DNA from: Amoebophrya sp. A120 | Taxonomy: Eukaryota > Protista > Dinoflagellata | Direction: 5' to 3' | Assembly: GCA_905178155.1 (NCBI GenBank) | Contig: CAJINV010000030.1 | Coordinates: 77,984-141,983 of the forward strand | Length of the DNA: 64,000 nt | Shown: piece by piece, positions 1 to 64,000 of the stretch | How the letters are laid out: each line of letters begins with the position of its first letter | How positions within the stretch are numbered: position 1 is the stretch's first letter | Program-made: the position numbers and the translations under genes | Notes under the pieces: model-generated | The model's input: the letters and a program-made list of their open reading frames with translations, nothing else | The model's database searches: none | What the model was told of the DNA's origin: nothing

Positions 1-590
1 ACGCGAACATGTCGCGGGCAGGAGCCAGGACGCGACCATGCCGCGTCCAAGAGCCAGGACGCGAACATGTCGGGGGCAGGAGCCAGGACGCGGACATGCC
101 GCGTCCAAGACCCAGGACGCGAACATGTCGCGTCCGAGAGCCAGGACGCGGACATGCCGCGTCCAAGACCCAGGACGCGAACATGTCGCGTCCAAGAGCC
201 AGGACGCGAACATGTCGCGTCCAAGAGCCAGGGCGCGGACATGTCGCGCCCAAGAGCCAGGACGCGGACATGCCGCGTCCAAGACCCAGGACGCGGACAT
301 GTCGCGTCCAAGAGCCAGGACGCGGACATGTCGTGTCCAAAAGCCAGGGCGCGGACATGTCGTGTCCAAAAGCCAGGCCGCCAACATGTGCGTGGCGGGC
401 AGGAGCCAGGACCCAACATTTGGCGTCACAGAGCCAGGACGCCACCACTTGGGGTCCTGAAACCGGCACGCCAACATGCGGCGTCCAACAGCCGGACGCC
501 AGCATTTGGCGTCCCGCCCCCACGGCTGGAACGACAGCGCTTGGCGTTCCGGAGCCAGGACGCCAAAATGTGGCGTCCTGGAGCCGGGAC
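1..590. repeat. 29-bp GC-rich tandem array, copy 1 (runs off the window start)
   Basis: Unit ACGCGGACATGCCGCGTCCAAGAGCCAGG repeated. It contains the hairpin GGACGCG-n7-CGCGTCC and decays after ~420. Confidence 0.95.
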
Positions 591-796
591 CGACCGCTCG
601 CCGGAGCGGAGGGCTTCATGCCTGACTGTGAGATACATTGCAAGCTCCACAAACTCCAACGACGAATTCCAGCCGGAGGTCGTCGGAAGCAAGGCCGCTT
701 CTGAGGAGGGATACTCAGACGGCGCACCGCGTAGCGCTGTCATTTTTGCAGGGGCCACGAAAACCTGCCGTAAAACGGGCCCACAACAAACACAAG

Positions 797-1172
797 CTGA
801 GATACGAAATCCTGCTCGACCCTGATTTTCCCCCCGAAATCCCAGAAAAAGAGGTGCCGAGCCCGGAATTTCCCCCCGAATCCCGGGAAAAGTCCGTTCC
901 TGACCTTGAATTTTCCCCCCCGCACTTTTCCGAGGGGCGGCGAGCTGGAGTGTGGTTCTCCGAGAACCGCACTCGCAGTACCATCCCCACCCACTCCAAC
1001 CTGAGACACGAAATACTGCTCGGCCCTGATTTTCCCCCCGCAATCCCGGAAAAAGCAGTGCCGGGCCCGGAATTTCCCCCCAAATCCAGGGAAAAGCCTG
1101 TGCCTGACCTCGAATTTGCCCCACCGCGCTTTCCCTAGGAGCTGCTCGTTGGAGTGCGGTTCTCCGAGAGCC
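797..1172. repeat. Diverged ~205-bp tandem duplication
   Basis: CTGAGAYACGAAATMCTGCTCG..CCCTGATTTTCCCCCC...GGAGTG.GGTTCTCCGAGA occurs at ~797-967 and ~1001-1170. Confidence 0.85.
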
Positions 1173-1202
1173 CTGCTTCACCTGCTAGTTGGAGTGCGGT
1201 TC

Positions 1203-2730
1203 GATTCCACCTGCTTCCCGCCGGCGGGAAGCAGGTGAAGCTGGGGCGCCGATCTCGGCTCCGCCTGCTTCCCGCCGGCGGGAAGCAGGTGATTGAAGCT
1301 GGCTCGCCGATCTCGGCTCCGCCTGCTTCCCGCCGGCGGGAAGCAGGTGAAGCTGGCTCGCCGATCTCGGCTCCACCTGCTCCCCGCCGGCGGGAAGCAG
1401 GTGAAGCTGGGGCGCCGATCTCGGCTCCACCTGCTTCCCGCCGGCGGGAAGCAGGTGAAGCTGGGGCGCCGATCTCGGCTCCACCTGCTTCCCGCCGGCG
1501 GGAAGCAGGTGAAGCTGGGGCGCCGATCTCGGCTCCACCTGCTTCCCGCCGGCGGGAAGCAGGTGAAGCTGGGGCGCCGATCTCGGCTCCACCTGCTTCC
1601 CGCCGGCGGGAAGCAGGTGAAGCTGGGGCGCCGATCTCGGCTCCACCTGCTTCCCGCCGGCGGGAAGCAGGTGAAGCTGGGGCGCCGATCTCGGCTCCAC
1701 CTGCTTCCCGCCGGCGGGAAGCAGGTGAAGCTGGGGCGCCGATCTCGGCTCCACCTGCTCCCCGCCGGCGGGAAGCAGGTGAAGCTGGGGCGCCGATCTC
1801 GGCTCCACCTGCTCCCCGCCGGCGGGAAGCAGGTGAAGCTGGGGCGCCGATCTCGGCTCCACCTGCTCCCCGCCGGCGGGAAGCAGGTGAAGCTGGGGCG
1901 CCGATCTCGGCTCCACCTGCTCCCCGCCGGCGGGAAGCAGGTGAAGCTGGGGCGCCGATCTCGGCTCCACCTGCTTCCCGCCGGCGGGAAGCAGGTGAAG
2001 CTGGGGCGCCGATCTCGGCTCCACCTGCTTCCCGCCGGCGGGAAGCAGGTGAAGCTGGGGCGCCGATCTCGGCTCCACCTGCTTCCCGCCGGCGGGAAGC
2101 AGGTGAAGCTGGGGCGCCGATCTCGGCTCCACCTGCTTCCCGCCGGCGGGAAGCAGGTGAAGCTGGGGCGCCGATCTCGGCTCCACCTGCTCCCCGCCGG
2201 CGGGAAGCAGGTGAAGCTGGGGCGCCGATCTCGGCTCCACCTGCTCCCCGCCGGCGGGAAGCAGGTGAAGCTGGGGCGCCGATCTCGGCTCCACCTGCTC
2301 CCCGCCGGCGGGAAGCAGGTGAAGCTGGGGCGCCGATCTCGGCTCCACCTGCTTCCCGCCGGCGGGAAGCAGGTGAAGCTGGGGCGCCGATCTCGGCTCC
2401 ACCTGCTTCCCGCCGGCGGGAAGCAGGTGAAGCTGGGGCGCCGATCTCGGCTCCACCTGCTTCCCGCCGGCGGGAAGCAGGTGAAGCTGGGGCGCCGATC
2501 TCGGCTCCACCTGCTTCCCGCCGGCGGGAAGCAGGTGAAGCTGGGGCGCCGATCTCGGCTCCACCTGCTTCCCGCCGGCGGGAAGCAGGTGCAGCTGGGG
2601 CGCCGATCTCGGCTCCACCTGCTTCCCGCCGGCGGGAAGCAGGTGAACTGAAGCTGGGGCGCCGATCTCGGCTCCGCCTGCTCCCCGCCGGCGGGGAGCA
2701 GGTGAAGCTGGGGCGACGATCTCGTCTCCA
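1203..2730. repeat. 54-bp palindromic satellite, ~28 near-identical copies
   Basis: Unit GAAGCTGGGGCGCCGATCTCGGCTCCACCTGCTTCCCGCCGGCGGGAAGCAGGT. Most units carry the perfect 30-bp palindrome CACCTGCTTCCCGCC|GGCGGGAAGCAGGTG; a recurring variant has one T-to-C change. Confidence 0.97.
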
Positions 2731-2767
2731 CTCTCCAGCTGCTCCCCGCCGATCCAGAAAGACAAAA

Positions 2768-2983
2768 AAATTTGTAGTCGCGAATCCGCGATTACCAAAA
2801 TTTGTAGTCGCGGATCCGCGATTACAAAAATCTGGGAAAATTTGTAATCGCGGAGCCGCGATTACAAAAATCTGGGAAAATTTGTAATCGCGGATCCGCG
2901 ATTACAAAAATCCTGAAAAATTTGTAATCTCGGACTCGCGATTACAAAAATCCTGGAAATTTTGTAATCGCGGATCCGCGATT
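2768..2983. repeat. ~40-bp palindromic tandem repeat (5-6 copies)
   Basis: Core palindrome TTTGTAATCGCGGATCCGCGATTACAAA separated by AATCTGGGAAAA-type spacers. Confidence 0.92.
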
Positions 2984-3141
2984 CGCAGTTGTGACTCGTG
3001 CGGGCCTGTATGGGTAGATAGGTGAGTAGTTCCCGGGTGCGCGAGCAGGACCGACCACCCACCCGGGCCCGGACGGGTGCTCCGGCGGCTGGCCTTCGCC
3101 GGGATCCCCGGGTGCACAAACAGGACCACCCGTCCGGGCCC

Positions 3142-4090
3142 GGGGCGACGATCTCGTCTCCACGTGCCCCCCGCCGGCGGGGAGCGGGTGGAGCCGGGGC
3201 GGCGATCTCGTCTCCACCTACTCCCGCCGGCGGGGAGCAGGTGAAGCTGGGGCCCGGCGGGGAGCAGGTGGAGCTGGGGCAAGGATGAGTTGGGGCGACG
3301 ATCTCGTCTCCACCTGCTCCCCGCCCGCGGACGCGGACATGCCGCGGGCAGGAGCCAGGTAGGACGCGGACATGCCGCGGGCAGGAGCCAGGACGCGGAC
3401 ATGCCGCGCCCAAGAGCCAGGACGCGGACATGCCGCGTCCAAGACCCACCCAGGACGCGGACGCGCTGCGTCCAAGAGCCAGGACGCGGACGCGCTGCGT
3501 CCAAGAGCCAGGACGCGGACATGCCGCGTCCAAGAGCCAGGGCGCGAACGTGCCGCGTCCAAGAGCCAGGACGCGGACATGTCGCGTCCAAGAGCCAGGA
3601 CGCGGACATGCCGCGCCCAAGAGCCAGGACGCGGACATGCCGCGTCCAAGACGGACCCAGGAAGCGAACACGTCGCGTCCAAGAGCCAGGACGCGGACAT
3701 GCCGCGTCCAAGAGCCAGGACGCGACCATGCCGCGTCCAAGAGCCAGGACGCGGACATGCCGCGTCCAAGAGCCAGGACGCGGACACGCCGCGTCCAAGA
3801 GCCAGGACGCGAACATGTCGCGTCCAACAGCCAGGATGCGGACATGTCGCGTCCAAGAGCTAGGACGCGGACATGTCGCGTCCAAGAGCCAGGACGCGGA
3901 CACGTCGTGGGCAGGAGCCAGGACGCGGACACGTCGTGGGCAGGAGCCAGGGCGCGGACATGTCGTGTCCAAAAGCCAGGCCGCCAACATGTGCGTAGCG
4001 GGCAGGAGCCAGGACGCCAACACTTTCTTGGCGTCCTGAAACGGGCGCGCCAGCATGCGGCGTCCTGGAGCCGGGACGCCACCATTTGGC
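3142..4090. repeat. Degenerate 54-mer remnants followed by 29-bp tandem array, copy 2
   Basis: GGGGCGACGATCTCGTCTCCACC remnants at 3142-3325, then the 29-mer array from ~3329 to 4010. Its tail (AAAGCCAGGCCGCCAACATGTGCGT..) matches 369-470. Confidence 0.93.
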
Positions 4091-5253
4091 GTACACGTAG
4101 AGCGAGGATTTGCTTCTGTACTACACGACGATCGAAGTTGGGCTACACGTAGAGCGAGGATTTGTTTCCGTACTACACCTACACGACGAAACGTTGTCCC
4201 CGGCAACAGGAGATCGGATTTCGTCATGCTGGATTTCGACCAAGTGCTGGGTGAAGTAACAAAGGGTTAGTTCTTGTGCGACGATGACCATGATCCGGAT
4301 TTGTGTTGCAGACCTGTACTGGGACCGGACTGTATTCGAAGATATCGTATTCGATCTCCAAGATACCGGGTTGCAGTAGCAACCCGGCCGAGAAGAGCGT
4401 TTGCTCCGACGTCGTGAAGGTGCGATGAAGAAGGATTCCAGTGATGCAAGGAAGAAGCGAGCTAGATACTCATCGTCGTCGACGAATTACTTTTTACTTG
4501 TTTACAAGAATGGCAGGCGACTGTGCCCGGGCTGTGCCTGTACGCATTACGCAATAATGTTTTGTCACGCAATAGGAAGAATACAGAAAGCATTGTCAGC
4601 TCGGCTGATGTGCCCGATGGCTTATCGATGTTTTTTTTTTTCCTCCCGTTGCGGAAAATTGGTTTTGCTTTTGCAAGGTACTAAGAAGATGAATGCAAAG
4701 GCACCTACTTGCTTGGATGTTCCTGCGCACAGCTCGTCATACTGAGTTCTGGATCCCTGTTTGTGGAAAGTAAAAACGTTTACTTTCGAAGAAAAGAAGT
4801 TGAAGATCATGTTTTATTTTTCACGTTTTTTTTTTTTCGTGCTGAAAAGATGCCACGTTTTTTTTTTCGGTCACACGATCATCGAGATTCGCATGGCCAA
4901 ATGAAAGGCACTAAGTGAAGAAACACACGGAAATTTGAAGCTTCACGTCTGGCATCTTCGAGACAGGAACAGGTTCTTATTGAACTACAACTAGAGCACG
5001 AAGAATATGCTCAACGCCTTTGAAGATCATGTCCTTTTTTTTCGTGCTGGGTTCCTATTTTTGATTCAGTCGAGGTCTGCAGTTCTATTGTGTGTCGTGC
5101 GCATGTTTTTTTTCCAAGTTTGAACCTCGTTGAATAAAGAAAAATAGCACCGCATTTGCATATTCATAAATGTTGCACAGAGTAAACTTTTCCTCACTGT
5201 CTGTGAAACACAAAAAAGAAACATGAAGCCGGATACCAGTGACCAATGCCTGC

Positions 5254-5409
5254 TATCCTGTTCAAAAGTATCGTACTCGTAGTAATTGCAAATATGCATG
5301 ACAAATCTTCTTCCTAAGGTAAAACAGCATCACAAATTCCATTTCTCATGTTGAGGCAATTTGTATTGCGATGTATACTAGTACGATTACGATACTTTTG
5401 CAATGAATT
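5254..5409. mobile_element. Introner/MITE family A, apparently outside coding sequence
   Basis: TIRs TATCCTGTTCAAAAGTATCGTACTCGTAG / GATACTTTTGCAATGAATT; TSD CCTGC/CCTGT. Confidence 0.85.
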
Positions 5410-8296
5410 CCTGTTTCCCGGGTTCGTTTGCTCCCGCACCGCGTCGATCGACCAGGAAAAGACGGACGGTACCAATGGAATTGCCATTTGTAAACTTTGT
5501 GTTGCTTCTTGTTCTTTGTTGAAATAGAAATCAATGCACAACATTGACCTAGTAGAGATGCAAAATAAAAGAACCTTTGCTCCTTGATTTTTATCGGTTG
5601 GGTTGTGTACATTTAAGAAACTTCTGTAGTTATATCAATGATTTCTTCACTGCACTGTCAGCTTTTCACCGAGCCCCGGGTCGCAGCATATTCGCAATGC
5701 ATAGCGGCACGCGCAACGGTGCCGTTCTCGACAGTGTTGGCAATATGGTTTGGAGGTGCAGTATCGGGACAAAACATGGAAAGGCGTGAGAAGGTGCGGT
5801 GGTCTGGAAGTTCTTCAATGTAGACTTTATTTTGCGAAGGAAGCTCTTCATTTTCTTGAAGAGTTTTTGTTTTAGTAATTTTGAATTTTTGGGATATGAC
5901 GTAAAGCCTTCCCTCGCACCTGAACTGTTTTTTTGCTTTATCTCTGGAGCTAGTTTTTTGAATTATTATCCTTAAGTTTCAGCTTTTGTCCGTTCTGTAT
6001 GTTCTATAGTCTTTCATCTTCATTCAAGTTTTTTTTTTAACGTTTCGCTTTCGCTATAAAGTATTTAGGTTTTCCAAGATGCAGCTGGTTTACAGGATTA
6101 CAGTCCCTGCTCACTGACATCAGTAGCTCGAGTCTCATCTACTCTCCTCCCCCTGCTGGTCTTTTCTTCATTCTGATGTATCTGCCCAGCGGTTCTTGAC
6201 AGTATAAGTTCTTTGTTGAACCACTGCCAGAACAAACAAGCGCTCCCCTTCGGCTTTCTACCATAATCCCGAGGGGATTGAGACCGCGCGCGCGTGAGGC
6301 CAGTATTACTCGATCAAAGTCCTAGGTATCTCTTCATAATGTTGTAGCCTTGCTCCTGGTAAATTGTCTCTTGTAGTGACTGCACTTTTGCTTTTTAGAC
6401 GTTTGCTAGAAAGACGTATATTTTTTTAAGAACGTAGCTACCGTGATTTTCTGTTACATGTATTAATCGATTCAGGCCGTTCCCATTCCTTGCGAAAGTA
6501 TCCGTGAGCGTGATTCTAATATCTTTAACCCCGGGGATCCACCGTGCTTTATTGTGGCTTTTATGAGTTGCCCTGGCATTATAAAGCATAATTTTAACAG
6601 TCTGCGAAAGGCATTAAAGTCAAGTATCCATATATTCGTTTATTTAAAACACACAAAAGTATATGAAAAAGTCGCTGGCGCGCTCAGCTCGGTATCAGCA
6701 ACATTGCAAAAATGTAGTTGGTCCGAGTTGATCCTGATCGTCCGTTTTCGTAAATACTTTTTTTCGCCTTATCCTTCCACAAAAGATCTACAGCGTAAAT
6801 AGATTTCAAGACTTCGAAAACAGACCAGGAAAAGGCTGGCCCCTAAGTGTCAGCCAAAAATATGTTCTTCTTCTGCCGATTCCTGATATGTCATCATATA
6901 TATATACAGTGCTCTACCTAAACTTCCCTTTGGGATTTTACTTTCTATATATCATCTTCCCAGCTACCCTTGTAGCAAGCTCCTTCATCACGACCAGGAA
7001 TTGCCTGTCCTTTGCACTTATTTTTTTTTTGCTTTCTTATTAGAACTACCGGTGGCGTTCTGGTACACTCGTCGCGTCACCAGCAAGCATCAAGGAAGAT
7101 AACTCAACGTTTCTGGACATCATCACAGTATTAAACCATCCATACCGCCATATACGCACTTATTTTTCACAAAAGGAATTCGAAGCGTTGCAGAAATGCA
7201 CTCGAAGTGCCAGTTCTAAAAAACTAAGTTCGTGCAATGGGTGTCAGTTCTTTCTCCGTCTCCTGAATTGATGATAACGTGAGGACGCTTGATGTTGCGA
7301 AGACGCCTTTCGGCAACTTCAAAATATCGGTCCTAAAAACTCTTCTGGCCCGCTAAGTGTAAGTTCCAGTATCTTTAATTGTCCGCTAAACGCTAGTACG
7401 CGCTAGATTTCTACCTCCCTCTGGGATTTCATCCATTTCACACAGCAATGTAGTCCGCGAAATTATGTACTTACTAGACCGTTTCTGATAGTCCGCGAAA
7501 TTTAGCCAGACATAAGCTCCACATATGACAAAGAACAGGAGGTCTTTATTGGCTCTGCTAGAAGGCCCCTGTTAGTTTATCTCGACTGTACAATTCGCCC
7601 GTCGTTGTTCTATTTGCTTTTGAAGACGAGGAACGACCGTGGGCGGAAACACAGCAAGATAAACCAGCAAGCACATAATAAACATGCACATGCAGGAATA
7701 AAGTACAGAAAGCCATAGCCAAACTCAATGTGAAAATGGCGAGATTGCCCTTTTCTGCCACAAGGAGTGAGATCAATGGCGTTCGAACGTGTTCCAGTTG
7801 TGAGTTACTTGCTGTTGCTTCCCATGTTCGTGAGTGCATGCTGTGGAAAACAAATAGCTTCTGAAAGTAAAAGAAGCGCCAAGAAAGGACAAGTTGAAAA
7901 AAAACGCAGTTTTGGTTTGCAAAAATCACGTCATGGTCTTGATGCCTGTGAAAGTGCTTTGGTTTGTCTGACACTTGTACAACACTTGGTTTGTCTGAAT
8001 CTTGTGCATCCGAAAAGATTGATGATTCCGTTGTAAAAAGACTCAGCAGGAGCTTCTCACATGTCTGTGAAATTCTCAATTCATGTTGGTCCAAGTTGCG
8101 ACTTAATGTTGTAAGGCGTCGTTGATTCCATAGGTGTTGGTGGCAGCACGGATGAAACAAAAGTCTTAGTTTCTAAGTCCAACCAGGTCGAAATAAAGTA
8201 GTAGAGACTTCTGGAAGCTTGCAACTACAGGCGTATATTCGGTTTTTCTTCTCCTCGCACGACACACACCACCTCGCACACAGCTGCATAGAAAAA

Positions 8297-9327
8297 ATGC
8301 CCGAGGCGCAGCAGCAGACCGTCGTTGCCGGCACGACGGTGCAGAAGCAGCAGGCTTCTCAGACCGCCGCCTCCACCAAGTCCAATTTTCAGAAGGTTTG
8401 CGAGTTCCACCAGGCGTTCGGGGTGAAACACACGGAAACCCCCCAGAACGACATCTTCGACGCTGATCCGAAAACCTGCAAGCTGAGGCAGGACTTGATC
8501 GCGGAAGAGCTGAAAGAGCTGTGCCAGGCCTTCAAGGAGAAAAATTTCATTGAGGTATAGCAATCTTAGTAGACTTCTCGGGATGTGATTGTTCTGAAAA
8601 ACTGCATTGTTGTTGACGTAGAAATGTTGTTTTTCGTTTTGAGGTCGTCTTGCATGTAATAGTGAAAAGTTACTGTCTACTATACAATACAGTCAAATGG
8701 TGCTTCCGTTCCAGATGAAAAGCAAAAGTGCAATCTTTTCATTGCATCACAATCACTTTCCACAACCTGAACCCTCTATACACCTAACATCCAGGTCGTC
8801 GACGCTCTGAGCGACATTCTGTACGTGACCTATGGTGCGGGCAGCAGCCTGGGAGTGGACCTTGACAAGGCCTTTGGTCTGGTCCACGAGTCCAACATGT
8901 CCAAGCTGTGCAAGAACGAGGCCGAAGCCAACCAGACCGTGGAATGGTATAAATACGATAGACTTGATACTGTTGCTTTCGAACTCTAAGTATGTCTGTT
9001 CCGATAAATGTGATTCTCAAATAAAACCAACCGCGAATGACGAGATAGTGTCCTCGTGGGGATAAAGTGATTTTGTTTTTGTCCAACGGAACGTGCATCT
9101 ACCGTTCATCACATGTCGTGGTAAAAATGGGTAGTACCAGAAGTCCTGCAAAAAAATACAGGTACAAGGCGAACAAGACCGGGCCGGAGGGGAAGTACCC
9201 CTACGACAGTCCGGCGTGGCGCAAGTCCGGCGACTACTACGTGGTTTACAACGAGTCCACGGGGAAGGTTCTGAAGTCCATCAACTACGCTCCCGTCAGC
9301 TTCAAGGCCATGCTTCCGCAGGCGTGA
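8297..9327 (+). CDS. MazG-like / PRA-PH family all-alpha NTP pyrophosphohydrolase (exons 8297-8554, 8795-8946, 9162-9327)
   Basis: Motifs FQKVCEFHQAFG, LIAEELKEL, VDALSDILYVTYG, VHESNMSK, TGKVLKS. Two GT-AG introns join the exons in frame, and intron 1 has a CCTAAC branch-like site. Confidence 0.9.
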
Positions 9328-10049
9328 AGGTTTTTTTTTGATACGGAAGATGACGGAAACTAGCCCGAGGAAATGTCAAACGTACAAAATGTTGAACAAT
9401 TCTGTGGTGTTGAAGGAGTTCTTGTAGCACACGAAGGCTGCGGCAGCTACTTCGGAGACGAACACTTCTTCTTTCATTACGAAATGAACCTTGTGATTTG
9501 GTATTGGATCATTGGTGCGCTGCGGCGGTATGGTGCACGATAAAGTAGAACTTTCTGGAATTCTGCGATTGATTTTGATGTCGAGAGAATCTATATTTTC
9601 TGATTACATAATTCGGCAACGACCACAGCTCTTGTAGATGGAAGTTGTTAACATCGGTTTTGATAAAGAATTTCCATCCACTGTACAGAGGTTTTTTTTG
9701 GAAGTTGAGCAGGTGCGGCGTGTAGAGAAATAAGTACTTAAAAGCGGCATTTAATTGCAATGTCGCCATCTCCGAAAAGCGCCCTACTCGAGTCGCCAAA
9801 AGATGTTCTAGGGACGAAGGTTTCTTTCACGAAGATGAAGTGCGTTTCGCGCGTGTTGACGTGGCGGAGAAGGGTTTGCTGAGATCCAAAATTTCCGTTC
9901 ACAAAGTTGAAAGATCATCAGCTGATTCATATTGGTCCATCATTTAACATGATGATCTTTGTCTTTTTCCCGTGTTTATGTTTTCGTGCATTGCTGCAAA
10001 ACGATTAACGCATTCAAATCTGAAAAAATCAACCCCATAGTCGCCTTTT

Positions 10050-10443
10050 CGGTTGGTGGCTTGAGTTCCAAGAGTGGCCAAGATGGAACCTCCGGTCCGC
10101 CACGTGTGATTTCTCATGCGTGTGCTGGACTAGAACCCTAAACCCAGTGCCTACCGGAGTGGCGCAGGCGGGTTGACCAGTCGCGCCAACTTCATCGGTT
10201 GGAAGATCCGCTTCGCGCGAGACAAGCGACGCCGTGCCCCGCATCTTCTGCCTTTGACCGGTTTTTTCCTGATTGGGTTTTTTTCTCCGCGGCAGGTGCC
10301 ATATCCGAAGATCGAGCAGTAGTCTAAACTCCCGAGGACTGCGTGATTGTACTTCTAGCAATAGATGCATTCTGCAGCTTCGGTCGAGTATTCTACCTGC
10401 ATTGTCTTTCCGAGGATTTTTGGCTAAACAAACCCAAAATCTG
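10050..10443 (+). ncRNA. Candidate telomerase RNA (boundaries approximate)
   Basis: AACCCTAAACCC at 10134-10145 (1.7 repeats complementary to TTTAGGG) directly follows a long hairpin at 10094-10131. Possible enclosing helix 10051-10058/10183-10190. No convincing ORF. Confidence 0.45.
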
Positions 10444-11025
10444 GTAAGTACGGGCGTCCGGGCCAGAACCGACAACCACTCTTCCTGCTGTTCTCCCCCT
10501 GTTCGACCTGCTTCCCGACGGCCGACGGGCGATCGCGCGTCGGGTTTTCGTTACTCTGGCCTGCGGTTGCTAGTTGTGCTGTCACTGTTGCGGGGCTTAC
10601 GGTCGTGTGGATCGAACGCGAAGAGGTCGTGGCGGCACCCGGCTTGATGTCAGGTCGAGATGTAAGCGGTTTCCTTCATTGCACTGAACCCTGTCTCCCG
10701 GACTGTCCTAGTGCAAGTGGAACCGTGAGTTCCGTGACCCAACAGTTTCTTTTTCTACAGAATGTTGGTGCTGGTGGAGATGACCTGCGCAGTGGATGTC
10801 GACCGTCAGAAGTATATGTGGTTGCGCAGTCAAGGAAGTACATACTACACTATTCACTCGTTTTAGTTTTTTTTGGCTGTTACATGAAATAAACGTTCTG
10901 TAGTTTCTGCATATTTCCGCTCGTGCGACTGCACTTTGACGTGCATGGTGATGAAGATGTTGAGTTTGCATGTTTTTTCTTGGCGAAAAAAAAATTCAAC
11001 TCAGATTCAGATTCAGCATGAGACG

Positions 11026-11352
11026 ATGCAGCGGCCAATTTGGGTCACGACCCCGAGCTTGCCACGGTTCTTGCTGCAGCTGCGACATCAGCGCGAAGAC
11101 CGGACGCCAGATTATGAAAAGACCCGGACGGTGCGGAAGAGCTTTACACCTGACAGCGAGTTGTTTCGAAAAAAATTGTTAATTCAAAGGTTAGAAAGAA
11201 GATCCTCGATACTTAAAGCAAAAGATGAAGATGATCCTAAAGACGTGCCAGCATCACATCCATATCTGAGTTTGTGCACTGCTGTTTCTGCCAACATTTC
11301 TCGATACATCAATCAGTTCTGGTACAGAAAAAACACCGTTCCTGCAGCGTAG
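11026..11352 (+). CDS. Small hypothetical ORF
   Basis: Open frame MQRPIWVTTP...; no recognisable motif. Confidence 0.25.
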   Translation: MQRPIWVTTPSLPRFLLQLRHQREDRTPDYEKTRTVRKSFTPDSELFRKKLLIQRLERRSSILKAKDEDDPKDVPASHPYLSLCTAVSANISRYINQFWYRKNTVPAA

Positions 11353-11415
11353 GTGAAGTCCTTTCGTCGAAAAACGCAGATCGTGCCCATCATAAGAGTT
11401 GCGATCTTCCCGCTG

Positions 11416-11417
11416 AC

Positions 11418-11459
<42 letters not shown>
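11416..11459. repeat. (CA)n microsatellite
   Basis: Direct dinucleotide run. Confidence 0.97.
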
Positions 11460-11460
<1 letters not shown>

Positions 11461-12292
11461 AGATCAGGATCTTCAGTTTTGCTTCGTGAGGATCTCACCA
11501 TGAGTTCTTTTTTCTGTTTTGATGTCCTTCAGAGATATCGTGTAAATAAGTCGTCGTATTTTATTTCCACCGCTGAAAAGATGGAAGAGGTTCGGAAGAT
11601 GATCACCGTTAGGTGGTTGACACTGTTACAATTCGCACCAAGACTGCGAATGCGATTGATATGGATTTTCTCTATATTACTTTGCTTCATGGATCCCAAC
11701 ATACTCCGGTGACAATCTTTCTGTCTTCTTTTGCAGGTCTTCTTCGTGTAAGGAGGTTGTATTTATCCCGGTGAAGGTCGGATATGATTTTTGATGCGTG
11801 CATAGCACGTGGACGCACTAGACATTCACTCAAATACACGTCCAAATTTCTGTCTGTCGATACAAGTAACCTGAATATCTGACGTCCTATAATGAAAGTA
11901 GCACTGGTGATCAAGCGACATAGACATACAAGTAAGTACTATTAGCGACATATTAGACATTCAAGTTGAAGACCAGCGACATAAACATTCTGCTTTGAAA
12001 GTATTAAAAAGTAGCTTCGACGAATCGGGTGCCTTGATGCGGCTGCAACCAGGCGGCGGGCGTCGACTTCGTTACAAGTTGGTAAAAATTTCGGCTTGGT
12101 AAAAAGATCGAGATAGCCGAATTACGCTTGTGCCTTCAAAAATTCTTTGAGTGCAGCACCGCCTGAGTGAACATCGGCACCGGCTCGCTGTCTCGCGTGA
12201 CCGGCGTCCATCTTGGCCGCACGCGACCAGGAACATCGTCTCTACTACTGTAGAAGTCCTACGAAAGAAAGACCGCAGCTGCGACACACCAA

Positions 12293-15200
12293 ATGAAGTT
12301 TGTGCACGAAGCCTACGATGCCCTCGCGGAGGCGCGGGGGGAGGCACTTGCCGCATTTTCGGATTCGGCGAACTACAAGTACGAGATGACGTACGATGAA
12401 TTGGTGGAAAAATCCAACCTCCTCGCCCTTCGCGTTCTGCAACCAGAGTTGGAGAAAATTGCAGCTTCAGCACATCAGAAGTGGAAGAGTAGCGACCCGC
12501 GCATTGAGTGCATGATCGGTTTGGATGTCTGCCGGTGCTCACCGTACTTTCTGCCGCTCGTCCTGGCCGTTTCCCGGGTCGGGGGAACCTGCGTCTTCCA
12601 CGTGCGTGCGGAAAACGAGCGGGAGCTGAGCGAAAAGGTAAGCGTAAGCTCTATTGCAGTGAGGCATTACAAATACCTTCTCTGAGCTGCTAAATTAGCA
12701 TTTACAAGTCCCAGTTTTCCTTTTGCCGAAATTTGTGATGCTATTATAATCCGATGCCGTTGCCGATAACTTTAACTATAACAGGAGCGAGCCGCGAATC
12801 TCCGGCGCAATACGCAGGTCACCGAGCTTGTGGATTTCTCCGTCACGGAAGAGCAGTGCAAAACGGTATGGGACAAAAAATCCGCAGGCCGGTCATCCGC
12901 GCCTTCCGCTCAAAATCCCGCAAGAACGGAGGGTTGTACGGCTTTGGAAGGCGACAGCGATTCGAGCGGGAGGAGTGCAAGTACTACAAGGATTCCTTCT
13001 AAAAATGAATCAAAATCCTGTAGTTCTGTTTGTTCAACTACATCCCTTTTTCTTTCACAAGAACTGTTAGGTGGTTGTACTGACACCGCGAGGACCGCAG
13101 CGTCAGCCCCTACAAGAACTCCGAAGATTTTCGCGTTGCTCTTCACGGGCGGCACAGTCCGAGAAAAGATCGCCGCAGTCTCGCACGGAATGTTCCTGCA
13201 CGAGGTGCAGCACTACCACAAAGTCCTTTCCCCGGCGCTCGAGGCTCGGATGCGCTCATACAATTTCCCCAAAGACCAGGTTCGGGTTTGCTGCAACACT
13301 TCCCTCACGTGGGCTGCGAGCACGATTGGGCAGATCAGCATGGCGTGCGGCTTCAAAGGCGCTGTGTTTTTCCTGGAAAGCCCAGATTTTCAGGAGCAGC
13401 GACGCTTGCTGAAGAAGCATGACATCACCGTGATCGGCGTGGCGCCGACGGTTCTGCAGGCGTTGGCACCAAACCGCCCTTCCGCGGACATTCCCACCGT
13501 GAAGCTGGTGTTCACGTGGGGCGAAAAACTGCGCCGCGACGTGCGGGCGCGCATGCGGGCGGACGGGGTGCGGGTGTGCAACCTGCTGATCGCGACCGAG
13601 TACTGGCTCTGCATGGTAGCTGTTGACGACGCAGACGAATTTTCGCTTGTTGACAGCGACTTTCTTCAATACATGCGCATACAGGACCCGGATACCTTGC
13701 GCAGCAGGGCCCCTGCGAAGATTCAAAGCAGTCTTCCCGGAGGGGCGGCAGCAGCTGCGTTGGGCCAGCGACTGGCAGAAGAGCGAGCTCTTCAGACCCT
13801 CGGGACGAACCCGACGACGACGCCGAGTCAGACGACTCACACATCCACTGGGGTTCTGTGCTTGCGTGGTGAGTTCGTCACTCCCGGATACTTTGACCTG
13901 GCGGCTGGAAAGATTGTTCCGCTGGACAACATCCTAACTCTCGAAGACGGGTTGGAGTATTTTAACACAAATGACCGAGTGGAGATCAAGTGCGATAATG
14001 TTTACGAGAGCAACAGCACAGAAAAAGATAAAGTCCCGGCACTGGAGATGCCTCCACGACAAGGACAACAGGACGTCCGGATTGTTTGTTTGGGACGCGA
14101 CGACCTCAAAGTGAAGGTGAACGTATCAAAAGTAAAAATGTCTGGGTCTGGAAGCTTGTGATGCTGGGTGGCGTCTTATGATGAGGCTACAAATGCTGGC
14201 TCAGCATGACAAGTCTCTGAGCTCCTGGGTGTTGCCTATTCTGCATGACAAACTGCGCTTCTGCATTGCAGAAAAACGGAGCTCTTGGGTAACGTGCATG
14301 ACTGACAAGCATGACAAACATGACTTCTTCCAGACCCAGACATTTTTACATTTGATAGAACGCAGAGATGATCGATCTGGGCGAGGTTTGCGAGAAAATC
14401 CTCGTCCTCTCCGATTGCGTCCGTGAGGCCGAGGTCATTCCGTACCGCGAGCAGTACCAAGTGAACGCGCCGTTGCAGTACCATTTTTTCGTTGTCTGTG
14501 GGAACAGTGCTTCTACACGTGGACGGCGGGGTGGACAAACGGCACGCAAGGGTGATGTCGTAAATCAGCTTCTGGATAACCGGGCATCCAGTTCATCTTC
14601 CTCCAGCCGGGAAAACCACGGTTCGCAAATGTTGATCGCAGAACGAACATTGAGTGCTGCATCCACGAGTAGTTCTTCATCTTCTAGCAGTTGTATTGTC
14701 AACCCCCGGACGTCGACGAGAGGACAGCAACTCCGACGCGGACCAACGCTCCTTTCCCCGGAGTTAGCACTGGAGATCCAAAAACTCATCCCCCGTGCGG
14801 AGCACATCCGGTTGCACTTTCGCTGCTCGCCGTTGCCACGGCGGGCGGGCACGGACAAAGTTGACCGGGAGGAGCTGCGACGCCAGTTTCACCAGGCAGA
14901 TTGCAGTTGGCCGTTGTCCGAGCTCACAACGGTTTTGTCACCGCAGAAGCTGGCCGCAGTTCCGCTGGAGATCCGTGCCCTGGAGCGCGGCACGCAGGAC
15001 CGATTCGAGGAGCAAGCCATGCCGGTGTTCTACAACATAGCGATGGTGCTGCTCGTTGTTTATTTGATTAACCCAGAAAACTGCCTGAGAAATATCTTCT
15101 TTTTCTACCCATTCCTGTACCAGGGACTGTATTTCCTTCTCTTCGACAACGATTGCACGGCGGGCGTAGTGCGGGAAAAACACACGAAGACGCCACTTCA

Positions 15201-18200
15201 TCTCCAGTTCCAGCCCTACAGTGATTACCCTGCGTACTGGAAGGAGCTGGTTTTTCGGTTCAGCTATTTTCTGATGGACAATCACTCCAACATGAGCAAC
15301 CACATTCCATTCAACGTGGTCACGTACAGTCTGCTTTGCTTTCTTTTGTGGAACAGGTTGCCAGTGGGAACCAGCATCTGCAACGTGTTCGACGCTGCGG
15401 TCAGCTGTGCGGCACACTTGATGTCCATGCTCATGTTCCCCACGACGGCGACCGATTTTATTCTTCATGCAAATCCGGTCAATGGTTCCTCTTCCTCCTG
15501 CTACGGCGATTTGATCGCGTCGCTTGCGGGCCTCGCTACAGGATTGTTTCCTTTCATCCTGTTTTGCTACGGTTTCGTCCGGCTGGTGCGGTACGAGCCG
15601 TGGCGCATTTTTGCGTGGCCCCCGGTTTTCTGGTGCACCATGATCGGAGAAAGCATCAGCCAGGAGGTCGGCTGGTGGCTCGAATACAAGCGCACTAACT
15701 TCGAATTCTGGTGCGGACTCTTCCGAGAATGGTATGCAAGAATAGAGATTTTATTTTTAGGAACAGCAACTGGAACTGCAAATCGAATTTCAGATCAAGG
15801 GTGGAGTGTGGTCTTCGATTTCGATCAAGATAAAAGCATGATTTTCTTGTCAGACTAGAAACTGTGCTTCAATATTCTATATTTCGCCCTCCACCTCCAT
15901 CTCCTCTCAGCATTTGGATTTTTAGCAGCTCCTCGTCGTAAATTTTCTTTTTTATCAAATCTTATCGCCAGGTTTTTTCTGCATCAGGAACCCTCCTTGG
16001 CAGAGACGCTGCAAGAGGTCGACCTGATGCGAAAAGTAAACCAGCCTCTGCTCTCCCTCGACAAATCGGTGATCAAGCAGCGCAGGGAGCGGGCGGGGTT
16101 GAGATTTTTGCGAAGGATAAAGGTTAAAAAGGGAATCGGACAGGAAAAACGCAGCGGCAGCTGCCGAGCCCGAACCAGCAACAAAATATCGCAGGAGCTC
16201 CGCGTTTCTCCCTTCCAGCGTCCCCGCCACCTTACGAAACTAGAAGCCAGACTTTTTCCGCCTCCTGCGAAGGAAGCCGACCAGCGAGCCCTTCGAAGAC
16301 AGCGCCTGGGACCTCCTTTGCGCGGCGGTGGCCGCCGTGGGTGTATAATTGCGCACAACGGAATGGTGTCGCACCCGTCTTCGTCAACGAGATCATCTGG
16401 TGCCAGAACCACGAATGCAGAAGGTAGAGAAGATGATGGAGAAACGACTCCGTCTTCCGAATTTGAAACCGAGGACGGGTTTTCTCTCGGGGGACGGGAG
16501 CCCGAAATGTGCTATTCCTGCAAGAGGCCCTCCTACTTTTTCGAATCACCGTCAGAAGCCACCTGCGCCGTTGAATTCCGGGAATACGACAAAAAGACGA
16601 TCCAGGCGAGCCGACCCCCGCAGCTGTGCGCGGTCTGCTGGGCGGACCTCGTCGCTGACACGGAGCTCGAGGCCGGGCGTGCCCTATTGGAGTGCCCGAC
16701 CGACGCAACCACCAAGTGCCTCCTCGGGGAGGCCAGCGTTGCGGCACAGCGGATAAAGGAAAATAGTGAGAGAGGATGTGTGCAGCAGGATGGAACAACA
16801 ACTGCGAGGGGGCCCAAGGGGAGTGCGCATAAGGTGTCCACCATGGCCGACAGAGAGAAAAGCATGCAGGCTGCACGAAACCTGCAGTGGATTCCAGCGG
16901 TAAGCAGAACGGCGTCCTCATCATCTGGATCGGCAACGTCGGGTAAAAGTAGATCCTACGCACCTCCAGTGGCGGAAGTCGTTGTAGCCGAAAATGCTGT
17001 AGCAGGTCTTGCACGAGGAACGACACAGGGTAAAAGTTGTAAGGCACAGGATGCAAGCGAGGTGGCGAACAGTGGTTTGTCACCACCGGCGCGGCGAACC
17101 AAAACTGGCGGCAGCCGAAGCACAGGCATTAAGGGCGAGCAGCCAACCCCCGCTGGTGCAGAGAAACAACGACGGAAAATCACAGATGAAACAACGTCAG
17201 ACGAAGGGCAGATCCACCTCGCGCCGTTTAGAATTGCTAGTTTTAGCATCGATTTTACCGAGCTTTTCAGAGTTGTTTTTGCCTTCCTGGTGTGGATCGG
17301 AAACACATTCTGCTGGATAGGTTTGAAGTTAGCGAGAGCGACTGGGTTCGGACGCTGGTTTGAAGGTGGCGAGAGCGACTCGATAGGTTTGAAGATGGTG
17401 AAGTCCGTGCAAGCGCTCTGGAATATACTCTCTATGGTATTCGAGGAATTGATCCCCCTTCCGGGCAAGGGCGAGGGCGGACTCGCCGCAGCGACCCCCG
17501 CACTGATCTGCGAACTGCCTCTCTGGCTCGTCGTCCGCATCCCGTGTTTTTCCTTCATGGTCTGCCTTTGGGTGTTGGACGCCGGTGTGACCGCTGGGTT
17601 GTTCCGAGAATTTGCACTTCCCGACTTCGTGCGGAAACAGGCTGTAGCCGTCTGTCAGAGCGTCAACGCTGCGCTGAAGTTTCTATATTCAAGCGCACCC
17701 GCGCCTGGTTCTTCCATGTCCGCCTCAGGTTCACGACGACAACTGCGCCTCGAAAGGGAAACTACAACTACAATAAGCGAAGAGCACCCGGCGCCCAACA
17801 AGGAACAAAACAAGCATGCGCACCGCAGACAGGGATACACCGAGGCGGATTGGGCAAAGTGGCAGGCTATGACGTGGGAGGAACAGTCTGCCTACTGGAA
17901 GCAACGGGAGGAGGAGAAAAAGCTGCGTAATGAACGGTGGGAAAAAGAGGAAAACCTGCGAAATAAGCTGTGGACTCTGGAGAAGGAAGTCAGAAACCTC
18001 ATCTGGGACCTCGAAGACGGCTACCGGATCATCTGGAGGGACCAGTCCCCGAACTCCTTTCTCGAGATGCCAGACGTCGTCAAAATGTTCGAGAAACTAA
18101 AGCACCAGCAGGCCCTCGCGCTCGCTGGTCAGCAGCATCTACTTCAGAACGGGACGCTGACGGGACAAGAAGGCAAAAATGGAATAAATGCGGGCGTACT

Positions 18201-21200
18201 ACAAAAAAACAAAAATCTTACGCCGCTCTCTGGGCCGCTGAGTGGAGAGCTGGCCGCGCTACTGCAGGAGAAGGTGGGTCGCGGCCTGCAAAACCTGCAA
18301 TTTCGCGAAACGATCTTAGACGGAGTGCTAGACAGCCTGTTGCGGCAAGAATTGGCCCAGGCCATCACGGATAAATTGCACCGGAAGGTCACAGTACAGA
18401 ACCTTTTGCCGATCGAGACCGTGGGAGGCCTTCTGCAGATGGTGCAGTCGGCGGAAGTAATCAGCGCCTCCAGCAATGAGATGGACCAGTTCGTCGCGAT
18501 TGAAGACACGAAAGACGGCGCCGACACGACAACTCGCAGCGCTGACGGTCGCGGCGCAATGTGGTTTGTGGGGGCCCACCACCAGCCCATGGGCAGTTGG
18601 ACGGTTGCGACCACTAGCAGTTACGATTTGGCGATACTGAATGCCGCGTTGCACGATGTGCTCCAGAAACACCCCGCGCTGCGCACGATCCTTGCCGACG
18701 GTGATATGTTCTTGCGACAGATCGAACAACCCGCGACCCAGTGGCGACTGTTGGCCCCCATTCTGCAGCGGTCTGCGCAGCAGATGAAACTCGGGAAACT
18801 AGGGGAGGACCCATCACAGCAGCCAAGCGGGAACAGTAGTACGTTGTAGCTGCTACATGTTGTCTGCATTCTAAATTTCCCTGTTTTTGCCCTATTTCGT
18901 CCCGTCGGTAAACTCATTTCATGGCCGCGGATGCGAACGAATGCTTTAGACCTCCCACAGTGAAATATGATTGTGCTTGTCGATCACGCTAGGCATATGT
19001 GGTGCAGCCGGAGAACAAGCTATGTTTGTTGTATTTGCAGATATTGGACGTCGAACACCCTAAAGCTTGATAAAGGTGAACAAAAAAAAGAAGCGCATGT
19101 CCTTGTAATACAAACTTTTCAGGCACCTCCGTAGCTTGTCCCGCAGATCATGGAAACAATTGGTTTGTCCAGGCTTTCGCGTTTTGCGTCGACGCTGTGG
19201 TTGCGATCGTGAACGCCTCATGGCAGGTGACGTGGCCAAAAATGGTGGTGCGGGATTGCGCGGACCTTCGAACGGCTAGCTCGAAGCGCTGCGTCGAGCT
19301 GGCAGACGACGACATTGTATCCTGTGCAAAAGTAGAGGTACCATACTCGTAGTAAACGCAATTATGCATTACAAATTTTTTTCTTGAGGGAAATCCGCAT
19401 TACAAATTTTATTTCTCACACTGAGAGACCGTGAGGGCCAAGATCAAGATGACACCGTGCGGACGACCACAGGGGGCCCGTCTAACAACAACATGCTGAG
19501 GAAATTTGTCATGCATTTATATTACGAGTACGATATTTTTGCTTTTGCACTTCATACATTGCGGCGTTTTACGAAGCAAATGGATACGTCTCTGACAGCG
19601 ACGAGGAAGAGGAATTTTTCCCGGACATAGGACACGATGAACAGTTTCGTGACGCAGACCACCACCCCGGCACTGGTTCCGTGGATCATGGCCCTCCGCT
19701 GGCCAATACCGCACGGAAAAAAACACTGCTCGCGGACGCCCTGACCGTCCATGATTTCCACGACGAAGATCTAGTGGACTGCGCGCTGGCGGACAAGAAA
19801 TCGGGACGGCACGAGGCGGCCAAGCGCTTGGGCTGCTTGGGAAACAAGAAGGGCACAAAGATTTACTTCAACACCTGCGAGGAAGACGTGGCTGGGAAAA
19901 CGCCTCTCGTGAGTGCGAACGACGAGGTGCGACGGTGGTCGGACATCCAGATGCTGCACCTCGATCGCCCCGAGCTCGGGCGCATGATGGAGGTGAAATT
20001 GGCGAAGTTTAGTTACGACACGCTCGCTAACTCCGTGTGGTCGATTGTGGATGGAGGAGGAGGTGACGATCCGTACAATTCCAGACAGCACTCGCAAGGA
20101 GGTGGCTCTTCCGTGGTGCAAAAGGGAACGACTTTTTCCATTCTGCGAGTGGCCGCGTCGACGAAGGTCGACCGGGCCCTGGGAGAGCAACTAAAGCTAA
20201 TATCGGATGAAATAATTGGCAGTGATGTTCTTCCCGGAGCAGGAGGAGCCGGAGCCAACACCAAGGAACTACTAGTAAACCACGGGAAAGAACATGGAGA
20301 ACAAACCAAGTTAATCCTCGTGAACCGCAGCGTAAAATCGCTGTGGGTCGGCGAGGTGGTGCCCTTCAACCACCCGGAGTTTGTCTCGCCGCCGCATCGC
20401 TGTGCCGCTTTCTGGTCGGTAAAGTGTATCGTGGTTCCAATCCGGTGCGCCCTCACGTACGAGACACCGACGCTCCCAACGTCACCGATAGGGTTAACTT
20501 CGAATATCAAAACAAGTCCACGAGGAGCAGGACAAAAGCCGTCTGGTGCTTCAGCATCGGCGCGGAAAAACGGTGCAGATGGTGTTGCGATTGGACCTGC
20601 GAGTAGTTCTTCTACACCGAAGAAAACTACACTTCGTTCACCTGAACGGAAGAGCGAAGGTCCACCCGCGGGCTCCGCTGATTCGGATGATGATTTTGCC
20701 GCGAGTAAAGAAGGGAGTCGCGGCGGTGATAATCAAGGCAGTGTTAGCGCATCTTCCGGCTCTTCGGCTGCTGAAGATGGAGCAGTCGGTGGTCGAAGAG
20801 GTACTAGTCTGGAATGTTCTTTACCTTCGTCCTCCTCAGACGACGACCATGGGATCAACTTTTGGCCAACCACGGACGAGGAAGATGACAAAAACTTTGT
20901 ACGGCAGAAGCGACAAAAGGGTAGTTGCGCTGCAGGTCGAGGACCAAAAAATTCTTGGTCTTCCTCTGATACAGATACCGATTACGGATTCTTCCCGCCA
21001 ACCACGGATGAGGAGGAGAAAAGCGAGATCGAAATAAACACGAGGAAAGGTGGGAAACCAGCGGAAAATAAATCTCCAACTGCATTTTGCGCCTCTTCGT
21101 GCTCTTCCGCAAGAGGAAAGCCTGCGGGAAGCGAACAGAGCGAGGAGCCGGCCCCGGGCGCAGCGGCAGCCGTGACAGCAGCCGAAGGGTCATCGGGAAT

Positions 21201-24200
21201 TGCATTGAAGGACTCGTCTGAAGCTGGCTCGTCGGCATCCACCGCTGAAGACGAGAAAAGGCCCGTCGATTATGATGATGTTGAGGCGTCGCCGCCCTGT
21301 GCTGCCGAAGATGTTGACCAGGTCGCGGACTGCTGCTCTGATGGTGGCTCGTCTTTCCCCCCCAGCAAGTCCTCTTCGGAGTGCTCTGAGCAGGAAGATG
21401 ATGCCAAGTCGGACACTTCATCTTCGAGCCCCTCCGATAGGGACGAAGCGGAAGTTCTTGCAGAGGTACGGGGGGCCCAACAAGATGATAATCTGCTGCC
21501 TTCCATTCCAGAGGAGAACACTAGCTCAGGTGACGCCATCAATGACAGGCGGGAAGCTGAACAGGAAATCGTGGAAGAAGATGCCGGTCAGGTTCTGCCC
21601 GACGAAGCAGCACCAACGACCTTGTGCATTCCTGCTGCTCCGATGGTAAACACCAGTGGAGAAAACAGAGATCGCTCACCGCCTGCCAGCAACTCCGGAG
21701 GTTGTGATAATTTTCGGCGACGAAAGGACAGTTTTGCTTCATCCAGCAGTCCCCCATCATCGTCCTCAAGCTCTTCTAGTTCTTCTTCGGACAGCGACAG
21801 CGACTCGGATGCCAACATGAGCAAGATCACGAAGCGCAGCACGAAGAGCACTCCAAGAGGGCAATCGGAATCTCCGACCGGGATGGCCAGTGAGTCTGGT
21901 AAGAACTTCTTGAATCTTGCGTATACAACCTGTAGCAGCTCGTTGTAGTCGGCACTTTTCCTCTACTTTTTCTTTTTCTTTTCTGTCTCTTTTGCGACTA
22001 AATACTTGTTGTCCTCAAATCTGCATTGCTATTATGAGGAGCGGGGATGATTTTAATGTTGTGTTTTCAGCATCTTCAAACCTGCATCGATATTATGTGA
22101 AGCGGGGATGATGTTCATGTTGCGGTTAAAAACTTGCAATTTCACCTGAAGTCCAAAGTAGCGCCAGGCACACCACGCTATACGTCAAAATTCCAGATGC
22201 AAACAACTGTTTCTCAAAACAGAAACCCGAAAAACCCCAGTCCGCAGCCCAACTGGCCGGGATGTGTCGAATTCTTCGAAGGCAGATGACCTGCAACAGC
22301 TGCAGAACCAACTCGAGGAAGAGGAATTGAACCAACGCATACAGCAGCAGAAAGAGGCCAAGATAGTGCCGTGCCAGTGCCCGCGGCGCGACCTTGGCTG
22401 GCACAATCTGAACTGTCATTTGGAAGACTATTTTGCACCCTCATCCTGCCTGAACTGCGGTTCCCGGGACCACCGCCTGATCGATTGCCGGGTCCCGATT
22501 CGCGCGTCCGGCAAGAAGGGCTTTTCGGTGCGGGAAGCCAATCGTTTGCGCACGCTGCAGCGGAACAAGTTAGCGAGCCGCGCACGAGCGGAGGGGGCCA
22601 AGTGCCCGAACTGCCAGACCCCGTTTTGCTCTTTGGAAGATTGTCCGCAGAAGTGCACCGACAAAAAACTCCGCCCCCAACAGTTACAACTCTGGTTCAT
22701 GCGGGCGCATCGCCAGGAGAACAGTGACGCTCGGACCGTAGCCAGAAAAAAGGGTGGCGCCGCGGGGGTGGTGCTACAAGCAGATGGAAATCTGGATCCT
22801 GCGGCAGCTTCAACTCGGGAAAAACCGAACGCGGAATCACTCTACCCTCCGACGGCTGACGAACTGCGAGATTTTCTGCTCTGGGACCAGGCTCAATTCG
22901 ACTGTGAAAATGACGGGGGCCGGATCCTTCGCGCGGCAAACTTTTCGAATACCCGGAAGTGCAACTTCTGCGAGCACTATGGGCACACCGAAGAGCACTG
23001 CAAGAATCGGAAGCGCGCACTGGACGCTTGGGTCTTGCGCCACGGCTTGCCGCGCCGCGATCTGGACAGCTGGAACAAGAATGGGGCCTTCGCGGTGAAC
23101 CAATTTCGCAAACCCAGTCTGGAAGAAGAGTACGGGTCCAACCTGTGGCTCAGGCTCGACAACAACGACGAAATGTCCATCTACGAAGCAGACCAAAACC
23201 CCGCGGAAAATGAGCACGTGCATGTGCCCGTCTACCAGGCCTTTCGACTTCCGAAACGACCACCTGGTGAGCGGTCGTTGGAAGACCCATACATTCGGAA
23301 GGAAGTGGAGGGACCATCAGCATCTTCCTCGGATCGTGAAGAAGGAGCCGACGTGCCGCATGGAACTGCCAGCAGCTCCAGCTCTACCCTTCTTGCCGGA
23401 ACAACTGTGCCGCAGAAAAAGCATCTCGAGCTTGCTAGTATTCAATCCACGACTGGTACATCACAGGCGGGAGGAGAACTGGTCGAGAAAAAGTCTTTCA
23501 CGATTGTCTCGATTCAGGTGTATCACAGTGTGGGCGACGCTTTCACTTTTCACCCCCTGACGAAGGACTTCACCCTCCTGGTGGAGTTGTACGATAAAAT
23601 GTGGAAGATCAAGCAAAGGAAAATGACTCCTTCGTCCCAGCAGCGCCTGGCCCTGGCGGATCAGCATTGTGGTGTGCAGGAAGTGGCGGAGCAGGTGCCC
23701 CAAGAAGGAGCTGAAGAGGACAAAGAAGCAGATGCTACTGGTCAACAAGCGGCTCTTTCTACTCGCACTGGTAGTGTCGCTCCTTCAGAGTGGGTTGAAG
23801 GTGAAAATGGAAATGTCGTAGCGCAACGTCAAGCTCGAACTGGGGAGAACACCCTCTCCGCGACGGTGATCGATGATCTGCAAGCCCGGTTGCACAACGC
23901 GTTTTCCCCCATAAGCGAGGTTGACGGGCACCTGGGGCGCCGCATCGAGGAGAACCGGCACACATTTTCCATGCGGGGAAATCTGGGCTTTCACAAGTGC
24001 AAAAACCAGTGGAGCAGCGGGATACAGGGTACCTGGAACATCGCGGGCCCCGAGGCGCGGATGCTGCTGGAACTATCTCGGATGTACCAGACCCCCATCG
24101 ACGTGCTCTTGCAAGGCATTCTCGCGGTCTCGGAGGCGCGGGCCGGGGCACAGGAAATTGTACTGATCTGTAGTTCGCTGACTGTTTTGTAAATTCTGAT

Positions 24201-25420
24201 TTCATCACGGGGACCTGTTTCTGTTTATTTCGGTATAAAGTAGTGGAAGGACACGTAGATGAAGACGCGCGACAAGCAGATCGATGTACTTCTATGAGCC
24301 GCTGCTGCTGCTACTCAAGATTTTCATAGAAAAGTTGTTTCAACATTTGCTTCAGGTAAACTGGACGTTCTTCGTTTTCCAGAGGGACGGCGACGAAGAC
24401 GCCAAGCGGGTTGGCCTGTACGCAGACTACCGTGACTTGACACTTCAAGTGCCCCACGACTCCGCGACGGTGTGGGGGACCATCCAAACGCTTTACACCA
24501 AAATCAAGCACCGCGAGTGGCGGCTGTTCAACCCGATGCAGTTCGAGGAGCAGACCGTGTGTAACGTGACTCTCCTGGATTCCACGCCGCGCGGCAGCCG
24601 CCCGGGGCAGTGGCAGCGGCTGGAGATGGACTTCAAGGTCCCCCCCGGCGAGCCGGGCGGCGTGCGCAAGAACTTCCGCCGTGATAAGCATTGCAAACTT
24701 CGTCCCTGGATGTCCCGAAGGATGCAAGAAACCTGTGATGCGGATTTTCGAACAAGTGAAAATCTGTGTTGCGCAGGCAGCAACAGGTGTCCGATTTTTG
24801 TCTTCATCACGCGAATGCATTTCTAATGTGCGGACTAGGCATGGAGTTGGAGTAGATGGCTTCTCCAGGGAATTTGTCATGCTCTGTGCGCATTTTGGAA
24901 AGAAAAAGACCTTCTTCCAGATGGAAAAACAAAAACGATCACATGACGAGTTAGAGTTAAAGTTTCTGTGCTCTTCTTGCCGACCTCCTTCCAGCAGACA
25001 TAGTATTTGTATTGCATACTTGATCTCGATGAACAGACGGAGATGGAAAACCTGCTGAAGGTGAACATCCACCAGGACGCCGAGACCCTTTGGCGGATCG
25101 ACATTCGCATGGACAACCGGAAGGCGGGCAAAAGCAACTCCGAATTCGAGGCCGTTGCGTGGATGACCCGGTTCGAGATTGCGATGCGAGATTGCTTTCG
25201 CGCCCTGGTCTGCGACCCTGCGATGCCGGTCCACAAGGTGTACAGCCGCGTCGAGTCGGAGCCCTGGTTCCAACCGCCCGAGCGGATTCCTTTGATCTGC
25301 AACGACGACGACTGGAAGTGGCGAGAGAAAAAATTTTGCGAAATGTACCGAAATTATCCTGTTGTGAAGCCCCATCCCGGCCAGTCACCCCAGCACTCAT
25401 CTGGTGAGGCCTTTCTGTAG
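12293..25420 (+). CDS. Multi-exon NRPS-like protein: adenylation, membrane segment, carrier (T), condensation-like domain with CCHC zinc-knuckle insertions
   Basis: A-domain motifs MTYDELVEKSNLLA, GVLCLRGEFVTPGY, YFNTND, GRDDLKVKVN|AEMIDLGEV, LPRRAGTDKVDR. Carrier motif GVLDSL at ~18322. C-domain motifs LNAALHDVLQKHPALRT, YHSVGDA (23521) and RVGLYADY. In-frame GT-AG introns at 12638-12784, 18839-19146, 21899-~22222 and 24160-24355, plus three introners. The junction near 15.73-15.99 kb and the 3' end are uncertain. Confidence 0.72.
14124..14357. mobile_element. Introner family B splitting adenylation motif A8
   Basis: TIRs TATCAAAAGTAAAAATGTCTGGGTCTGGAAG / CTTCCAGACCCAGACATTTTTACATTTGATA; perfect TSD GAACG. 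Removal gives KVKVNAEMIDLGEV. Confidence 0.95.
19318..19556. mobile_element. Introner family A
   Basis: TATCCTGTGCAAAAG...TTTTGCACTTCATA; perfect TSD CATTG. Removal joins DDDI to AAFYEANG, in frame with ORF 19681. Confidence 0.93.
24685..25018. mobile_element. Degenerate introner (B-like)
   Basis: TAAGCATTGCAAA...TTTGTATTGCATA; TSD CGTGA/CTTGA. Removal gives FRRDLDEQTEM in frame. Confidence 0.75.
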
Positions 25421-28400
25421 TCAGAACGTCGTGTCATGGCAAAATCTTATACTGTGGAGTCCTAGTTCTTAAGATCGTTTTCGTATATTTATATTCAGAA
25501 TTTGTAAAAAACCTTTTCGGCAAGGTAGTGGGTTGTGGATAAAGCTCCTTATTTTGAAAGCAGGAGCTGAAATTTCTGCTTCCTGAAAGAGGATATGAAG
25601 AAACCCCTACGAGATTATTTCTATTTAGGGTCTACTGACAAATGGGGCGGGGGCTGCTGGCGCAAACTTTTACCTCTCTTCCATAATGCCCACCTCGGGA
25701 AGCTGCAGCGAGGACTTGCGGAGTTGGGTGAAGTGAAGCGAGAGCTTGCAGCGCTGAAGGGAGCTGATGCGTCGTGATTTGAGTACTTATTCACTCGACG
25801 AAGGCACTGTATAACTCATTCATTTTGCAAAAAACCTCGAGAAAAGCTTCAACTCAGTTTCCGTCAAGAAAAAAATTGCGCATTTCTATCGGTTAAAAAC
25901 TACAAAAAAACTAACGAAAACAAGCAAAAAAACAAAAAAAAAGCGGTGCGTTTTAAAACTTATTCTTATCAGAGCATTGGTCTGCATCTGAAACGTAAAA
26001 ACGATTACCGACTAGTCACGACCGGGAGATAAAGAAAGAAATCTACCGAGGAGAATGAGGCGTGAACACAGTTCACAACAAAACGGTCATCTTATTCTTA
26101 TCTCAGCACTGGCTTTTACTTCTTCACATACGAAACTAAAAACGGCGACTCTACTTTATGCTCGTTCACAAAAAACATTCGGCGACAAACAAAAGAACTA
26201 TCGTATCAACCTCCCAAACTCTAACTCGTAGGCTTTAGAAGTTGATGCGCACTTCTCGTGTGTAAAGTACTCCGCACCTCCGCAACTGGATTCATTCGAA
26301 ATAATTTATTACGAGGTACCTGCTCTCAGCAAGAAAAGTTTACGAGTTTTCTGTGGCTTGTGAAAGTTTCTGCTAGGCAACAAAAGTCAAAAGCTACTTC
26401 ATTCTTCCTAGGTAGCGAGAAGCAAAATGAGACTTGTATCACATTTCTACTTTTAGAGCCTGATTCTTTCTTGGTTGTCGTGTATTTCTATTGGTATTAG
26501 TATGGAGCTTGTCAATGTTGATACAAAACCCTCTCAAAATTTTTTCAAACGTGTTGCCGTCTCACTCGAGGGGGCAGCGTAGGTTTGGATAAAAGTATAT
26601 TCGAAAGTATAATTTTGCGTCTAGGTCGTTAAACTGAAAAGTTCGATTTTTGGTCTTCCTACACTTCATATATATAAAACATCAAGATCTAGTACGCGTT
26701 ACCTATTACCGCTACAGCAGCACCTCGGTTTTCCGTCGCAAAAAAGTCATTACATCGCCCTCTATACTTGTGCTTTTTTTGTTCCAATTCATTGAGTTCT
26801 TGTTCTCGCGTATAGATGTGGAAAAGTCAAAAGGAAAACTAAAGAGCCAGTAATGATAGCTCCGCCAATTCTTCCCAAAAAATTAACTTTTGTTTGTTTG
26901 CAAAACCTTGAGCCAAAAGGCTTCTTGACAGACAAATTACCTCATTTTTTCAAGTGTATTGTTGCGTCTTGTGACACAAGACGCAGTAGTAATCGACACA
27001 GTGTCGATATTATGCTTCCAGGTGGGACTATTCAAATCTGCAATAGGCCAGTCGGCAAAAAACTATGCAAATCTACAAAGGAGATACAGATTACATTTTC
27101 ACCAGAAGAAGGCCCGCAATTTCATTATTGTGGTATCAATCGCAAGGACGTGCCACTGCGTCTGCGCATCATGTTGCAGTATTTTCTTTCTCGAATCTGC
27201 CATTTATTTTTATTGCCAGCTGCTATACTAATACTGGGAAACGAGAAACAACTAGCGCTCTAACCAAACAAGGTGATGAGGCAGCTTGGCGAGCTGGTCT
27301 GCAAATTGACCGATGAGGATGTGGCTGAACACTAACACATGATGTACGACAGAACAAAGGCGGAAACACTTATTCAAAATTTGTTTGACCGCATCTTCTT
27401 CCACTGTCTCTACTCTACAATTTCTTGACGTGTCTTCTTTAATATCTTTACAATGGTAACTCATTTAAGTTGTCGCCTTGTCACGGCCGCCTAGCGACAT
27501 ACTTATAGTTTGGCCTTACGCCCCTGCTCTGTTTGGCCCATTTTTTTTTTGATCGAATCATGATCGACCACATACAGAGGTCCTATTTTAGAAATCAAGT
27601 CGAAATCCCGACGCGTGCGGAAATAGCTCGTATTTTTTATAGCAAGTCAAAATCTAAAAAAGTGATATATTGAAAAGTAATAAAAGCCCACAGGGAAGTT
27701 TTCATAAAGCATTGCAGCATGGCGACCTTATCATTATAAGTGTGCACCTTCATGCTGATTCAACATCAAGATCTCAATTTCACCTCCGAAGTCCCGAGGT
27801 CGATGCTACAGATCTTTTACACATTTAGATAGTCAGCATTCCGCGCGCGCACCGATTGCCAACAATACAAAACGACCCGTGGCGAAGCGCCGCTCCGCTT
27901 TCGCGAAGGTCGCACAACTCCGAAAGTATTCGAATTACTGCACTTGCGCAGTTTGCAGGAGTAGCAGCAAAACAGCGAGCAAGGAACTGGCAGAAAGGTG
28001 CACCTCGTTTTCCCGCCGTAGGTCAGACCATCTTCCCTGTGCGACTTTCTATAGGTACGCGGTGATATGGAATGTTTCGTGCGGGTTATATTTTTATATC
28101 AACAGAACTGTGCTTTTTTTTATATCACAACTATACAAAAAAAACAAAAAACACAAAAAAAAACTTCACCATATAGAAGCTCAGACTTAGACGCTCTGCT
28201 TCACATAGACATATATCTCCGATAATGTTACCTCTTTAAGTGCTATGCCTCGGTGTAGCACCAAAAAGTTGCGAATTCAGCTTCACGTAGAATTAAGCAA
28301 CAGGAAAAATAAGTAGCAGAATGAGACTCAAAAGCACACTATGCGGAGACGACAACTAAAGTCAAAAAGATACAGTTAGTAAGATCGGAACCCGACCAAA

Positions 28401-29333
28401 TAAAATAAAGACGGAATACAACTACAACGGTCACGAAAGCTGAATCCTTTTGGTGCGATAACGACAGGCATAAGCTGATCTCGCTACAAGAGGTTGACAG
28501 GAAAAAATAGAAGCAGTCATATACAAGACACAAAAGCGACTGCTTCGATGGCGATCGTTATTTTGGCTCGTATGTATGTTCTCCGTTGTATGAGGATCGT
28601 CGTATGTAAGTCTTGTCCTCGTGTCGTGTGGTCCTCGTCGCTTTAGTGAGTGCAAAAGAGTGAAGATCTTCGAAACGGTATGTGCGAACGCATTTGCGCT
28701 AGCTCCCCGGTCTTTCGATGCAGCACCAAAACTCATTGCTATTGTTCATTGATTGATTCTCTAGTGCGCGATATGAATTCTATCGACTAAAAAGAAAAGC
28801 AAAGGACTCGACAAACCAAACGCAAAATCGAGCCCGCAGAGCAGATGAATTGCGCAACCTTATCTCATCGCGTATTGCTCGAGCCGAATTTTTATCCAGC
28901 TCGCCTTCCAGCAAGTGAAAACGTAAGTATCGGCAGCGAGGAAGCATTTATCCGTTATTTCAGGCCGCAGCAGCGTCGTGCAAGAGCAGGACCGATTCGA
29001 TATTGTCAGACGACATCAAGCGAAAAGAAGAAGAACGGTTCGTTCTAGCTCAATATTTTTAGTTCGCGATGATGTTGCGATAGGACCACAAGCAATTCGT
29101 TTCAAAGCAGGAATTCAGATCCGTCATTTAAACCCTTGATGATCTGACGCATGCAACTTTACAGAATCGTACACTAACATAGCAGGGAAATGCAAAAGAT
29201 CAGCTGCCAGGCTGTTGTTCTTATTGCGAGTCTCAGCTGACCTCGACCTAGTGCCTTGCACAGCCAGAAATCACATCCACAGCACCACCTGTTAGCATCA
29301 CTACAAGCATCATCACCACCACCCTTTCTGAAA

Positions 29334-30257
29334 ATGAAAAACTTCTCGACACGCGTGTGCAAGAAGGTGTTTTCCTCCTCCTCGACGCTCGGAGGGGCCG
29401 CTCCGAACACAGCCGGGAACTCCGCCTCAGCCCGTTTTGGATTGCATGCATTTCAAGAAGCGGCAAGCGGCCGGAGCTTCAGCACAATCACGCGGCGACT
29501 CCTGCCCTCCCGCGAGACCGGAGGCAAAATGCTGATGGGCGGAACCCTGTGGGCAGCCGGGGAGGTGCTGACGCAGCTGGTCACCACCGCGCCAGGGCTG
29601 GCGACGGCAGACACAGTAGAAGACACGGATATGAAAGCGGGCGTGGCACGCAGGACGATTGGGCTGCAGAACACAAAGAACACTGCGTCCTTTAGTACTG
29701 AAGATGGTGTTGAGGAACTCGAATTGTTGCGCGACGAGGGGTCGGAACAAGAACGCACGCTCGTACACCAGGAGGAGCTCCGCCGTGAGCTGCAAAGGGG
29801 CGGGACGACCAGTACCATTTTGTCCTCGCCAGTTTCCTTCCTCCAGAACATGAACATCGACCTCACCCGCATTGGGCACTCGTTCCTCGTTGGCGGCTGT
29901 CTGTTCACCCCGTTGGCCAATTTCTGGTACGTGCGCGCGGACAAGCTTTTCCCCGTGGCTATGGGTGCGAACGTGTGGTCGGGAATTTTGAAGAAGGTGG
30001 CCTTCGACCAGTCGGTGTTCACCCTGACCGTGCTAACGACCGTGTTCTCCGCGTTTTCCCTCCTCCAGGGCAAAACGGTGCAGGACGCCTGCAAGAAGGT
30101 GGTGCAGGAGGTGCCCTCCACCTTACCGATGAACTGGGCGGTATGGGGTCCCGTGCAGGCGTGCAACTTTCTGTTGCTGCAACCCCACCAGCGGATCTAC
30201 CTCGTCAACCTAGTCACCGTTCCCTGGACGGGGTATCTCGCCTACAAATCGAGGTGA
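29334..30257 (+). CDS. Mpv17/PMP22 family membrane protein with an N-terminal targeting-like extension
   Basis: GEVLTQL, IDLTRIGHSFLVGG, KKVAFDQSVF, NWAVWGPVQACNF, YLVNLVTVPWTGYLAY; intronless. Confidence 0.92.
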   Translation: MKNFSTRVCKKVFSSSSTLGGAAPNTAGNSASARFGLHAFQEAASGRSFSTITRRLLPSRETGGKMLMGGTLWAAGEVLTQLVTTAPGLATADTVEDTDMKAGVARRTIGLQNTKNTASFSTEDGVEELELLRDEGSEQERTLVHQEELRRELQRGGTTSTILSSPVSFLQNMNIDLTRIGHSFLVGGCLFTPLANFWYVRADKLFPVAMGANVWSGILKKVAFDQSVFTLTVLTTVFSAFSLLQGKTVQDACKKVVQEVPSTLPMNWAVWGPVQACNFLLLQPHQRIYLVNLVTVPWTGYLAYKSR

Positions 30258-30949
30258 AAAGGGTTATTGGCAGCAAGTGCGCAAGACGGATTGATTGTCA
30301 TTGTGGAAGCCGGCGCGCATAAAGAAGATTTCTATAGGGTAGAATTATTTTGTGGAGGTACTACGACGGAAACGCAAACGCAATCAAGATAAATCAGTCC
30401 TTCGCGACATCCGGGGTTTTCGAATATCAGCTATCATCCAAGCAATGCAGGTTTTGTAGCGCGTGCATTATCACAAAAGATTTTCTCCACAGAACTCTTA
30501 CTTCCACCTGAACATGCGCGCATTTTATAGCGGAGGGAACAAAGAATACTATAAGACCAAAACACCAGTTCTCGCTTGACCATGAATGCATCTTCAAGGG
30601 ATTATTGATTGATGTTCCCGATTTCTGCAAGAGACGAGTGCGAACCACTCCAACCGCAAGTCGACCAGATGTACTTCTGCTTCTAGCAACACAACAACCG
30701 ACATTCTAATATTTCCAAGATATCATGTACGCGTACGCAGAACTAACGACGTTCTAATATTTCCAAGAAGGAGCAGATTCAGATTAAAATGGTGTTGAAA
30801 ATAGCGAACGGCAGTTTTTAGCATGGTGCAGGTTCCGCTCCAAGAGAAAGTGGCGTTGTCCCCATTTGTGTTCATAAAATTTTCAGTCCTGCTTCACGCG
30901 CCTTAGAAGCGACAAGAATCGAGGAAGATCATTCACTCATTGCTAATAG

Positions 30950-32353
30950 CGTGGCGACCCCGATCGAGCACCGCGAAGAACGTAACGCCTGCCGAGGGAC
31001 TCCGCCGCCGCGCCGTGGTCGAGCGCAGACCGGCCGGCGCGGGCTTGCGCAGATCCTCGCGCGAGCGAACTCGCGCGCAGCGCCGCCCCCATCGTGCCCA
31101 GAAGCTCGCCGGCCACTCAGCGCAGCGGGAAAAGTGCCGGCGGAGGTGCCTAATCTACTCGAATGCGTACGGCCTAGAGCTCGAGAGGGAGTGCGATAGC
31201 AGGGATAGCAATCCGCAGCAAAAGCGGCGGCGGCTATAGCGGAAGAAAAGGGGTGGGCCAAGATTCTGAGATCCGTAGCCGCCCCTCCCTCCGCTTCTTC
31301 GCTCCCCCTGTCAGGTGGAGCTGCTAACTTCCGTGGAGCCGTTGGGCGCTCTGGGCGCTGCTTGTGCCACCACGGCGCACAGCGGGCAAGGATCCGAGGC
31401 GGCCTGCCCAGTTAGTGGCCGGCGCGCCTTCGTTGGGTGGAGCAGATTGATTTCCAACGAGTTGCCCAAGTCGGAGAAGAATCGCGCCGCCCTTCGGCGG
31501 TCTGGGTGCGTATCCGGGTGGCGGGCCGCCCGGAAGGGCGCGGCCTCTCGGCGGTTGGCTCGTGATGCCCGCCGCGAATGGCCACGGGAGGGCGGGCCCC
31601 CCCCCCCCGTGTTTCCAGGTCCACGCGCTGAGGCGATGGAGCACGATCGACCCCCGTCCGGAGAGGTCCGGATACCACCCCGAAGGTGGTAGCATTTGTG
31701 ACGACGTGAAGGCGGCGCTCGCCCCTGCCTTCGTGCGCGGCCCCGTCCGCGCGGCACCGTGCTGCAGCCCGGCGCTGCGACCTCATGTAGCCAGAAGCCG
31801 TCTCCGCGAGCGAAGTAGACAGCGAACGCGGCCCCAGGCACGCCGAGGGCCCTGCAAAAGTTAGCGGCATGCCCGAGGCGCGCCCGTTGCAGGCCGGCCG
31901 CCCCTCCGTCCTCCCACTCTCTTGCGGCCCTTCTGGTGGTGGCCCGCCCATGTCGGCCGGCCGGGCGTGCTTGCCCGCGCGCCGGCGCGCGCAATTGCCG
32001 GGCCGCCTGCCCGGCGCGATTGGAGTCCCAATGCCGCCCCGCGGGTCCTAGCACGCCGGCCGCTGTGGTTTCCAATCTAGAGGACCAGGCGGGCGGTGTT
32101 TTGATATTGCCGGCGCCGTGGCCATTTTTGGCTCCGCGGCTGGCCGCGACCCCAGTGGGCCCCCTAGTGCGCAGTGCCACGCACGGGTAAGTGGCTTGCG
32201 CTCCTGTAGGAAACCAGCCCGGGCGCCAGTGCCTCGCTCCTGTGATTGGATTACTAAAGTATCAAACTGCTGTGCTAGTTGGTTCTGACGCACGCGTGGC
32301 TCCGCCCCCCGTAGTCCGCCCGTCGTACCACAGGAGCTGTTCTGGTTTTTTTT
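30950..32353 (+). ncRNA. GC-rich, hairpin-dense non-coding island; possible long structured RNA of unknown class
   Basis: Sharp GC rise relative to the flanks, many perfect stems, terminal stem 32236-32244/32329-32337 followed by T8 (32346-32353), and no protein-like ORF. Confidence 0.35.
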
Positions 32354-32756
32354 GTGTGAGATCAGAGACATCGGCCGACAGCTTGTAAGGAATCTTCAAA
32401 GACAAAGTCGTATAAATCTTCCCAGCAGGCTCTGCTACTGATGTGTAGTCTGTGACTGGGTCCTTGAAATGTGAACAATTTTGACAAAAACAAAATGTAG
32501 ATTGTGTGTGCGACGATCGTCCTAGAGTGTGGCTCTTGACGCCTTAGCACTATGTAAGAATGTGTGTACTCTTGACTCTTTGATACGAGGTGAAAATGCG
32601 CGCAGTTATTGCCTCTCTTTTGAAATTTAATGTTACGTCCGCTGACAGTAGATTCGACATACTTATACCTGACCTTTCGTGCCTGCTTCCGCCATCAAAT
32701 CCCCAGCGCGCAGCTGCAGCACTAGCACATTGGCACTGGCAACGGCCGCCGAGGAG

Positions 32757-35700
32757 ATGTGCGGGCTTGACGGCGTCGGCGAGAACCGCGGCTTCGACGA
32801 TTCAAACGCGAACTCCCCCACTCCGAAGGGGCAGTCCCAATCGCAATCCCGCTTGCGGCGCTTTTTCGACGGCGACCTGGTCGGATTTCTGGATCAGGAC
32901 GGGCGGCCCTGCGTCGGCCTAATCGAGGAGGTGGTGAGCGACGGCTACACGTGGTGCGAGCGCTACGGCGAAAATTACCGGTCCAGCGGCAAGAATCTGT
33001 TTGCCTTCCGCAACTGCTGGCAGTTCCACAACTACCAGAGGCAGCTCGTGTGGTTACGCTCTGCAAAAGCACCGCACTTGTACTAAATTGCAGTCGTGCA
33101 TGACAAATCGAGCTTTCTTCCTCAACAACAATGCCATTTGTCATGCCATATTCATGACAGACGTTGTTCGCGAAAAAAAATGTATGTGCAAGTACTACCA
33201 CTGCGATTCTACTTTTGCAATGCATACCAGTACGCGTTTGCGCAGTTTCCGGCCTTCCGCAACCTGCTAGACCCCCATGCCGCGTACGCCACAGCGGCCG
33301 AGTTTCTGTGGGACAGCGACAAGAACGAGAATTACTCTTCGGGGGAAGTAGAACCCCCAGAACACAGTTCAGGAACTTTTGAAATATCTCAGGAACAACT
33401 ACATCAACAAGATGAACGACACCGCGAGGCTGAAAGCGGTCTTCGCTACGACGATGACTACAACCGCGATGATGGTGCTGACCCCACGAACTGCCGCGTC
33501 GTCGCGGGCTACTTCACACTGCTCAGGGCGTTCGAGGAGGACACTGCCTTGGTCTGCGAGCGCGACGAGCTGCTGCAGCTCGTGCGGGACAAGACGTGGT
33601 ACGTGGACGTGACCCCGAAAAACCCGGTTCTGAAACTGTGGGCCCTGCGTCGCAACGACGACTTGTGTGAGGAACTCAAGGCAATCTACGACCAGTCGCG
33701 GAAAATCGTGCTGGTGGACGAGGAGAGCGAAGATAGTACGGGAGCTCCAGAACTACATGGCTTGCCCCCGCCAGGGGTCACGCCAAAGGTATCGTGCTGG
33801 GCGCCGGGAAGGATGAGTCGCCGGGGGAAAGTAAGCTGATGAAATTTGTTGATAACGATAGTTGTATGCGAAAAAAATAGTAGTAGACAGAACCAGTAGT
33901 TAATTCATTTCCTTCGACACATTTATCACTGCTGCAAAACGTGCTTCGTTTTTTGTGCATATAGATGAGAGACCTGCTTGCTGAGGTACTGCTTTTCAAA
34001 ATGCTTTTATATTTTTTTTTACGACATATATAACAAAAAATGAAAATGCCCGGCCGATCTGCCGGCAGCCGATCCGCATCGCGAACTCTTCATTCCGGCC
34101 TGCCGTTGAGCAGCTCGTGGTAAAAAACGAATTCGAATTCGCTAAATAATTGTATAACCGAATTTTGTTCTTCTTTAGAATTAGCAAGTGTCGGTCTGGC
34201 TCCTCCTCCTCCACAGTTGTCAAACCAATTATCACCGAATTTCCCAGCTGCATACCTCATTGCCAGGGAAACCCTGACCGTCACAGTCCACAATTCTCCT
34301 CCAAGAACCTCCGGGACGAGCATAGCGGAAGAGACTGGCACTTCTACCGATTGGTGGAGCGGGTCAAGTTCGACCCAGGTTTCCTCCTTTTCCATCCAAG
34401 GTTTGAACCACAAGCAGGCCTTCAAGGAAATCAGTGCTAAATGCTGTGGCGCGAATGGGTACAACACCGTCGCAGACTTCTGGTGCCTGCGTGGTTCGGA
34501 CGCGTTCCTGATAGCCCGCCTACCGATCATGATGCGGATTTCTGGGATGCTGAACCCGTGGCCGCGCCTTGGTAATGTAGGCAGCAGCGATTGGAGGAAA
34601 GGAGAATCCAGTGGCCTGGCAGCGTTGAGTATTCGTGAGCGGGTAGTGGACAAGAACCTTGCGCCTCGAGTCGGCGATTTGCGACATGACAGCTCATCAG
34701 AACACGAGCCCGTCTTGCGAGAACTAGGACCACATCAGGATGTTGAGTACTACAGCATCGGCGCACGGGATCGGTACCTTCTGCCGAGTGCAACTGAGAT
34801 CACAGCGAACTTCCGCAGGAGCGGATCTCGACCTTGTTCCATTGCAACGACAACTAGTAGTGCTGCAGCTTCACCAGCGACACCACCACAGTATGCTACA
34901 GCTTCTTCAACCCGTGAACACAAGTGGACTGCGGTCCTCAGTGATCGTTACCGCCGCATCGTGGCCCGCTTGACGAGGCTGAAAGCGTGGAGTTCTTGGG
35001 GATTTTCATCGCCTGTTGCTCCTCCCAGCGAGAAAAGAACAGGGGATCATGACGCCGTGGACCCTCCACCACGAGGAACACCAGCGGAGATTCGGCACCA
35101 AGCCTTCCAACGCCTGCAAAGATTCGCAAAACTGCATCCGGCTGGCGCATTCCACAGCTTTATCGAGTTCTACGATGAATTGTACGAGCTGCTAGGTGTG
35201 GATCCAGATGATTTTTGTGCCGATGGGAATCGGAATCCCAACAACAAGGACAAGCGCCATACGACGAGGGAGATGAATCAGAGTGACCCAGTACTCCGGA
35301 TGGACTGTCGCCGAGACGCAATTCTTGATCCTATATTTTCGTCCCTTTTATACATTTTGTATGATAACTCAAGTCCACGGAAGCAGTATGTGACAAATTG
35401 GGTGACCGCCATCCAAACCGCGGTGTTTGTCGTTCAACCAAAATTTGACTACTGCCGCTTCCCGCGCTCGGAATTCTGCTACCTGTGTCGCCGCCACCGC
35501 TCTGTGGTGACGGAACCGCTGCGCCGACGAGGAGACCACTTCGGGTCCCGGGTCCCGACGTGCCAGGACTGCGAAGCACGGCGGCAAGAGCTATTGGTGA
35601 TAGCTGCACCAACTACGAGCGGTGCTGAGGGAAGCGCTGGCGCTTCTTCTAGTGCCAGCAGTAAATCTGGATCTGTCAATATTGCCGACGGGGACACCAC

Positions 35701-38700
35701 CACTACATCTTCTTGGTTTGTCGGGAGCAATGAATTTCTCAGAAAGAATAAGAAACCCATGTCGAAGAGAAAGAAGAAGACCACGCAAAAAATTCTGACT
35801 GAAGACAGCGGTGCCGGTGGTGGAGCGCTCGACAATTCCTACTCTACTTCGACGCGGAAGCCAAAAGTAGCGCTTTGCCAGCAGGAGCGGGATAGTGCAG
35901 AAGTCCTCTGGGATGTGCGTGAGAGGCAGAAAAATTCTACGGCCAATAACGACTCCGACGCGCGCGGCATGGAGTTTGCGCCGGCTTCCGCGAATTGTAC
36001 GTCTGAGTCCCAGCTTAGTGCTGTGGTGAAAATGGTGGCAGAGAATCCACCGTCTGTTCCAGCATGCGCTACTGAGAGCGAGCCGTCGCCGTGCGCTAGC
36101 GACATAGACGCGACCAGCCAGGGTTCCACAGCTGCACCAGAGATCGTGGATTACAACGAGGTCTCGAAACACGTGCCGGTGGTCGATATGCCGTTTTTAA
36201 CGGCGGACTTTTGTGTGCAGGTCCGAGTCGAACGTCAGTTGCGTGCCGAGATTCTAGATCTATTGAACTACACAGCTCCAGCGTACAACTCGGAACAGCG
36301 GAGCGAAGAGCAACCCGTTCCTCGAATATTAAACAGTGGCAGCGATTTCCAAGGCGAGTTATGCGCCGCAAAAAAAAAATCTTCAGAGGCCCCCCAAAGC
36401 CCGCCGTCACTGCGCTACTCAGAATTCAGCGATATGGAAGAGGATCCTAGCACAGCGTTGTTCTGCCGCGACACGCTGTCCCGCTCGGACCGGCTGCTGA
36501 TGTATGGGGAAGCATTTGAAACCGACACCGACTTTGCGGACGCCGTCGAGGCGTGGCCACTCACGAAGGCTAAAAAGGACCTCGTGCTCTGCCGGGAGGC
36601 CCTGTTCCGACTGCGGGATTTGCACAAAAAGGCGAGCGGCGGACGCAAGGATGCTTCGTGGTGGACCGTGCTCCGGGAGAAGCTAGCAAATGTGCAATCG
36701 ACCGAGGATCTTTGGCATTGCTTCGAGATAATCAACATGCCCGGTTCGGACGATGGGAACTACAGCCACGAAGTAGGAAGTGACGACGCTAAAGGGGCCG
36801 CGGACAGCAAGGCTCATCGGGATGAATGTGGTATAGTACTGTCGCCCTCCACCACATTATCGCGAATCTGTTCTCGAATCCAGCATGCAATAGCTGCGGC
36901 GCAGTCGCAGCCGTTCTTCTTGTGGCAAGATGCGACGCAGTCATGGGCAAATGAGTTCTTCTACCACCACAGTACGGATACGATGAGGGAAAAACTCTTG
37001 CGGCAATTGCCCTCGCCGTGTGTATTCAGGTATTTGCAGTTCTTGTATCGAAGTTTTCTTTTGATGAGCATGATTTTGCCGACCCCCACTCTTTGCGCTG
37101 CTGCACTCGTGATATAGCCTCTGGTTTGTGATGTATGTATAGTGAGACAGATCACTTCAAGTTCAAATTGCGAGTTAGACTTAGTCGCCAAGGCGAAGTT
37201 TTGTTTATATTGAAGCTAAATGAGCCTGAACTACCAAATCGGTTTTATGTAGTCGCTATTTCTTACTTTTTCAGTCAAGGGACATGTCTTCCTTTTCACC
37301 GCAGAGTAGCCTAAAACAAACACAATTACATTTGCCTCGCAGGTCAGGTCCTTTGCAAAGTTGGTTTCCAACAATGTGGTGCAGCATTTGCGAGCGGACC
37401 TTCATCGCAACAGCCTGGAGCTTCCACAAGCGCGAAGACTGTCTGAATTCGCGTTTCTACCAGCTGTACAATTACGGCGGTTGGGGCGCTTTAAAACCAG
37501 CACTGGTGGAGGCGGGTGGGACGCTGGACGGCTACAAAATTCACAAGGAACAAGACGATGTGGGCGAAGGGACTATCCATGTGACAGCAGACACGACGTT
37601 GCGGTCACACACGCACGACGAGGCCGCATATGAAAATATTACATCGAGGTTGAGCGCAGTCGACGGGTCTTTGCCTCTCCTGCTTCCGTCTAATGTGCAC
37701 TACGATGCGGCGCTCGACGCGGCCATCTCGAGGGTTTATGACGAACATTTTCGTGCCAAGAAGCGCGAAGTCGAGGACGTTGTTCTTGGAATGGAACAGG
37801 ATCAGCAAACGACAGCAGATGATGCCCATCCAACCGCAGCTGATGAATTTTCGAAGCCTGCTCCTGCTCCTCCTTGCACGCCTGGCGGATTTTTTCTCGA
37901 CTTGGATTTCCCAGATACCCACAGTGCATCCTGGGAAAGGAAAGCCTGCCCGAGTGATGTACAACCGGCGCAGACTCCTCGTGCGGAGCTAAATGGGTCG
38001 ACGCCTGAAGAAGAACGACAATGTTGGGGTGATCCAAACGAAAGAGAAGCCTGTTGGCCGTTCGGAACTGCGTTGCAAGACAGTGAAATATTAAAGCAAG
38101 CAGATCTTGTTCATCATCACAACATCGGCAAGAGAAAAAACGCCGCCAGCGATGCAGCTTTGCCTGATAAAAATAAACTCCTCCTCGTTCCACCGCACGA
38201 GGAAAATAATGTCTACCAAGGCTGCAATAACGTGTCCCTCGAATCCACGCCCTTCCTGAGCTTCCGCGTCCGGACGAAAAAGCGGTTTCTCAAGGAACTG
38301 AAAATCTGTACGATCAATGCTCCCAACGACGCATTCGTTCTCGGCCAACCTCTAGACAATCTCAAGGAGGTCGCGAGCGAGGACGTCCCAAAGCTTTTCT
38401 CCGGCTGGAATCAAGCGGACGTAAAACTCGTAGATATCTCGGACAAGTACCGTGGGGTTGATCTTCTCCGCTGCACAAATCCTGTGTTGGAGGAGCGACT
38501 TTTTGCCAGCGGGTCGTGGGCGCGAGCAGGAGCTGCACCAGGAGCCAGCTGTGACGAAACTACGCCGCGGCCATCGAAAAAACCCGACTGGGACGCGTGT
38601 CGCGAAAGCGTGTGGCAGCGAAAGGAGCTTGACTATGACGTGTGGCAATCTCTGATCCTACCGGTGAAGAGCAGCAACTTTGAGGAGGTGCGTTTCTTCC

Positions 38701-38936
38701 TTATCGCAGTGCTAGATGAAGAATTGCAGGGTAGGTCCCGGCACGGTGTTGGAGGGGAGCCTTCTGTGCAGCAAGCCACGAATGTTGAGAACCACGGCGG
38801 CGCCTCATCTCCACCCCTGATCGCAACTGTCACGCAATTCTGCCCGCTATCCAGAGCTTGCTTGTTCACCTTCACAGGGGGCCGCCACCGCCACATCGAA
38901 CATAAAAGTGAAGTGCCGTTTTGTGCTGTGCCGTAG
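32757..38936 (+). CDS. Large multi-exon hypothetical protein with Cys/His zinc-finger-like motifs; probably continues into the hydrolase exon
   Basis: In-frame joins across introner 33055-33226 and GT-AG introns 33831-34216 and 37030-37342. Motifs CYLC...CQDC and CSICERTF...HKREDC. Confidence 0.7.
33055..33226. mobile_element. Degenerate introner family A
   Basis: TACGCTCTGCAAAAG...CTTTTGCAATGCATA with internal GCATGACAAAT/TTTGTCATGC. The TSD is eroded (GTGGT/CCAGT), but removing the element plus 5 nt restores the frame. Confidence 0.75.
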
Positions 38937-39040
38937 GACTTTTGCTAGAAGTCGTCCTGTAGAAGATGAAGAGTTAGAGTTTAGCTTTAGTGATCCACCA
39001 GCCACGACGGACCAGCAGTGGACAGGGCGGGAACGCGGCG

Positions 39041-39903
39041 AGTGGGGACACGGCCAGGTGGGGACACGGCCAGGTGGGGACACGGCCAGGTGGGGACACG
39101 GCCAGGTGGGGACACGGCCAAGTGGGGACACGGCCAAGTGGGGACACGGCCAAGTGGGGACACGACGGCGGGTGGGGACACGACGGCGGGTGGGGACACG
39201 ACGGCGGGTGGGGACACGACGGCCGGCCAAGTGGGGACACGACGGTCGGCCAAGTGGGGACACGACGGCCGGCCAGGTGGGGACACGACGGCCGGCCAAG
39301 TGGGGACACGACGGCCAGCCAAGTGGGGACACGACGGCCGGCCGAGTGGGGACACGACGGCCGGCCAGGTGGGGACACGGCGGCCGGCCAAGTGGGGACA
39401 CGACGGTCGGCCAAGTGGGGACACGACGCACGGCCGGCCAAGTGGGGACACGACGGACGGCCGGCCAAGTGGGGACACGACGGCCGGCCAAGTGGGGACA
39501 CGACGGCCGGCCAAGTGGGGACACGACGGCCGGCCAAATGGGGACACGATGGCCGGCCAAGTGGGGACACGACGGCCGGCCAAGTGGGGACACGACGGCC
39601 GGCCAAATGGGGACACGATGGCCGGCCAAGTGGGGACACGACGGCCGGCCAAGTGGGGACACGACGGCCAGCCAAGTGGGGACACGACGGCCGGCCAGGT
39701 GGGGACACGACGGCCGGCCAGGTGGGGACACGACGGCTGGCCAAGTGGGGACACGGCGGCCGGCCAAGTGGGGACACGACGGCCGGCCAAGTGGGGACAC
39801 GACGGTCGGCCAAGTGGGGACACGACGGCCGAGTGGGGACACGGAGGTGGGGTCACGGAGGTGGGGACACGGAGGTGGGGTCACGGAGGTGGGGACACGG
39901 AGG
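39041..39903. repeat. G-rich composite minisatellite, core GTGGGGACAC
   Basis: Successive unit lengths of 16, 18, 23 and 14 bp, all built on GTGGGG(A/T)CAC; probably intronic. Confidence 0.95.
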
Positions 39904-40245
39904 TGGGGGCGCGAAGGCTGGTCCGAACGGAGCTGCAGAGGCAGATTTGGCCCCGGCGCCTCCGCATCTGCCGGTCAGACTTGCAGCTGCAATGGCGGGC
40001 TGGTCCGGTCTATATGCCCAGTATTTTATACTAATTTAAAAATGTTCCCTTTACATGAACTTTCTGGGAAATCCAAATGCTGAGATACGACACTCCCTGC
40101 TCGATTTTTTTACCGCTGTGGAAGTTGCATTATTTTCAATGTTCCTCGTAAGAATTGCATTTGCAGCAACCGCAGAAGCGGACAGCACTTCGGAAAAACA
40201 TTCATTTGCGCATGGCTTCCTGGTGGTTGAGCATCTCTTGGATAG

Positions 40246-42222
40246 CTCCGTCGCGAGTTTCGGACATACGGGCGTCCAGGACACGTCTGCACGGTCTATT
40301 TCGATCTAGACGAAAGTTTCGAGTACCGGCGTCAGGCCAACAACGACACGCTGGAACAAGCTTGCGAAGCACAGCTGCAGCAAGCTCGAAAGCTGCGTGG
40401 CAAGGTCAGTCCCGTGCAGGTCTACGCGGAAGGAACACTGTTGACCAGCATGATTTACGTGCCGCTGTGCGCTGTCAGCTCCACGGCGTTGTTGCGGGAG
40501 GTGCACAGAGAGACGGCGTGCTCTAGTACCTCTACTTCGACGCGAAAGAACCAGGATACTATTCTCGCCACGGGCGTTGAAGATGGAAAAAAAGAGCGCA
40601 GTCTAGTACTTCGCAGCCCGAAAGGACGAAGTCGTCAGACCAGTGGCAACTTTTACACGGAGGCTCTCACAGCCGCGTGGCAAGCTCATCGCGACGACGG
40701 AACTCGGTACGAAAATTACGTTTGCTCCACGGTTGGAGGAGCTCGGGCAGACCGCTGGTCGGTGGCTCCTGGTGTCGTGTCCAGCAGTGAGGAGGAAGTG
40801 CGTTCGGCATTTGATGCTGGTTGGCAACATCATCTTCCCGACGGCTGCACGACGGATGTTGACTATTGGGAACAAGATTGGCGGGCTTTTTTTCCCGGAG
40901 ATGTCATCGTCAACTCCGTCGGTTGGCTGCGCAGCGCGTCTGGCCACGAGGTGGAGGTCCAAAGGAGTGAAGACGCCTACATTTTTCAGGATGAAAGTGA
41001 CCCCGAAGACCCGATGTACGAGCAAAAATCGCTAAGAAATGTCGATGAGTCAATTTCAACAGTGGGTAAGAGGAAAACCACGCGTGACCAAGACCACGAG
41101 TGCCCGACGCCAACATCCGAAGATGATAAGGATCTCAAGCAGAGAACCTATCGTGCGGCAAAGGAGACCCGATACCCTATCCACATCTTCCTGCATGGGG
41201 ACGTAGCGCGCTCGGCGGACACGCAGCAGCTTCCGGGCGTCTGCCAGGGTATGCTTCCCTACCCCGAGATCAGCTGGGGACACCCGATCAAATATTTGGA
41301 GCGAGGGCTCGCAAGACAGTGGGAGAAGCAAAGGACGCATCATCGCCGAGTTTTTGTAGAGGGAAAAGAAAAAGATGAATTCGGCAATTACAACGACCCT
41401 GAGAGGAGCTCTATAGAAGAGCAAGACCGGTGTACCAAAATGCTCGCGCACTCGGTTCTAATCATGCCGTTTTGTACTGACGACTGCTTTTGGTTCCGCG
41501 GTCCGCCCAATCGCTCTGACGCAAAACTGTTCAACCGTGGCGTCGTTGCGGTGATGGCCAAGCTCCGTCGCATCGCGATCGACCTGCTGCAGGGAGATGC
41601 GCGGCGGCTGTACCTGACGGGAGCGTCGATGGGTGGATACGGAGTGCTTGAGCTTGCGGCCTTGTGGGGACCCGAGGTTGTGGCCGCCGTGGTGGCGCTT
41701 TCCCCGTGCCGCGAGCTACGCACTAACCCAGCGCAGAGTGGGTGGTTCGCGGAGCGGCTGGCGGACATTCCGCTCTGGATTTTCCACAGCCGGGAGGACA
41801 AGTGCTGCAAATTCGTGGATACCCTCTCCCTTGTACACGAGCTTCTGTCTAAGAGGGCGGACAAATTAGACGAGATGTTGCACAGAATCGAGGGACAAGC
41901 AACCGCCACCGAAGCTGCACCAGCACCGCTTCGGTTCACTACCTGCGGACTTCCGAATGTTGCTCGCTGTTTCACGAAACACAGCCGGCTGACCGAAGTC
42001 ATGGATAACTCCGAGGACGTTTATTTGTGGATGTACCAGTTTCTTCTCCGAGGAAGCGGCAACAACGATCAATCGGGTGAAGGTCGCTGGTCGTGCTTGG
42101 ACGTCAGTAGAGACTACCCCGTTGCGCCGCAAGGTGGACAAATGAATTTGCCATACCCGAAGAGTGCCTTTCTCGCCTTCCACCAAACTGCGGCATGGCG
42201 GGACCCGGAGCAGGCAAGGTGA
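40246..42222 (+). CDS. Alpha/beta-hydrolase (predicted peptidase/esterase-like) domain; likely the terminal exon of the upstream gene
   Basis: PIHIFLHG, RLYLTGASMGGYG (GxSxG), IPLWIFHSRED and a distal His. The frame is open from the AG at 40245. Confidence 0.82.
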   Translation, partial: LRREFRTYGRPGHVCTVYFDLDESFEYRRQANNDTLEQACEAQLQQARKLRGKVSPVQVYAEGTLLTSMIYVPLCAVSSTALLREVHRETACSSTSTSTRKNQDTILATGVEDGKKERSLVLRSPKGRSRQTSGNFYTEALTAAWQAHRDDGTRYENYVCSTVGGARADRWSVAPGVVSSSEEEVRSAFDAGWQHHLPDGCTTDVDYWEQDWRAFFPGDVIVNSVGWLRSASGHEVEVQRSEDAYIFQDESDPEDPMYEQKSLRNVDESISTVGKRKTTRDQDHECPTPTSEDDKDLKQRTYRAAKETRYPIHIFLHGDVARSADTQQLPGVCQGMLPYPEISWGHPIKYLERGLARQWEKQRTHHRRVFVEGKEKDEFGNYNDPERSSIEEQDRCTKMLAHSVLIMPFCTDDCFWFRGPPNRSDAKLFNRGVVAVMAKLRRIAIDLLQGDARRLYLTGASMGGYGVLELAALWGPEVVAAVVALSPCRELRTNPAQSGWFAERLADIPLWIFHSREDKCCKFVDTLSLVHELLSKRADKLDEMLHRIEGQATATEAAPAPLRFTTCGLPNVARCFTKHSRLTEVMDNSEDVYLWMYQFLLRGSGNNDQSGEGRWSCLDVSRDYPVAPQGGQMNLPYPKSAFLAFHQTAAWRDPEQAR

Positions 42223-42979
42223 TAATTTGGCATAACAGGGTCCTCGTCGCGCTCGGTGCACTTCGTACATGTAGCTCAATCTTTTGCTCAAAGTCAAAAC
42301 GAGATAGAAAATGAAGTTTTTCCATAAATAGTTTTCTCTCCGGTGACCACGGTGTTTCTGTTCATTATTAGCAACGCGAAATTGGCATGGCTGTTTTCTT
42401 GGAATAGAAGTAAAACAAATCCATGAGGCAGGACTCCCACAAATTTTCCAAATCCATGACGCAGGATTCCCACAATTTTTGCGCGATGAAAAAATTGAGA
42501 TCCAAAAATGAAATTATCGTTTGCTATGCCGGTGTTGCGGTGAACAAAAACAAAAGCACTAGTGCCGACGGTAAAAGAGGTTTGGAGTTGGACAGGCAGG
42601 ATCCCCGCTAAATCAAAGTGTATTTTGGTAGATGTCTGAATCTGGATCGGCGACTTGTGATCCAAACATATGAAAGGCGATTTTATTTTTTGTGTTTGAT
42701 TGTAGTTTCTGTTTCCACGATCATAATCTAAAAATTTCCCGCGAGTCAATCCTCTCCTGCAAAAAGCGGTGTTCAGGTCGAACTTACATCACAAGTATCA
42801 GGAATCTCCACCTCTAGAAATCCATCTGGACCACATCTACAACTAGACAGAAGATTTTCCAACTTTAGTTAATCTGTGACTTACACCACTAGGAAAAGGA
42901 AATAAAGCCGGTTTATTTCTCACATTTCTACATTTCCTCTTCTTTCCTCCGCAACAGAAAAACCACAACCCCATCGAAA

Positions 42980-43447
42980 ATGCCGTCGGTGACCTGCGAC
43001 GAAAACGTGCTGTGCGTGAAGAAGCTGAGTGGGAACGCGACGGTGCCCACCAAGGGTTCGAAGGACAGCGCCGGGTACGACCTGTCTGCCGCCCACGAGA
43101 CGGAGATTCCGGCCCAGGGGAAGGGCTTGGTGAAAACCGACTTGGCGATCAAGATGCCGGCGGGCGTGTACGGCCGCGTGGCACCCCGCAGTGGCCTGGC
43201 CCACAAGAAGCACATCGACGTCGGCGCCGGCGTGATTGACGCCGACTACCGCGGCAACGTGGGGGTCGTGCTCTTCAACCACGCCCAGGAGCCCCTGAAG
43301 GTCGAGAAGGGGGACCGCGTCGCGCAGTTGATCCTGGAGAAGTACCTCACGGTCGACGGCGTGCGCGAGTGCGAGGACCTGGACGAGACGGACCGCGGTG
43401 CGGGCGGCTTCGGCTCCACCGGCGTCTCCGCGGCCCCGCCGTCCTAA
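42980..43447 (+). CDS. DUT: Trimeric dUTP diphosphatase
   Basis: All five dUTPase motifs: [37 protein letters not shown]; intronless. Confidence 0.98.
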
Positions 43448-44887
43448 GCTGGTTTTCAGTGATACACTCGCTGGAAAAGATAAACGCAGGATGTAGTTGA
43501 CATCTTGTGCACAAAATGTCAGCGCACCACGGTGGTTTTCGATCTTCGGAAAGTTGTCGTGACAACCGACCTACTGTCAGCAAAAATGAAAATCACACGG
43601 AATCTTACGAAGAAGCAGTCAGAGAGCAGGATACAAACGGACTTGGACCTTCACACTTACGCAACGAACACGGGGGTACTTACTTTTTGTTTTCCGTTCA
43701 CGCCAATTTTTTTGTGAATCTTGCATGCGTATGAGCTTAGACAAGATGCGTTGGTTACGTCGCCTCCACTAGAAATTGCTAACGCTGAAGTTTTCATATC
43801 GATTTTCCACAACGGTGTGCATTGCATTGGGAATCCCAGATGAATATGGCGTCTGAGATAAAAGACAAAGAAAAAATTATCCACAGGTATTTTACCTTCA
43901 CTATGTATTCCAAGAATCTCCTGGAATCGTTCCTGCACCTACGCGAAGAAGACTACCACTTTCCAGATTCGTCGACCAGAATCTTCGCGAGGACCAGATG
44001 ATGATCTTTCAAGTGCAACTCTCTCTTCAAACTACGTTTTAGAAATGCCCTGCTCACAATTCTTCTCTCCGGCGACGCCACGAGCGATCTCTTCGAAAAT
44101 TCAACTTCTGAAGAAAAGACAGTGTTGTTTGCGACAGCACGGAATAACACCGGAGAAGGATTGCTGTAGAAAAGACCTTACGATGTTGACGATGATCTTG
44201 CTGTACCAGCGGAGAATCGAATAAAACAACACTTTGATACAAACGGCATGCTCTGCACGCATCTGATAACGTCAATCATGATAAAAAAAATTGGAGCTGG
44301 AATGCTACCGAGATCAAAAGGCTTGTAGTTCAAGACTCTTTACTCGGATTGTTCCTGGCGCTAATCAAACGTCTCCAGTAAATCCAACTACTGGTTTGAA
44401 TTGCAATTTCTACAAGAACTCGATGACGAAAATAAAATTTGAATTTTCGAAAACGGAAAAGCCAGCCGAGAGACAGAACCACAGAGTGCAAAGCAATTTG
44501 TGTTTCTAGAGAGAGTCCTCGTGAGCGTTTACCAAATTTTATCAACCGATTTTGCTTTCATCTCCGCAAGAGTGTAACTTTGCGACTGCATCCTGAATCA
44601 TTCAAAATGCTATTTCCATCCCGTAGAAAAAAAAATTATGCAAGAGAGAAGGAGTAGAGTCGTCCTTGCGTGTAGTGTGAGTGGAGGAAAGACCACGATA
44701 AGTACTTACTATTAGTAGGGGTAGACATCAAGAGAGAAGTTGTACAAACAAGCAAAATCAAAAAGAAGAGTTCATACAGTAAAGTTTTAGACCTAATTGT
44801 GGATCGGACGAAAGTTTTGAGTCTTGTTGTCGCCATCAATTTGTTTGGCATGTAGCATTTTTCCGGTTCGTTGCAGCAAAAGCAAAG

Positions 44888-47800
44888 ATGGCACTGCAGC
44901 AACCGAACCCACCGTGCGGGGACGACTTGGCTTTGTTGTTGTCGAAAATTGTACTGCATTTGCCGTACGACGCCAGTGCAGTGGATCCGGAATTCGCCTC
45001 CTACCTTCGCGAAAACGCATTGACGTGTGTTGTGGTCGGGAAATGGCAGACCAGCAACCTCGAGCAACTGAAAAACCACAGTCTGGCTGCGAAAGCAGCC
45101 GGCTTGGCAACGAGAACAAGTGCTGGTGGCGGCATCGATCGCAACAACCCGTTCGCGCGGGCGGGGCAAAAGGCGGGCAACGCGGATTCCACCCCCGCAG
45201 CGTCGGAAGGGGGCGTCGCGTACTACTGCAGCCGTGTGCAGTCCCGCAGCTTCGGTTTGTCCATGGTCGCGGTGAAGCAGATTTCGGGTTCCAAAACCGC
45301 CACTTCCAAGACGGAGGAGCCCGCGTACCTGGAGCGCAAGCGGCTGCAGGTGCTGCGTATCCAGTGCAAAAGTATCGTTGCAATTGCTTTTATGCATTAC
45401 AAATCTTTTTTGTAAGGCAAATCCGCATTACAAATTCAATTTGTAATGCTGAGCCAATGTGTATTGCAATTTCTACTAGTACGATACTTTGCAATGCATA
45501 CTGCGCCTCGCGTGGGAGGATGGGTTTCCGTTGGACCTGCGCGAGATCGGCGTGAACCCTTACACCAAAACCGTGTCCTTCACGTTGCGCGACCAGGCGC
45601 CCCTCAGCCGCGGTGCCTTTCCGTATGCAGTGCAAAAGTATCGTACTACTTCTACAACTCGTATAAAAATGCATTACAAATTTCCTCAGCATGAGAAAAA
45701 ACTTTGTAATGCAGATTTACCGTACCCGTAACAAAACAATTAGTAATGCATGATTGCAATACGAGTACGATACTTTTGCAATGCATATTCCGGAGCACGA
45801 GCTGAAGCGGGCCGTCCGCGCGAGCGCCCGGGAGGAACGGGTCGCGAGGAATGAGAGGGGGAACGAAACCGCGGTAGGTGTGGCAAAAGCATCGTACTCT
45901 AGTTCTAGTAGAAATTTTTACGAATACAAATTTTTCGCAGAGATGAAGAAATGCAATTTGTAATTCGGATTTGGGTAAGAAACAACAAGGTTTGGATTTG
46001 TCATGAGTACGATCCTTTTGCATTGCATACGCAGACCAGGCCTACGAAATCCTGCCGCCGAAACGCGTGGCGCCATATGACAGTGCACAACTCCCCCTCC
46101 CCCTCATTTGTAATGCAAGATCCCGAATCCTCCAGCTGCTGCCTCGTAGCACTGTGTGCATGACAAATCCTGGAAGCCCAAACAACACTACACTCCAGTG
46201 CAAATTTGTCATGCAAAACCGGCATTCTTTCTAATGCTTGCATTGCTGTTCATGCAATACAAATGAGGGGGAGGGGGAGTTGTGCACTTTTATATGCCAA
46301 GGCGGTTCTCGACGAGCTCAAGCGCCGGTGGAGGAGCGGAAGGCCGGCTGGAGGTTGACGGCCGCAAGAATCGAGTACAGCTGCAAAGTATGAAATGCAA
46401 AAGCCTCGTACTAGTATAAATTGCATGACAAATTCCCTCAGCATGAAAAATGAAATTTGTAATGCGGATTTAGGTTAGAAGGGAGATTTGTGATGCATGA
46501 TTGCGAATTACTACGAGTACGATACTTTTGCACAGGATACAAACCGAGAGTACTAGCAGTGCTCTCGAAGGTCATCTGGTTCATTCCGACGTCGACGTGC
46601 ATCTTCCCGGGCTGAACTCGACGGCTTTCCAGCAGCTTGCGTTCCCCGAACGCGGCGCCTTGTTTCTGGAATTCTACATCTTCCGACCGTCGAATAAACA
46701 ACAGGTGCTGGGCGCCACGGGCGTCTCCGGGGACGTCATCTACCACTTCAACTACACCCTGGACCTGTTCAACCTCCGGCGCCGCAGCCGCCAGAAGCTC
46801 CCCGGGGAGCTCGGTACGGTGAAAAACCCGCCACTCGCGAAGGCACCCCGGGCCACCTTCCTGGATATCAAATGCAAAAATGTCTGGGTCTGGAAACTTG
46901 TAATGCTGCGTTGGGAATAGTGAATGCTCTGTAATGCACAGGCAAGCATCAGAAATATCTGTGCTTCTTTGTGGTGCGTTTTTCGCATGACAAACTGCGT
47001 TTTTGCAGGACATGCAAAAGGGTCTCTTCTTGGACACGCATCACAAACTTTTTGGTCATGCCAGACAAGCATGACAAACTTGCATTCTTCCAGACCCAGA
47101 CATTTTTGCATTTGATACTGGACTACGGAGAGGAAAATCACGGCGACGAGCTTTGTTCCTCCCGCCCGCAGCTCTTCGTGCAGGACTGCTTTCGCGTGGA
47201 GGAGGCCCAGACCGCGCGGTGGAAAGCCAAGCCCTACCTACGACCCTACTGCGAAGTGGAGTTGGAATCTGCAGATCACAGTTTTCAAGCGCCTCGGCAG
47301 GGACAGGAAAAAGGACCGTCAGTCGCGGCCTCATCTTCGTCCTCCAGTCAGGCGGGTCGGCGTGGAGATAAGAAGAGAGTGACGACGGGTACTTCCCAAA
47401 ATTTTTCGCATTCCTGCAGCAGAGGAACACCTTCACTAGCGAAATAAAACTAGAAATGTTTATTTTGTTTTTCATATGACGGCCATGTCATTCGGTTTGG
47501 GCTTTGCTTGACGCACCATGAAGGTTTGTTTTGTTTGTACTTATTCATTCCTAAGTGTAAGTAGAACTTTGTGCAAAAGCTAAATTAACATAAAACTACA
47601 GCTACTGCTACACAACCGTTTTTTATATTCTAGGCACACCAGGGCGAACCGCAACGAACCCAGCGAGGAGACCTTCAGCCGGTAACTCGAACGAACTCAA
47701 GGTACCTGATGACGACGACGACCAGGACCTTTCGCATTACCCAAGCAACAGCCGCAAACCAGCCTTGATGCGGAGTAGTAGAACCAGTGCAGCGAGGACT

Positions 47801-50800
47801 TCGCGCCAGGCCCTGGTGAAACTCGCAAGAAAGACGGGGAGCACGGCGGACACGGTCCGTAAAAAACCTTCGGGGCGCCCTATCACCGCCTCCACGGGCC
47901 GGCACCACAAGTGCTTCCGCATGGCCTGGGCGCTGGGCCGCCCGCGCGGACTCTCCTACCACTTCGGCAACAGTCGGTCCTTCCAGAAAATGCGGTTTTG
48001 GGACCTGGTTCGTTTGAAAACGATCCAGAAAACGCGGCTGCAGCAGGAGAGCCGCGGGGGAGGTGGTGCCCCCGGAATTATTGCGACAGCGGGTGCAGGA
48101 AATGGCAGCAGACGACGCTCTGGCAGGCGGCGGAGGAGCGGCGATGAAAGCGAGCGTCGAAGCCAGAACAATGCGGAAGAACGACGTCACCACAATGAAA
48201 ACGAAAATGATTTTTTCCCGTACTACGCGCACAGAAGGCATCGGGAAGAAATGGACGCAAATGCCGTGGAGAAGCTACCGTACGACGCAAACTATCCTGG
48301 GAGAAATAGCGACTGTCGTGCTCGTCGTCTGATAGTAATTGCATGAATCTTGCATGACAGCCGTTCTTGTCTCTGTGTGTCGAATCTGCAACGCAAATTC
48401 AGTTTTTCATGATTTCTTTGTCATGCAAATCTTACTAGCACAACAGGTTTGCAAAATGCATACGAATCATCCCTACCAGAACTCGGACGTGTACGAGTCT
48501 GCGGACCAGGTGAAGAAGTACTACTACCGTGCCATATCCTCTGCAAAAGTACCGTACTCGTGATAGGTAAATTGCGATATAGTAATTTTTGCATGACAGA
48601 TTTTGATTTACTGTCATCTTACTTGTTAAATCTGCATGACAAACTCGATGTTTCGTATGCAATCATTTGTCATGCGAAGATCAAGTAGTCAGATCTCTAC
48701 TGGTGCAATACCTTTTGCAAAAATGCATACACCGGCTGGAACAACCATCTTCTCAACCCGAATTGGTTTAGCGCGTTTCAAAAAGAGGACTGGCGCGAGC
48801 GGGAGTTTTTCGTGCAGAACGCGGCGCTGGCCGACCTCGATCCGTTTGACGGAGAGCAGGAATCCGAGCCCGACTCCGTGTTCGACGCGGATGACCGGCT
48901 CCGTGTATCAAATGCAAACATCGATCTGGGTCCTCTGCAAACTTGTGATGCGAAAATGTGGATAAATGGAATAAATCGTTCCGCATGCTGCCCAGCATGA
49001 CAACGCCTTTCGTGGCCGAGAGCGCTTTCTCATAGGCAGTCTGGATCAGGTGAGTGAGACTGCGTTTCTGCATGACAAAAGAGGCTGCGACTTTTGTTGA
49101 TTTTATGCAAAAGCAAAACTACAGATTTCCCAGGAATCGGAAGCTAGCATTACAAGTTTTTCAATTTTTCAGACCCAGACATACTTGCATTGGATACCAC
49201 GAGCTGGACGACGAACTGGCGCACCTCGCCCAATATCGAATGCAAATGTGTCTGGGTCGGGAAAGAATGAGATTTGTGATGCATGCTTTCGATCATACAA
49301 ATTACCACCTGTAGAATTGTGTATGTATTTCTCAACACGCAGCAGATTTTCAGGTAGGCATGAGAAATAACCTGTCGCACCACTGCAATTATGCTGCATC
49401 GCGGGTCATGTAAGATTTGCAGCACATCTCTCATCAATCTTCCCGACCCAGACAAGTTGGCACCGCACACCCAAGAGAGCGAGGACGACGAGCCGCTGCC
49501 CCCGCCGTTCCAAGTGCGGGAAGACCGAGCGAAGACGGCGACGCGCAACTACCTGAAGCCCTTCTTCTGGTGGGCCGTGCACCGCGCGCTCGACATGGAG
49601 GCGGCCCAGGTCGTGGTGCAAAGCTGCGTGGAGCTGGTCCGGGACCAGGTTGTGGCGGAGGAGGAGGCCGACCTGGCGACCGCCGTGCTGGACGCCGTCG
49701 CGGACAAGGTGGCGCGGAACGTGCTGGACCTCGAGCACGGCACCGTCGCCGACGCCTTGGTGCAGCATGCGGTGGACCGTGCGGGCGATCCAACCATATC
49801 CTGTGCAGAAGTATCGTACTCGTATTGCAAAAATCATGCATCCCGAGTCAATCCCCATTACAAATTTTATTTCTCATGCTGAGGATGAAATTTGTATATG
49901 CATTTATACGAGTACGATACTTTTGCAGTCCATAGACCAGTGGCGGCCACGATTTCGCCTCCACCGACCAGATTCTGCAGACCGTCTACGGAAACGCGGT
50001 GCACACACTGAGCAACGAGCACAAGGTGATCGCCCGGCGCACGCTCCACCGCATCTACGACACCGTGGTAGACACACTGCAACTCAACGAGGAGCAGGAG
50101 TTCGACGGAGGACAAAAGGAACAAAGCGAACCCAACGGGGGCCACCGGAAGGAGGACCTGCTGTTTCCCAGCACCTGGGGAAACCATAAAACGCTCGGTG
50201 GAGCAGACGGGGACAGTATCTACAGCATCGACACCTCAGACCACCAGTCCATCTGCGTTGTGGGCGACCCAGGACGCCCGAAGCTGAAGTCCGAGTTCGG
50301 CCCCTTCACGATCGGGTGCAAGGGAGTTCGCGTGGTCCGGCATTATTTCTCCATGGCCGCGGGGGATCGCGACTCGAATTCGTCGTGCGTAGCACAAGAG
50401 GACGGAGAGGAAGAGGAAGACACTGATTTATTTCTCAGCGAGGACCAACTGCTAGACCGGAAATACGAGGCACAGCGGCGGCGGCAACAGCGAAGACGGG
50501 ACCGCCGAAGCGAGATTTCTGACGAGCGGGAGGTGCGCAAACAGGTGATGCGCAACGCGAAGAAGTTTCGGCGCGAGCTGCAGAAGCGGCTCCAGTTCCT
50601 CGGGGACGCGCACGGACTCGATATGGCGTTCTCAACTGTTACATTCTCAACTGTTACACGGATTTGCTATGCAGAATTGCCATCAGCCTCCACACGATCA
50701 AGGTGCTTAGCATGACAAATCCTCGAAGGGCTAAGCAGCATGATAATCCGTTCCAAATTTGTAATGCAAAACGCGCAATCTTTCCGCTTTCACATTTGCT

Positions 50801-53197
50801 GTTCTTGCATCACACATTCATGTAACAGTTGAGGATGTAACGTTTGAGAACGCCATACTCGAGCTGCGAAGCTTCGAGCACGACATCTTCGCGTCGGAGT
50901 ACGGTGTTTTGAACCCGCACCGGCAGCGCCGCGGTCCTTCCGTCAAAGAGCTGGTTTGGTCCCAGGCGGTGAGGAGAGCGAGCAGTGCCGGGGCGGGGAC
51001 CGGCGGAAGACGAGTGCGAACCAACTACCCTGATGATGAACCACAAGACGAGGGTCGTATTGTGGATGGACAGAAAAACTATCGTGCAACAAACGATCGT
51101 GGCGAAGGAAAACATGGTGCTCGTGCTCCACCACGACACGGTGCGGGGAATAAGCCCGAGGTGAGGAACAAAAGCGGCTTGCAAGATGAAGTTTCTCCGG
51201 TCGACGTGCAGGGGCCGATCTACGTCACGCACGCTGCGGACGCGGTCCCGCACGAGCAGGAAGAGAAACAGGGGAAGCGGGGCAGCAATATCCTGAGTAA
51301 AAACAACGTCCCCTCTACCCCAAGGCTGTGCATCATGAAGGTAGCAAATCTGCATCATGAAGGTAGGTGGTTCTTATGCGGAGCCCCATGAGAATTGTTT
51401 TCTAGTCGACGCGCGTCGAAAATTGTGATGCTCCAATGATCAGCATAATATCTATAGATCTTTGTTGATGTGATGCTGTTGTTGTTGAAGTAGAAGCGAA
51501 TAACAGGATTGCACTACGAAGCGGCCACAGAACTTGTCATGCACAACAACCAAAGCTTGTTGATTTGTGTAGCAGATTTCCCGTCCTGACTACAAGGTGG
51601 GGACGTTTTCCCACGGGATAAGCAAGCGCGTGAACAAGCCTCCGCGTTCGGCGGGCCCGGCTGGGCGGTACGATGAAGACACGGGCCGCCCGCGGAGCTT
51701 CAGTAGCTGCTACGACCTTATGGATTGCAAAAATGTCTAGGTGTCCGGAAGAGTTAGAACTTGCATTTCTTGTTTGGCATTCCTGCTAAATCTGTGTTGC
51801 ATGTTTGTGGCAGCTGCGCGGATTTTGTGTCAATGAAATGCAAAAAAGGAGTACTTTGTAATGCGGACGCGCGCTACTCACGCATGAAATAGAAAAAGCG
51901 CTGAAATAAATATTTGGCATGCGTGGCTGCACTAGGAAGACCAATTTTGGCCATTCAGCATCACAAGTTCATTCCAGACTCAGACCACATATTTGTGATG
52001 CATAGACCTGGTAGTACAGCAACACCGCGTGCGCGCGGCGGACGCCGAGGGAAGGCAAGGACCGGCGTATCCTGTGCAAAAGTATCGCACTCGTAGTATT
52101 TGCAATCATGCATTACAAATCTTTTGCTTAAGGTTAAGGTGAATCCGCCGGATTACAAATTTTATTTCTCATGCTGGGGAAATTTTAATTTGTAATGCAA
52201 TTTATACTCAGTACGATACTTTTGCACTGCATAGGGCGGGAATTGCAGCAACTCGTGGTGGTCCAACGAGGAATTTTCAACCAGGCCTGGCGTTCAACCC
52301 GGATGAATTTCGCATCCTCCGAGCTAGGAATTGCAAAAGTATAAAGTAGTACCAAAGCATCGCACTGAAATTGTACTTGTAAAATTGATTATAAAGATAG
52401 TCAATCAGTTGCATCTTCTATAGTGCAAGACTTGTACTACAAGAAGTTCTTGCGTAAAAAAAAGCAATTTTTTGTCAACTACATGCCAGATCAACTAGAA
52501 GGATAGATCTGTCACGACGCATCATGCCTGGTGCGATGATCTTCACTACGAGTGTGCGATATTTTTGCAAAGGATACGAGCCGGGAGGGACCAACTCAAG
52601 ATGTATCGGGAAGAGGAGGAGCAGGCGAAGGAAAGGGCGAAAAACCTCTGTAGAAGTGCCGCGTCAAAAAAAGCCGCGGGTGGCCGGAAGACGGCGTCCA
52701 GTACTTGTTCGTTTGATAGATAGTTTCATATTTAAATCAGCTTAAAAATCGTAGAGTTGATTTGCACTGCTGGACCTGATCCTGATAGTACTGTGTATTC
52801 ATTTTTCACTACGCACGATCTTCAATCAATTGTGTTTCTTGCTTGCTACGGGGCGCAGAGACCCCAGACATAGCGGTGACAGTACATGAGGTCATCGTAC
52901 GTAGCAAGTTGTACTTCTTCTACAGAACTCAAGAAAATGCGCCGTATACATCAAAGTACCGAATCAGATACAACAACAAAACCAGGTTACTACGACGACC
53001 GGAAAACCTACCAGTGGGATGCCCCGGTGGACGTGTTTGGGCGCGAGAAAGCGGAGATTCTGGCACAGTACAAAGAAAACGAGAAAGCCAAAACTCGGTC
53101 CGCCGGCGGTCGTGCGGGTGGGAGTGCGGTGGCAAGCGGTTCTGCGTGGAAACTGGATCTCGGCGAGGTCGATTGGATGGCGGCACTGCAGATGTAG
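44888..53197 (+). CDS. Large hypothetical protein interrupted by 16 introners and two GT-AG introns (47356-47633, 52701-52925)
   Basis: Removing each TIR element plus one TSD copy gives a single continuous frame from MALQQPNPP to ...DWMAALQM*. No domain recognised, and the start is uncertain. Confidence 0.8.
45358..45500. mobile_element. Introner family A
   Basis: TATCCAGTGCAAAAGTATCGT...ACGATACTTTGCAATGCATA; perfect TSD CTGCG. Confidence 0.93.
45624..45787. mobile_element. Introner family A (opposite internal orientation)
   Basis: TATGCAGTGCAAAAGTATCGTACT...AGTACGATACTTTTGCAATGCATA; perfect TSD TTCCG. Confidence 0.95.
45875..46029. mobile_element. Introner family A
   Basis: TAGGTGTGGCAAAAGCATCGTACTC...GAGTACGATCCTTTTGCATTGCATA; TSD CGCGG/CGCAG. 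Confidence 0.88.
46076..46294. mobile_element. Introner family C (C5TC5 TIR)
   Basis: ~42-bp TIR TATGACAGTGCACAACTCCCCCTCCCCCTCATTTGTAATGCA and its complement; TSD CGCCA/TGCCA. Confidence 0.92.
46389..46539. mobile_element. Introner family A (opposite internal orientation)
   Basis: TATGAAATGCAAAAGCCTCGTACT...GAGTACGATACTTTTGCACAGGATA; TSD CAAAG/CAAAC. Confidence 0.9.
46866..47117. mobile_element. Introner family B
   Basis: Perfect 30-bp TIR TATCAAATGCAAAAATGTCTGGGTCTGGAA; perfect TSD CTGGA. Confidence 0.96.
47258..47684 (+). repeat. Dispersed exon-intron-exon duplication (partner at 54522-54893)
   Basis: Shared GGAGTTGGA..CACAGTTT.CAAGCGCCTC.GCAGGGACA..., AATTTTTCGCATTCCTGCA, GTGCAAAAGCTAAA, ACCGCAACGAACCCAGCGA. 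Confidence 0.85.
48293..48462. mobile_element. Degenerate introner family A
   Basis: TATCCTGGGAGAAA...TTTGCAAAATGCATA; TSD CAAAC/CGAAT; frame restored (YDANHPYQ). Confidence 0.75.
48535..48729. mobile_element. Introner family A
   Basis: TATCCTCTGCAAAAGTACCGTACTCG...TTTTGCAAAAATGCATA; eroded TSD TGCCA/CACCG; frame restored. Confidence 0.82.
48906..49196. mobile_element. Introner family B
   Basis: TATCAAATGCAAAC..TCTGGGTC...GACCCAGACATACTTGCATTGGATA; TSD CCGTG/CCACG. Confidence 0.87.
49234..49469. mobile_element. Introner family B
   Basis: TATCGAATGCAAATGTGTCTGGGTCGGGAA...TTCCCGACCCAGACA; perfect TSD CCCAA; right terminus eroded. Confidence 0.88.
49797..49934. mobile_element. Introner family A
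   Basis: TATCCTGTGCAGAAGTATCGTACTCGTA...TACGAGTACGATACTTTTGCAGTCCATA; TSD AACCA/GACCA. Confidence 0.93.
50622..50857. mobile_element. Introner family D
   Basis: 37-bp TIR TATGGCGTTCTCAACTGTTACATTCTCAACTGTTACA containing an internal 15-bp tandem; perfect TSD CTCGA. Confidence 0.95.
51289..51620. mobile_element. Introner family E
   Basis: TATCCTGAGTAAAAACAACGTCCCC / GGGGACGTTTTCCCACGGGATA; perfect TSD AGCAA. Confidence 0.87.
51719..52004. mobile_element. Introner family B (opposite orientation to the 14124 and 46866 copies)
   Basis: TATGGATTGCAAAAATGTCTAGG...CAGCATCACAAGTTCATTCCAGAC..GATGCATA; perfect TSD GACCT. Confidence 0.88.
52068..52233. mobile_element. Introner family A
   Basis: TATCCTGTGCAAAAGTATCGCACTCG...GTACGATACTTTTGCACTGCATA; TSD CGGCG/GGGCG. 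Confidence 0.94.
52325..52576. mobile_element. Introner family A
   Basis: TAGGAATTGCAAAAGTAT...GATATTTTTGCAAAGGATA; perfect TSD CGAGC; gives ILRAGRDQLKMY. Confidence 0.88.
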
Positions 53198-54521
53198 TAA
53201 GCGAAAGCTGCTGGAAGTGGTAATGGCGTAGCTGTTATTTTTGGACAAAAGAAGGTCTGTTGCGACGCTCGTGTGAATGAAAGAAACAGAGTCTCTTGAC
53301 GTTTTGTATTTTTTCTCCGTGAAAAAGAGAAAAAGGAAAAGCAGGAGTGCCTTGCTGAATAGAATACTTAAAAACACGAACTGCACATCACAAAATGAAC
53401 AGTCTTTTGTGGGGAATATCTCAACTGAATGAGTTCTGTAAATATCGGCTGGCATCGGTGAATCAAGATCGAGTAGTTGCGCAAGACAAATTTGATCAAA
53501 GAAGAAAAAGATCGCGACCTCCAAGAAACTCACTCGAGGCCAATATGATTCAAGTAGGTTTTCAACCTCGTGCCAATGCTCTCCCTCGGGATCGCTTGTC
53601 TTTTTTTTTAACCGTGACGATATTAACCTTCGTGATTGCATAAAGTCCGAGGAAGTAGTACTGAGGGATCAAGTGCGAGAGGGACATTACATTTTAGGCT
53701 TACTACACGCATGTTTTTTTCATTTTTTCTCAAGCAAGTCTTTTGTAGGAAATTTAATGGAAAAATGAAAATCCCGCGCCGAACGCAGTCACTTAATAAG
53801 GGCGAAGGGAGGACAACGAATATGCTGTTCATTGCCCCTACAACTTGAGGGAAAAGTGGGAAAATTGATTTCGACCTGAATCGATAGTCTTTTGGTTTTA
53901 AAATGTATGTTAGGGCAGCAGACGGCTGTCCGGGCAGCAGTCTGCAGTAGTCTTTCGAGTTGTCTGGGGTCGTTCAGGGCTAAGGCTGCAAGAGCGGAAT
54001 TTTCTACTGTCCTCGCCCTGGTAGTCGTTGTAGTAGGGTATTCAGAAGCAATAGGAAATTGCTCCTGTGCAGACCGTCGTCGTACCGGTACCGAGAGCGC
54101 CGCACAGGTGTACCTGAACCGCTCTCCTAGTTCCACCACGGCATCATCATTTCGTTCCATCGAACTTCTTCGAGGTCAGTCAACGACGCCGACCAACCTA
54201 GCCTCAGTCAACGACGTTACCACTAGGGTATCAGGGCAGGCTATTCCTGCCGCGCGTCGGAGGAGGGAGATGCGCCAAGCCCCGCTCGAACTAATCATCA
54301 TCATTTGAGGTGGGCGGAACACAGTATTTTTGTATATAGTGCGTTCACGACTTATGGCAGATTGATAGTACGTGTACGAGTTGCTATGTTGATGCTCGCA
54401 ACATTTTCTTCTCTTTGTACTTTCGAACAGACTGGTATAATATTCCTCGTCAACGAACCGGTTCAGATTGAGCACCAAAGGTAGTACTTCTATCTTCTTG
54501 CCCGCGGCCTTACTGGGAAGG

Positions 54522-55476
54522 GGAGTTGGAGTACGCGGACCACAGTTTCCAAGCGCCTCAGCAGGGACAAGAAAGAGGATCTTCCGTCGCGGCCACTTCT
54601 CGTCCAGTCAAGTGGGTTGGTGTGGAGAGAAGTACCAGGGAAGTGACAAGAGGCACTACAAGAATTTTTCGCATTCCTGCACCAGAGAAACACCTTCAGC
54701 AGCGAAAAACTAGTAATGTTTATTTTGCACTCCATATTTTAATTTTAGTTTTTCAAACTTGTGATTGGTCCTTGGTTTTGCTGTGTATCCCTAGGTAGTG
54801 ATTCGTGCAAAAGCTAAAGCTAAATTCACATAAAACCACACACTACAGGGCGATCAACCGCAACGAACCCAGCGAAGCCAGCATCAGCCGGTAGTAGTAT
54901 GGACGAAGTGAAGATGGTGATGCTTTGCAAAGTGCTGCGCGTCTTCATGTTGCCGGACGCCAAGGAACTGCGCCAGAAAGTCGTCAGCAAACCCTTCAAC
55001 TTGAGCACCCAAGTTACTTTTATCTTCTTGCCGGCACAGGAGGTTTAGTTTAGAACAGCACCAGTAGCCTGCCTTTCCCTGTGGCAGTTCCGGCAGCAGC
55101 AGTGTCACTGTGGCGGTACGGAGGCAGGAAAGGCATCTTCTAGCGGCACTACCTAGAAGAAACACTACAACGTGCCGAAAGTGGACTACATCACTGTGGA
55201 GTGACGGCAATTAACCGTATTCCCCTTGCTCGTTCAACATCTACCACCTCTGCCCACCACTCTCTGGGACACGGCAGCAGAAGGATCACACGCTTCATCA
55301 TCGATAGAGTCCTAGTGCTGGCCTATTGTGACAAAAAAAACCTGAACAACGGACACGGAGACCGAAACTACGGGAACACTTTGCGCGCCGGCGTGGATCC
55401 CATCTAGAGTCTCTTGAAGGAGAACAACCAGACCACCTCCTTTGAGTAACCGCAAAACCAAAAGCAGTGGGCGAAG
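54522..55476 (+). pseudogene. Patchwork of duplicated gene fragments
   Basis: 54522-54893 matches 47258-47684; 54918-54990 matches 63312-63385; 55248-55503 matches 61910-62136. In-frame TAG/TAA at ~55405 and ~55447. Confidence 0.6.
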
Positions 55477-58400
55477 ATGCTGAACATCAACATCCGCGCT
55501 GGGGAATTCCAGGACCTGTACGAGTATGCATCGCAAAAGTATCGTGCTCGTACTCGTACACTTTGCAGCACAGCATGACACCATTGTTGAAATTGGTTTC
55601 TTATTCTTACGCTTCCCTCATTCAGCATGACAAATAAGTACATTTTTACTTTCTTTCTCCTTCTGGAAAAAATTGTATCAAATGTTATTTGTACCAGTAC
55701 GATAGGATACTTTTGCAATGTATAATGAGCAGCTAGAAGAGAAGTATCCGCCGAAGCGCGCCAAGGAGAACTTGAACGCGCTCGTGGTGCATTCCGCCAT
55801 GGCGTGTTTCGAGAAGAAACAAAAAGAGAGCCCGCCGGCGCCCGTCTTGATGACGCAGCAGCCCGGACAACAACCTGCCCACGCTGGTCCGTCGACACTC
55901 GGCCTTGAGTCGTCCGGTGCTCCGGCGGAGGCGATGAACATGATTCCCCTCTCGGCGTCGAGCGGCACTACGCCCGCCGCAGCGGCCCCAGCAGCTGCGG
56001 CACCAGCAGCGGCCACTTTGTCCGTACCTGAATCTGGCACCAGCAGCGGCCGCGCGGAAAATGGCAATGTTAGCGTTCCCGCTGCGAAAGCAAGCGCCGT
56101 GGCAGGTACCGCTAGCGCCGTTGTGGCAAGAAGCACCTCCGCGCTTGATGTTCATCCGGGCGACAGCGTAGCGAATCCTTCATCGACGTCAGGACCTGCT
56201 GCTTCGACTGCGCCTGTCGTTGCAGAAACTGCCCCGTCCACAAGTGCAGCTATTATGCATCGCAAATATTATATCATCTGGGTGTGGAAGTCGTGTTGCA
56301 ACTTGTAATGCTGCTTTTTGATTCACATTCGAAAAAAATCTGTACATATTGCCTGAGCAGCAAACGAACTTTAGTTTTTCTTGCTACGCGGACAGGGCAT
56401 TTGATTTCACACTGGATAGGCATCAAACAGGACTGAGAAAATCTGTGATGCTAGGGCGCACATCAGAAACATTGTAAGTTACAGTCATGCAAAATGTGAA
56501 TGACCACGAGCGTTACATTTTTTCACACCCGGACATAGTTGCATTTGATAATTATTGAGAAAAGGACCAATCGCCGTGTCGCGGACGGATATCCTATGCA
56601 AAATCATCGTACTCGTAGTTGTAATTGCATTTATGCCTTACAAAGCCCTTTCTCAAGCTGAAAGTGAAACAGAAACTCAATCCGCCTGACAAATTTCGTC
56701 GCGTTGCTGAGCTACAACTTTGTTGTCTTGCAATAGCAATACGACGAGAACGAGTGCGATAATTTTGTACTTGATAACGGAACTGAAACTGCAAGAGAGG
56801 CGGGAGCTTCGAGTTCTTCGGAAAGCCACTCTTCCGCAACCATGGTCGTGAATTCGGGAGCCGGCAGCAGCACCACGCCTTTGGTGTCCGCTCCAACAGT
56901 TTTCTCGCCACCCGAAGCTGCCACTGACACTTCTGTGGGTGTGCCGGGGCTGGCGACCAACAACGACGAATATTTAACAACTACTGCAGCAACATCAAGT
57001 GGAGAACAACAAGCTTCAGAAGTCGCAGGGCCAGGCGTTGCCGCATCGTCCAACTTAACCGCGAGTAGCTCTGGTAGCGTGCCAGCCGGAGAACAAGTAG
57101 ATGCCGCTGTTTCCTTGCAGACGATCCGTCCACCTCCTGGGGCGCCAGTTACACAAGTACGACTACAACTACTACCTCTACCTCCTCAATCCACTGTCAG
57201 AAACACGGCTTGGCGTCCGTTTCCAGTGCCCGTTCCAGACGAAATCGGCCGAGCTATCTACAAGTTCTTACCGGAGCCCCCGGTTTTTACGCAGGTTGAC
57301 AAGTTGCTGCGGAATGACGTGATTCTAGGACTGCAAGTCACGGACGGGATGAGGACGTGGTACCCGAAAGTCAAGTCGTACAAGGAGGGCCTCGATCCGT
57401 TCATTGTCGACTTTGCTGACGATGTACCTGTGCGTTTGTCCTTTTTGCAACACGATTTTGTTAACGGCCAACCTGCATCCAAGTTGTGCTTGCGGTTCAA
57501 GATTCATGCTCATGGCGATGGGTATTACATTTATCTGCAAGAGTTCGCACATTGGACCGACTTGCAGGGCGGCTTCATGCTGAAATTCAAGTCCATTCGT
57601 CACGCCGGTACGGTCGTCAAATTGATCGTCCGCTTCACGCCCGACGATGTTGACAAGGACGATGTTGACAAGAACAATTTCTACGATCACCACCCTGTGA
57701 ATCTGGTTACCGAAATTGCGAAATACGGCTGCGACGGGATTGCGGAGGTGACAAAGCACCTTCCCGGCGTAGAACGTGTCTACGACGGTCGCCGATCGAC
57801 GCTTACGATTGAGCGGTACCACATGGACTTCAAGGAGGCCTTCCCAGGGTATCACCGACGGCGCACACAGCGGATGCTTGACGCAGCAAAAATTCCGATG
57901 CGATCGCAAGAGACGGACAACACCATTTCGCCAGAGCTGGTTGAGTCGGACGAGACAAATGCGCTACTAGCAGCACGCTTTCAGCCTTTTGCACATGATT
58001 TGGCGAACGCCGAACCGGGTTTCCCGAAGACGTTCGGAGACTCCAAAGCCAAAGTGCCCACAAACACTTTCAGGCTTTTTCCGAGAGTGGATCGCAGGTC
58101 TGCAGAAGTCCTGTTCCAGACCGGTGTCGTATCCGACGTGATTCCCATCAAGCTAGCGCAGTCCTTGGCGAGTACAGAGCCAGCTCTGCTAAGCAGCGTG
58201 TCATTTCATTTCCGACCGAACCCGCTTTCCGCCAACGAGGATTACGGAAAAGAAGGAGTAGTAGCGGAAACGGGAATGAGAATCATCCCCAGAGCAGATC
58301 CGTACTTCTTCCTCCATGGCTGCGATGGCAGTCTCGCCGTCGCCTTTCCGGAAATTGGATTTACCCAGGCGTCCTTCACCGATCTTTCTGAGATAGAGTC

Positions 58401-60368
58401 CCTGAAGTACTGTTACGTCGGGGGCCGACGACGGCTCAATCTTGTCGGGAAAAAGTACGACACGAGAGGTGCCACCTCCGCTCGCTGGAGCTATCGCGAC
58501 AATCGCTCTAAAAGGCGGGATCGTCGCTTTTCGAGACCTCCGACAGCACTCATTTTCAGGACAGAGGATGGTGTCGAGCCTGCACTGTCCCTCTTCGTGC
58601 GCGTCCAGGATGAAAAGTTGTGCAACATCACTCTGTACTCCCCGCCGCTCCCGAAAAAGGGGAAAAAGCTCGCAGTGAAGATGTTGTCAACACTGTGCAC
58701 CAACCACGGCGGGACGAGTTCCACCGCAACTGGCCCCTGCTCCAAACAGAAACTGCAATGCATAGCCGCGTTGTACGTGCTCGATGTCGGCGCGCAGTTT
58801 TGGGATCGCGAGAAGCAAGTAGTCACCCTGCCGACGTATGCTAGGTTTGCGTCCTTTGGGTCAAAAGAGGAGCTGGTGTACGCGTTGCGGGCCGTCCTAG
58901 GCGTCAACAAAGGGCTCGAAGGGTACCAAGAGCGTTTCAACTTAGGCAGCTTCAAGAGTGCCAAATTCCTCGCCGAGGGGGGAAGCGAATTGAGCCCAGC
59001 CGACAGGGAGCGACAACCCGAAAACTATACGGAAGCCCTCCGCCTGCGGCGCGGCGACGAGCTAGCGGTTCTTGGCGTTTGCGGAACGAAGGAGGAAGTG
59101 GAAAAGAAGTACGGGCCGCTGCGGGAATGGGACCTGGGACACTGCACCGACCTCTCCTGCCTGTACATGTGGACGCTGCTCGACCCGATGTACGACGTGT
59201 TCGCGCAGAACGACATGGATTATCCCGCAGTGAGATTTCGCCCTCTGTTAGAAGAATGTACTGCATGTCCTACATTCTCAACGAAAGACTGATCGTTATT
59301 TACGATATGTTTTGTAAGGTATGTGAAGACTGTATTGCAAGTGAGTAGAGCACCAGGACCAGGAACAGCAGAGCAAGATGATACAACAAAGCACATTTCA
59401 TCCCGAAGAGCAGCAGCTGCTGCGAGTCCCGAAGCGTGTATTTGTAATGCTGCTCATCTTCCTTCCAGCTTTTGTCGGACATCCTCAGGACAGAAAAGAC
59501 GACTTTGTTGAAGGCGATGTTTCTCTCTTGTTTGATGATTGGAATTTAGGAGTACTGCATGCCCAATCGCCAGGGAGGCTGTACGTGTGGGCGCCGATAT
59601 GCTTCATGTCGTATGACAAGAATCCGGACATCTCCTGCTGGAACACGTCGAAGGTGACAAACATGTACCGCTGCTTCTGGAATTGGGACGATTTCAATCA
59701 ACCCTTGACGGCTACGCAAGAGGACGAAAGTGTCGTCACGATGACGACGGTCATCATCGCTGGGTCATGCAAGAAGAAGAAAATATCTTCTGTCATAGTC
59801 ATCTTTTTTTGTCCCAGTCTTCAATTGCTCTCTTTGTATACGTAAGACCATCAAGCGACTTGTTCTTCACATGGTTTTTTAGAAGTATGGTTTTTTAGAA
59901 GTGCCAAAGAAGATGGGTTCAACGGAAAAATTTCTGCAGATGATGATGATGATGATGATGATAATGATGACGACGATTTTCGACAGCATAATCTGGTGGG
60001 ACACCAGCTCTGTAACCAGCATGAACGAGATGTTCTATGGCGCAATCAAGTTCGATCAGCCGTTGGGCCACTTTGACCTCAGTAACTTGGGCAGTTTGTT
60101 CGCCGAATCCGCGAGCCCTTGCCCCGCCGTGGGGCACTACAACGACGGCGGTTTGCAGGACATGCTTCGTGGTGCAGCGAATTTCAAGCAGTGGGAATCC
60201 TTGCGTTCGTGGAGCCCGGACGCGAACAAACTCGGCCAACAAATTCCCGTCGAACCCGAAGCACGGTGTTCGTTTTTGTTCGATCTCGTCAACAAGGAGA
60301 AGAACGCCGTTGAGAAGATGGGCTGCGGCGCCTACCTCATGCAAAGGGTACCCGTTGACTTGCTGTAA
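55477..60368 (+). CDS. Large protein with an Ala/Ser/Thr/Pro-rich N-terminus and C-terminal DUF285 (BspA-like 26-residue) repeats
   Basis: YGPLREWDLGHCTDLS, DISCWNTSKVTNMYRCFWNWDDFNQPL, WDTSSVTSMNEMFYGAIKFDQPL. Three introners are removed in frame into ORF 56842. The start and the last introns are uncertain. Confidence 0.75.
55525..55724. mobile_element. Introner family A
   Basis: TATGCATCGCAAAAGTATCG...GATACTTTTGCAATGTATA; TSD ACGAG/ATGAG. Confidence 0.88.
56254..56550. mobile_element. Introner family B
   Basis: TATGCATCGCAAAT..TCTGGGTGTGGAA...CACACCCGGACATAGTTGCATTTGATA; TSD GCTAT/ATTAT. Confidence 0.8.
56590..56776. mobile_element. Introner family A
   Basis: TATCCTATGCAAAATCATCGTACTCG...CGAGTGCGATAATTTTGTACTTGATA; perfect TSD ACGGA. 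Confidence 0.92.
59939..59976. repeat. (GAT)n microsatellite, probably intronic
   Basis: Direct trinucleotide run. Confidence 0.9.
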
Positions 60369-60666
60369 ACGCCGTCCTCAACGTGGTCACGTTTTCCTGT
60401 GCAGAGGATTTCACGAGAGAAAAAGTGTGAAGAAAAACCAACAGCAGAATGTACCACGTTCAATTGCGCTTCTCAGAACCAGAGCTCCCACCTCAACCTC
60501 CATGTGAAGCTTCACTCAGATCATGCTTGTTCAGCCCGTCCGACTCCGACGATTTTTTTCATCGAAGAAACGGGTCAAATAAAAGAGTCGTCCATGTTTT
60601 ACCTTGTGCCAGCATTCCTGATGGAGTCTCGGCCGAAAGAATTTCCCGGTAGACTTCAACTTTTTA

Positions 60667-60927
60667 TATCAGATGCGAATATATATGGGTCTGGAAACTT
60701 GTGATGCTAAAGTGTGGATGACAGGGGAAACATTTCCGAAACCGAATGCAGCCAAGCATGACAATTCTCCAGAACCCTTTCGCATGCGACGCTGCGTTTT
60801 TCATTTTCTATGACAAGAGAGGCTGAAAATTTCCTTCGTCATGCAATACAGATTTCAGATTCAGAGGAATGCAAAGCCAGCATCACAAGTTCGAACTTTC
60901 CAGGCCCAGACATCGTTGCGATGAGTA
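60667..60927. mobile_element. Family B element downstream of a stop codon (UTR or intergenic)
   Basis: TATCAGATGCGAA..GGGTCTGGAAACTTGTGATGC...TTTCCAGGCCCAGACAT; no clear TSD. Confidence 0.7.
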
Positions 60928-62361
60928 GACTTTTTTGCATATGTTGCAGTTGCCCTTTCCATCCTGATGCAACCTCAATGTTAATCCAACGGCACGTTGT
61001 CTTATTATTGAAAAAATTATATCATTCTTATTGGCCACGATAATATACACCGGTAATTAAAGGTAGAAATCAAAAACCATTGGAATTACAGGTGAGGTGG
61101 AGTTCCGTTGAATAAATTCTTATATCTGTTGCGAGAAAAAGTGCGACCCACTGTTGTGTTGGAAAAACCTGACATCCGGTCCTGCACTTCTTGTCCGTAG
61201 TACGGAGGTCCGCACTCATTCTGGAAGTCAATGAGTAGAGGTAGTTGTGATCGGGGGAGCTTCGCCTGCGGCAAAACCAGCTCCTCGTGGCGCACCACGG
61301 AAATAGTTTCCAAAATCTGGCTGAATGCAGCAGCACGGAATAAATTTGTATACACGTGTCTCGAACAAAAGCGGCATTCGAATTGTAATTTTTCAAACGA
61401 AAGATCAAGACGGCACTGAAAGAAAATGTTTAAGCCAGCAACGATAATATAGAGAGTTTCGATTCCGTTTCCGACGACAACGCAGACTCAGCTCGTGCTG
61501 TTTTACCAGACTCCAATTTTTGTTCGCATGCATGCATGCCAGATCTTTTTTTTTGCGGGAGCGGAAAAGCAAAAACTTTAAAAAGCATAACAAAGAGCGA
61601 AAAACAAGAAACCAAAAAGATCTCGCGAGTGTAAAAGCCTTGCCTGATGATCAAAATATATTTTAGTGCTTACGTTTCCATATTTCGTTTGTATGTTTCA
61701 GCCACAACCTCGTGATTGAGCTTGAGCAACTAGATCCGCACTTATAGTGACCGTATCAGTATTCGTAGATATCTTTGGAAGCCTTTCCCTTTGATCTCAG
61801 GTCTCTTTGATTGCTTCATTCCAAACAAATTGTCTCCTGTACTCGGGCCAAGATCCTCATGATCTCGTTAGGACGTATAGCTGGGCCGTGAAAGTTCGTT
61901 AATGCCAGCCTCTGCCCGCCACTCTCTCTGTGGGACACGGCAGCAGAAGGATCACACGCTTCATCATCGATAGAGTCCTAGTGCTGCTGGCCTACTGCGA
62001 ACAAAAAATCCTGAACGACGGGAACCCAAACTACGAGAACACTTTGCGCGCCGGCGTGGATCCCATCTAGAGTCTTTTGAACGCGAACAAACCAAAAGCA
62101 GTGAGCGAATATGTTGAATGTCTACATTCGCGCTGGGTCGTCACGGTCTAGCAGTCGGTAACGCCATACAACAGCAGCTCTACGTCGAAGAACACTTCGC
62201 TGCCCTGGGTGGCTTCGACCATCGGTTGCGCGAGATTGGGAATTGCAGCGTAGTCTTCCTCGATGACTGCCAATCTTCGAATGCTGTAAACACGTTTGAG
62301 CCGGCGCCGGCCCAGATCACGTTAAAATCTTACCGCAGCAGTCTTCGCATCTTCGGTCAAA

Positions 62362-64000
62362 ATGGAGGATGAATTTCTGCCGCATTCTTCATGTTCATCT
62401 GCAAGGCACTATAACCTCTTCGCACCCCGTGTCCGAGACAGTCGAGCTTTCCGAAAAATGCGCAAGATGCAGAATCGGGTCTCGCAGCATCCTCGTCCAT
62501 TCCGAACCTCCTATGGATATGGAATGTAAATAAATGAAGAGATTGGAAGAATGCATAGCTTTGTCATGCATCTCGCGGACCACAACCACCACACACATGA
62601 GCAGGAATGCACACAGAACCATGACAGATTTTGCGATACCTTCCTCAACCACATGCCTATCCTGCATGAGACATCCACCTTTTTCCTAGCAAAAGGCGGG
62701 CAGCTTTTTTTGGCGTACACGCAATACAGATTAATTGATCTGGGACCAGGGTTATTAAAAGAGCTTAAGGCAAGACTACAACAGATTTTTTTTATTTTTT
62801 GTGGTTGGGCGTAGCGGGCGGGCCTCCCCTACAAACACAGATCCGGCTAGAATTGGATCCCGGTTGTATTGTGCATGTCCCTGCAATTGAAGGGCGGAAG
62901 GCTCATAGCATACCACACCCTACCGCTACCACCGAGACTTGCATGACAAGCTGCAATCTTCCAGGCTCAGACATATTTGCAAGCTATAATGGGCGCGACT
63001 TCACGACAGATGAGGACAATGTGATGATCTCTCGAAGTTTTTTCGATTCCGTCCTGGGCCCGCTCCTCCGGGCCCTCGCCTCCACAGAATCGCAGCGAGT
63101 AGAAACTTTCGAGAAGCTCGGCATTGCAGCGCAGGAACACATGATCAGAAAGCGAGGAGTAATTAAAAAACAGCAGCAAAACAACCAGGACAATAAGGCG
63201 GATGACGAGGATAGCAAGGTCGCTGCACAGCAGCTCCTAATTGAAGAACACTTCGCTGACCTGTTCGGGTTCGGCCATAGTTTGGACGAGATTGCGAAGT
63301 GCGGCAGCGACGTGATGCTTTGCAAAGGACTGCATGTCTTCATGCTGCCGGACGTCAAGGAAGTGCGCGAGAAAATCCAGCAGCAAGCCGCCAGCCTGGG
63401 GTCTCCCTTCGTCGATGGGGAGCACAATACCGACCACGAGCACGCTGCTGCCGTGCTGGCAAGACTCGGCGAAGTGCGTGATTTGTACGACCTCATCGAA
63501 GACTTTGGAAATTTGGCGGTCGACCTCAAGATTTACCAGGAGTGTTTGGAGGACCAACTCGAGGAAATGGAGGGCTTCGACGACCCTGAGGGTTTGGAGC
63601 CGCCGTGGAGTGGCCAGGGGAGGCCTCGCAGACAGGAATCTTTGGCGGACATCAGACATTGGACCCGTCTTGGGCTTCGTTCACTACCGGAGAAGGCCCC
63701 CACCGCCTCCTTGTTGCCAGCAGAAGCCTCGCAGCGTGAAGTTTCTCGGAACCGCAAACTGCTCAGTCCATTGGGAGTCGAGTCCATTCCTTTGATCGCG
63801 TTCAACGTCGTAGACCTCGCCGACAACACGATTGCGGAGGGCAGGGCAGACATAGCAGCAAAGCACTTGGCGCATAAAAAACAGCAGGACATAAAGATGT
63901 TTTTCGATCTGCTGCGAAAATGCAACGAGCGGAGGAACGACACGGATGCATTTCACATCAGCGGCTTCGGACCAGAGTGTCCGCTTGTTGGCATGCTCCC
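62362..64000 (+). CDS. Hypothetical protein, partial (runs off the window end)
   Basis: MEDEFLPH...RTSYG joins RDFTTDEDNV... after introner removal, and the frame stays open to 64000. Confidence 0.65.
62518..62988. mobile_element. Long degenerate introner (B-like)
   Basis: TATGGAATGTAAATA...CTTCCAGGCTCAGACATATTTGCAAGCTATA; TSD ATGGA/ATGGG; frame restored. Confidence 0.72.

Follow-up and report, generated by a model that had tools for sequence, protein, structure and literature searches.

Does a transcript in this part of the Amoebophrya sp. A120 genome contain the RNA component of telomerase? Passages of two papers describe TTTAGGG telomeres and telomerase activity in dinoflagellates (PMC11508785, PMC9498494). 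Because dinoflagellates have telomerase activity, a template RNA should exist. The initial annotation, which proposed a telomerase RNA gene at this locus, knew of no characterized telomerase RNA from the lineage. Our literature search likewise found none described for any dinoflagellate among the matches listed (dinoflagellate and alveolate scope; subscription papers and further supplements lie outside it). Excerpts of a promoter-based survey of Diaphoretickes (PMC8287931) and of a second paper (PMC12133305) do not contain the terms dinoflagellate, Apicomplexa or Plasmodium. We therefore analyzed the window, i.e., the whole stretch of 64,000 nucleotides around the locus, and compared the locus with eight of 13 listed sequencing runs. 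In our reading, the locus probably encodes a telomerase RNA of A120-type Amoebophrya that is long and trans-spliced, in the style of trypanosomes and Leishmania. The coordinates of the relevant features are collected in Table 1.

Table 1. Features of the candidate telomerase RNA locus and its upstream neighbour (positions in the window).
Feature	Positions	Strand	Remarks
Upstream neighbour, PRA-PH/MazG-like mRNA	8134..9699	+	ATG at 8297; two GT-AG introns; 163-nt 5′ UTR; used as control
Trans-splice acceptor CCCCATAG	10033..10040	+	leader joined after 10040; transcript body from 10041
Unspliced transcript	10041..11409	+	at least 1.3 kb; contigs of runs X3 and X5
Predicted core-enclosing helix I	10082..10196	+	GATGGA 10082-87 / TTCATC 10191-96; pair probability ~0.3 with template open
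Template-adjacent hairpin (helix II), predicted template-boundary element	10094..10131	+	16 bp; -20.5 kcal/mol
Candidate template AACCCUAAACCC	10134..10145	+	1.7 repeats of TTTAGGG; register of the predicted P. falciparum template
Predicted helix III hairpin (10159-10190), or H-type pseudoknot	10148..10190	+	hairpin pair probabilities 0.6-1.0
Sm-like ATTTTTGG, likely non-functional	10416..10423	+	U-tract lost in X7 and X9
Intron-like stretch GTAAGT...CTACAG	10444..10760	+	retained in X3 and X5 contigs (no joint)
Orphan open reading frame (ORF135)	10945..11352	+	135 aa

A template-like 12-mer lies close to the 5′ end of a trans-spliced transcript

A motif check of the window recovered every motif that had been named for the locus, i.e., AACCCTAAACCC, the long hairpin, GGTTGGTG, CGCCAACT, ATTTTTGG and GTAAGT. 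The template-like stretch AACCCTAAACCC comprises the 12 nt at 10134-10145 and is the sole match of at least 9 nt to the TTTAGGG register within the 64 kb. None of 100 order-3 simulations contained such a 12-mer, and its analytic chance is 0.004-0.05 per 64 kb. For a genome of 115 Mb, the size that we assumed for this estimate, the analytic expectation rises to 8-92 chance copies. Because of these expected copies, the 12-mer taken singly is weak evidence and the context has to decide, which bears out the initial caution that it may have arisen by chance. Cytometry of A120 gave a genome size of 125 Mb, according to a passage of the genome paper (PMC7789003). In the same paper, a passage by Farhat et al. 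reports the A120 telomere repeats as TTTAGGG and TTTGGGG at three scaffold ends (PMC7789003), in agreement with the repeat that had been presumed for the lineage. One supplementary file of that paper holds no mention of telomeres or TERT. With the repeat taken from PMC7789003, the 12 nt of the candidate template complement 1.7, hence at least 1.5, telomere repeats of the organism.

Transcription runs in the sense of this C-rich template. In the contig of run X7, the loose 5′ end CCGTAGCCATTTTGGCTCA precedes the AG at 10039-10040. We take CCGTAGCCATTTTGGCTCA to be the dinoflagellate spliced leader. Since this leader precedes the AG, the RNA begins at 10041 on the + strand, and the contigs of runs X3 and X5 start at 10039 as well. 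DinoSL trans-splicing has been reported in Amoebophrya, with TCAAG as the last bases of the leader, in a passage of PMC7789003. The distance from the leader junction to the template is 93 nt, and within the first 606 nt of the transcript every + strand ATG ORF is shorter than 25 aa. The number of loci expected to combine by chance a 12-mer, a sense position within 150 nt of a 5′ end and a hairpin of the kind described below is 0.001-0.016 per genome, with thresholds chosen post hoc and a gene number derived from a passage of PMC7789003.

The transcript is long and unspliced. Culture run X3 gives a single contig over 10039-11409 with 0 differences and no joints (9700-10038 are without cover), and a contig of culture run X5 covers 10039-11346 unspliced. 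Run X5 acts as RNA, because it shows the upstream gene with both of its GT-AG introns spliced out. The runs X3-X6, which are one sample, each hold 0.73 of the sequence words, compared to 0.74 expected for an unspliced stretch. X7 (an environmental 454 run) and X9 (Illumina) belong to separate studies and represent wild relatives of the window. At the locus, the raw-read runs X11, X12 and X13 gave 0, 2 and 0 reads, and nothing matched in the DNA run X10. Cover of the locus comes from contigs, which cannot show where a transcript ends. The putative 3′ end of the transcript lies near or inside an AC repeat at 11416-11459; absent cover at 11420-12400 was not scored as a transcript end. Judged by these features, the RNA would be made like an mRNA, that is, by RNA polymerase II, trans-spliced and probably polyadenylated, like the telomerase RNAs of Trypanosoma and Leishmania.

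The mRNA of the upstream neighbour also starts after a CCATAG acceptor (8126-8133 there, 10033-10040 here). Exon 1 of this neighbour matches a protein named Amoebophrya sp. A120 with 100% identity across 98% of 87 aa. Directly upstream of the acceptor at the candidate locus, a C-box-like ATGATGA and a D-box-like CTGA are found within 9944-10027; for this stretch, Rfam returned just a chance-level SNORD18 match (E 6.7).

Several further features mark the surroundings. The PRA-PH/MazG-like pyrophosphatase (8297-9330) and a dUTPase (42893-43444) both have a high GC3 of 0.80-0.93. At 12293-18849, an ORF with an AMP-binding domain is followed by long ORFs without Pfam matches, possibly forming one large multi-exon synthetase-like gene. 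In the very GC-rich stretch at 31900-32320, GCCATTTTTGGCTC at ~32121 is similar to a portion of the spliced leader, and a GGTAAGT follows at 32186. GC-rich tandem arrays with units of 29, 42, 54 and 40 bp occupy positions 1-4092; the 54-bp unit is present in 28 copies and contains an inverted repeat, and the arrays may represent subtelomeric or satellite DNA. At 39042-39908, where all six frames are open, GTGGGGACACGG units of 14, 16 and 23 bp form further arrays.

A rare hairpin is predicted next to the candidate template

Helix II stops 2 nt short of the template. The long hairpin that had been described at this place is indeed present and rare: an equally stable hairpin ending 0-4 nt before the site occurred at 26 of 2000 random window positions, at 5 of 629 GC-matched positions and at none of 21 unrelated template-like matches. 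Pair probabilities within helix II reach 0.79-1.0 when the template is kept open. Its role as a template boundary is predicted from this placement. The boundary motif C(U/C)GUCA of ciliates and Leishmania is absent at this hairpin.

The surrounding core fits less well with what had been proposed. GGTTGGTG at 10051 and CGCCAACT at 10184 can be drawn as a GGTTGG/CCAACT helix that encloses the core. We rejected this helix, since its pair probability did not exceed 0.01 in any of six folds and forcing it costs 3 kcal/mol. The CTCCGGT/ACCGGAG helix, mentioned initially as an alternative, fared better in part. It reached a probability of 0.7, though in the short free fold only, where it displaces the base of the helix II hairpin; with the template open it stayed at 0.1 or below. 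A model with helix I, helix II, template, linker and helix III would describe the core better than the enclosing helix of the initial annotation. In this fold prediction, a 13-nt linker leads from the template to helix III. Alternatively, an H-type pseudoknot without a U-rich loop may form from the pairs 10148-52/10166-70 and 10160-65/10183-88, starting 2 nt after the template. Under criteria set post hoc, 32 of 1500 random positions were followed by a similarly shaped pseudoknot.

In most of the regions folded without constraint, the template was partly paired, and opening it costs 2-5 kcal/mol. The fold z-score of 10041-10443 is -2.7, and 120-nt windows at the core reach just -1.5 to -1.9. 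No Rfam telomerase model matched at the gathering score, and relaxing the limit to E 10 brought up nothing relevant. Alternatively, the transcript may be some other structured lncRNA with a spliced leader, in which the telomeric 12-mer is incidental. The absence of a family match, the 8-92 chance 12-mers in a genome of such size and the weakness of helix I would all be in line with it. It leaves to be explained, however, why a template, an adjoining rare hairpin, a 5′ position and a Plasmodium-like register occur jointly, and we regard it as quite improbable.

The Sm-like site and the splice donor are unlikely to form the 3′ end

The initial annotation had placed the 3′ end of the RNA at a perfect GTAAGT donor at 10444, preceded by an Sm-like site, in analogy to the spliceosomal 3′-end formation of fission yeast TER1. 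According to this view, the telomerase RNA would be only ~400-425 nt long, cut at 10443 by the first splicing step and protected by an Sm ring, and the 1.3-kb form would be its precursor. The donor is present and perfect, it lies 20 nt past the AU5G motif, and poly(A)-type data would show an unspliced precursor. However, the U-tract of the Sm-like site is missing in both wild relatives compared. X7 and X9 are ~99% identical to the window upstream of the site, yet beyond 10411 both carry AGGATTGGCTAA in place of the window's GAGGATTTTTGGCTAA, so that five U in the window become two. The Sm-like site is therefore unlikely to act as a 3′-end signal.

The donor itself is frequent by chance. GTAAGT occurs 14 times in the window (8 on the + and 6 on the - strand) and AT4-6G 53 times on the + and 61 times on the - strand; the pair of an Sm-like motif followed by GTAAGT occurs twice on the + strand. 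No splicing at 10444 is seen in X3 and X5, in contigs that may miss rare isoforms, and the transcript reaches at least 11409. The contigs of X7 and X9 end near 10427-10432, close to the donor. These ends were not scored, as both are loose-ended and X9 is a 198-nt low-depth piece; the length of the X7 contig is near what we take to be the 454 read length. The complement of the GTAAGT donor resembles the 5′ end of U1. A minus-strand U1 snRNA at the donor was considered and rejected, since Rfam gave no match and the leader lies on the + strand. A passage of PMC7789003 states that U1 snRNA was undetected in A25 and A120, and the TER1 mechanism is described for fungi in the excerpts consulted. It is hence unlikely that Sm proteins bind the RNA or that the spliceosome cleaves it at 10443. 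We count this short form, which is a variant of the telomerase RNA explanation, separately and give it a very low probability.

A downstream open reading frame raises the possibility of an mRNA leader

The refuting possibility raised at the outset was that the region is only the 5′ UTR of a downstream mRNA. In that case, an ordinary trans-spliced mRNA would encode an orphan protein of 135 aa, the candidate core would belong to the long 5′ leader of this mRNA, and 12-mer and hairpin would have arisen by chance. ORF135 is indeed an annotated protein in public sets. Its length was reached in 27 of 500 shuffles (it is longer than in the other 473), and its stop-masked frame score of 0.043 exceeds that of 18 of 46 coding pieces and was reached by 17 of 300 null ORFs. 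The coding signal is ambiguous. The log-odds of ORF135 lie below those of all 46 coding pieces, yet above those of all 60 non-coding pieces. Its GC3 of 0.49 compares with 0.54-0.93 in 12 training ORFs. The leader would measure 904 nt and contain 10 upstream ATGs, compared to 163 nt in the neighbour. Relatives of ORF135 at near or longer lengths were not found, and its Atlas model has a pLDDT of 0.54 and no feature match. Such a lack of relatives may weigh little, as 54% of the A120 genes are species-specific and relatives are thus often absent (passage of PMC7789003). The annotation pipeline of A120 selects the longest ORF of each transcript and discards ORFs without introns only if they are shorter than 300 nt (passage of PMC7789003). 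For this reason, the annotation of ORF135 is not independent evidence. In sum, we consider an ordinary mRNA leader, the main rival, unlikely, although it is the part of the initial caution that retains some weight.

ORF135 may be real, decaying or a chance product. The telomerase RNA of Ustilago maydis is reportedly processed from a protein-coding mRNA (PMC9564094), and given this precedent a real ORF135 would be compatible with a telomerase core on the same transcript.

Relatives hint at constraint

We compared 10041-10411 with the X7 contig and found 4 differences in 371 positions; the 5′ UTR of the neighbour, whose X7 control contig has a depth of 2.7 and stems from a mixed sample, has 7 in 112. 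This contrast gives a Fisher p of 0.004 as counted and of 0.035 when three adjacent changes are taken as one event. Including the 3′ indels, p becomes 0.01-0.15, or 0.07-0.15 if the adjacent changes are also one event. The lower divergence of 10041-10411 is therefore a hint of constraint. Two of the four X7 differences are listed, neither of them within 10041-10254, and two are unlisted and lie near contig ends. The listed variant 10255 T>C breaks a predicted pair, and 10378 C>T retains its pair as G-U.

Diverged homologues were not found; the relatives located are all ~99% identical. With the antisense frame 10032-10550 as bait, 252 pattern matches in metagenome contigs contained 0 relatives and the protein representatives contained 0 proteins. 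A search with the leader-plus-template pattern gave 17 loci, of which 16 lack the full leader and none resembles the transcript in more than short stretches, and a 16-mer search of viral contigs gave 10 loci, all unrelated. Among the metagenome material, contig L015 (1-1701) carries a cluster of 5S rRNA, SRP RNA, a spliced-leader gene and a second 5S rRNA. Here, the full leader is followed by GT at ~1475-1500, and about four AACCCTA telomere-type repeats lie ~60 nt downstream, internal to the contig.

The candidate resembles kinetoplastid telomerase RNAs in mode and Plasmodium in register

A spliced leader on a long transcript and a 5′-proximal template are kinetoplastid-style; the likeness concerns the mode and is no homology. 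Trans-splicing also applies to Leishmania TER, whose template is at position 85 in L. major (passage of PMC4229120). As far as the excerpts describe them, Leishmania TER and T. brucei TR share with the candidate the spliced leader, a length of at least 1 kb, the 5′-proximal template, a template-adjacent helix II and a downstream hairpin. T. brucei and ciliates have the core order helix I, helix II, template, helix III (passage of PMC5175330). The T. brucei core is described in these excerpts without a pseudoknot. Kinetoplastids belong to another supergroup and use another leader, so the likeness would be convergent. The candidate further differs in its 7-nt repeat and in the missing C(U/C)GUCA at the hairpin, and eCR4/5 and C/D box are not established.

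Plasmodium (Myzozoa) is the nearest lineage with a described telomerase RNA, and its RNA is long too, ~2.2 kb in the excerpt. The predicted P. falciparum template is ACCCUGAACCC (passage of PMC5550746); it has the same register, with A where the candidate has G. The likeness thus comprises register and length, and the spliced leader of the candidate is a difference. Ciliates such as Tetrahymena are alveolates as well and share the order helix I, boundary hairpin, template, helix III or pseudoknot. Ciliate telomerase RNAs are, however, short and made by RNA polymerase III from a type-3 promoter (passages of PMC8287931 and PMC12133305), whereas the candidate is trans-spliced, ~10 times longer and without a match to the Rfam models. 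As for S. pombe TER1, the genome sequence of the candidate has a 5′ splice-site consensus behind a U-rich motif, but the U-tract of the candidate is unconserved and neither cleavage nor splicing was seen. As in U. maydis, telomerase RNA and an ORF would occupy one transcript, but the Amoebophrya core lies on the 5′ side of an ORF without known relatives.

Taken together, the repeat, sense transcription, the leader, the rare hairpin and the Plasmodium register support the initial proposal of a telomerase RNA; the TER1-type biogenesis that came with it is unsupported and the enclosing helix disfavored. The telomerase reading is strengthened by the register, the non-coding 5′ part and the hint of constraint, and weakened by ORF135, by the partial pairing of the template and by missing covariation, as no diverged homologue turned up. 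We favor, on balance, a DinoSL-trans-spliced RNA polymerase II product that arose independently of trypanosomes, kept the myzozoan register and maybe shares its transcript with an ORF.

In such a telomerase RNA, the transcript would receive the spliced leader at 10041 and stay unspliced over at least 1.3 kb, with the predicted template core in its first 160 bases. TERT would bind this core, which helix III and the short helix I may close into a compact ciliate- or trypanosome-like form. The telomere 3′ end (…GGGTT) would pair with the 3′ part of AACCCUAAACCC. TERT would then copy toward the template 5′ end, the hairpin at 10094-10131 would halt copying, and TTTAGGG would be added in each cycle.

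If true, this would be the first dinoflagellate telomerase RNA, and the RNA polymerase III telomerase RNA of ciliates would not be the rule among alveolates. The candidate is also relevant to the question which RNA polymerase, II or III, made the telomerase RNA of the ancestral alveolate. With a mapped candidate in a culturable strain, the question is directly testable, and the locus may serve as a seed for searches in core dinoflagellates and Perkinsus.

What the first reader, a model, noticed from the sequence alone, without database searches (positions are those of the whole stretch)
44888..53197. One gene threaded by 16 TIR/TSD introners from five families
Seen: 16 elements in ~7.2 kb, leaving exons as short as ~32-41 nt. 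Removing each element plus one 5-bp repeat yields one uninterrupted protein frame. Across the window all 24 coding copies obey this rule and 11 have perfect TSDs. Most lack usable GT-AG ends. Established: non-canonical introns with inverted and direct repeats have been reported in Amoebophrya genomes, so the class is known, but to my knowledge the excision machinery and mobilising enzyme are unresolved. Inference: a MITE-derived intron system removed by structure- or protein-guided splicing.
Basis: partly seen in the sequence, partly recalled or inferred. Interest (0 to 1): 0.9.

Follow-up and report, generated by a model that had tools for sequence, protein, structure and literature searches.

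The report
Sixteen transposon-born introns in one gene
A gene of the marine parasite Amoebophrya is interrupted by 16 small transposon-like elements that lack normal splice signals yet are missing from its transcripts, likely removed by a modified splicing machine; this is a clean example of an already published kind of intron.

Summary
Real, but already known. Sixteen TAT...ATA inverted-repeat elements (138-332 nt, 5-bp flanking repeats, 8 perfect) lie in 45358-52576. Two transcript-type contigs match the model to the base in length, while DNA-type contigs keep the elements. So RNA-level removal is supported, and pseudogene or bulk DNA excision is not. The elements fit the A120 introners of Farhat 2021; Gozashti 2025 shows another A120 gene with 16. 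Added here: in a second assembly 230 of 366 copies have a perfect 5-bp repeat (0-7 at 3, 4 or 6-10 bp). The cut falls inside the repeat, likely 1 nt before the element. Both orientations are spliced. No G or AG is favoured at the cuts, and two spliced copies have no predicted terminal hairpin. Best guess: a relaxed spliceosome guided by the element ends, with spread by an integrase-type transposase (not found). The scan noted similar introns in other genomes. Interest 0.3.

The parts
44888..53197 (+). Host gene, ATG to stop: 19 coding exons, 1437 aa, no Pfam family
   Evidence: Spliced model identical to deposited protein P0003; Pfam blank; transcript-type contigs run from 44778 to 53388
45358..45500 (.). 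E1, family a, 143 nt, repeat CTGCG/CTGCG
   Evidence: left boundary seen in RNA-type contig, removal by length sum
45624..45787 (.). E2, family a (opposite orientation to E1), 164 nt, TTCCG/TTCCG
   Evidence: removal by length sum
45875..46029 (.). E3, family a, 155 nt, CGCGG/CGCAG, starts TAG; a same-length GT-AG alternative (45880-46039) exists
   Evidence: removal by length sum only
46076..46294 (.). E4, family c, 219 nt, CGCCA/TGCCA
   Evidence: removal by length sum
46389..46539 (.). E5, family a, 151 nt, CAAAG/CAAAC; mRNA keeps repeat position 5 from the right copy
   Evidence: (piece starts at 46540, 0 mismatches)
46866..47117 (.). E6, family b, 252 nt, CTGGA/CTGGA, 30-bp perfect TIR
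   Evidence: junction seen in RNA-type contigs X1 and X4
47389..47633 (+). Canonical GT-AG intron 1, 245 nt
   Evidence: junction seen in X1 and X4
48293..48462 (.). E8, decayed TIR, 170 nt, CAAAC/CGAAT; no predicted terminal hairpin
   Evidence: contig ends at 48291 and 48465 fit a mosaic repeat
48535..48729 (.). E9, decayed TIR, 195 nt, TGCCA/CACCG; no predicted terminal hairpin
   Evidence: junction lies in a block 16/20 identical to P0004; length sum
48906..49196 (.). E10, family b, 291 nt, CCGTG/CCACG
   Evidence: length sum
49234..49469 (.). E11, family b, 236 nt, CCCAA/CCCAA, ends ACA
   Evidence: right boundary seen
49797..49934 (.). E12, family a, 138 nt, AACCA/GACCA; mRNA keeps position 1 from the left copy
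   Evidence: junction 49792 to 49936 seen in X1
50622..50857 (.). E13, family d, 236 nt, CTCGA/CTCGA
   Evidence: junction seen in X1 and X4; block 18/20 identical to P0004
51289..51620 (.). E14, family e, 332 nt, AGCAA/AGCAA
   Evidence: left boundary seen
51719..52004 (.). E15, family b-like, 286 nt, GACCT/GACCT
   Evidence: length sum
52068..52233 (.). E16, family a, 166 nt, CGGCG/GGGCG
   Evidence: length sum
52325..52576 (.). E17, family a-like, 252 nt, CGAGC/CGAGC, starts TAG
   Evidence: length sum
52701..52985 (+). Canonical GT-AG intron 2, 285 nt
   Evidence: right boundary and length in X1 and X4

Best explanation
These are the published A120-type introner elements of Amoebophrya: short non-coding elements with inverted ends and a 5-bp flanking repeat, absent from the transcript, which were likely inserted by a cut-and-paste transposase and are likely removed by a relaxed spliceosome guided to the element ends. 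Step 1 (repeat shown, enzyme inferred): an integrase-type DDE transposase acting in trans inserts the element with a 5-bp staggered cut, with little target preference and in either orientation. Step 2 (shown): the element stays in DNA, and the mRNA loses element + 5 nt, so the protein is unchanged. Step 3 (partly shown): the cut lies inside the duplicated 5-mer, after position 3 or 4. If after 4 (inferred), each intron reads N-TAT...ATA-NNNN, so the element supplies the +2 U and +3 A of a donor whatever the target, and the 3' cut is set by a fixed 4-nt distance from the element end rather than by AG. Step 4 (inferred, untested): a factor that reads the shared end sequence (TAT, then an A-tract at 11-14) delivers both ends to the U2/U5/U6 core in place of U1 and AG recognition; the hairpin may help but does not seem required.
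For: Model equals deposited protein, 0 differences in 1437 aa. Contig X1-1 is 2155 nt observed and predicted. The 2462-nt contig X1-2 fits only with a start at 48465, just past the mismatch in the E8 repeat. DNA-type run X5 keeps the elements. Second assembly: perfect 5-bp repeat in 230 of 366; frame continuous under the +5 rule in 121 of 166, against one third by chance. Register k (left-copy bases kept): RNA gives k>=2 (E8), k<=4 (E5, E8), k>=1 (E12); the deposited protein adds k>=3 (E10); conservation with P0004 gives 2-4 (E9). [quoted passage not shown] Both canonical introns here start GTACTT, sharing +2 T and +3 A. Farhat reports nearly all spliceosomal proteins present and U1 undetected. 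Family a is spliced in both orientations in this transcript. Gozashti labels one A120 family 'Ginger, 5-bp TSD, TA/TA termini'.
Against: No spliceosomal polarity was found: 5' and 3' TIRs are equally conserved at all 28 positions (p >= 0.12, n = 205). The +1 base is free (A 63, G 62, C 40, T 39) and AG is not enriched at the 3' cut. A branch-point-like motif at TIR positions 17-19 is no better kept at the 3' end and is not shared by all families. In 14 of 16 elements both ends are predicted to be locked in a stem, a poor substrate for snRNA pairing. k = 3 versus 4 was not resolved from RNA, and Table S4 may reflect aligner preference for GT, AT and CT. No transposase was found. The RNA-type runs are RNA only by the tool's guess and by their pattern, and may not be independent of the deposited annotation.
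Confidence: 0.5

Rival explanations
1. A dedicated non-spliceosomal endonuclease and ligase reads the element ends (sequence, hairpin or both), cuts at fixed offsets and rejoins the exons, as has been suggested for euglenid nonconventional introns.
For: No G at +1, no AG at the 3' end, full 5'/3' symmetry and both orientations used. U1 undetected. Euglenid introns with TIRs are released as circles rather than lariats (review).
Against: The likely register gives +2 U and +3 A like the canonical donors of the same gene. The spliceosome is nearly complete. Fritillaria MITE-derived introns and other dinoflagellate introners are handled by relaxed spliceosomes. No candidate enzyme was identified.
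Confidence: 0.27
2. The RNA hairpin formed by the inverted ends is the main guide: it brings the cut sites together and either machinery measures from the base of the stem (Farhat's drawing and the first reader's 'structure-guided' option).
For: 14 of 16 elements are predicted to pair their ends (mean probability 0.62-1.00 at positions 8-24), against 0.00 for both canonical introns.
Against: E8 and E9 have pairing probability 0.00 yet are removed exactly. G-U versus A-C mismatches on the transcribed strand are 147:145 (n = 197), so there is no sign of selection for RNA pairing; the test is weak for young elements. The outer 3-7 bp are often unpaired.
Confidence: 0.17
3. The elements are excised from DNA in some nuclei or life stage, like ciliate IESs, and transcripts come from the excised copy.
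For: TA ends and exact loss of element plus one repeat resemble DNA excision (own knowledge). Contigs drop rare variants, and only the best 15 of 1055 joints were shown.
Against: DNA-type contigs run through E8, E9, E11, E15 and E17 at depth 40-48, like their flanks. The contigs lacking the elements also lack both GT-AG introns and the intergenic DNA. The mosaic repeat is not what simple recombination between repeats must give, though it can.
Confidence: 0.04
4. The gene is a pseudogene, or is spliced at nearby GT-AG sites unrelated to the element ends.
For: In-frame GT-AG alternatives exist within about 20 nt for 12 of 16 elements; one (E3) has the same length as the model, and my RNA evidence cannot exclude it.
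Confidence: 0.02

Closest known systems
Introner elements (IEs) among the non-canonical introns of Amoebophrya sp. A120 (Farhat et al. 2021, PMC7789003)
   Same: Same organism. Inverted repeats start TAT + 7 nt + at least three A; 3-5 nt direct repeats overlap the boundaries; no GT-AG; RNA-supported; 29,850 copies in 1954 families reported.
   Different: Nothing in kind. The paper gives variable repeat length and variable splice position. My data show one repeat length (5 bp) for these families and are consistent with one fixed register, and two spliced copies lack the predicted hairpin.
Amoebophrya A120 introner families in Gozashti et al. 2025 (PMC12130899), including family 38 labelled Ginger with 5-bp TSD and TA/TA termini
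   Same: Many TIR introners per gene (their Fig. 2D gene lists 16 from 7 families); TA/TA termini and 5-bp TSD noted for family 38.
   Different: Their gene is another one (21 kb span). They assign A120 introners to several transposon orders, whereas the families here share one end motif, one subterminal motif and one TSD length, which points to a single mobilising enzyme (inference).
Ginger2/TDD integrase-type DNA transposons (Bao et al. 2010, PMC2836005)
   Same: TIRs; TDD-4 and TDD-5 make 5-bp TSDs.
   Different: Ginger termini are TGTNR, here TAT(C/G); other Gingers make 4-bp TSDs; no transposase found here.
Introner-like elements of Polarella and Symbiodinium (bioRxiv 10.1101/2020.10.14.339549)
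   Same: TSD-flanked DNA-transposon introns, some in both orientations, with splice sites spanning the TSD-element boundary.
   Different: They recruit G-starting donors and AG acceptors from the target; here neither is selected.
Fritillaria borealis MITE-derived non-canonical introns and euglenid nonconventional introns (as reviewed in PMC11282704)
   Same: TIR and TSD at non-GT-AG introns.
   Different: Fritillaria has preferred ends (AG-AC, AG-AT) and a shown spliceosomal route; euglenid introns rely on a conserved stem and leave as circles. The route is unknown here.

Membership tests
Amoebophrya A120 introner elements (Farhat 2021) | Host is Amoebophrya A120 | tested here: met
   Spliced model identical to a protein that its source names Amoebophrya sp. 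A120
Amoebophrya A120 introner elements (Farhat 2021) | Inverted repeat starting TAT, seven variable nt, then at least three A | tested here: met
   TAT at the left end of 14 of 16 (TAG in 2) and the right end of 15 of 16; A at positions 11-13 in 92-96% of 205 copies; shifted or decayed in E4, E8, E9 and E13
Amoebophrya A120 introner elements (Farhat 2021) | Direct repeat of 3-5 nt overlapping the exon-intron boundaries | tested here: met
   5-bp repeats, cut inside them
Amoebophrya A120 introner elements (Farhat 2021) | Non-GT-AG ends, removed from RNA | tested here: met
   0 of 16 with GT/GC-AG at an equivalent cut; absent from transcript-type contigs
Amoebophrya A120 introner elements (Farhat 2021) | Repeated in families across the genome | tested here: met
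   Up to 93% identical full-length copies in a second assembly; many different flanks on the same ends in X5
MITE (non-autonomous TIR DNA transposon) | Short, non-coding, TIRs, fixed-length TSD | tested here: met
   138-332 nt; 230 of 366 perfect 5-bp TSD
MITE (non-autonomous TIR DNA transposon) | Cognate autonomous element with the same TIRs and a transposase | tested here: inconclusive
   None in about 359 kb of loci plus the window; longest TIR-bounded copy 972 nt, with no recognisable ORF; whole genome not held
MITE (non-autonomous TIR DNA transposon) | Empty site in a sister strain | not tested
   No orthologous DNA fetched; protein P0004 aligns without gaps at 12 of 18 junctions, which is indirect
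Ginger1/Ginger2-TDD | TGTNR termini | tested here: not met
   TAT in 97-99% of 205 ends against TGTNR
Ginger1/Ginger2-TDD | 4-bp TSD (5 bp in TDD-4 and TDD-5) | tested here: inconclusive
   5 bp fits TDD only
Ginger1/Ginger2-TDD | Gypsy-integrase-like DDE transposase | not testable with these tools
   No autonomous copy in hand
U2 spliceosomal intron | GT (GC) donor and AG acceptor | tested here: not met
   (15 of 205 could be read GT/GC-AG at any equivalent cut)
U2 spliceosomal intron | Branch point and lariat intermediate | tested here: inconclusive
   No 3'-specific motif conservation; lariats cannot be seen with these data
U12 spliceosomal intron | RTATCCTT donor, branch site and U11/U12 snRNAs | tested here: not met
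   Only some copies read NTATCC at the likely cut, others NTATG, NTATCA or NTAGG; minor snRNAs reported absent; U12 consensus recalled
Ciliate-type IES (DNA excision) | Absent from somatic DNA | tested here: not met
   Present in DNA-type contigs at flank depth; rare or stage-specific excision not excluded

The most novel reading that the evidence does not exclude
Amoebophrya has a dedicated, non-spliceosomal RNA excision system that reads a transposon's end sequence, works in either orientation, needs neither splice dinucleotides nor a stable hairpin, and cuts 1 nt before and 4 nt after the element so that any insertion by one 5-bp integrase-type transposase is undone at RNA level. This would be a transposon-specific splicing machine, perhaps derived from the mobilising protein.
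Probability: 0.2. Interest if true: 0.9.

Novelty: already known. Interest (0 to 1): 0.3.

Why it matters
The locus itself adds an example to a published system. The open question behind it is real: how a eukaryote with no detected U1 removes tens of thousands of introns without GT-AG. This gene is a compact test substrate, with 16 elements of five end types in both orientations, eight with mismatched repeats that report the cut position, two with no predicted hairpin, and two canonical introns as internal controls. The fixed 5-bp repeat and shared end motif suggest one mobilising enzyme, which narrows the search for it. The register also matters for annotation, because aligners can slide these junctions to spurious GT, AG or AC ends.

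Tried and rejected
Whole-genome search: no genome is held for this window. A closer look at the small exons by laying RNA-type runs was not obtained, so k = 3 versus 4 and the E3 junction stay open. No listed holder is on record as RNA. Branch-point-in-the-TIR idea: no 5'/3' asymmetry (nearest-neighbour identity 24.9 versus 24.8 of 26), rejected as unsupported. Selection for G at +1 or AG at the 3' cut: not seen. G-U wobble test for RNA pairing: 147:145. A cut after repeat position 1, which would give AG/AC-rich acceptors: excluded at E8, E9 and E10. U12-type reading of NTATCC: fits only some copies. Autonomous element: five TIR-bounded copies of 457-972 nt are short elements with internal cargo; 83 of 95 exact family-b ends pair within 1.1 kb, 10 of the other 12 lie near a locus edge, and 9 frames inside the last two have no Pfam hit; none of 36 window frames hit a transposase or integrase. 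TIR in viral contigs: 0. Rfam on the window: 0. Host protein: no Pfam; Atlas hits at 0.75 to C2-like clusters are below the level that counts. Earlier notes on this genome: none.
Full report
Observation. Reading 43500-54500 and scanning for inverted ends gave 16 AT-rich elements of 138-332 nt (GC 0.33-0.47) between 45358 and 52576. They run from TAT (TAG in E3 and E17) to ATA (ACA in E11) and are flanked directly by a 5-bp direct repeat: 8 perfect, 5 with one mismatch, 2 with two and 1 with three. Exons between them are as short as 32 and 41 nt. Removing each element plus 5 nt, and a GT-AG intron at 47389-47633, opens a frame from the ATG at 44888 for 1374 codons. Of the other removal lengths (0-10) only 8, the same frame class, does comparably. 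A second GT-AG intron at 52701-52985 completes a 1437-aa frame ending at 53197. Elsewhere in the window I delimited 7 more copies in coding context, 23 in all and 11 with perfect repeats, plus three that look non-coding or decayed.

Identity. A search with one exon, among proteins of 455-2000 aa, found 2 hits among 2520 candidates: P0003, named by its source as an Amoebophrya sp. A120 protein, and P0004, 44% identical. My spliced model differs from P0003 at 0 of 1437 residues. Against P0004, 12 of 18 junctions have no gap within five residues, and E9 and E13 lie in blocks 16/20 and 18/20 identical. Neither protein has a Pfam family.

RNA versus DNA. I laid 4 of the 10 listed runs. In X1 and X4 (RNA by the tool's guess; no depth on intergenic DNA, and both canonical introns missing) the junctions of E6, E13 and canonical intron 1 are seen directly in both runs, and that of E12 in X1. 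One boundary is seen for E1, E5, E8, E11, E14 and canonical intron 2. The small exons were not displayed, but lengths test them. The X1 contig from 44778 to 48291 is 2155 nt, as predicted. The 2462-nt contig ending at 53388 fits only with a start at 48465, the base after the mismatch in the E8 repeat. For one X4 contig the start has two solutions, one of which would keep 16 nt of E2. In X5 (kind not on record; even cover of introns and intergenic DNA) contigs run through E8, E9, E11, E15 and E17 at depth 40-48. The raw-read RNA run X8 did not cover the gene. These runs may not be independent of the deposited annotation, and contigs hide rare variants.

Where the cut falls. Eight repeats are imperfect and report the cut. 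With k = the number of left-copy bases kept, RNA-type contigs give k>=1 (E12), k<=4 (E5) and 2-4 (E8; both runs end at 48291). The deposited protein adds k>=3 (E10), and conservation with P0004 gives 2-4 (E9). One register of 3 or 4 fits all; variable registers are not excluded. At k = 4 every intron begins N-T-A (A 7, G 6, C 2, T 1 of 16) and ends in arbitrary target bases. Farhat's Table S4 lists nine predominant A120 end pairs, all beginning NT, and the text puts four repeat bases upstream of the 5' end; this favours k = 4, but aligner preference could contribute. None of the 16 has GT-AG or GC-AG at an equivalent cut. Twelve have an in-frame GT-AG alternative nearby, only one of equal length (E3), which my data cannot exclude.

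A second assembly. An exact scan for one family's 24-nt end found nothing in viral contigs (a 25-nt version) and 147 stretches in metagenome contigs (145 loci, all named JACKZZ; about 380 estimated in the collection). They share elements, up to 93% identical, but no long exonic match with the window appeared. Merged to 131 stretches (358,681 nt), they held 366 elements defined by their ends alone. 230 have a perfect 5-bp flanking repeat, against 36 at 2 bp, 7 at 3 bp and 0-2 at 4 and 6-10 bp; 88 have 2 or fewer of 5 matches and may be mis-paired. With a codon model trained on the window, the flanking frames are continuous under the +5 rule in 121 of the 166 copies (of 277) that had a strand call and 60-nt flanks. 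For 205 stranded copies with repeats of 4/5 or better, the 5' and 3' ends are equally conserved at all 28 positions (p >= 0.12), G at repeat position 5 is 30%, like background, and AG is not enriched. Every family occurs in both orientations (137 assigned, 68 not), G-U and A-C mismatches between the arms are 147:145, and 194 of 205 carry the subterminal motif GCAT(G/T/C)ACAA. That motif has 42 of its 55 window hits in 22 elements covering 4877 of 64000 nt. The sample is biased towards one family with an intact end, and young elements give these tests little power.

Structure. At 20 C, 14 of 16 elements are predicted to pair their ends; E8 and E9 are not (probability 0.00), yet they are removed exactly. 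A hairpin is therefore common but, on prediction, not required.

Mobiliser. None was found: five TIR-bounded copies of 457-972 nt carry non-coding cargo, and frames inside unpaired ends and across the window have no transposase or integrase Pfam hit. This covers well under 1% of a genome. A single TSD length and shared end motifs across families suggest one enzyme (inference). A 5-bp TSD fits integrase-type TDD elements, but the TAT ends do not fit Ginger's TGTNR.

What is known. Farhat et al. 2021 (PMC7789003; I saw the abstract, sections 10, 11, 12 and 16, passages, and supplement passages with legends S19-S25 and Tables S4, S5, S7; no figures) describe A120 introners with inverted repeats starting TAT + 7 nt + at least three A, 3-5 nt direct repeats, 29,850 copies, RNA support, U1 undetected and no transposase in A120. 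Gozashti et al. 2025 (PMC12130899; passages, section 6, supplement file 8 part 15 and its Ginger rows, file 9; files 13 and 14 not searched) report tens of introners in single A120 genes, list a different gene with 16 from 7 families, and label family 38 'Ginger, 5-bp TSD, TA/TA termini'. The review PMC11282704 (passages, section 6) covers Fritillaria, euglenids and the missing U1. The Polarella preprint (passages) shows introners that recruit G donors and AG acceptors. PMC13326754 gave one passage and does not mention Amoebophrya; PMC2836005 was read in passages; PMC6839031 was seen as a listing only. Five searches found no paper that resolves the splicing route or fixes the register; subscription journals and unseen figures and supplements may do so. 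Earlier notes of this scan describe similar introns in other genomes; I did not test them.

Verdict. It is a member of a published class in the strain where the class was described, so novelty is low. The refinements (strict 5-bp repeat, mosaic cut, orientation-blind, no dinucleotide selection, hairpin apparently dispensable) sharpen an open mechanistic question without answering it. I put a relaxed, end-guided spliceosome at 0.5, a separate nuclease and ligase at 0.27 and hairpin-led guidance at 0.17. Interest 0.3.

Noticed in passing
window 1-4092: Compound GC-rich satellite block: 29-bp arrays (1-514, 3329-3991), 28 copies of a 54-bp unit at 97% match (1206-2731) and short palindromic 30-40 bp arrays (2766-2983); its long open frames have no Pfam hit.
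   Followed up: partly
window 5254-5409, 60667-60927, about 62520-62987, 12654-12754: Element copies or remnants outside clear coding context, with decayed ends; 5254-5409 is a family a copy with repeat CCTGC/CCTGT, possibly in a UTR.
   Followed up: partly
window 33055-33226: Coding copy whose repeats match at only 2 of 5 (GTGGT/CCAGT) while the +5 removal gives the best frame; a further reporter of the cut position.
   Followed up: partly
window 39042-39908: 16-, 23- and 14/28-bp tandem arrays sharing a GTGGGGACACGG core, with open frames on both strands.
   Followed up: no
window 12782-14122, 29241-30254, 42893-43444, 59345-60365: Neighbouring genes: AMP-binding domain (next to element 14124), Mpv17/PMP22, dUTPase, DUF285 repeats.
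   Followed up: no
window 44888-46860 (P0003 aa 1-430): The conserved N-terminal part gives weak Atlas look-alikes to C2-type domains (Aida_C2, RPGR1_C; score 0.75, lead only).
   Followed up: partly
L052:3001-3972, L054 about 2529-3024, L018:3314-3770, L032:571-1051, L033 about 3315-3945: Ordinary elements that have taken up 180-700 nt of internal cargo (one an A-rich tandem array) and keep both ends and a perfect 5-bp repeat.
   Followed up: partly
loci L001-L145: Mild orientation skew relative to transcription in family b (44 versus 25) and family c (13 versus 5); among 20 low-symmetry copies the 3' end more often reads TATCAA and the 5' end TAT(G/C)C. Small numbers.
   Followed up: partly
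window 51258, 51265: RNA-type and DNA-type contigs agree on letters that differ from the window here, with two one-base gaps, so the window may carry a local assembly error or another allele.
   Followed up: no
window 47389 and 52701: Both canonical introns start GTACTT; the second has an A/C-rich 3' end with no pyrimidine tract.
   Followed up: no

Follow-up and report, generated by a model that had tools for sequence, protein, structure and literature searches.

How can an insertion leave a transcript without disturbing the reading frame, whichever way round it lies in its gene? A 64,000-nt stretch of DNA from Amoebophrya sp. A120 (the window, at its full length) raises this question, as one of its genes carries 16 introners together with two GT–AG introns (Table 1). 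An initial annotation, made from the letters of the DNA, had proposed that introners restore the frame in either orientation, that they are recognized through a symmetric TIR hairpin or symmetric motifs, and that this points to a non-standard mechanism.

Introners of one host gene

The 16 inserts are AT-rich, 138–332 nt long, and lie between 45358 and 52576; they start with TA and end with TA (CA in one), and each is flanked by a 5-nt direct repeat, the target duplication. Across the window, 20 of 23 copies have TAT at the 5′ end and 21 of 23 have ATA at the 3′ end; some copies have decayed, and TAT…ATA persists through this decay. Of 55 occurrences of the subterminal motif GCAT[GTC]ACAA or of its complement, 45 fall within the window's 4871 element bases. 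The elements show the features of MITEs: they are short and non-coding, with inverted ends, a target duplication, many copies and either orientation.

In the excerpts of Farhat 2021 (PMC7789003) considered here, A120 introners have inverted ends consisting of TAT, seven bases and AAA, carry 3–5-nt direct repeats and lack GT–AG, and a hairpin was proposed for them. The elements of the window share with these the TAT…ATA inverted ends, 5-nt repeats, removal without GT–AG and occurrence in repeated families, and the host protein bears the same organism name. They are the published A120 introner class, all four traits that define it being present. The same excerpts state that more than 60% of the 66,565 A120 introns are non-canonical, leave border and mechanism open, and report no transposase in A120. 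Gozashti et al. 2025 (PMC12130899) tabulate A120 introner families in supplement file 8; among 22 of its 58 A120 rows, most are assigned to TIR DNA elements without a known superfamily, and many have non-canonical ends.

Once spliced, the host gene yields a forward-strand frame of 1437 aa, against 304 aa for the best minus-strand frame and 259 aa for the best unspliced one, and each of the 16 introners gives an in-frame stop if kept. This frame equals the database protein P0001 (Amoebophrya sp. A120, 1437 aa; 100% identity to the exon query), the annotation of which probably rests on similar data and hence provides no independent evidence. The exon query also returned one relative, P0002 (47% in the alignment), which aligns without a gap over six sites (45358, 45624, which is reversed, 48535, 48906, 49234 and 50622) and is too divergent for a gap reading near 46389, 51719 and 52068. 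Pfam gave no match to eight exon pieces of the host gene, and Rfam gave none in 44500–57500.

The initial annotation had placed the introners in several host genes, all on the forward strand. The strand was right; the number of genes was not, since 45624, 46389, 46866, 49797, 51719 and 52068 lie in one gene. The listed pieces of a single 4582-nt contig span 45150 to 51283 and the later joints occur at its depth, from which it follows that these copies share a gene. Forward-strand frames were also claimed around 14124 and 19318, and in the sequence these frames open only when the element plus 5 nt is skipped (99 and 79 open codons each side, as opposed to 21–30 when the element plus 4 or plus 6 nt is skipped). 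The same frame test gave no decisive signal at 5254, 33055, 55525, 56254 and 56590.

Table 1. Host gene, introns and introners, in window positions (flanking repeats given as 5′ copy/3′ copy)
Feature	Coordinates	Strand or orientation	Flanking repeat	Removal and remarks
Host gene	44888..53197	+		19 exons, 1437 aa, 16 introners and 2 GT-AG introns
Canonical GT-AG intron	47389..47633	+		removed in same contigs as introners
Canonical GT-AG intron	52701..52985	+		loose end 52702 (3/4 runs) runs on into next exon
Family B introner	14124..14357	+, forward	GAACG/GAACG	at end of AMP-binding-domain frame; frame evidence only
Family A introner	19318..19556	+, forward	CATTG/CATTG	frame evidence only
Family A introner	45358..45500	+, forward	CTGCG/CTGCG	148 nt removed, by letter count (330 = 330)
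Family A introner	45624..45787	-, reversed	TTCCG/TTCCG	169 nt removed; in gapless block conserved with P0002
Older family A copy	45875..46029	-, reversed interior	CGCGG/CGCAG	joint 45873-46034; cut falls past duplication base 4
Family C introner	46076..46294	same orientation as 50622	CGCCA/TGCCA	224 nt skipped
Family A introner	46389..46539	-, reversed	CAAAG/CAAAC	156 nt skipped; cut precedes duplication base 5
Family B introner, reference	46866..47117	+, forward	CTGGA/CTGGA	257 nt skipped; perfect 30-nt inverted ends
Decayed A-like introner	48293..48462	+	CAAAC/CGAAT	175 nt skipped; no predicted end-to-end stem
Decayed A-like introner	48535..48729	+	TGCCA/CACCG	200 nt skipped; no predicted end-to-end stem
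B-like introner	48906..49196	+, forward	CCGTG/CCACG	296 nt skipped; cut falls past duplication base 4
B-like introner, ends ACA not ATA	49234..49469	orientation weakly resolved	CCCAA/CCCAA	241 nt skipped
Family A introner	49797..49934	+, forward	AACCA/GACCA	143 nt skipped
Family C introner	50622..50857		CTCGA/CTCGA	241 nt skipped
Introner, further family	51289..51620		AGCAA/AGCAA	337 nt skipped
Distant family B introner	51719..52004	-, reversed	GACCT/GACCT	291 nt skipped; stop in frame if kept
Family A introner, reference	52068..52233	+, forward	CGGCG/GGGCG	171 nt skipped
Introner starting TAG, no assigned family	52325..52576		CGAGC/CGAGC	257 nt skipped

Excision in both orientations

The ends of these elements are near mirror images by construction, and orientation here means that of the interior; 30 nt was cut from both ends before alignment to keep the inverted ends from determining the outcome. 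Compared in this way, family A runs forward in 5254, 19318, 45358, 49797 and 52068 and reversed in 45624, 45875 and 46389. The interior ATTACAAATTTTATTTCTCATGCTG is found at 49857 and 52152 and, as a variant, at 19399; the reverse motif lies at 45685 and at about 46437 (in copy 46389, with a spacer one base longer). Same-strand and opposite-strand scores were 38 and 110 for 45624 against 52068, 29 and 97 for 46389 against 52068, and 87 and 40 for 45624 against 46389, the best of 30 shuffles reaching 24–30, and blastn matched 46389–46540 to reversed 52233–52067 (79%, E 1e-31). Both scores and blastn thus uphold the two orientations of family A originally read from copies 49797 and 52068 (with the 19318 variant) on one side and 45624 and 46389 on the other. 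Copies 45358 (forward) and 45875 (reversed) are further oriented members that had not entered that argument.

For family B, 51719 had been taken as inverted relative to both 46866 and 14124. It is weakly opposite to 46866 (25 same, 50 opposite; shuffle maximum 30), and its five best family-B matches among the listed outside copies, described below, were all clearly opposite (76–91 versus 26–31), so that the inversion stands; the direct match to 14124 scored below the cut-off of 45.

The RNA evidence consists of assembled contigs from four runs, covering two samples of one study, which were labelled RNA by guess; no listed run with this stretch is on record as RNA, and the contigs come with neither strand nor read counts. 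Strand was read from the frame and the two GT–AG introns. The removal of intron 47389–47633 identifies the contigs as spliced RNA and marks their plus strand. Over 45150–52720, where contig runs were compared, 15 of 20 joints are listed, namely 14 element joints and this GT–AG intron. At 14 of 14 listed element joints, each in all four runs, exactly the element plus 5 nt is skipped; they include forward (49797, 52068) and reversed (45875, 46389) copies of family A and forward (46866, 48906) and reversed (51719) copies of family B. The joints of 45358 and 45624 are fixed by letter count, as 330 letters lie between 45352 and 46540, equal to the predicted exon sum; similarly, 361 contig letters were counted and 361 predicted from 51283 to 52986, an interval that covers the intron at 52701–52985. 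The sole copy with a listed retained form is 48293, in two of the four runs (depth 18.5 versus 33.4 in run X1). From two raw-read RNA runs came reads at element ends only (92 from X8 and 2 from X9), which were uninformative for the host gene. Taken together, these data demonstrate that the elements are removed exactly from spliced contigs in both orientations, with the frame, here of 1437 aa, restored as first claimed; the contrary outcome, excision of one orientation only, was not found.

We extended the comparison to at least 127 outside loci from one metagenome-collection assembly (about 190 stretches estimated), which were fetched by the family-B end motif and are therefore not a random sample. 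L087, a duplicate of part of L071, was dropped, and L044 and L045, which overlap, were both kept. Their flanks have no long match to the window, and they may come from another strain; everything reported for them was read from DNA. The listed loci hold 254 elements, 199 of them with a perfect 5-nt repeat where detection required at least 3 of 5 bases. Coding strand was predicted with a model trained on the other window frames, which called 18 of 18 known joints correctly. A strict threshold gave calls for 131 elements (same-locus agreement in 76 of 80 pairs), and locus-level calls covered 76 of 120 loci, the rest being excluded in each case. Relative to the predicted coding strand, orientations in the listed loci were 26:22, 13:12 (family B), 9:8 (family A) and 6:8 under the strict threshold and 37:30, 16:19, 10:13 and 8:14 at locus level. 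Counted on these loci rather than genome-wide, the four families thus appear to lie either way at about 50:50, with no significant bias. When the frame was called on each flank separately, the two frames agreed only if a single duplication copy was counted in 25 of 27 cases for one orientation, 19 of 25 for the other and 11 of 15 for other elements, where chance predicts one-third. Target bases were unbiased in the listed loci.

Proposed cut register and end signals

Eight joints are informative for the position of the cut, their two duplication copies being different. At these, 9 of 9 mismatches at duplication positions 1–4 keep the left base and 3 of 3 at position 5 keep the right, so that the sole common cut retains four left-copy bases and makes the intron N + TAT…ATA + NNNN. 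Two joints (45875 and 48906) set the lower bound and three (46389, 48293 and 48535) the upper, and independent uniform cuts would share a register by chance with probability 0.077. If a single register exists, its 5′ cut lies 1 nt ahead of TAT and its 3′ cut 4 nt beyond ATA, an assignment with modest statistics. P0001, which has the dependence noted above, fits registers 3 and 4 only. A base-composition test on the listed outside loci gave the register no support, with no switch at position 5. There, duplications with A/T in the 5′ copy and G/C in the 3′ copy outnumber the reverse (30 versus 9 cases) at all five positions; the skew is unexplained, and the mutation spectrum does not polarise it. 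A preference for G at duplication position 5, seen in the window, was gone in the larger outside set (A44 G39 C34 T29).

None of the 14 listed joints has U2-type ends (GT/GC/GA–AG) in any register that the RNA allows, and the prospect of conventional signals in each orientation was, for these dinucleotides, not borne out. At the inferred register such ends occur in 5 of 188 listed outside copies, and the 3′ terminal dinucleotide takes all 16 forms among the 188. The first and last bases of an intron are normally constrained by the spliceosome; here they are free. A branch consensus that pairs with U2 was not evident in the elements. Two asymmetries would hint that sequence is read on the RNA, although neither survives correction for multiple positions. 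The A lying 7 nt before the 3′ cut is unchanged in 189 listed outside and 23 window copies, whereas its 5′ mirror T is changed in 4 outside and 3 window copies (0 versus 7 of 212; post hoc, with one dubious element dropped, p ~0.016 before correction for the positions examined). A variant that creates GTAAA occurs 28 times in the 3′ arm and 11 times in the 5′ arm, on either family end.

For most copies, an end-to-end fold is predicted whichever strand is read. The two decayed copies 48293 and 48535 lack any such predicted stem and yet are cut exactly, which suggests that the hairpin may be less important than the end motifs. Selection on an RNA stem would predict an excess of G·U pairs over mismatches on the transcript strand, and none was seen (108 versus 134, and 34 versus 67 at positions 8–15). 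Of the recognition first proposed, the symmetric motifs fare well, as all shared signals are symmetric and conventional ends are absent, whereas the two stemless copies and the G·U counts lend the hairpin no support as the signal. The further step to a non-standard mechanism needed a different footing. Inverted ends give the same letters at both ends, and the introners of Polarella and Aureococcus are used in either orientation, so that orientation-independence alone is insufficient; the real argument for non-standard splicing is the absence of splice dinucleotides, which was already made in Farhat 2021.

Known systems and candidate machines

The elements themselves are known, as are either-orientation introners with ordinary-type splice sites in other algae. 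In the excerpts available of the relevant preprint (bioRxiv 10.1101/2020.10.14.339549, citing Huff 2016), introners of Polarella glacialis and Aureococcus anophagefferens are transposon-derived, lie in either orientation and are removed with the duplication; they differ in having GT/GC/GA donors, with sites that the element or the duplication supplies, and in an orientation bias of classes 6, 8 and 10. MITE-derived introns of Fritillaria borealis, as excerpted from PMC11282704 and bioRxiv 2025.08.15.670264, also have inverted ends and duplications and are removed despite non-canonical ends, but they keep preferred AG-AC and AG-AT ends that belong to the inverted repeats, whereas the terminal bases here are free target DNA. 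Nonconventional introns of Euglena, in excerpts of PMC12501133 and PMC11282704, lack GT–AG, have inset paired ends with a longer 3′ overhang and direct repeats at the joint, and have a proposed MITE origin; their code, 5'-N3CDG…CH'GN5-6|R with a purine-starting exon, differs from N-TAT…ATA-NNNN, for which we found no purine rule. In Farhat 2021, as excerpted, the place of splicing with respect to the hairpin is described as variable and the border as unknown, whereas one register fits 8 of 8 informative joints here, and the passages of that paper on orientation concern that of genes only. The 22 rows from Gozashti et al. 2025, compared by description, contain no orientation counts or single register, and their automated duplications are 2–5 nt.

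A search of the literature, with figures and some full texts outside its reach, found no paper in which Amoebophrya introners have their orientations counted or a fixed register assigned. What is new with respect to that literature is that use in either orientation, a lack of splice dinucleotides and a single fixed register come together; the gain is a rule rather than the elements. A fixed register would predict the sites of lariat branches or circle junctions, the critical bases of synthetic introns and gene annotation, and removal that is orientation-blind, target-blind and scarless would explain how coding sequence can be invaded at almost no cost.

We propose that non-autonomous DNA transposons insert at unselected 5-nt targets, and that symmetric end motifs would then place one cut a single nucleotide ahead of TAT and the other four nucleotides beyond ATA, as the eight informative joints suggest, such that the element and exactly one duplication copy leave the RNA. 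In either orientation, mirror-image ends would present N-U-A-U where the 5′ cut falls and A-U-A-NNNN where the 3′ cut falls, with end-to-end pairing acting as an aid and not as a ruler. The putative catalyst is a modified U2/U6 spliceosome without U1 that would read U+2/A+3 as a relaxed donor, and the candidate branch point is an A of the terminal AUA, the best being the A 7 nt before the 3′ cut. Such a spliceosome is favoured because A120 keeps nearly all components but U1 (in the excerpts of Farhat 2021, six of 89 spliceosomal proteins and, among the snRNAs, U1 alone were not found), because N-U-A-U is donor-like and because Stentor offers a branch precedent, its 15-nt introns having the branch A at position 10, 6 nt from the end (PMC9505925, excerpted). 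In Fritillaria, the spliceosome is reported to excise transposon introns with non-canonical ends (PMC11282704, excerpted). As a full statement, that introners in either orientation have their cuts set by symmetric motifs and are probably removed by a modified spliceosome, the proposal seems to us evenly poised between right and wrong; the spliceosome as the machine is a guess among rivals. To the wider reading we give slightly less than even credence: Amoebophrya would have a general code without terminal dinucleotides, in which every UAU…AUA insert would be cut 1 nt upstream and 4 nt downstream of its ends with the duplication erased exactly, and would become a silent intron at any target and in any orientation, through a machine (a U1-less spliceosome branching at a terminal A, or a separate enzyme) undescribed in any eukaryote.

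Next in rank to a modified spliceosome comes a separate, non-spliceosomal system similar to that of Euglena, in which a nuclease and ligase, or some other machine, would read the paired ends with a 1-nt 5′ and a 4-nt 3′ overhang and release a circle or a linear RNA. The Euglena code is likewise an offset stem without terminal dinucleotides (PMC12501133), and circular intron products are reported there (PMC11282704), each in excerpt; U1 went undetected in Amoebophrya (PMC7789003, in excerpt), the prevalence of predicted end-to-end folds suits a reader of paired ends, and 48293, the one copy with listed retention, is among the weakest. It is harder to reconcile with 48535, which is stemless by prediction and has no listed retained form, with G·U pairs that do not exceed mismatches, and with a first exon base that follows no purine rule. 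We regard a separate system as a serious contender, close behind the spliceosome and somewhat less likely than not.

The modified spliceosome also has to be weighed against three readings that are each unlikely. Ordinary splice sites might arise in each orientation from element and duplication, as in Polarella and Aureococcus; besides that precedent, a GT start is present at the inferred register in 7 of 16 window introns and 55 of 188 listed outside introns. This GT share is, however, the plain frequency of G before TAT, only 24 of the 188 listed outside copies read GT/GC/GA–AG in any register, an acceptor-like TTTTGCAG in the 3′ arm of 49797 is passed over, and 51719 has a GT-AG reading on the minus strand only while its contig is spliced at GT-AG on the plus; with 0 of 14 joints, the idea is largely refuted and is the least probable of all. 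The joints could instead be artefacts in which reverse transcriptase jumps hairpins at direct repeats and the assembler retains the short form. Hairpins flanked by direct repeats are a known setting for such jumps, and the contigs are cDNA-derived. Yet keeping any of the 16 elements gives a stop although the protein is conserved over the sites, depth is zero in all four runs in the in-element bins 48945–49197 and 51728–51980, and 48535 and 48293, with decayed repeats and stemless, are removed exactly; we hold an artefact to be very improbable. Equally improbable is removal from the DNA, similar to that of TA-bounded eliminated sequences in ciliates, which would be inherently orientation-blind and would suit TA…TA ends with inverted repeats. 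Where a DNA-like run, X5, was included, 15 of 1093 joints were listed, and a rare empty-site form could hide among the rest. Against this, element-less contigs also lack GT–AG introns, one retained form occurs alongside the spliced form, and contigs of X5 continue unbroken at depth 42–44 through 48293 and 48535 (47094–49088), 49234 (49070–49823) and 52325 (52156–54224).

Introner-like copies and duplicated segments in the window

Beyond the introners of the host gene (44888–53197, + strand) and those at 14124 and 19318, the window holds five further introner-like copies, as well as decayed elements resembling family B that retain the subterminal motif GCAT[GTC]ACAA or its complement between damaged ends (Table). 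Tandem arrays lie within positions 1–4100, with units of 29, 54 and 40 nt, and GC-rich arrays with units of 16 and 23 nt lie at 39004–39949. The 40-nt unit of the array at 2767–2996 is palindromic and contains GATTACAAAA/TTTGTAATC, which closely resemble the introner subterminal motif.

A piece of the host gene spanning an exon end and the start of a GT–AG intron (47241–47467) has a second copy 7 kb downstream (54505–54727; 78% identity). Three further local pairs, 77–87% identical, suggest decayed gene copies. Across three other + strand frames, AMP-binding and Mpv17/PMP22 domain matches exceed the cut-off, and alpha/beta-hydrolase matches are weak and fall under it.

Features in the window and in outside loci
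Feature	Location	Remark
Frame (+)	12782–14158	
Frame (+)	29241–30254	
Frame (+)	40246–42219	
Introner-like copy	5254–5409	
Introner-like copy	33055–33226	
Introner-like copy	55525–55724	
Introner-like copy	56254–56550	orientation opposite to 14124
Introner-like copy	56590–56776	
Decayed family-B-like element	~60680–60946	from sequence only
Decayed family-B-like element	~62540–62988	from sequence only
Duplicated pair	55247–55427 / 61909–62090	
Duplicated pair	54917–54989 / 63312–63382	
Duplicated pair	62171–62249 / 63227–63305	
Element ~2× usual length	L017:570–1051	
Element ~2× usual length	L025:1029–1525	
Element ~2× usual length	L009:1813–2270	

Duplications and long elements in outside loci

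At the outside loci (at least 127, L001–L127, from one metagenome assembly), mismatched target duplications carried A/T in the 5′ copy (in host-gene sense) and G/C in the 3′ copy by 30 to 9, a skew present at all five duplication positions. The three elements of about double length are possibly nested insertions or longer parents.

Reads and contigs compared with the window

In the raw-read RNA run X8, 92 reads at 46864–47117 join a family-B end to flank from elsewhere, which suggests an unspliced family-B copy within another transcript. At 51258–51265, DNA-like and RNA-like contigs alike differ from the window by two substitutions and two compensating gaps; this difference, either an allele or an assembly slip, leaves the frame intact.
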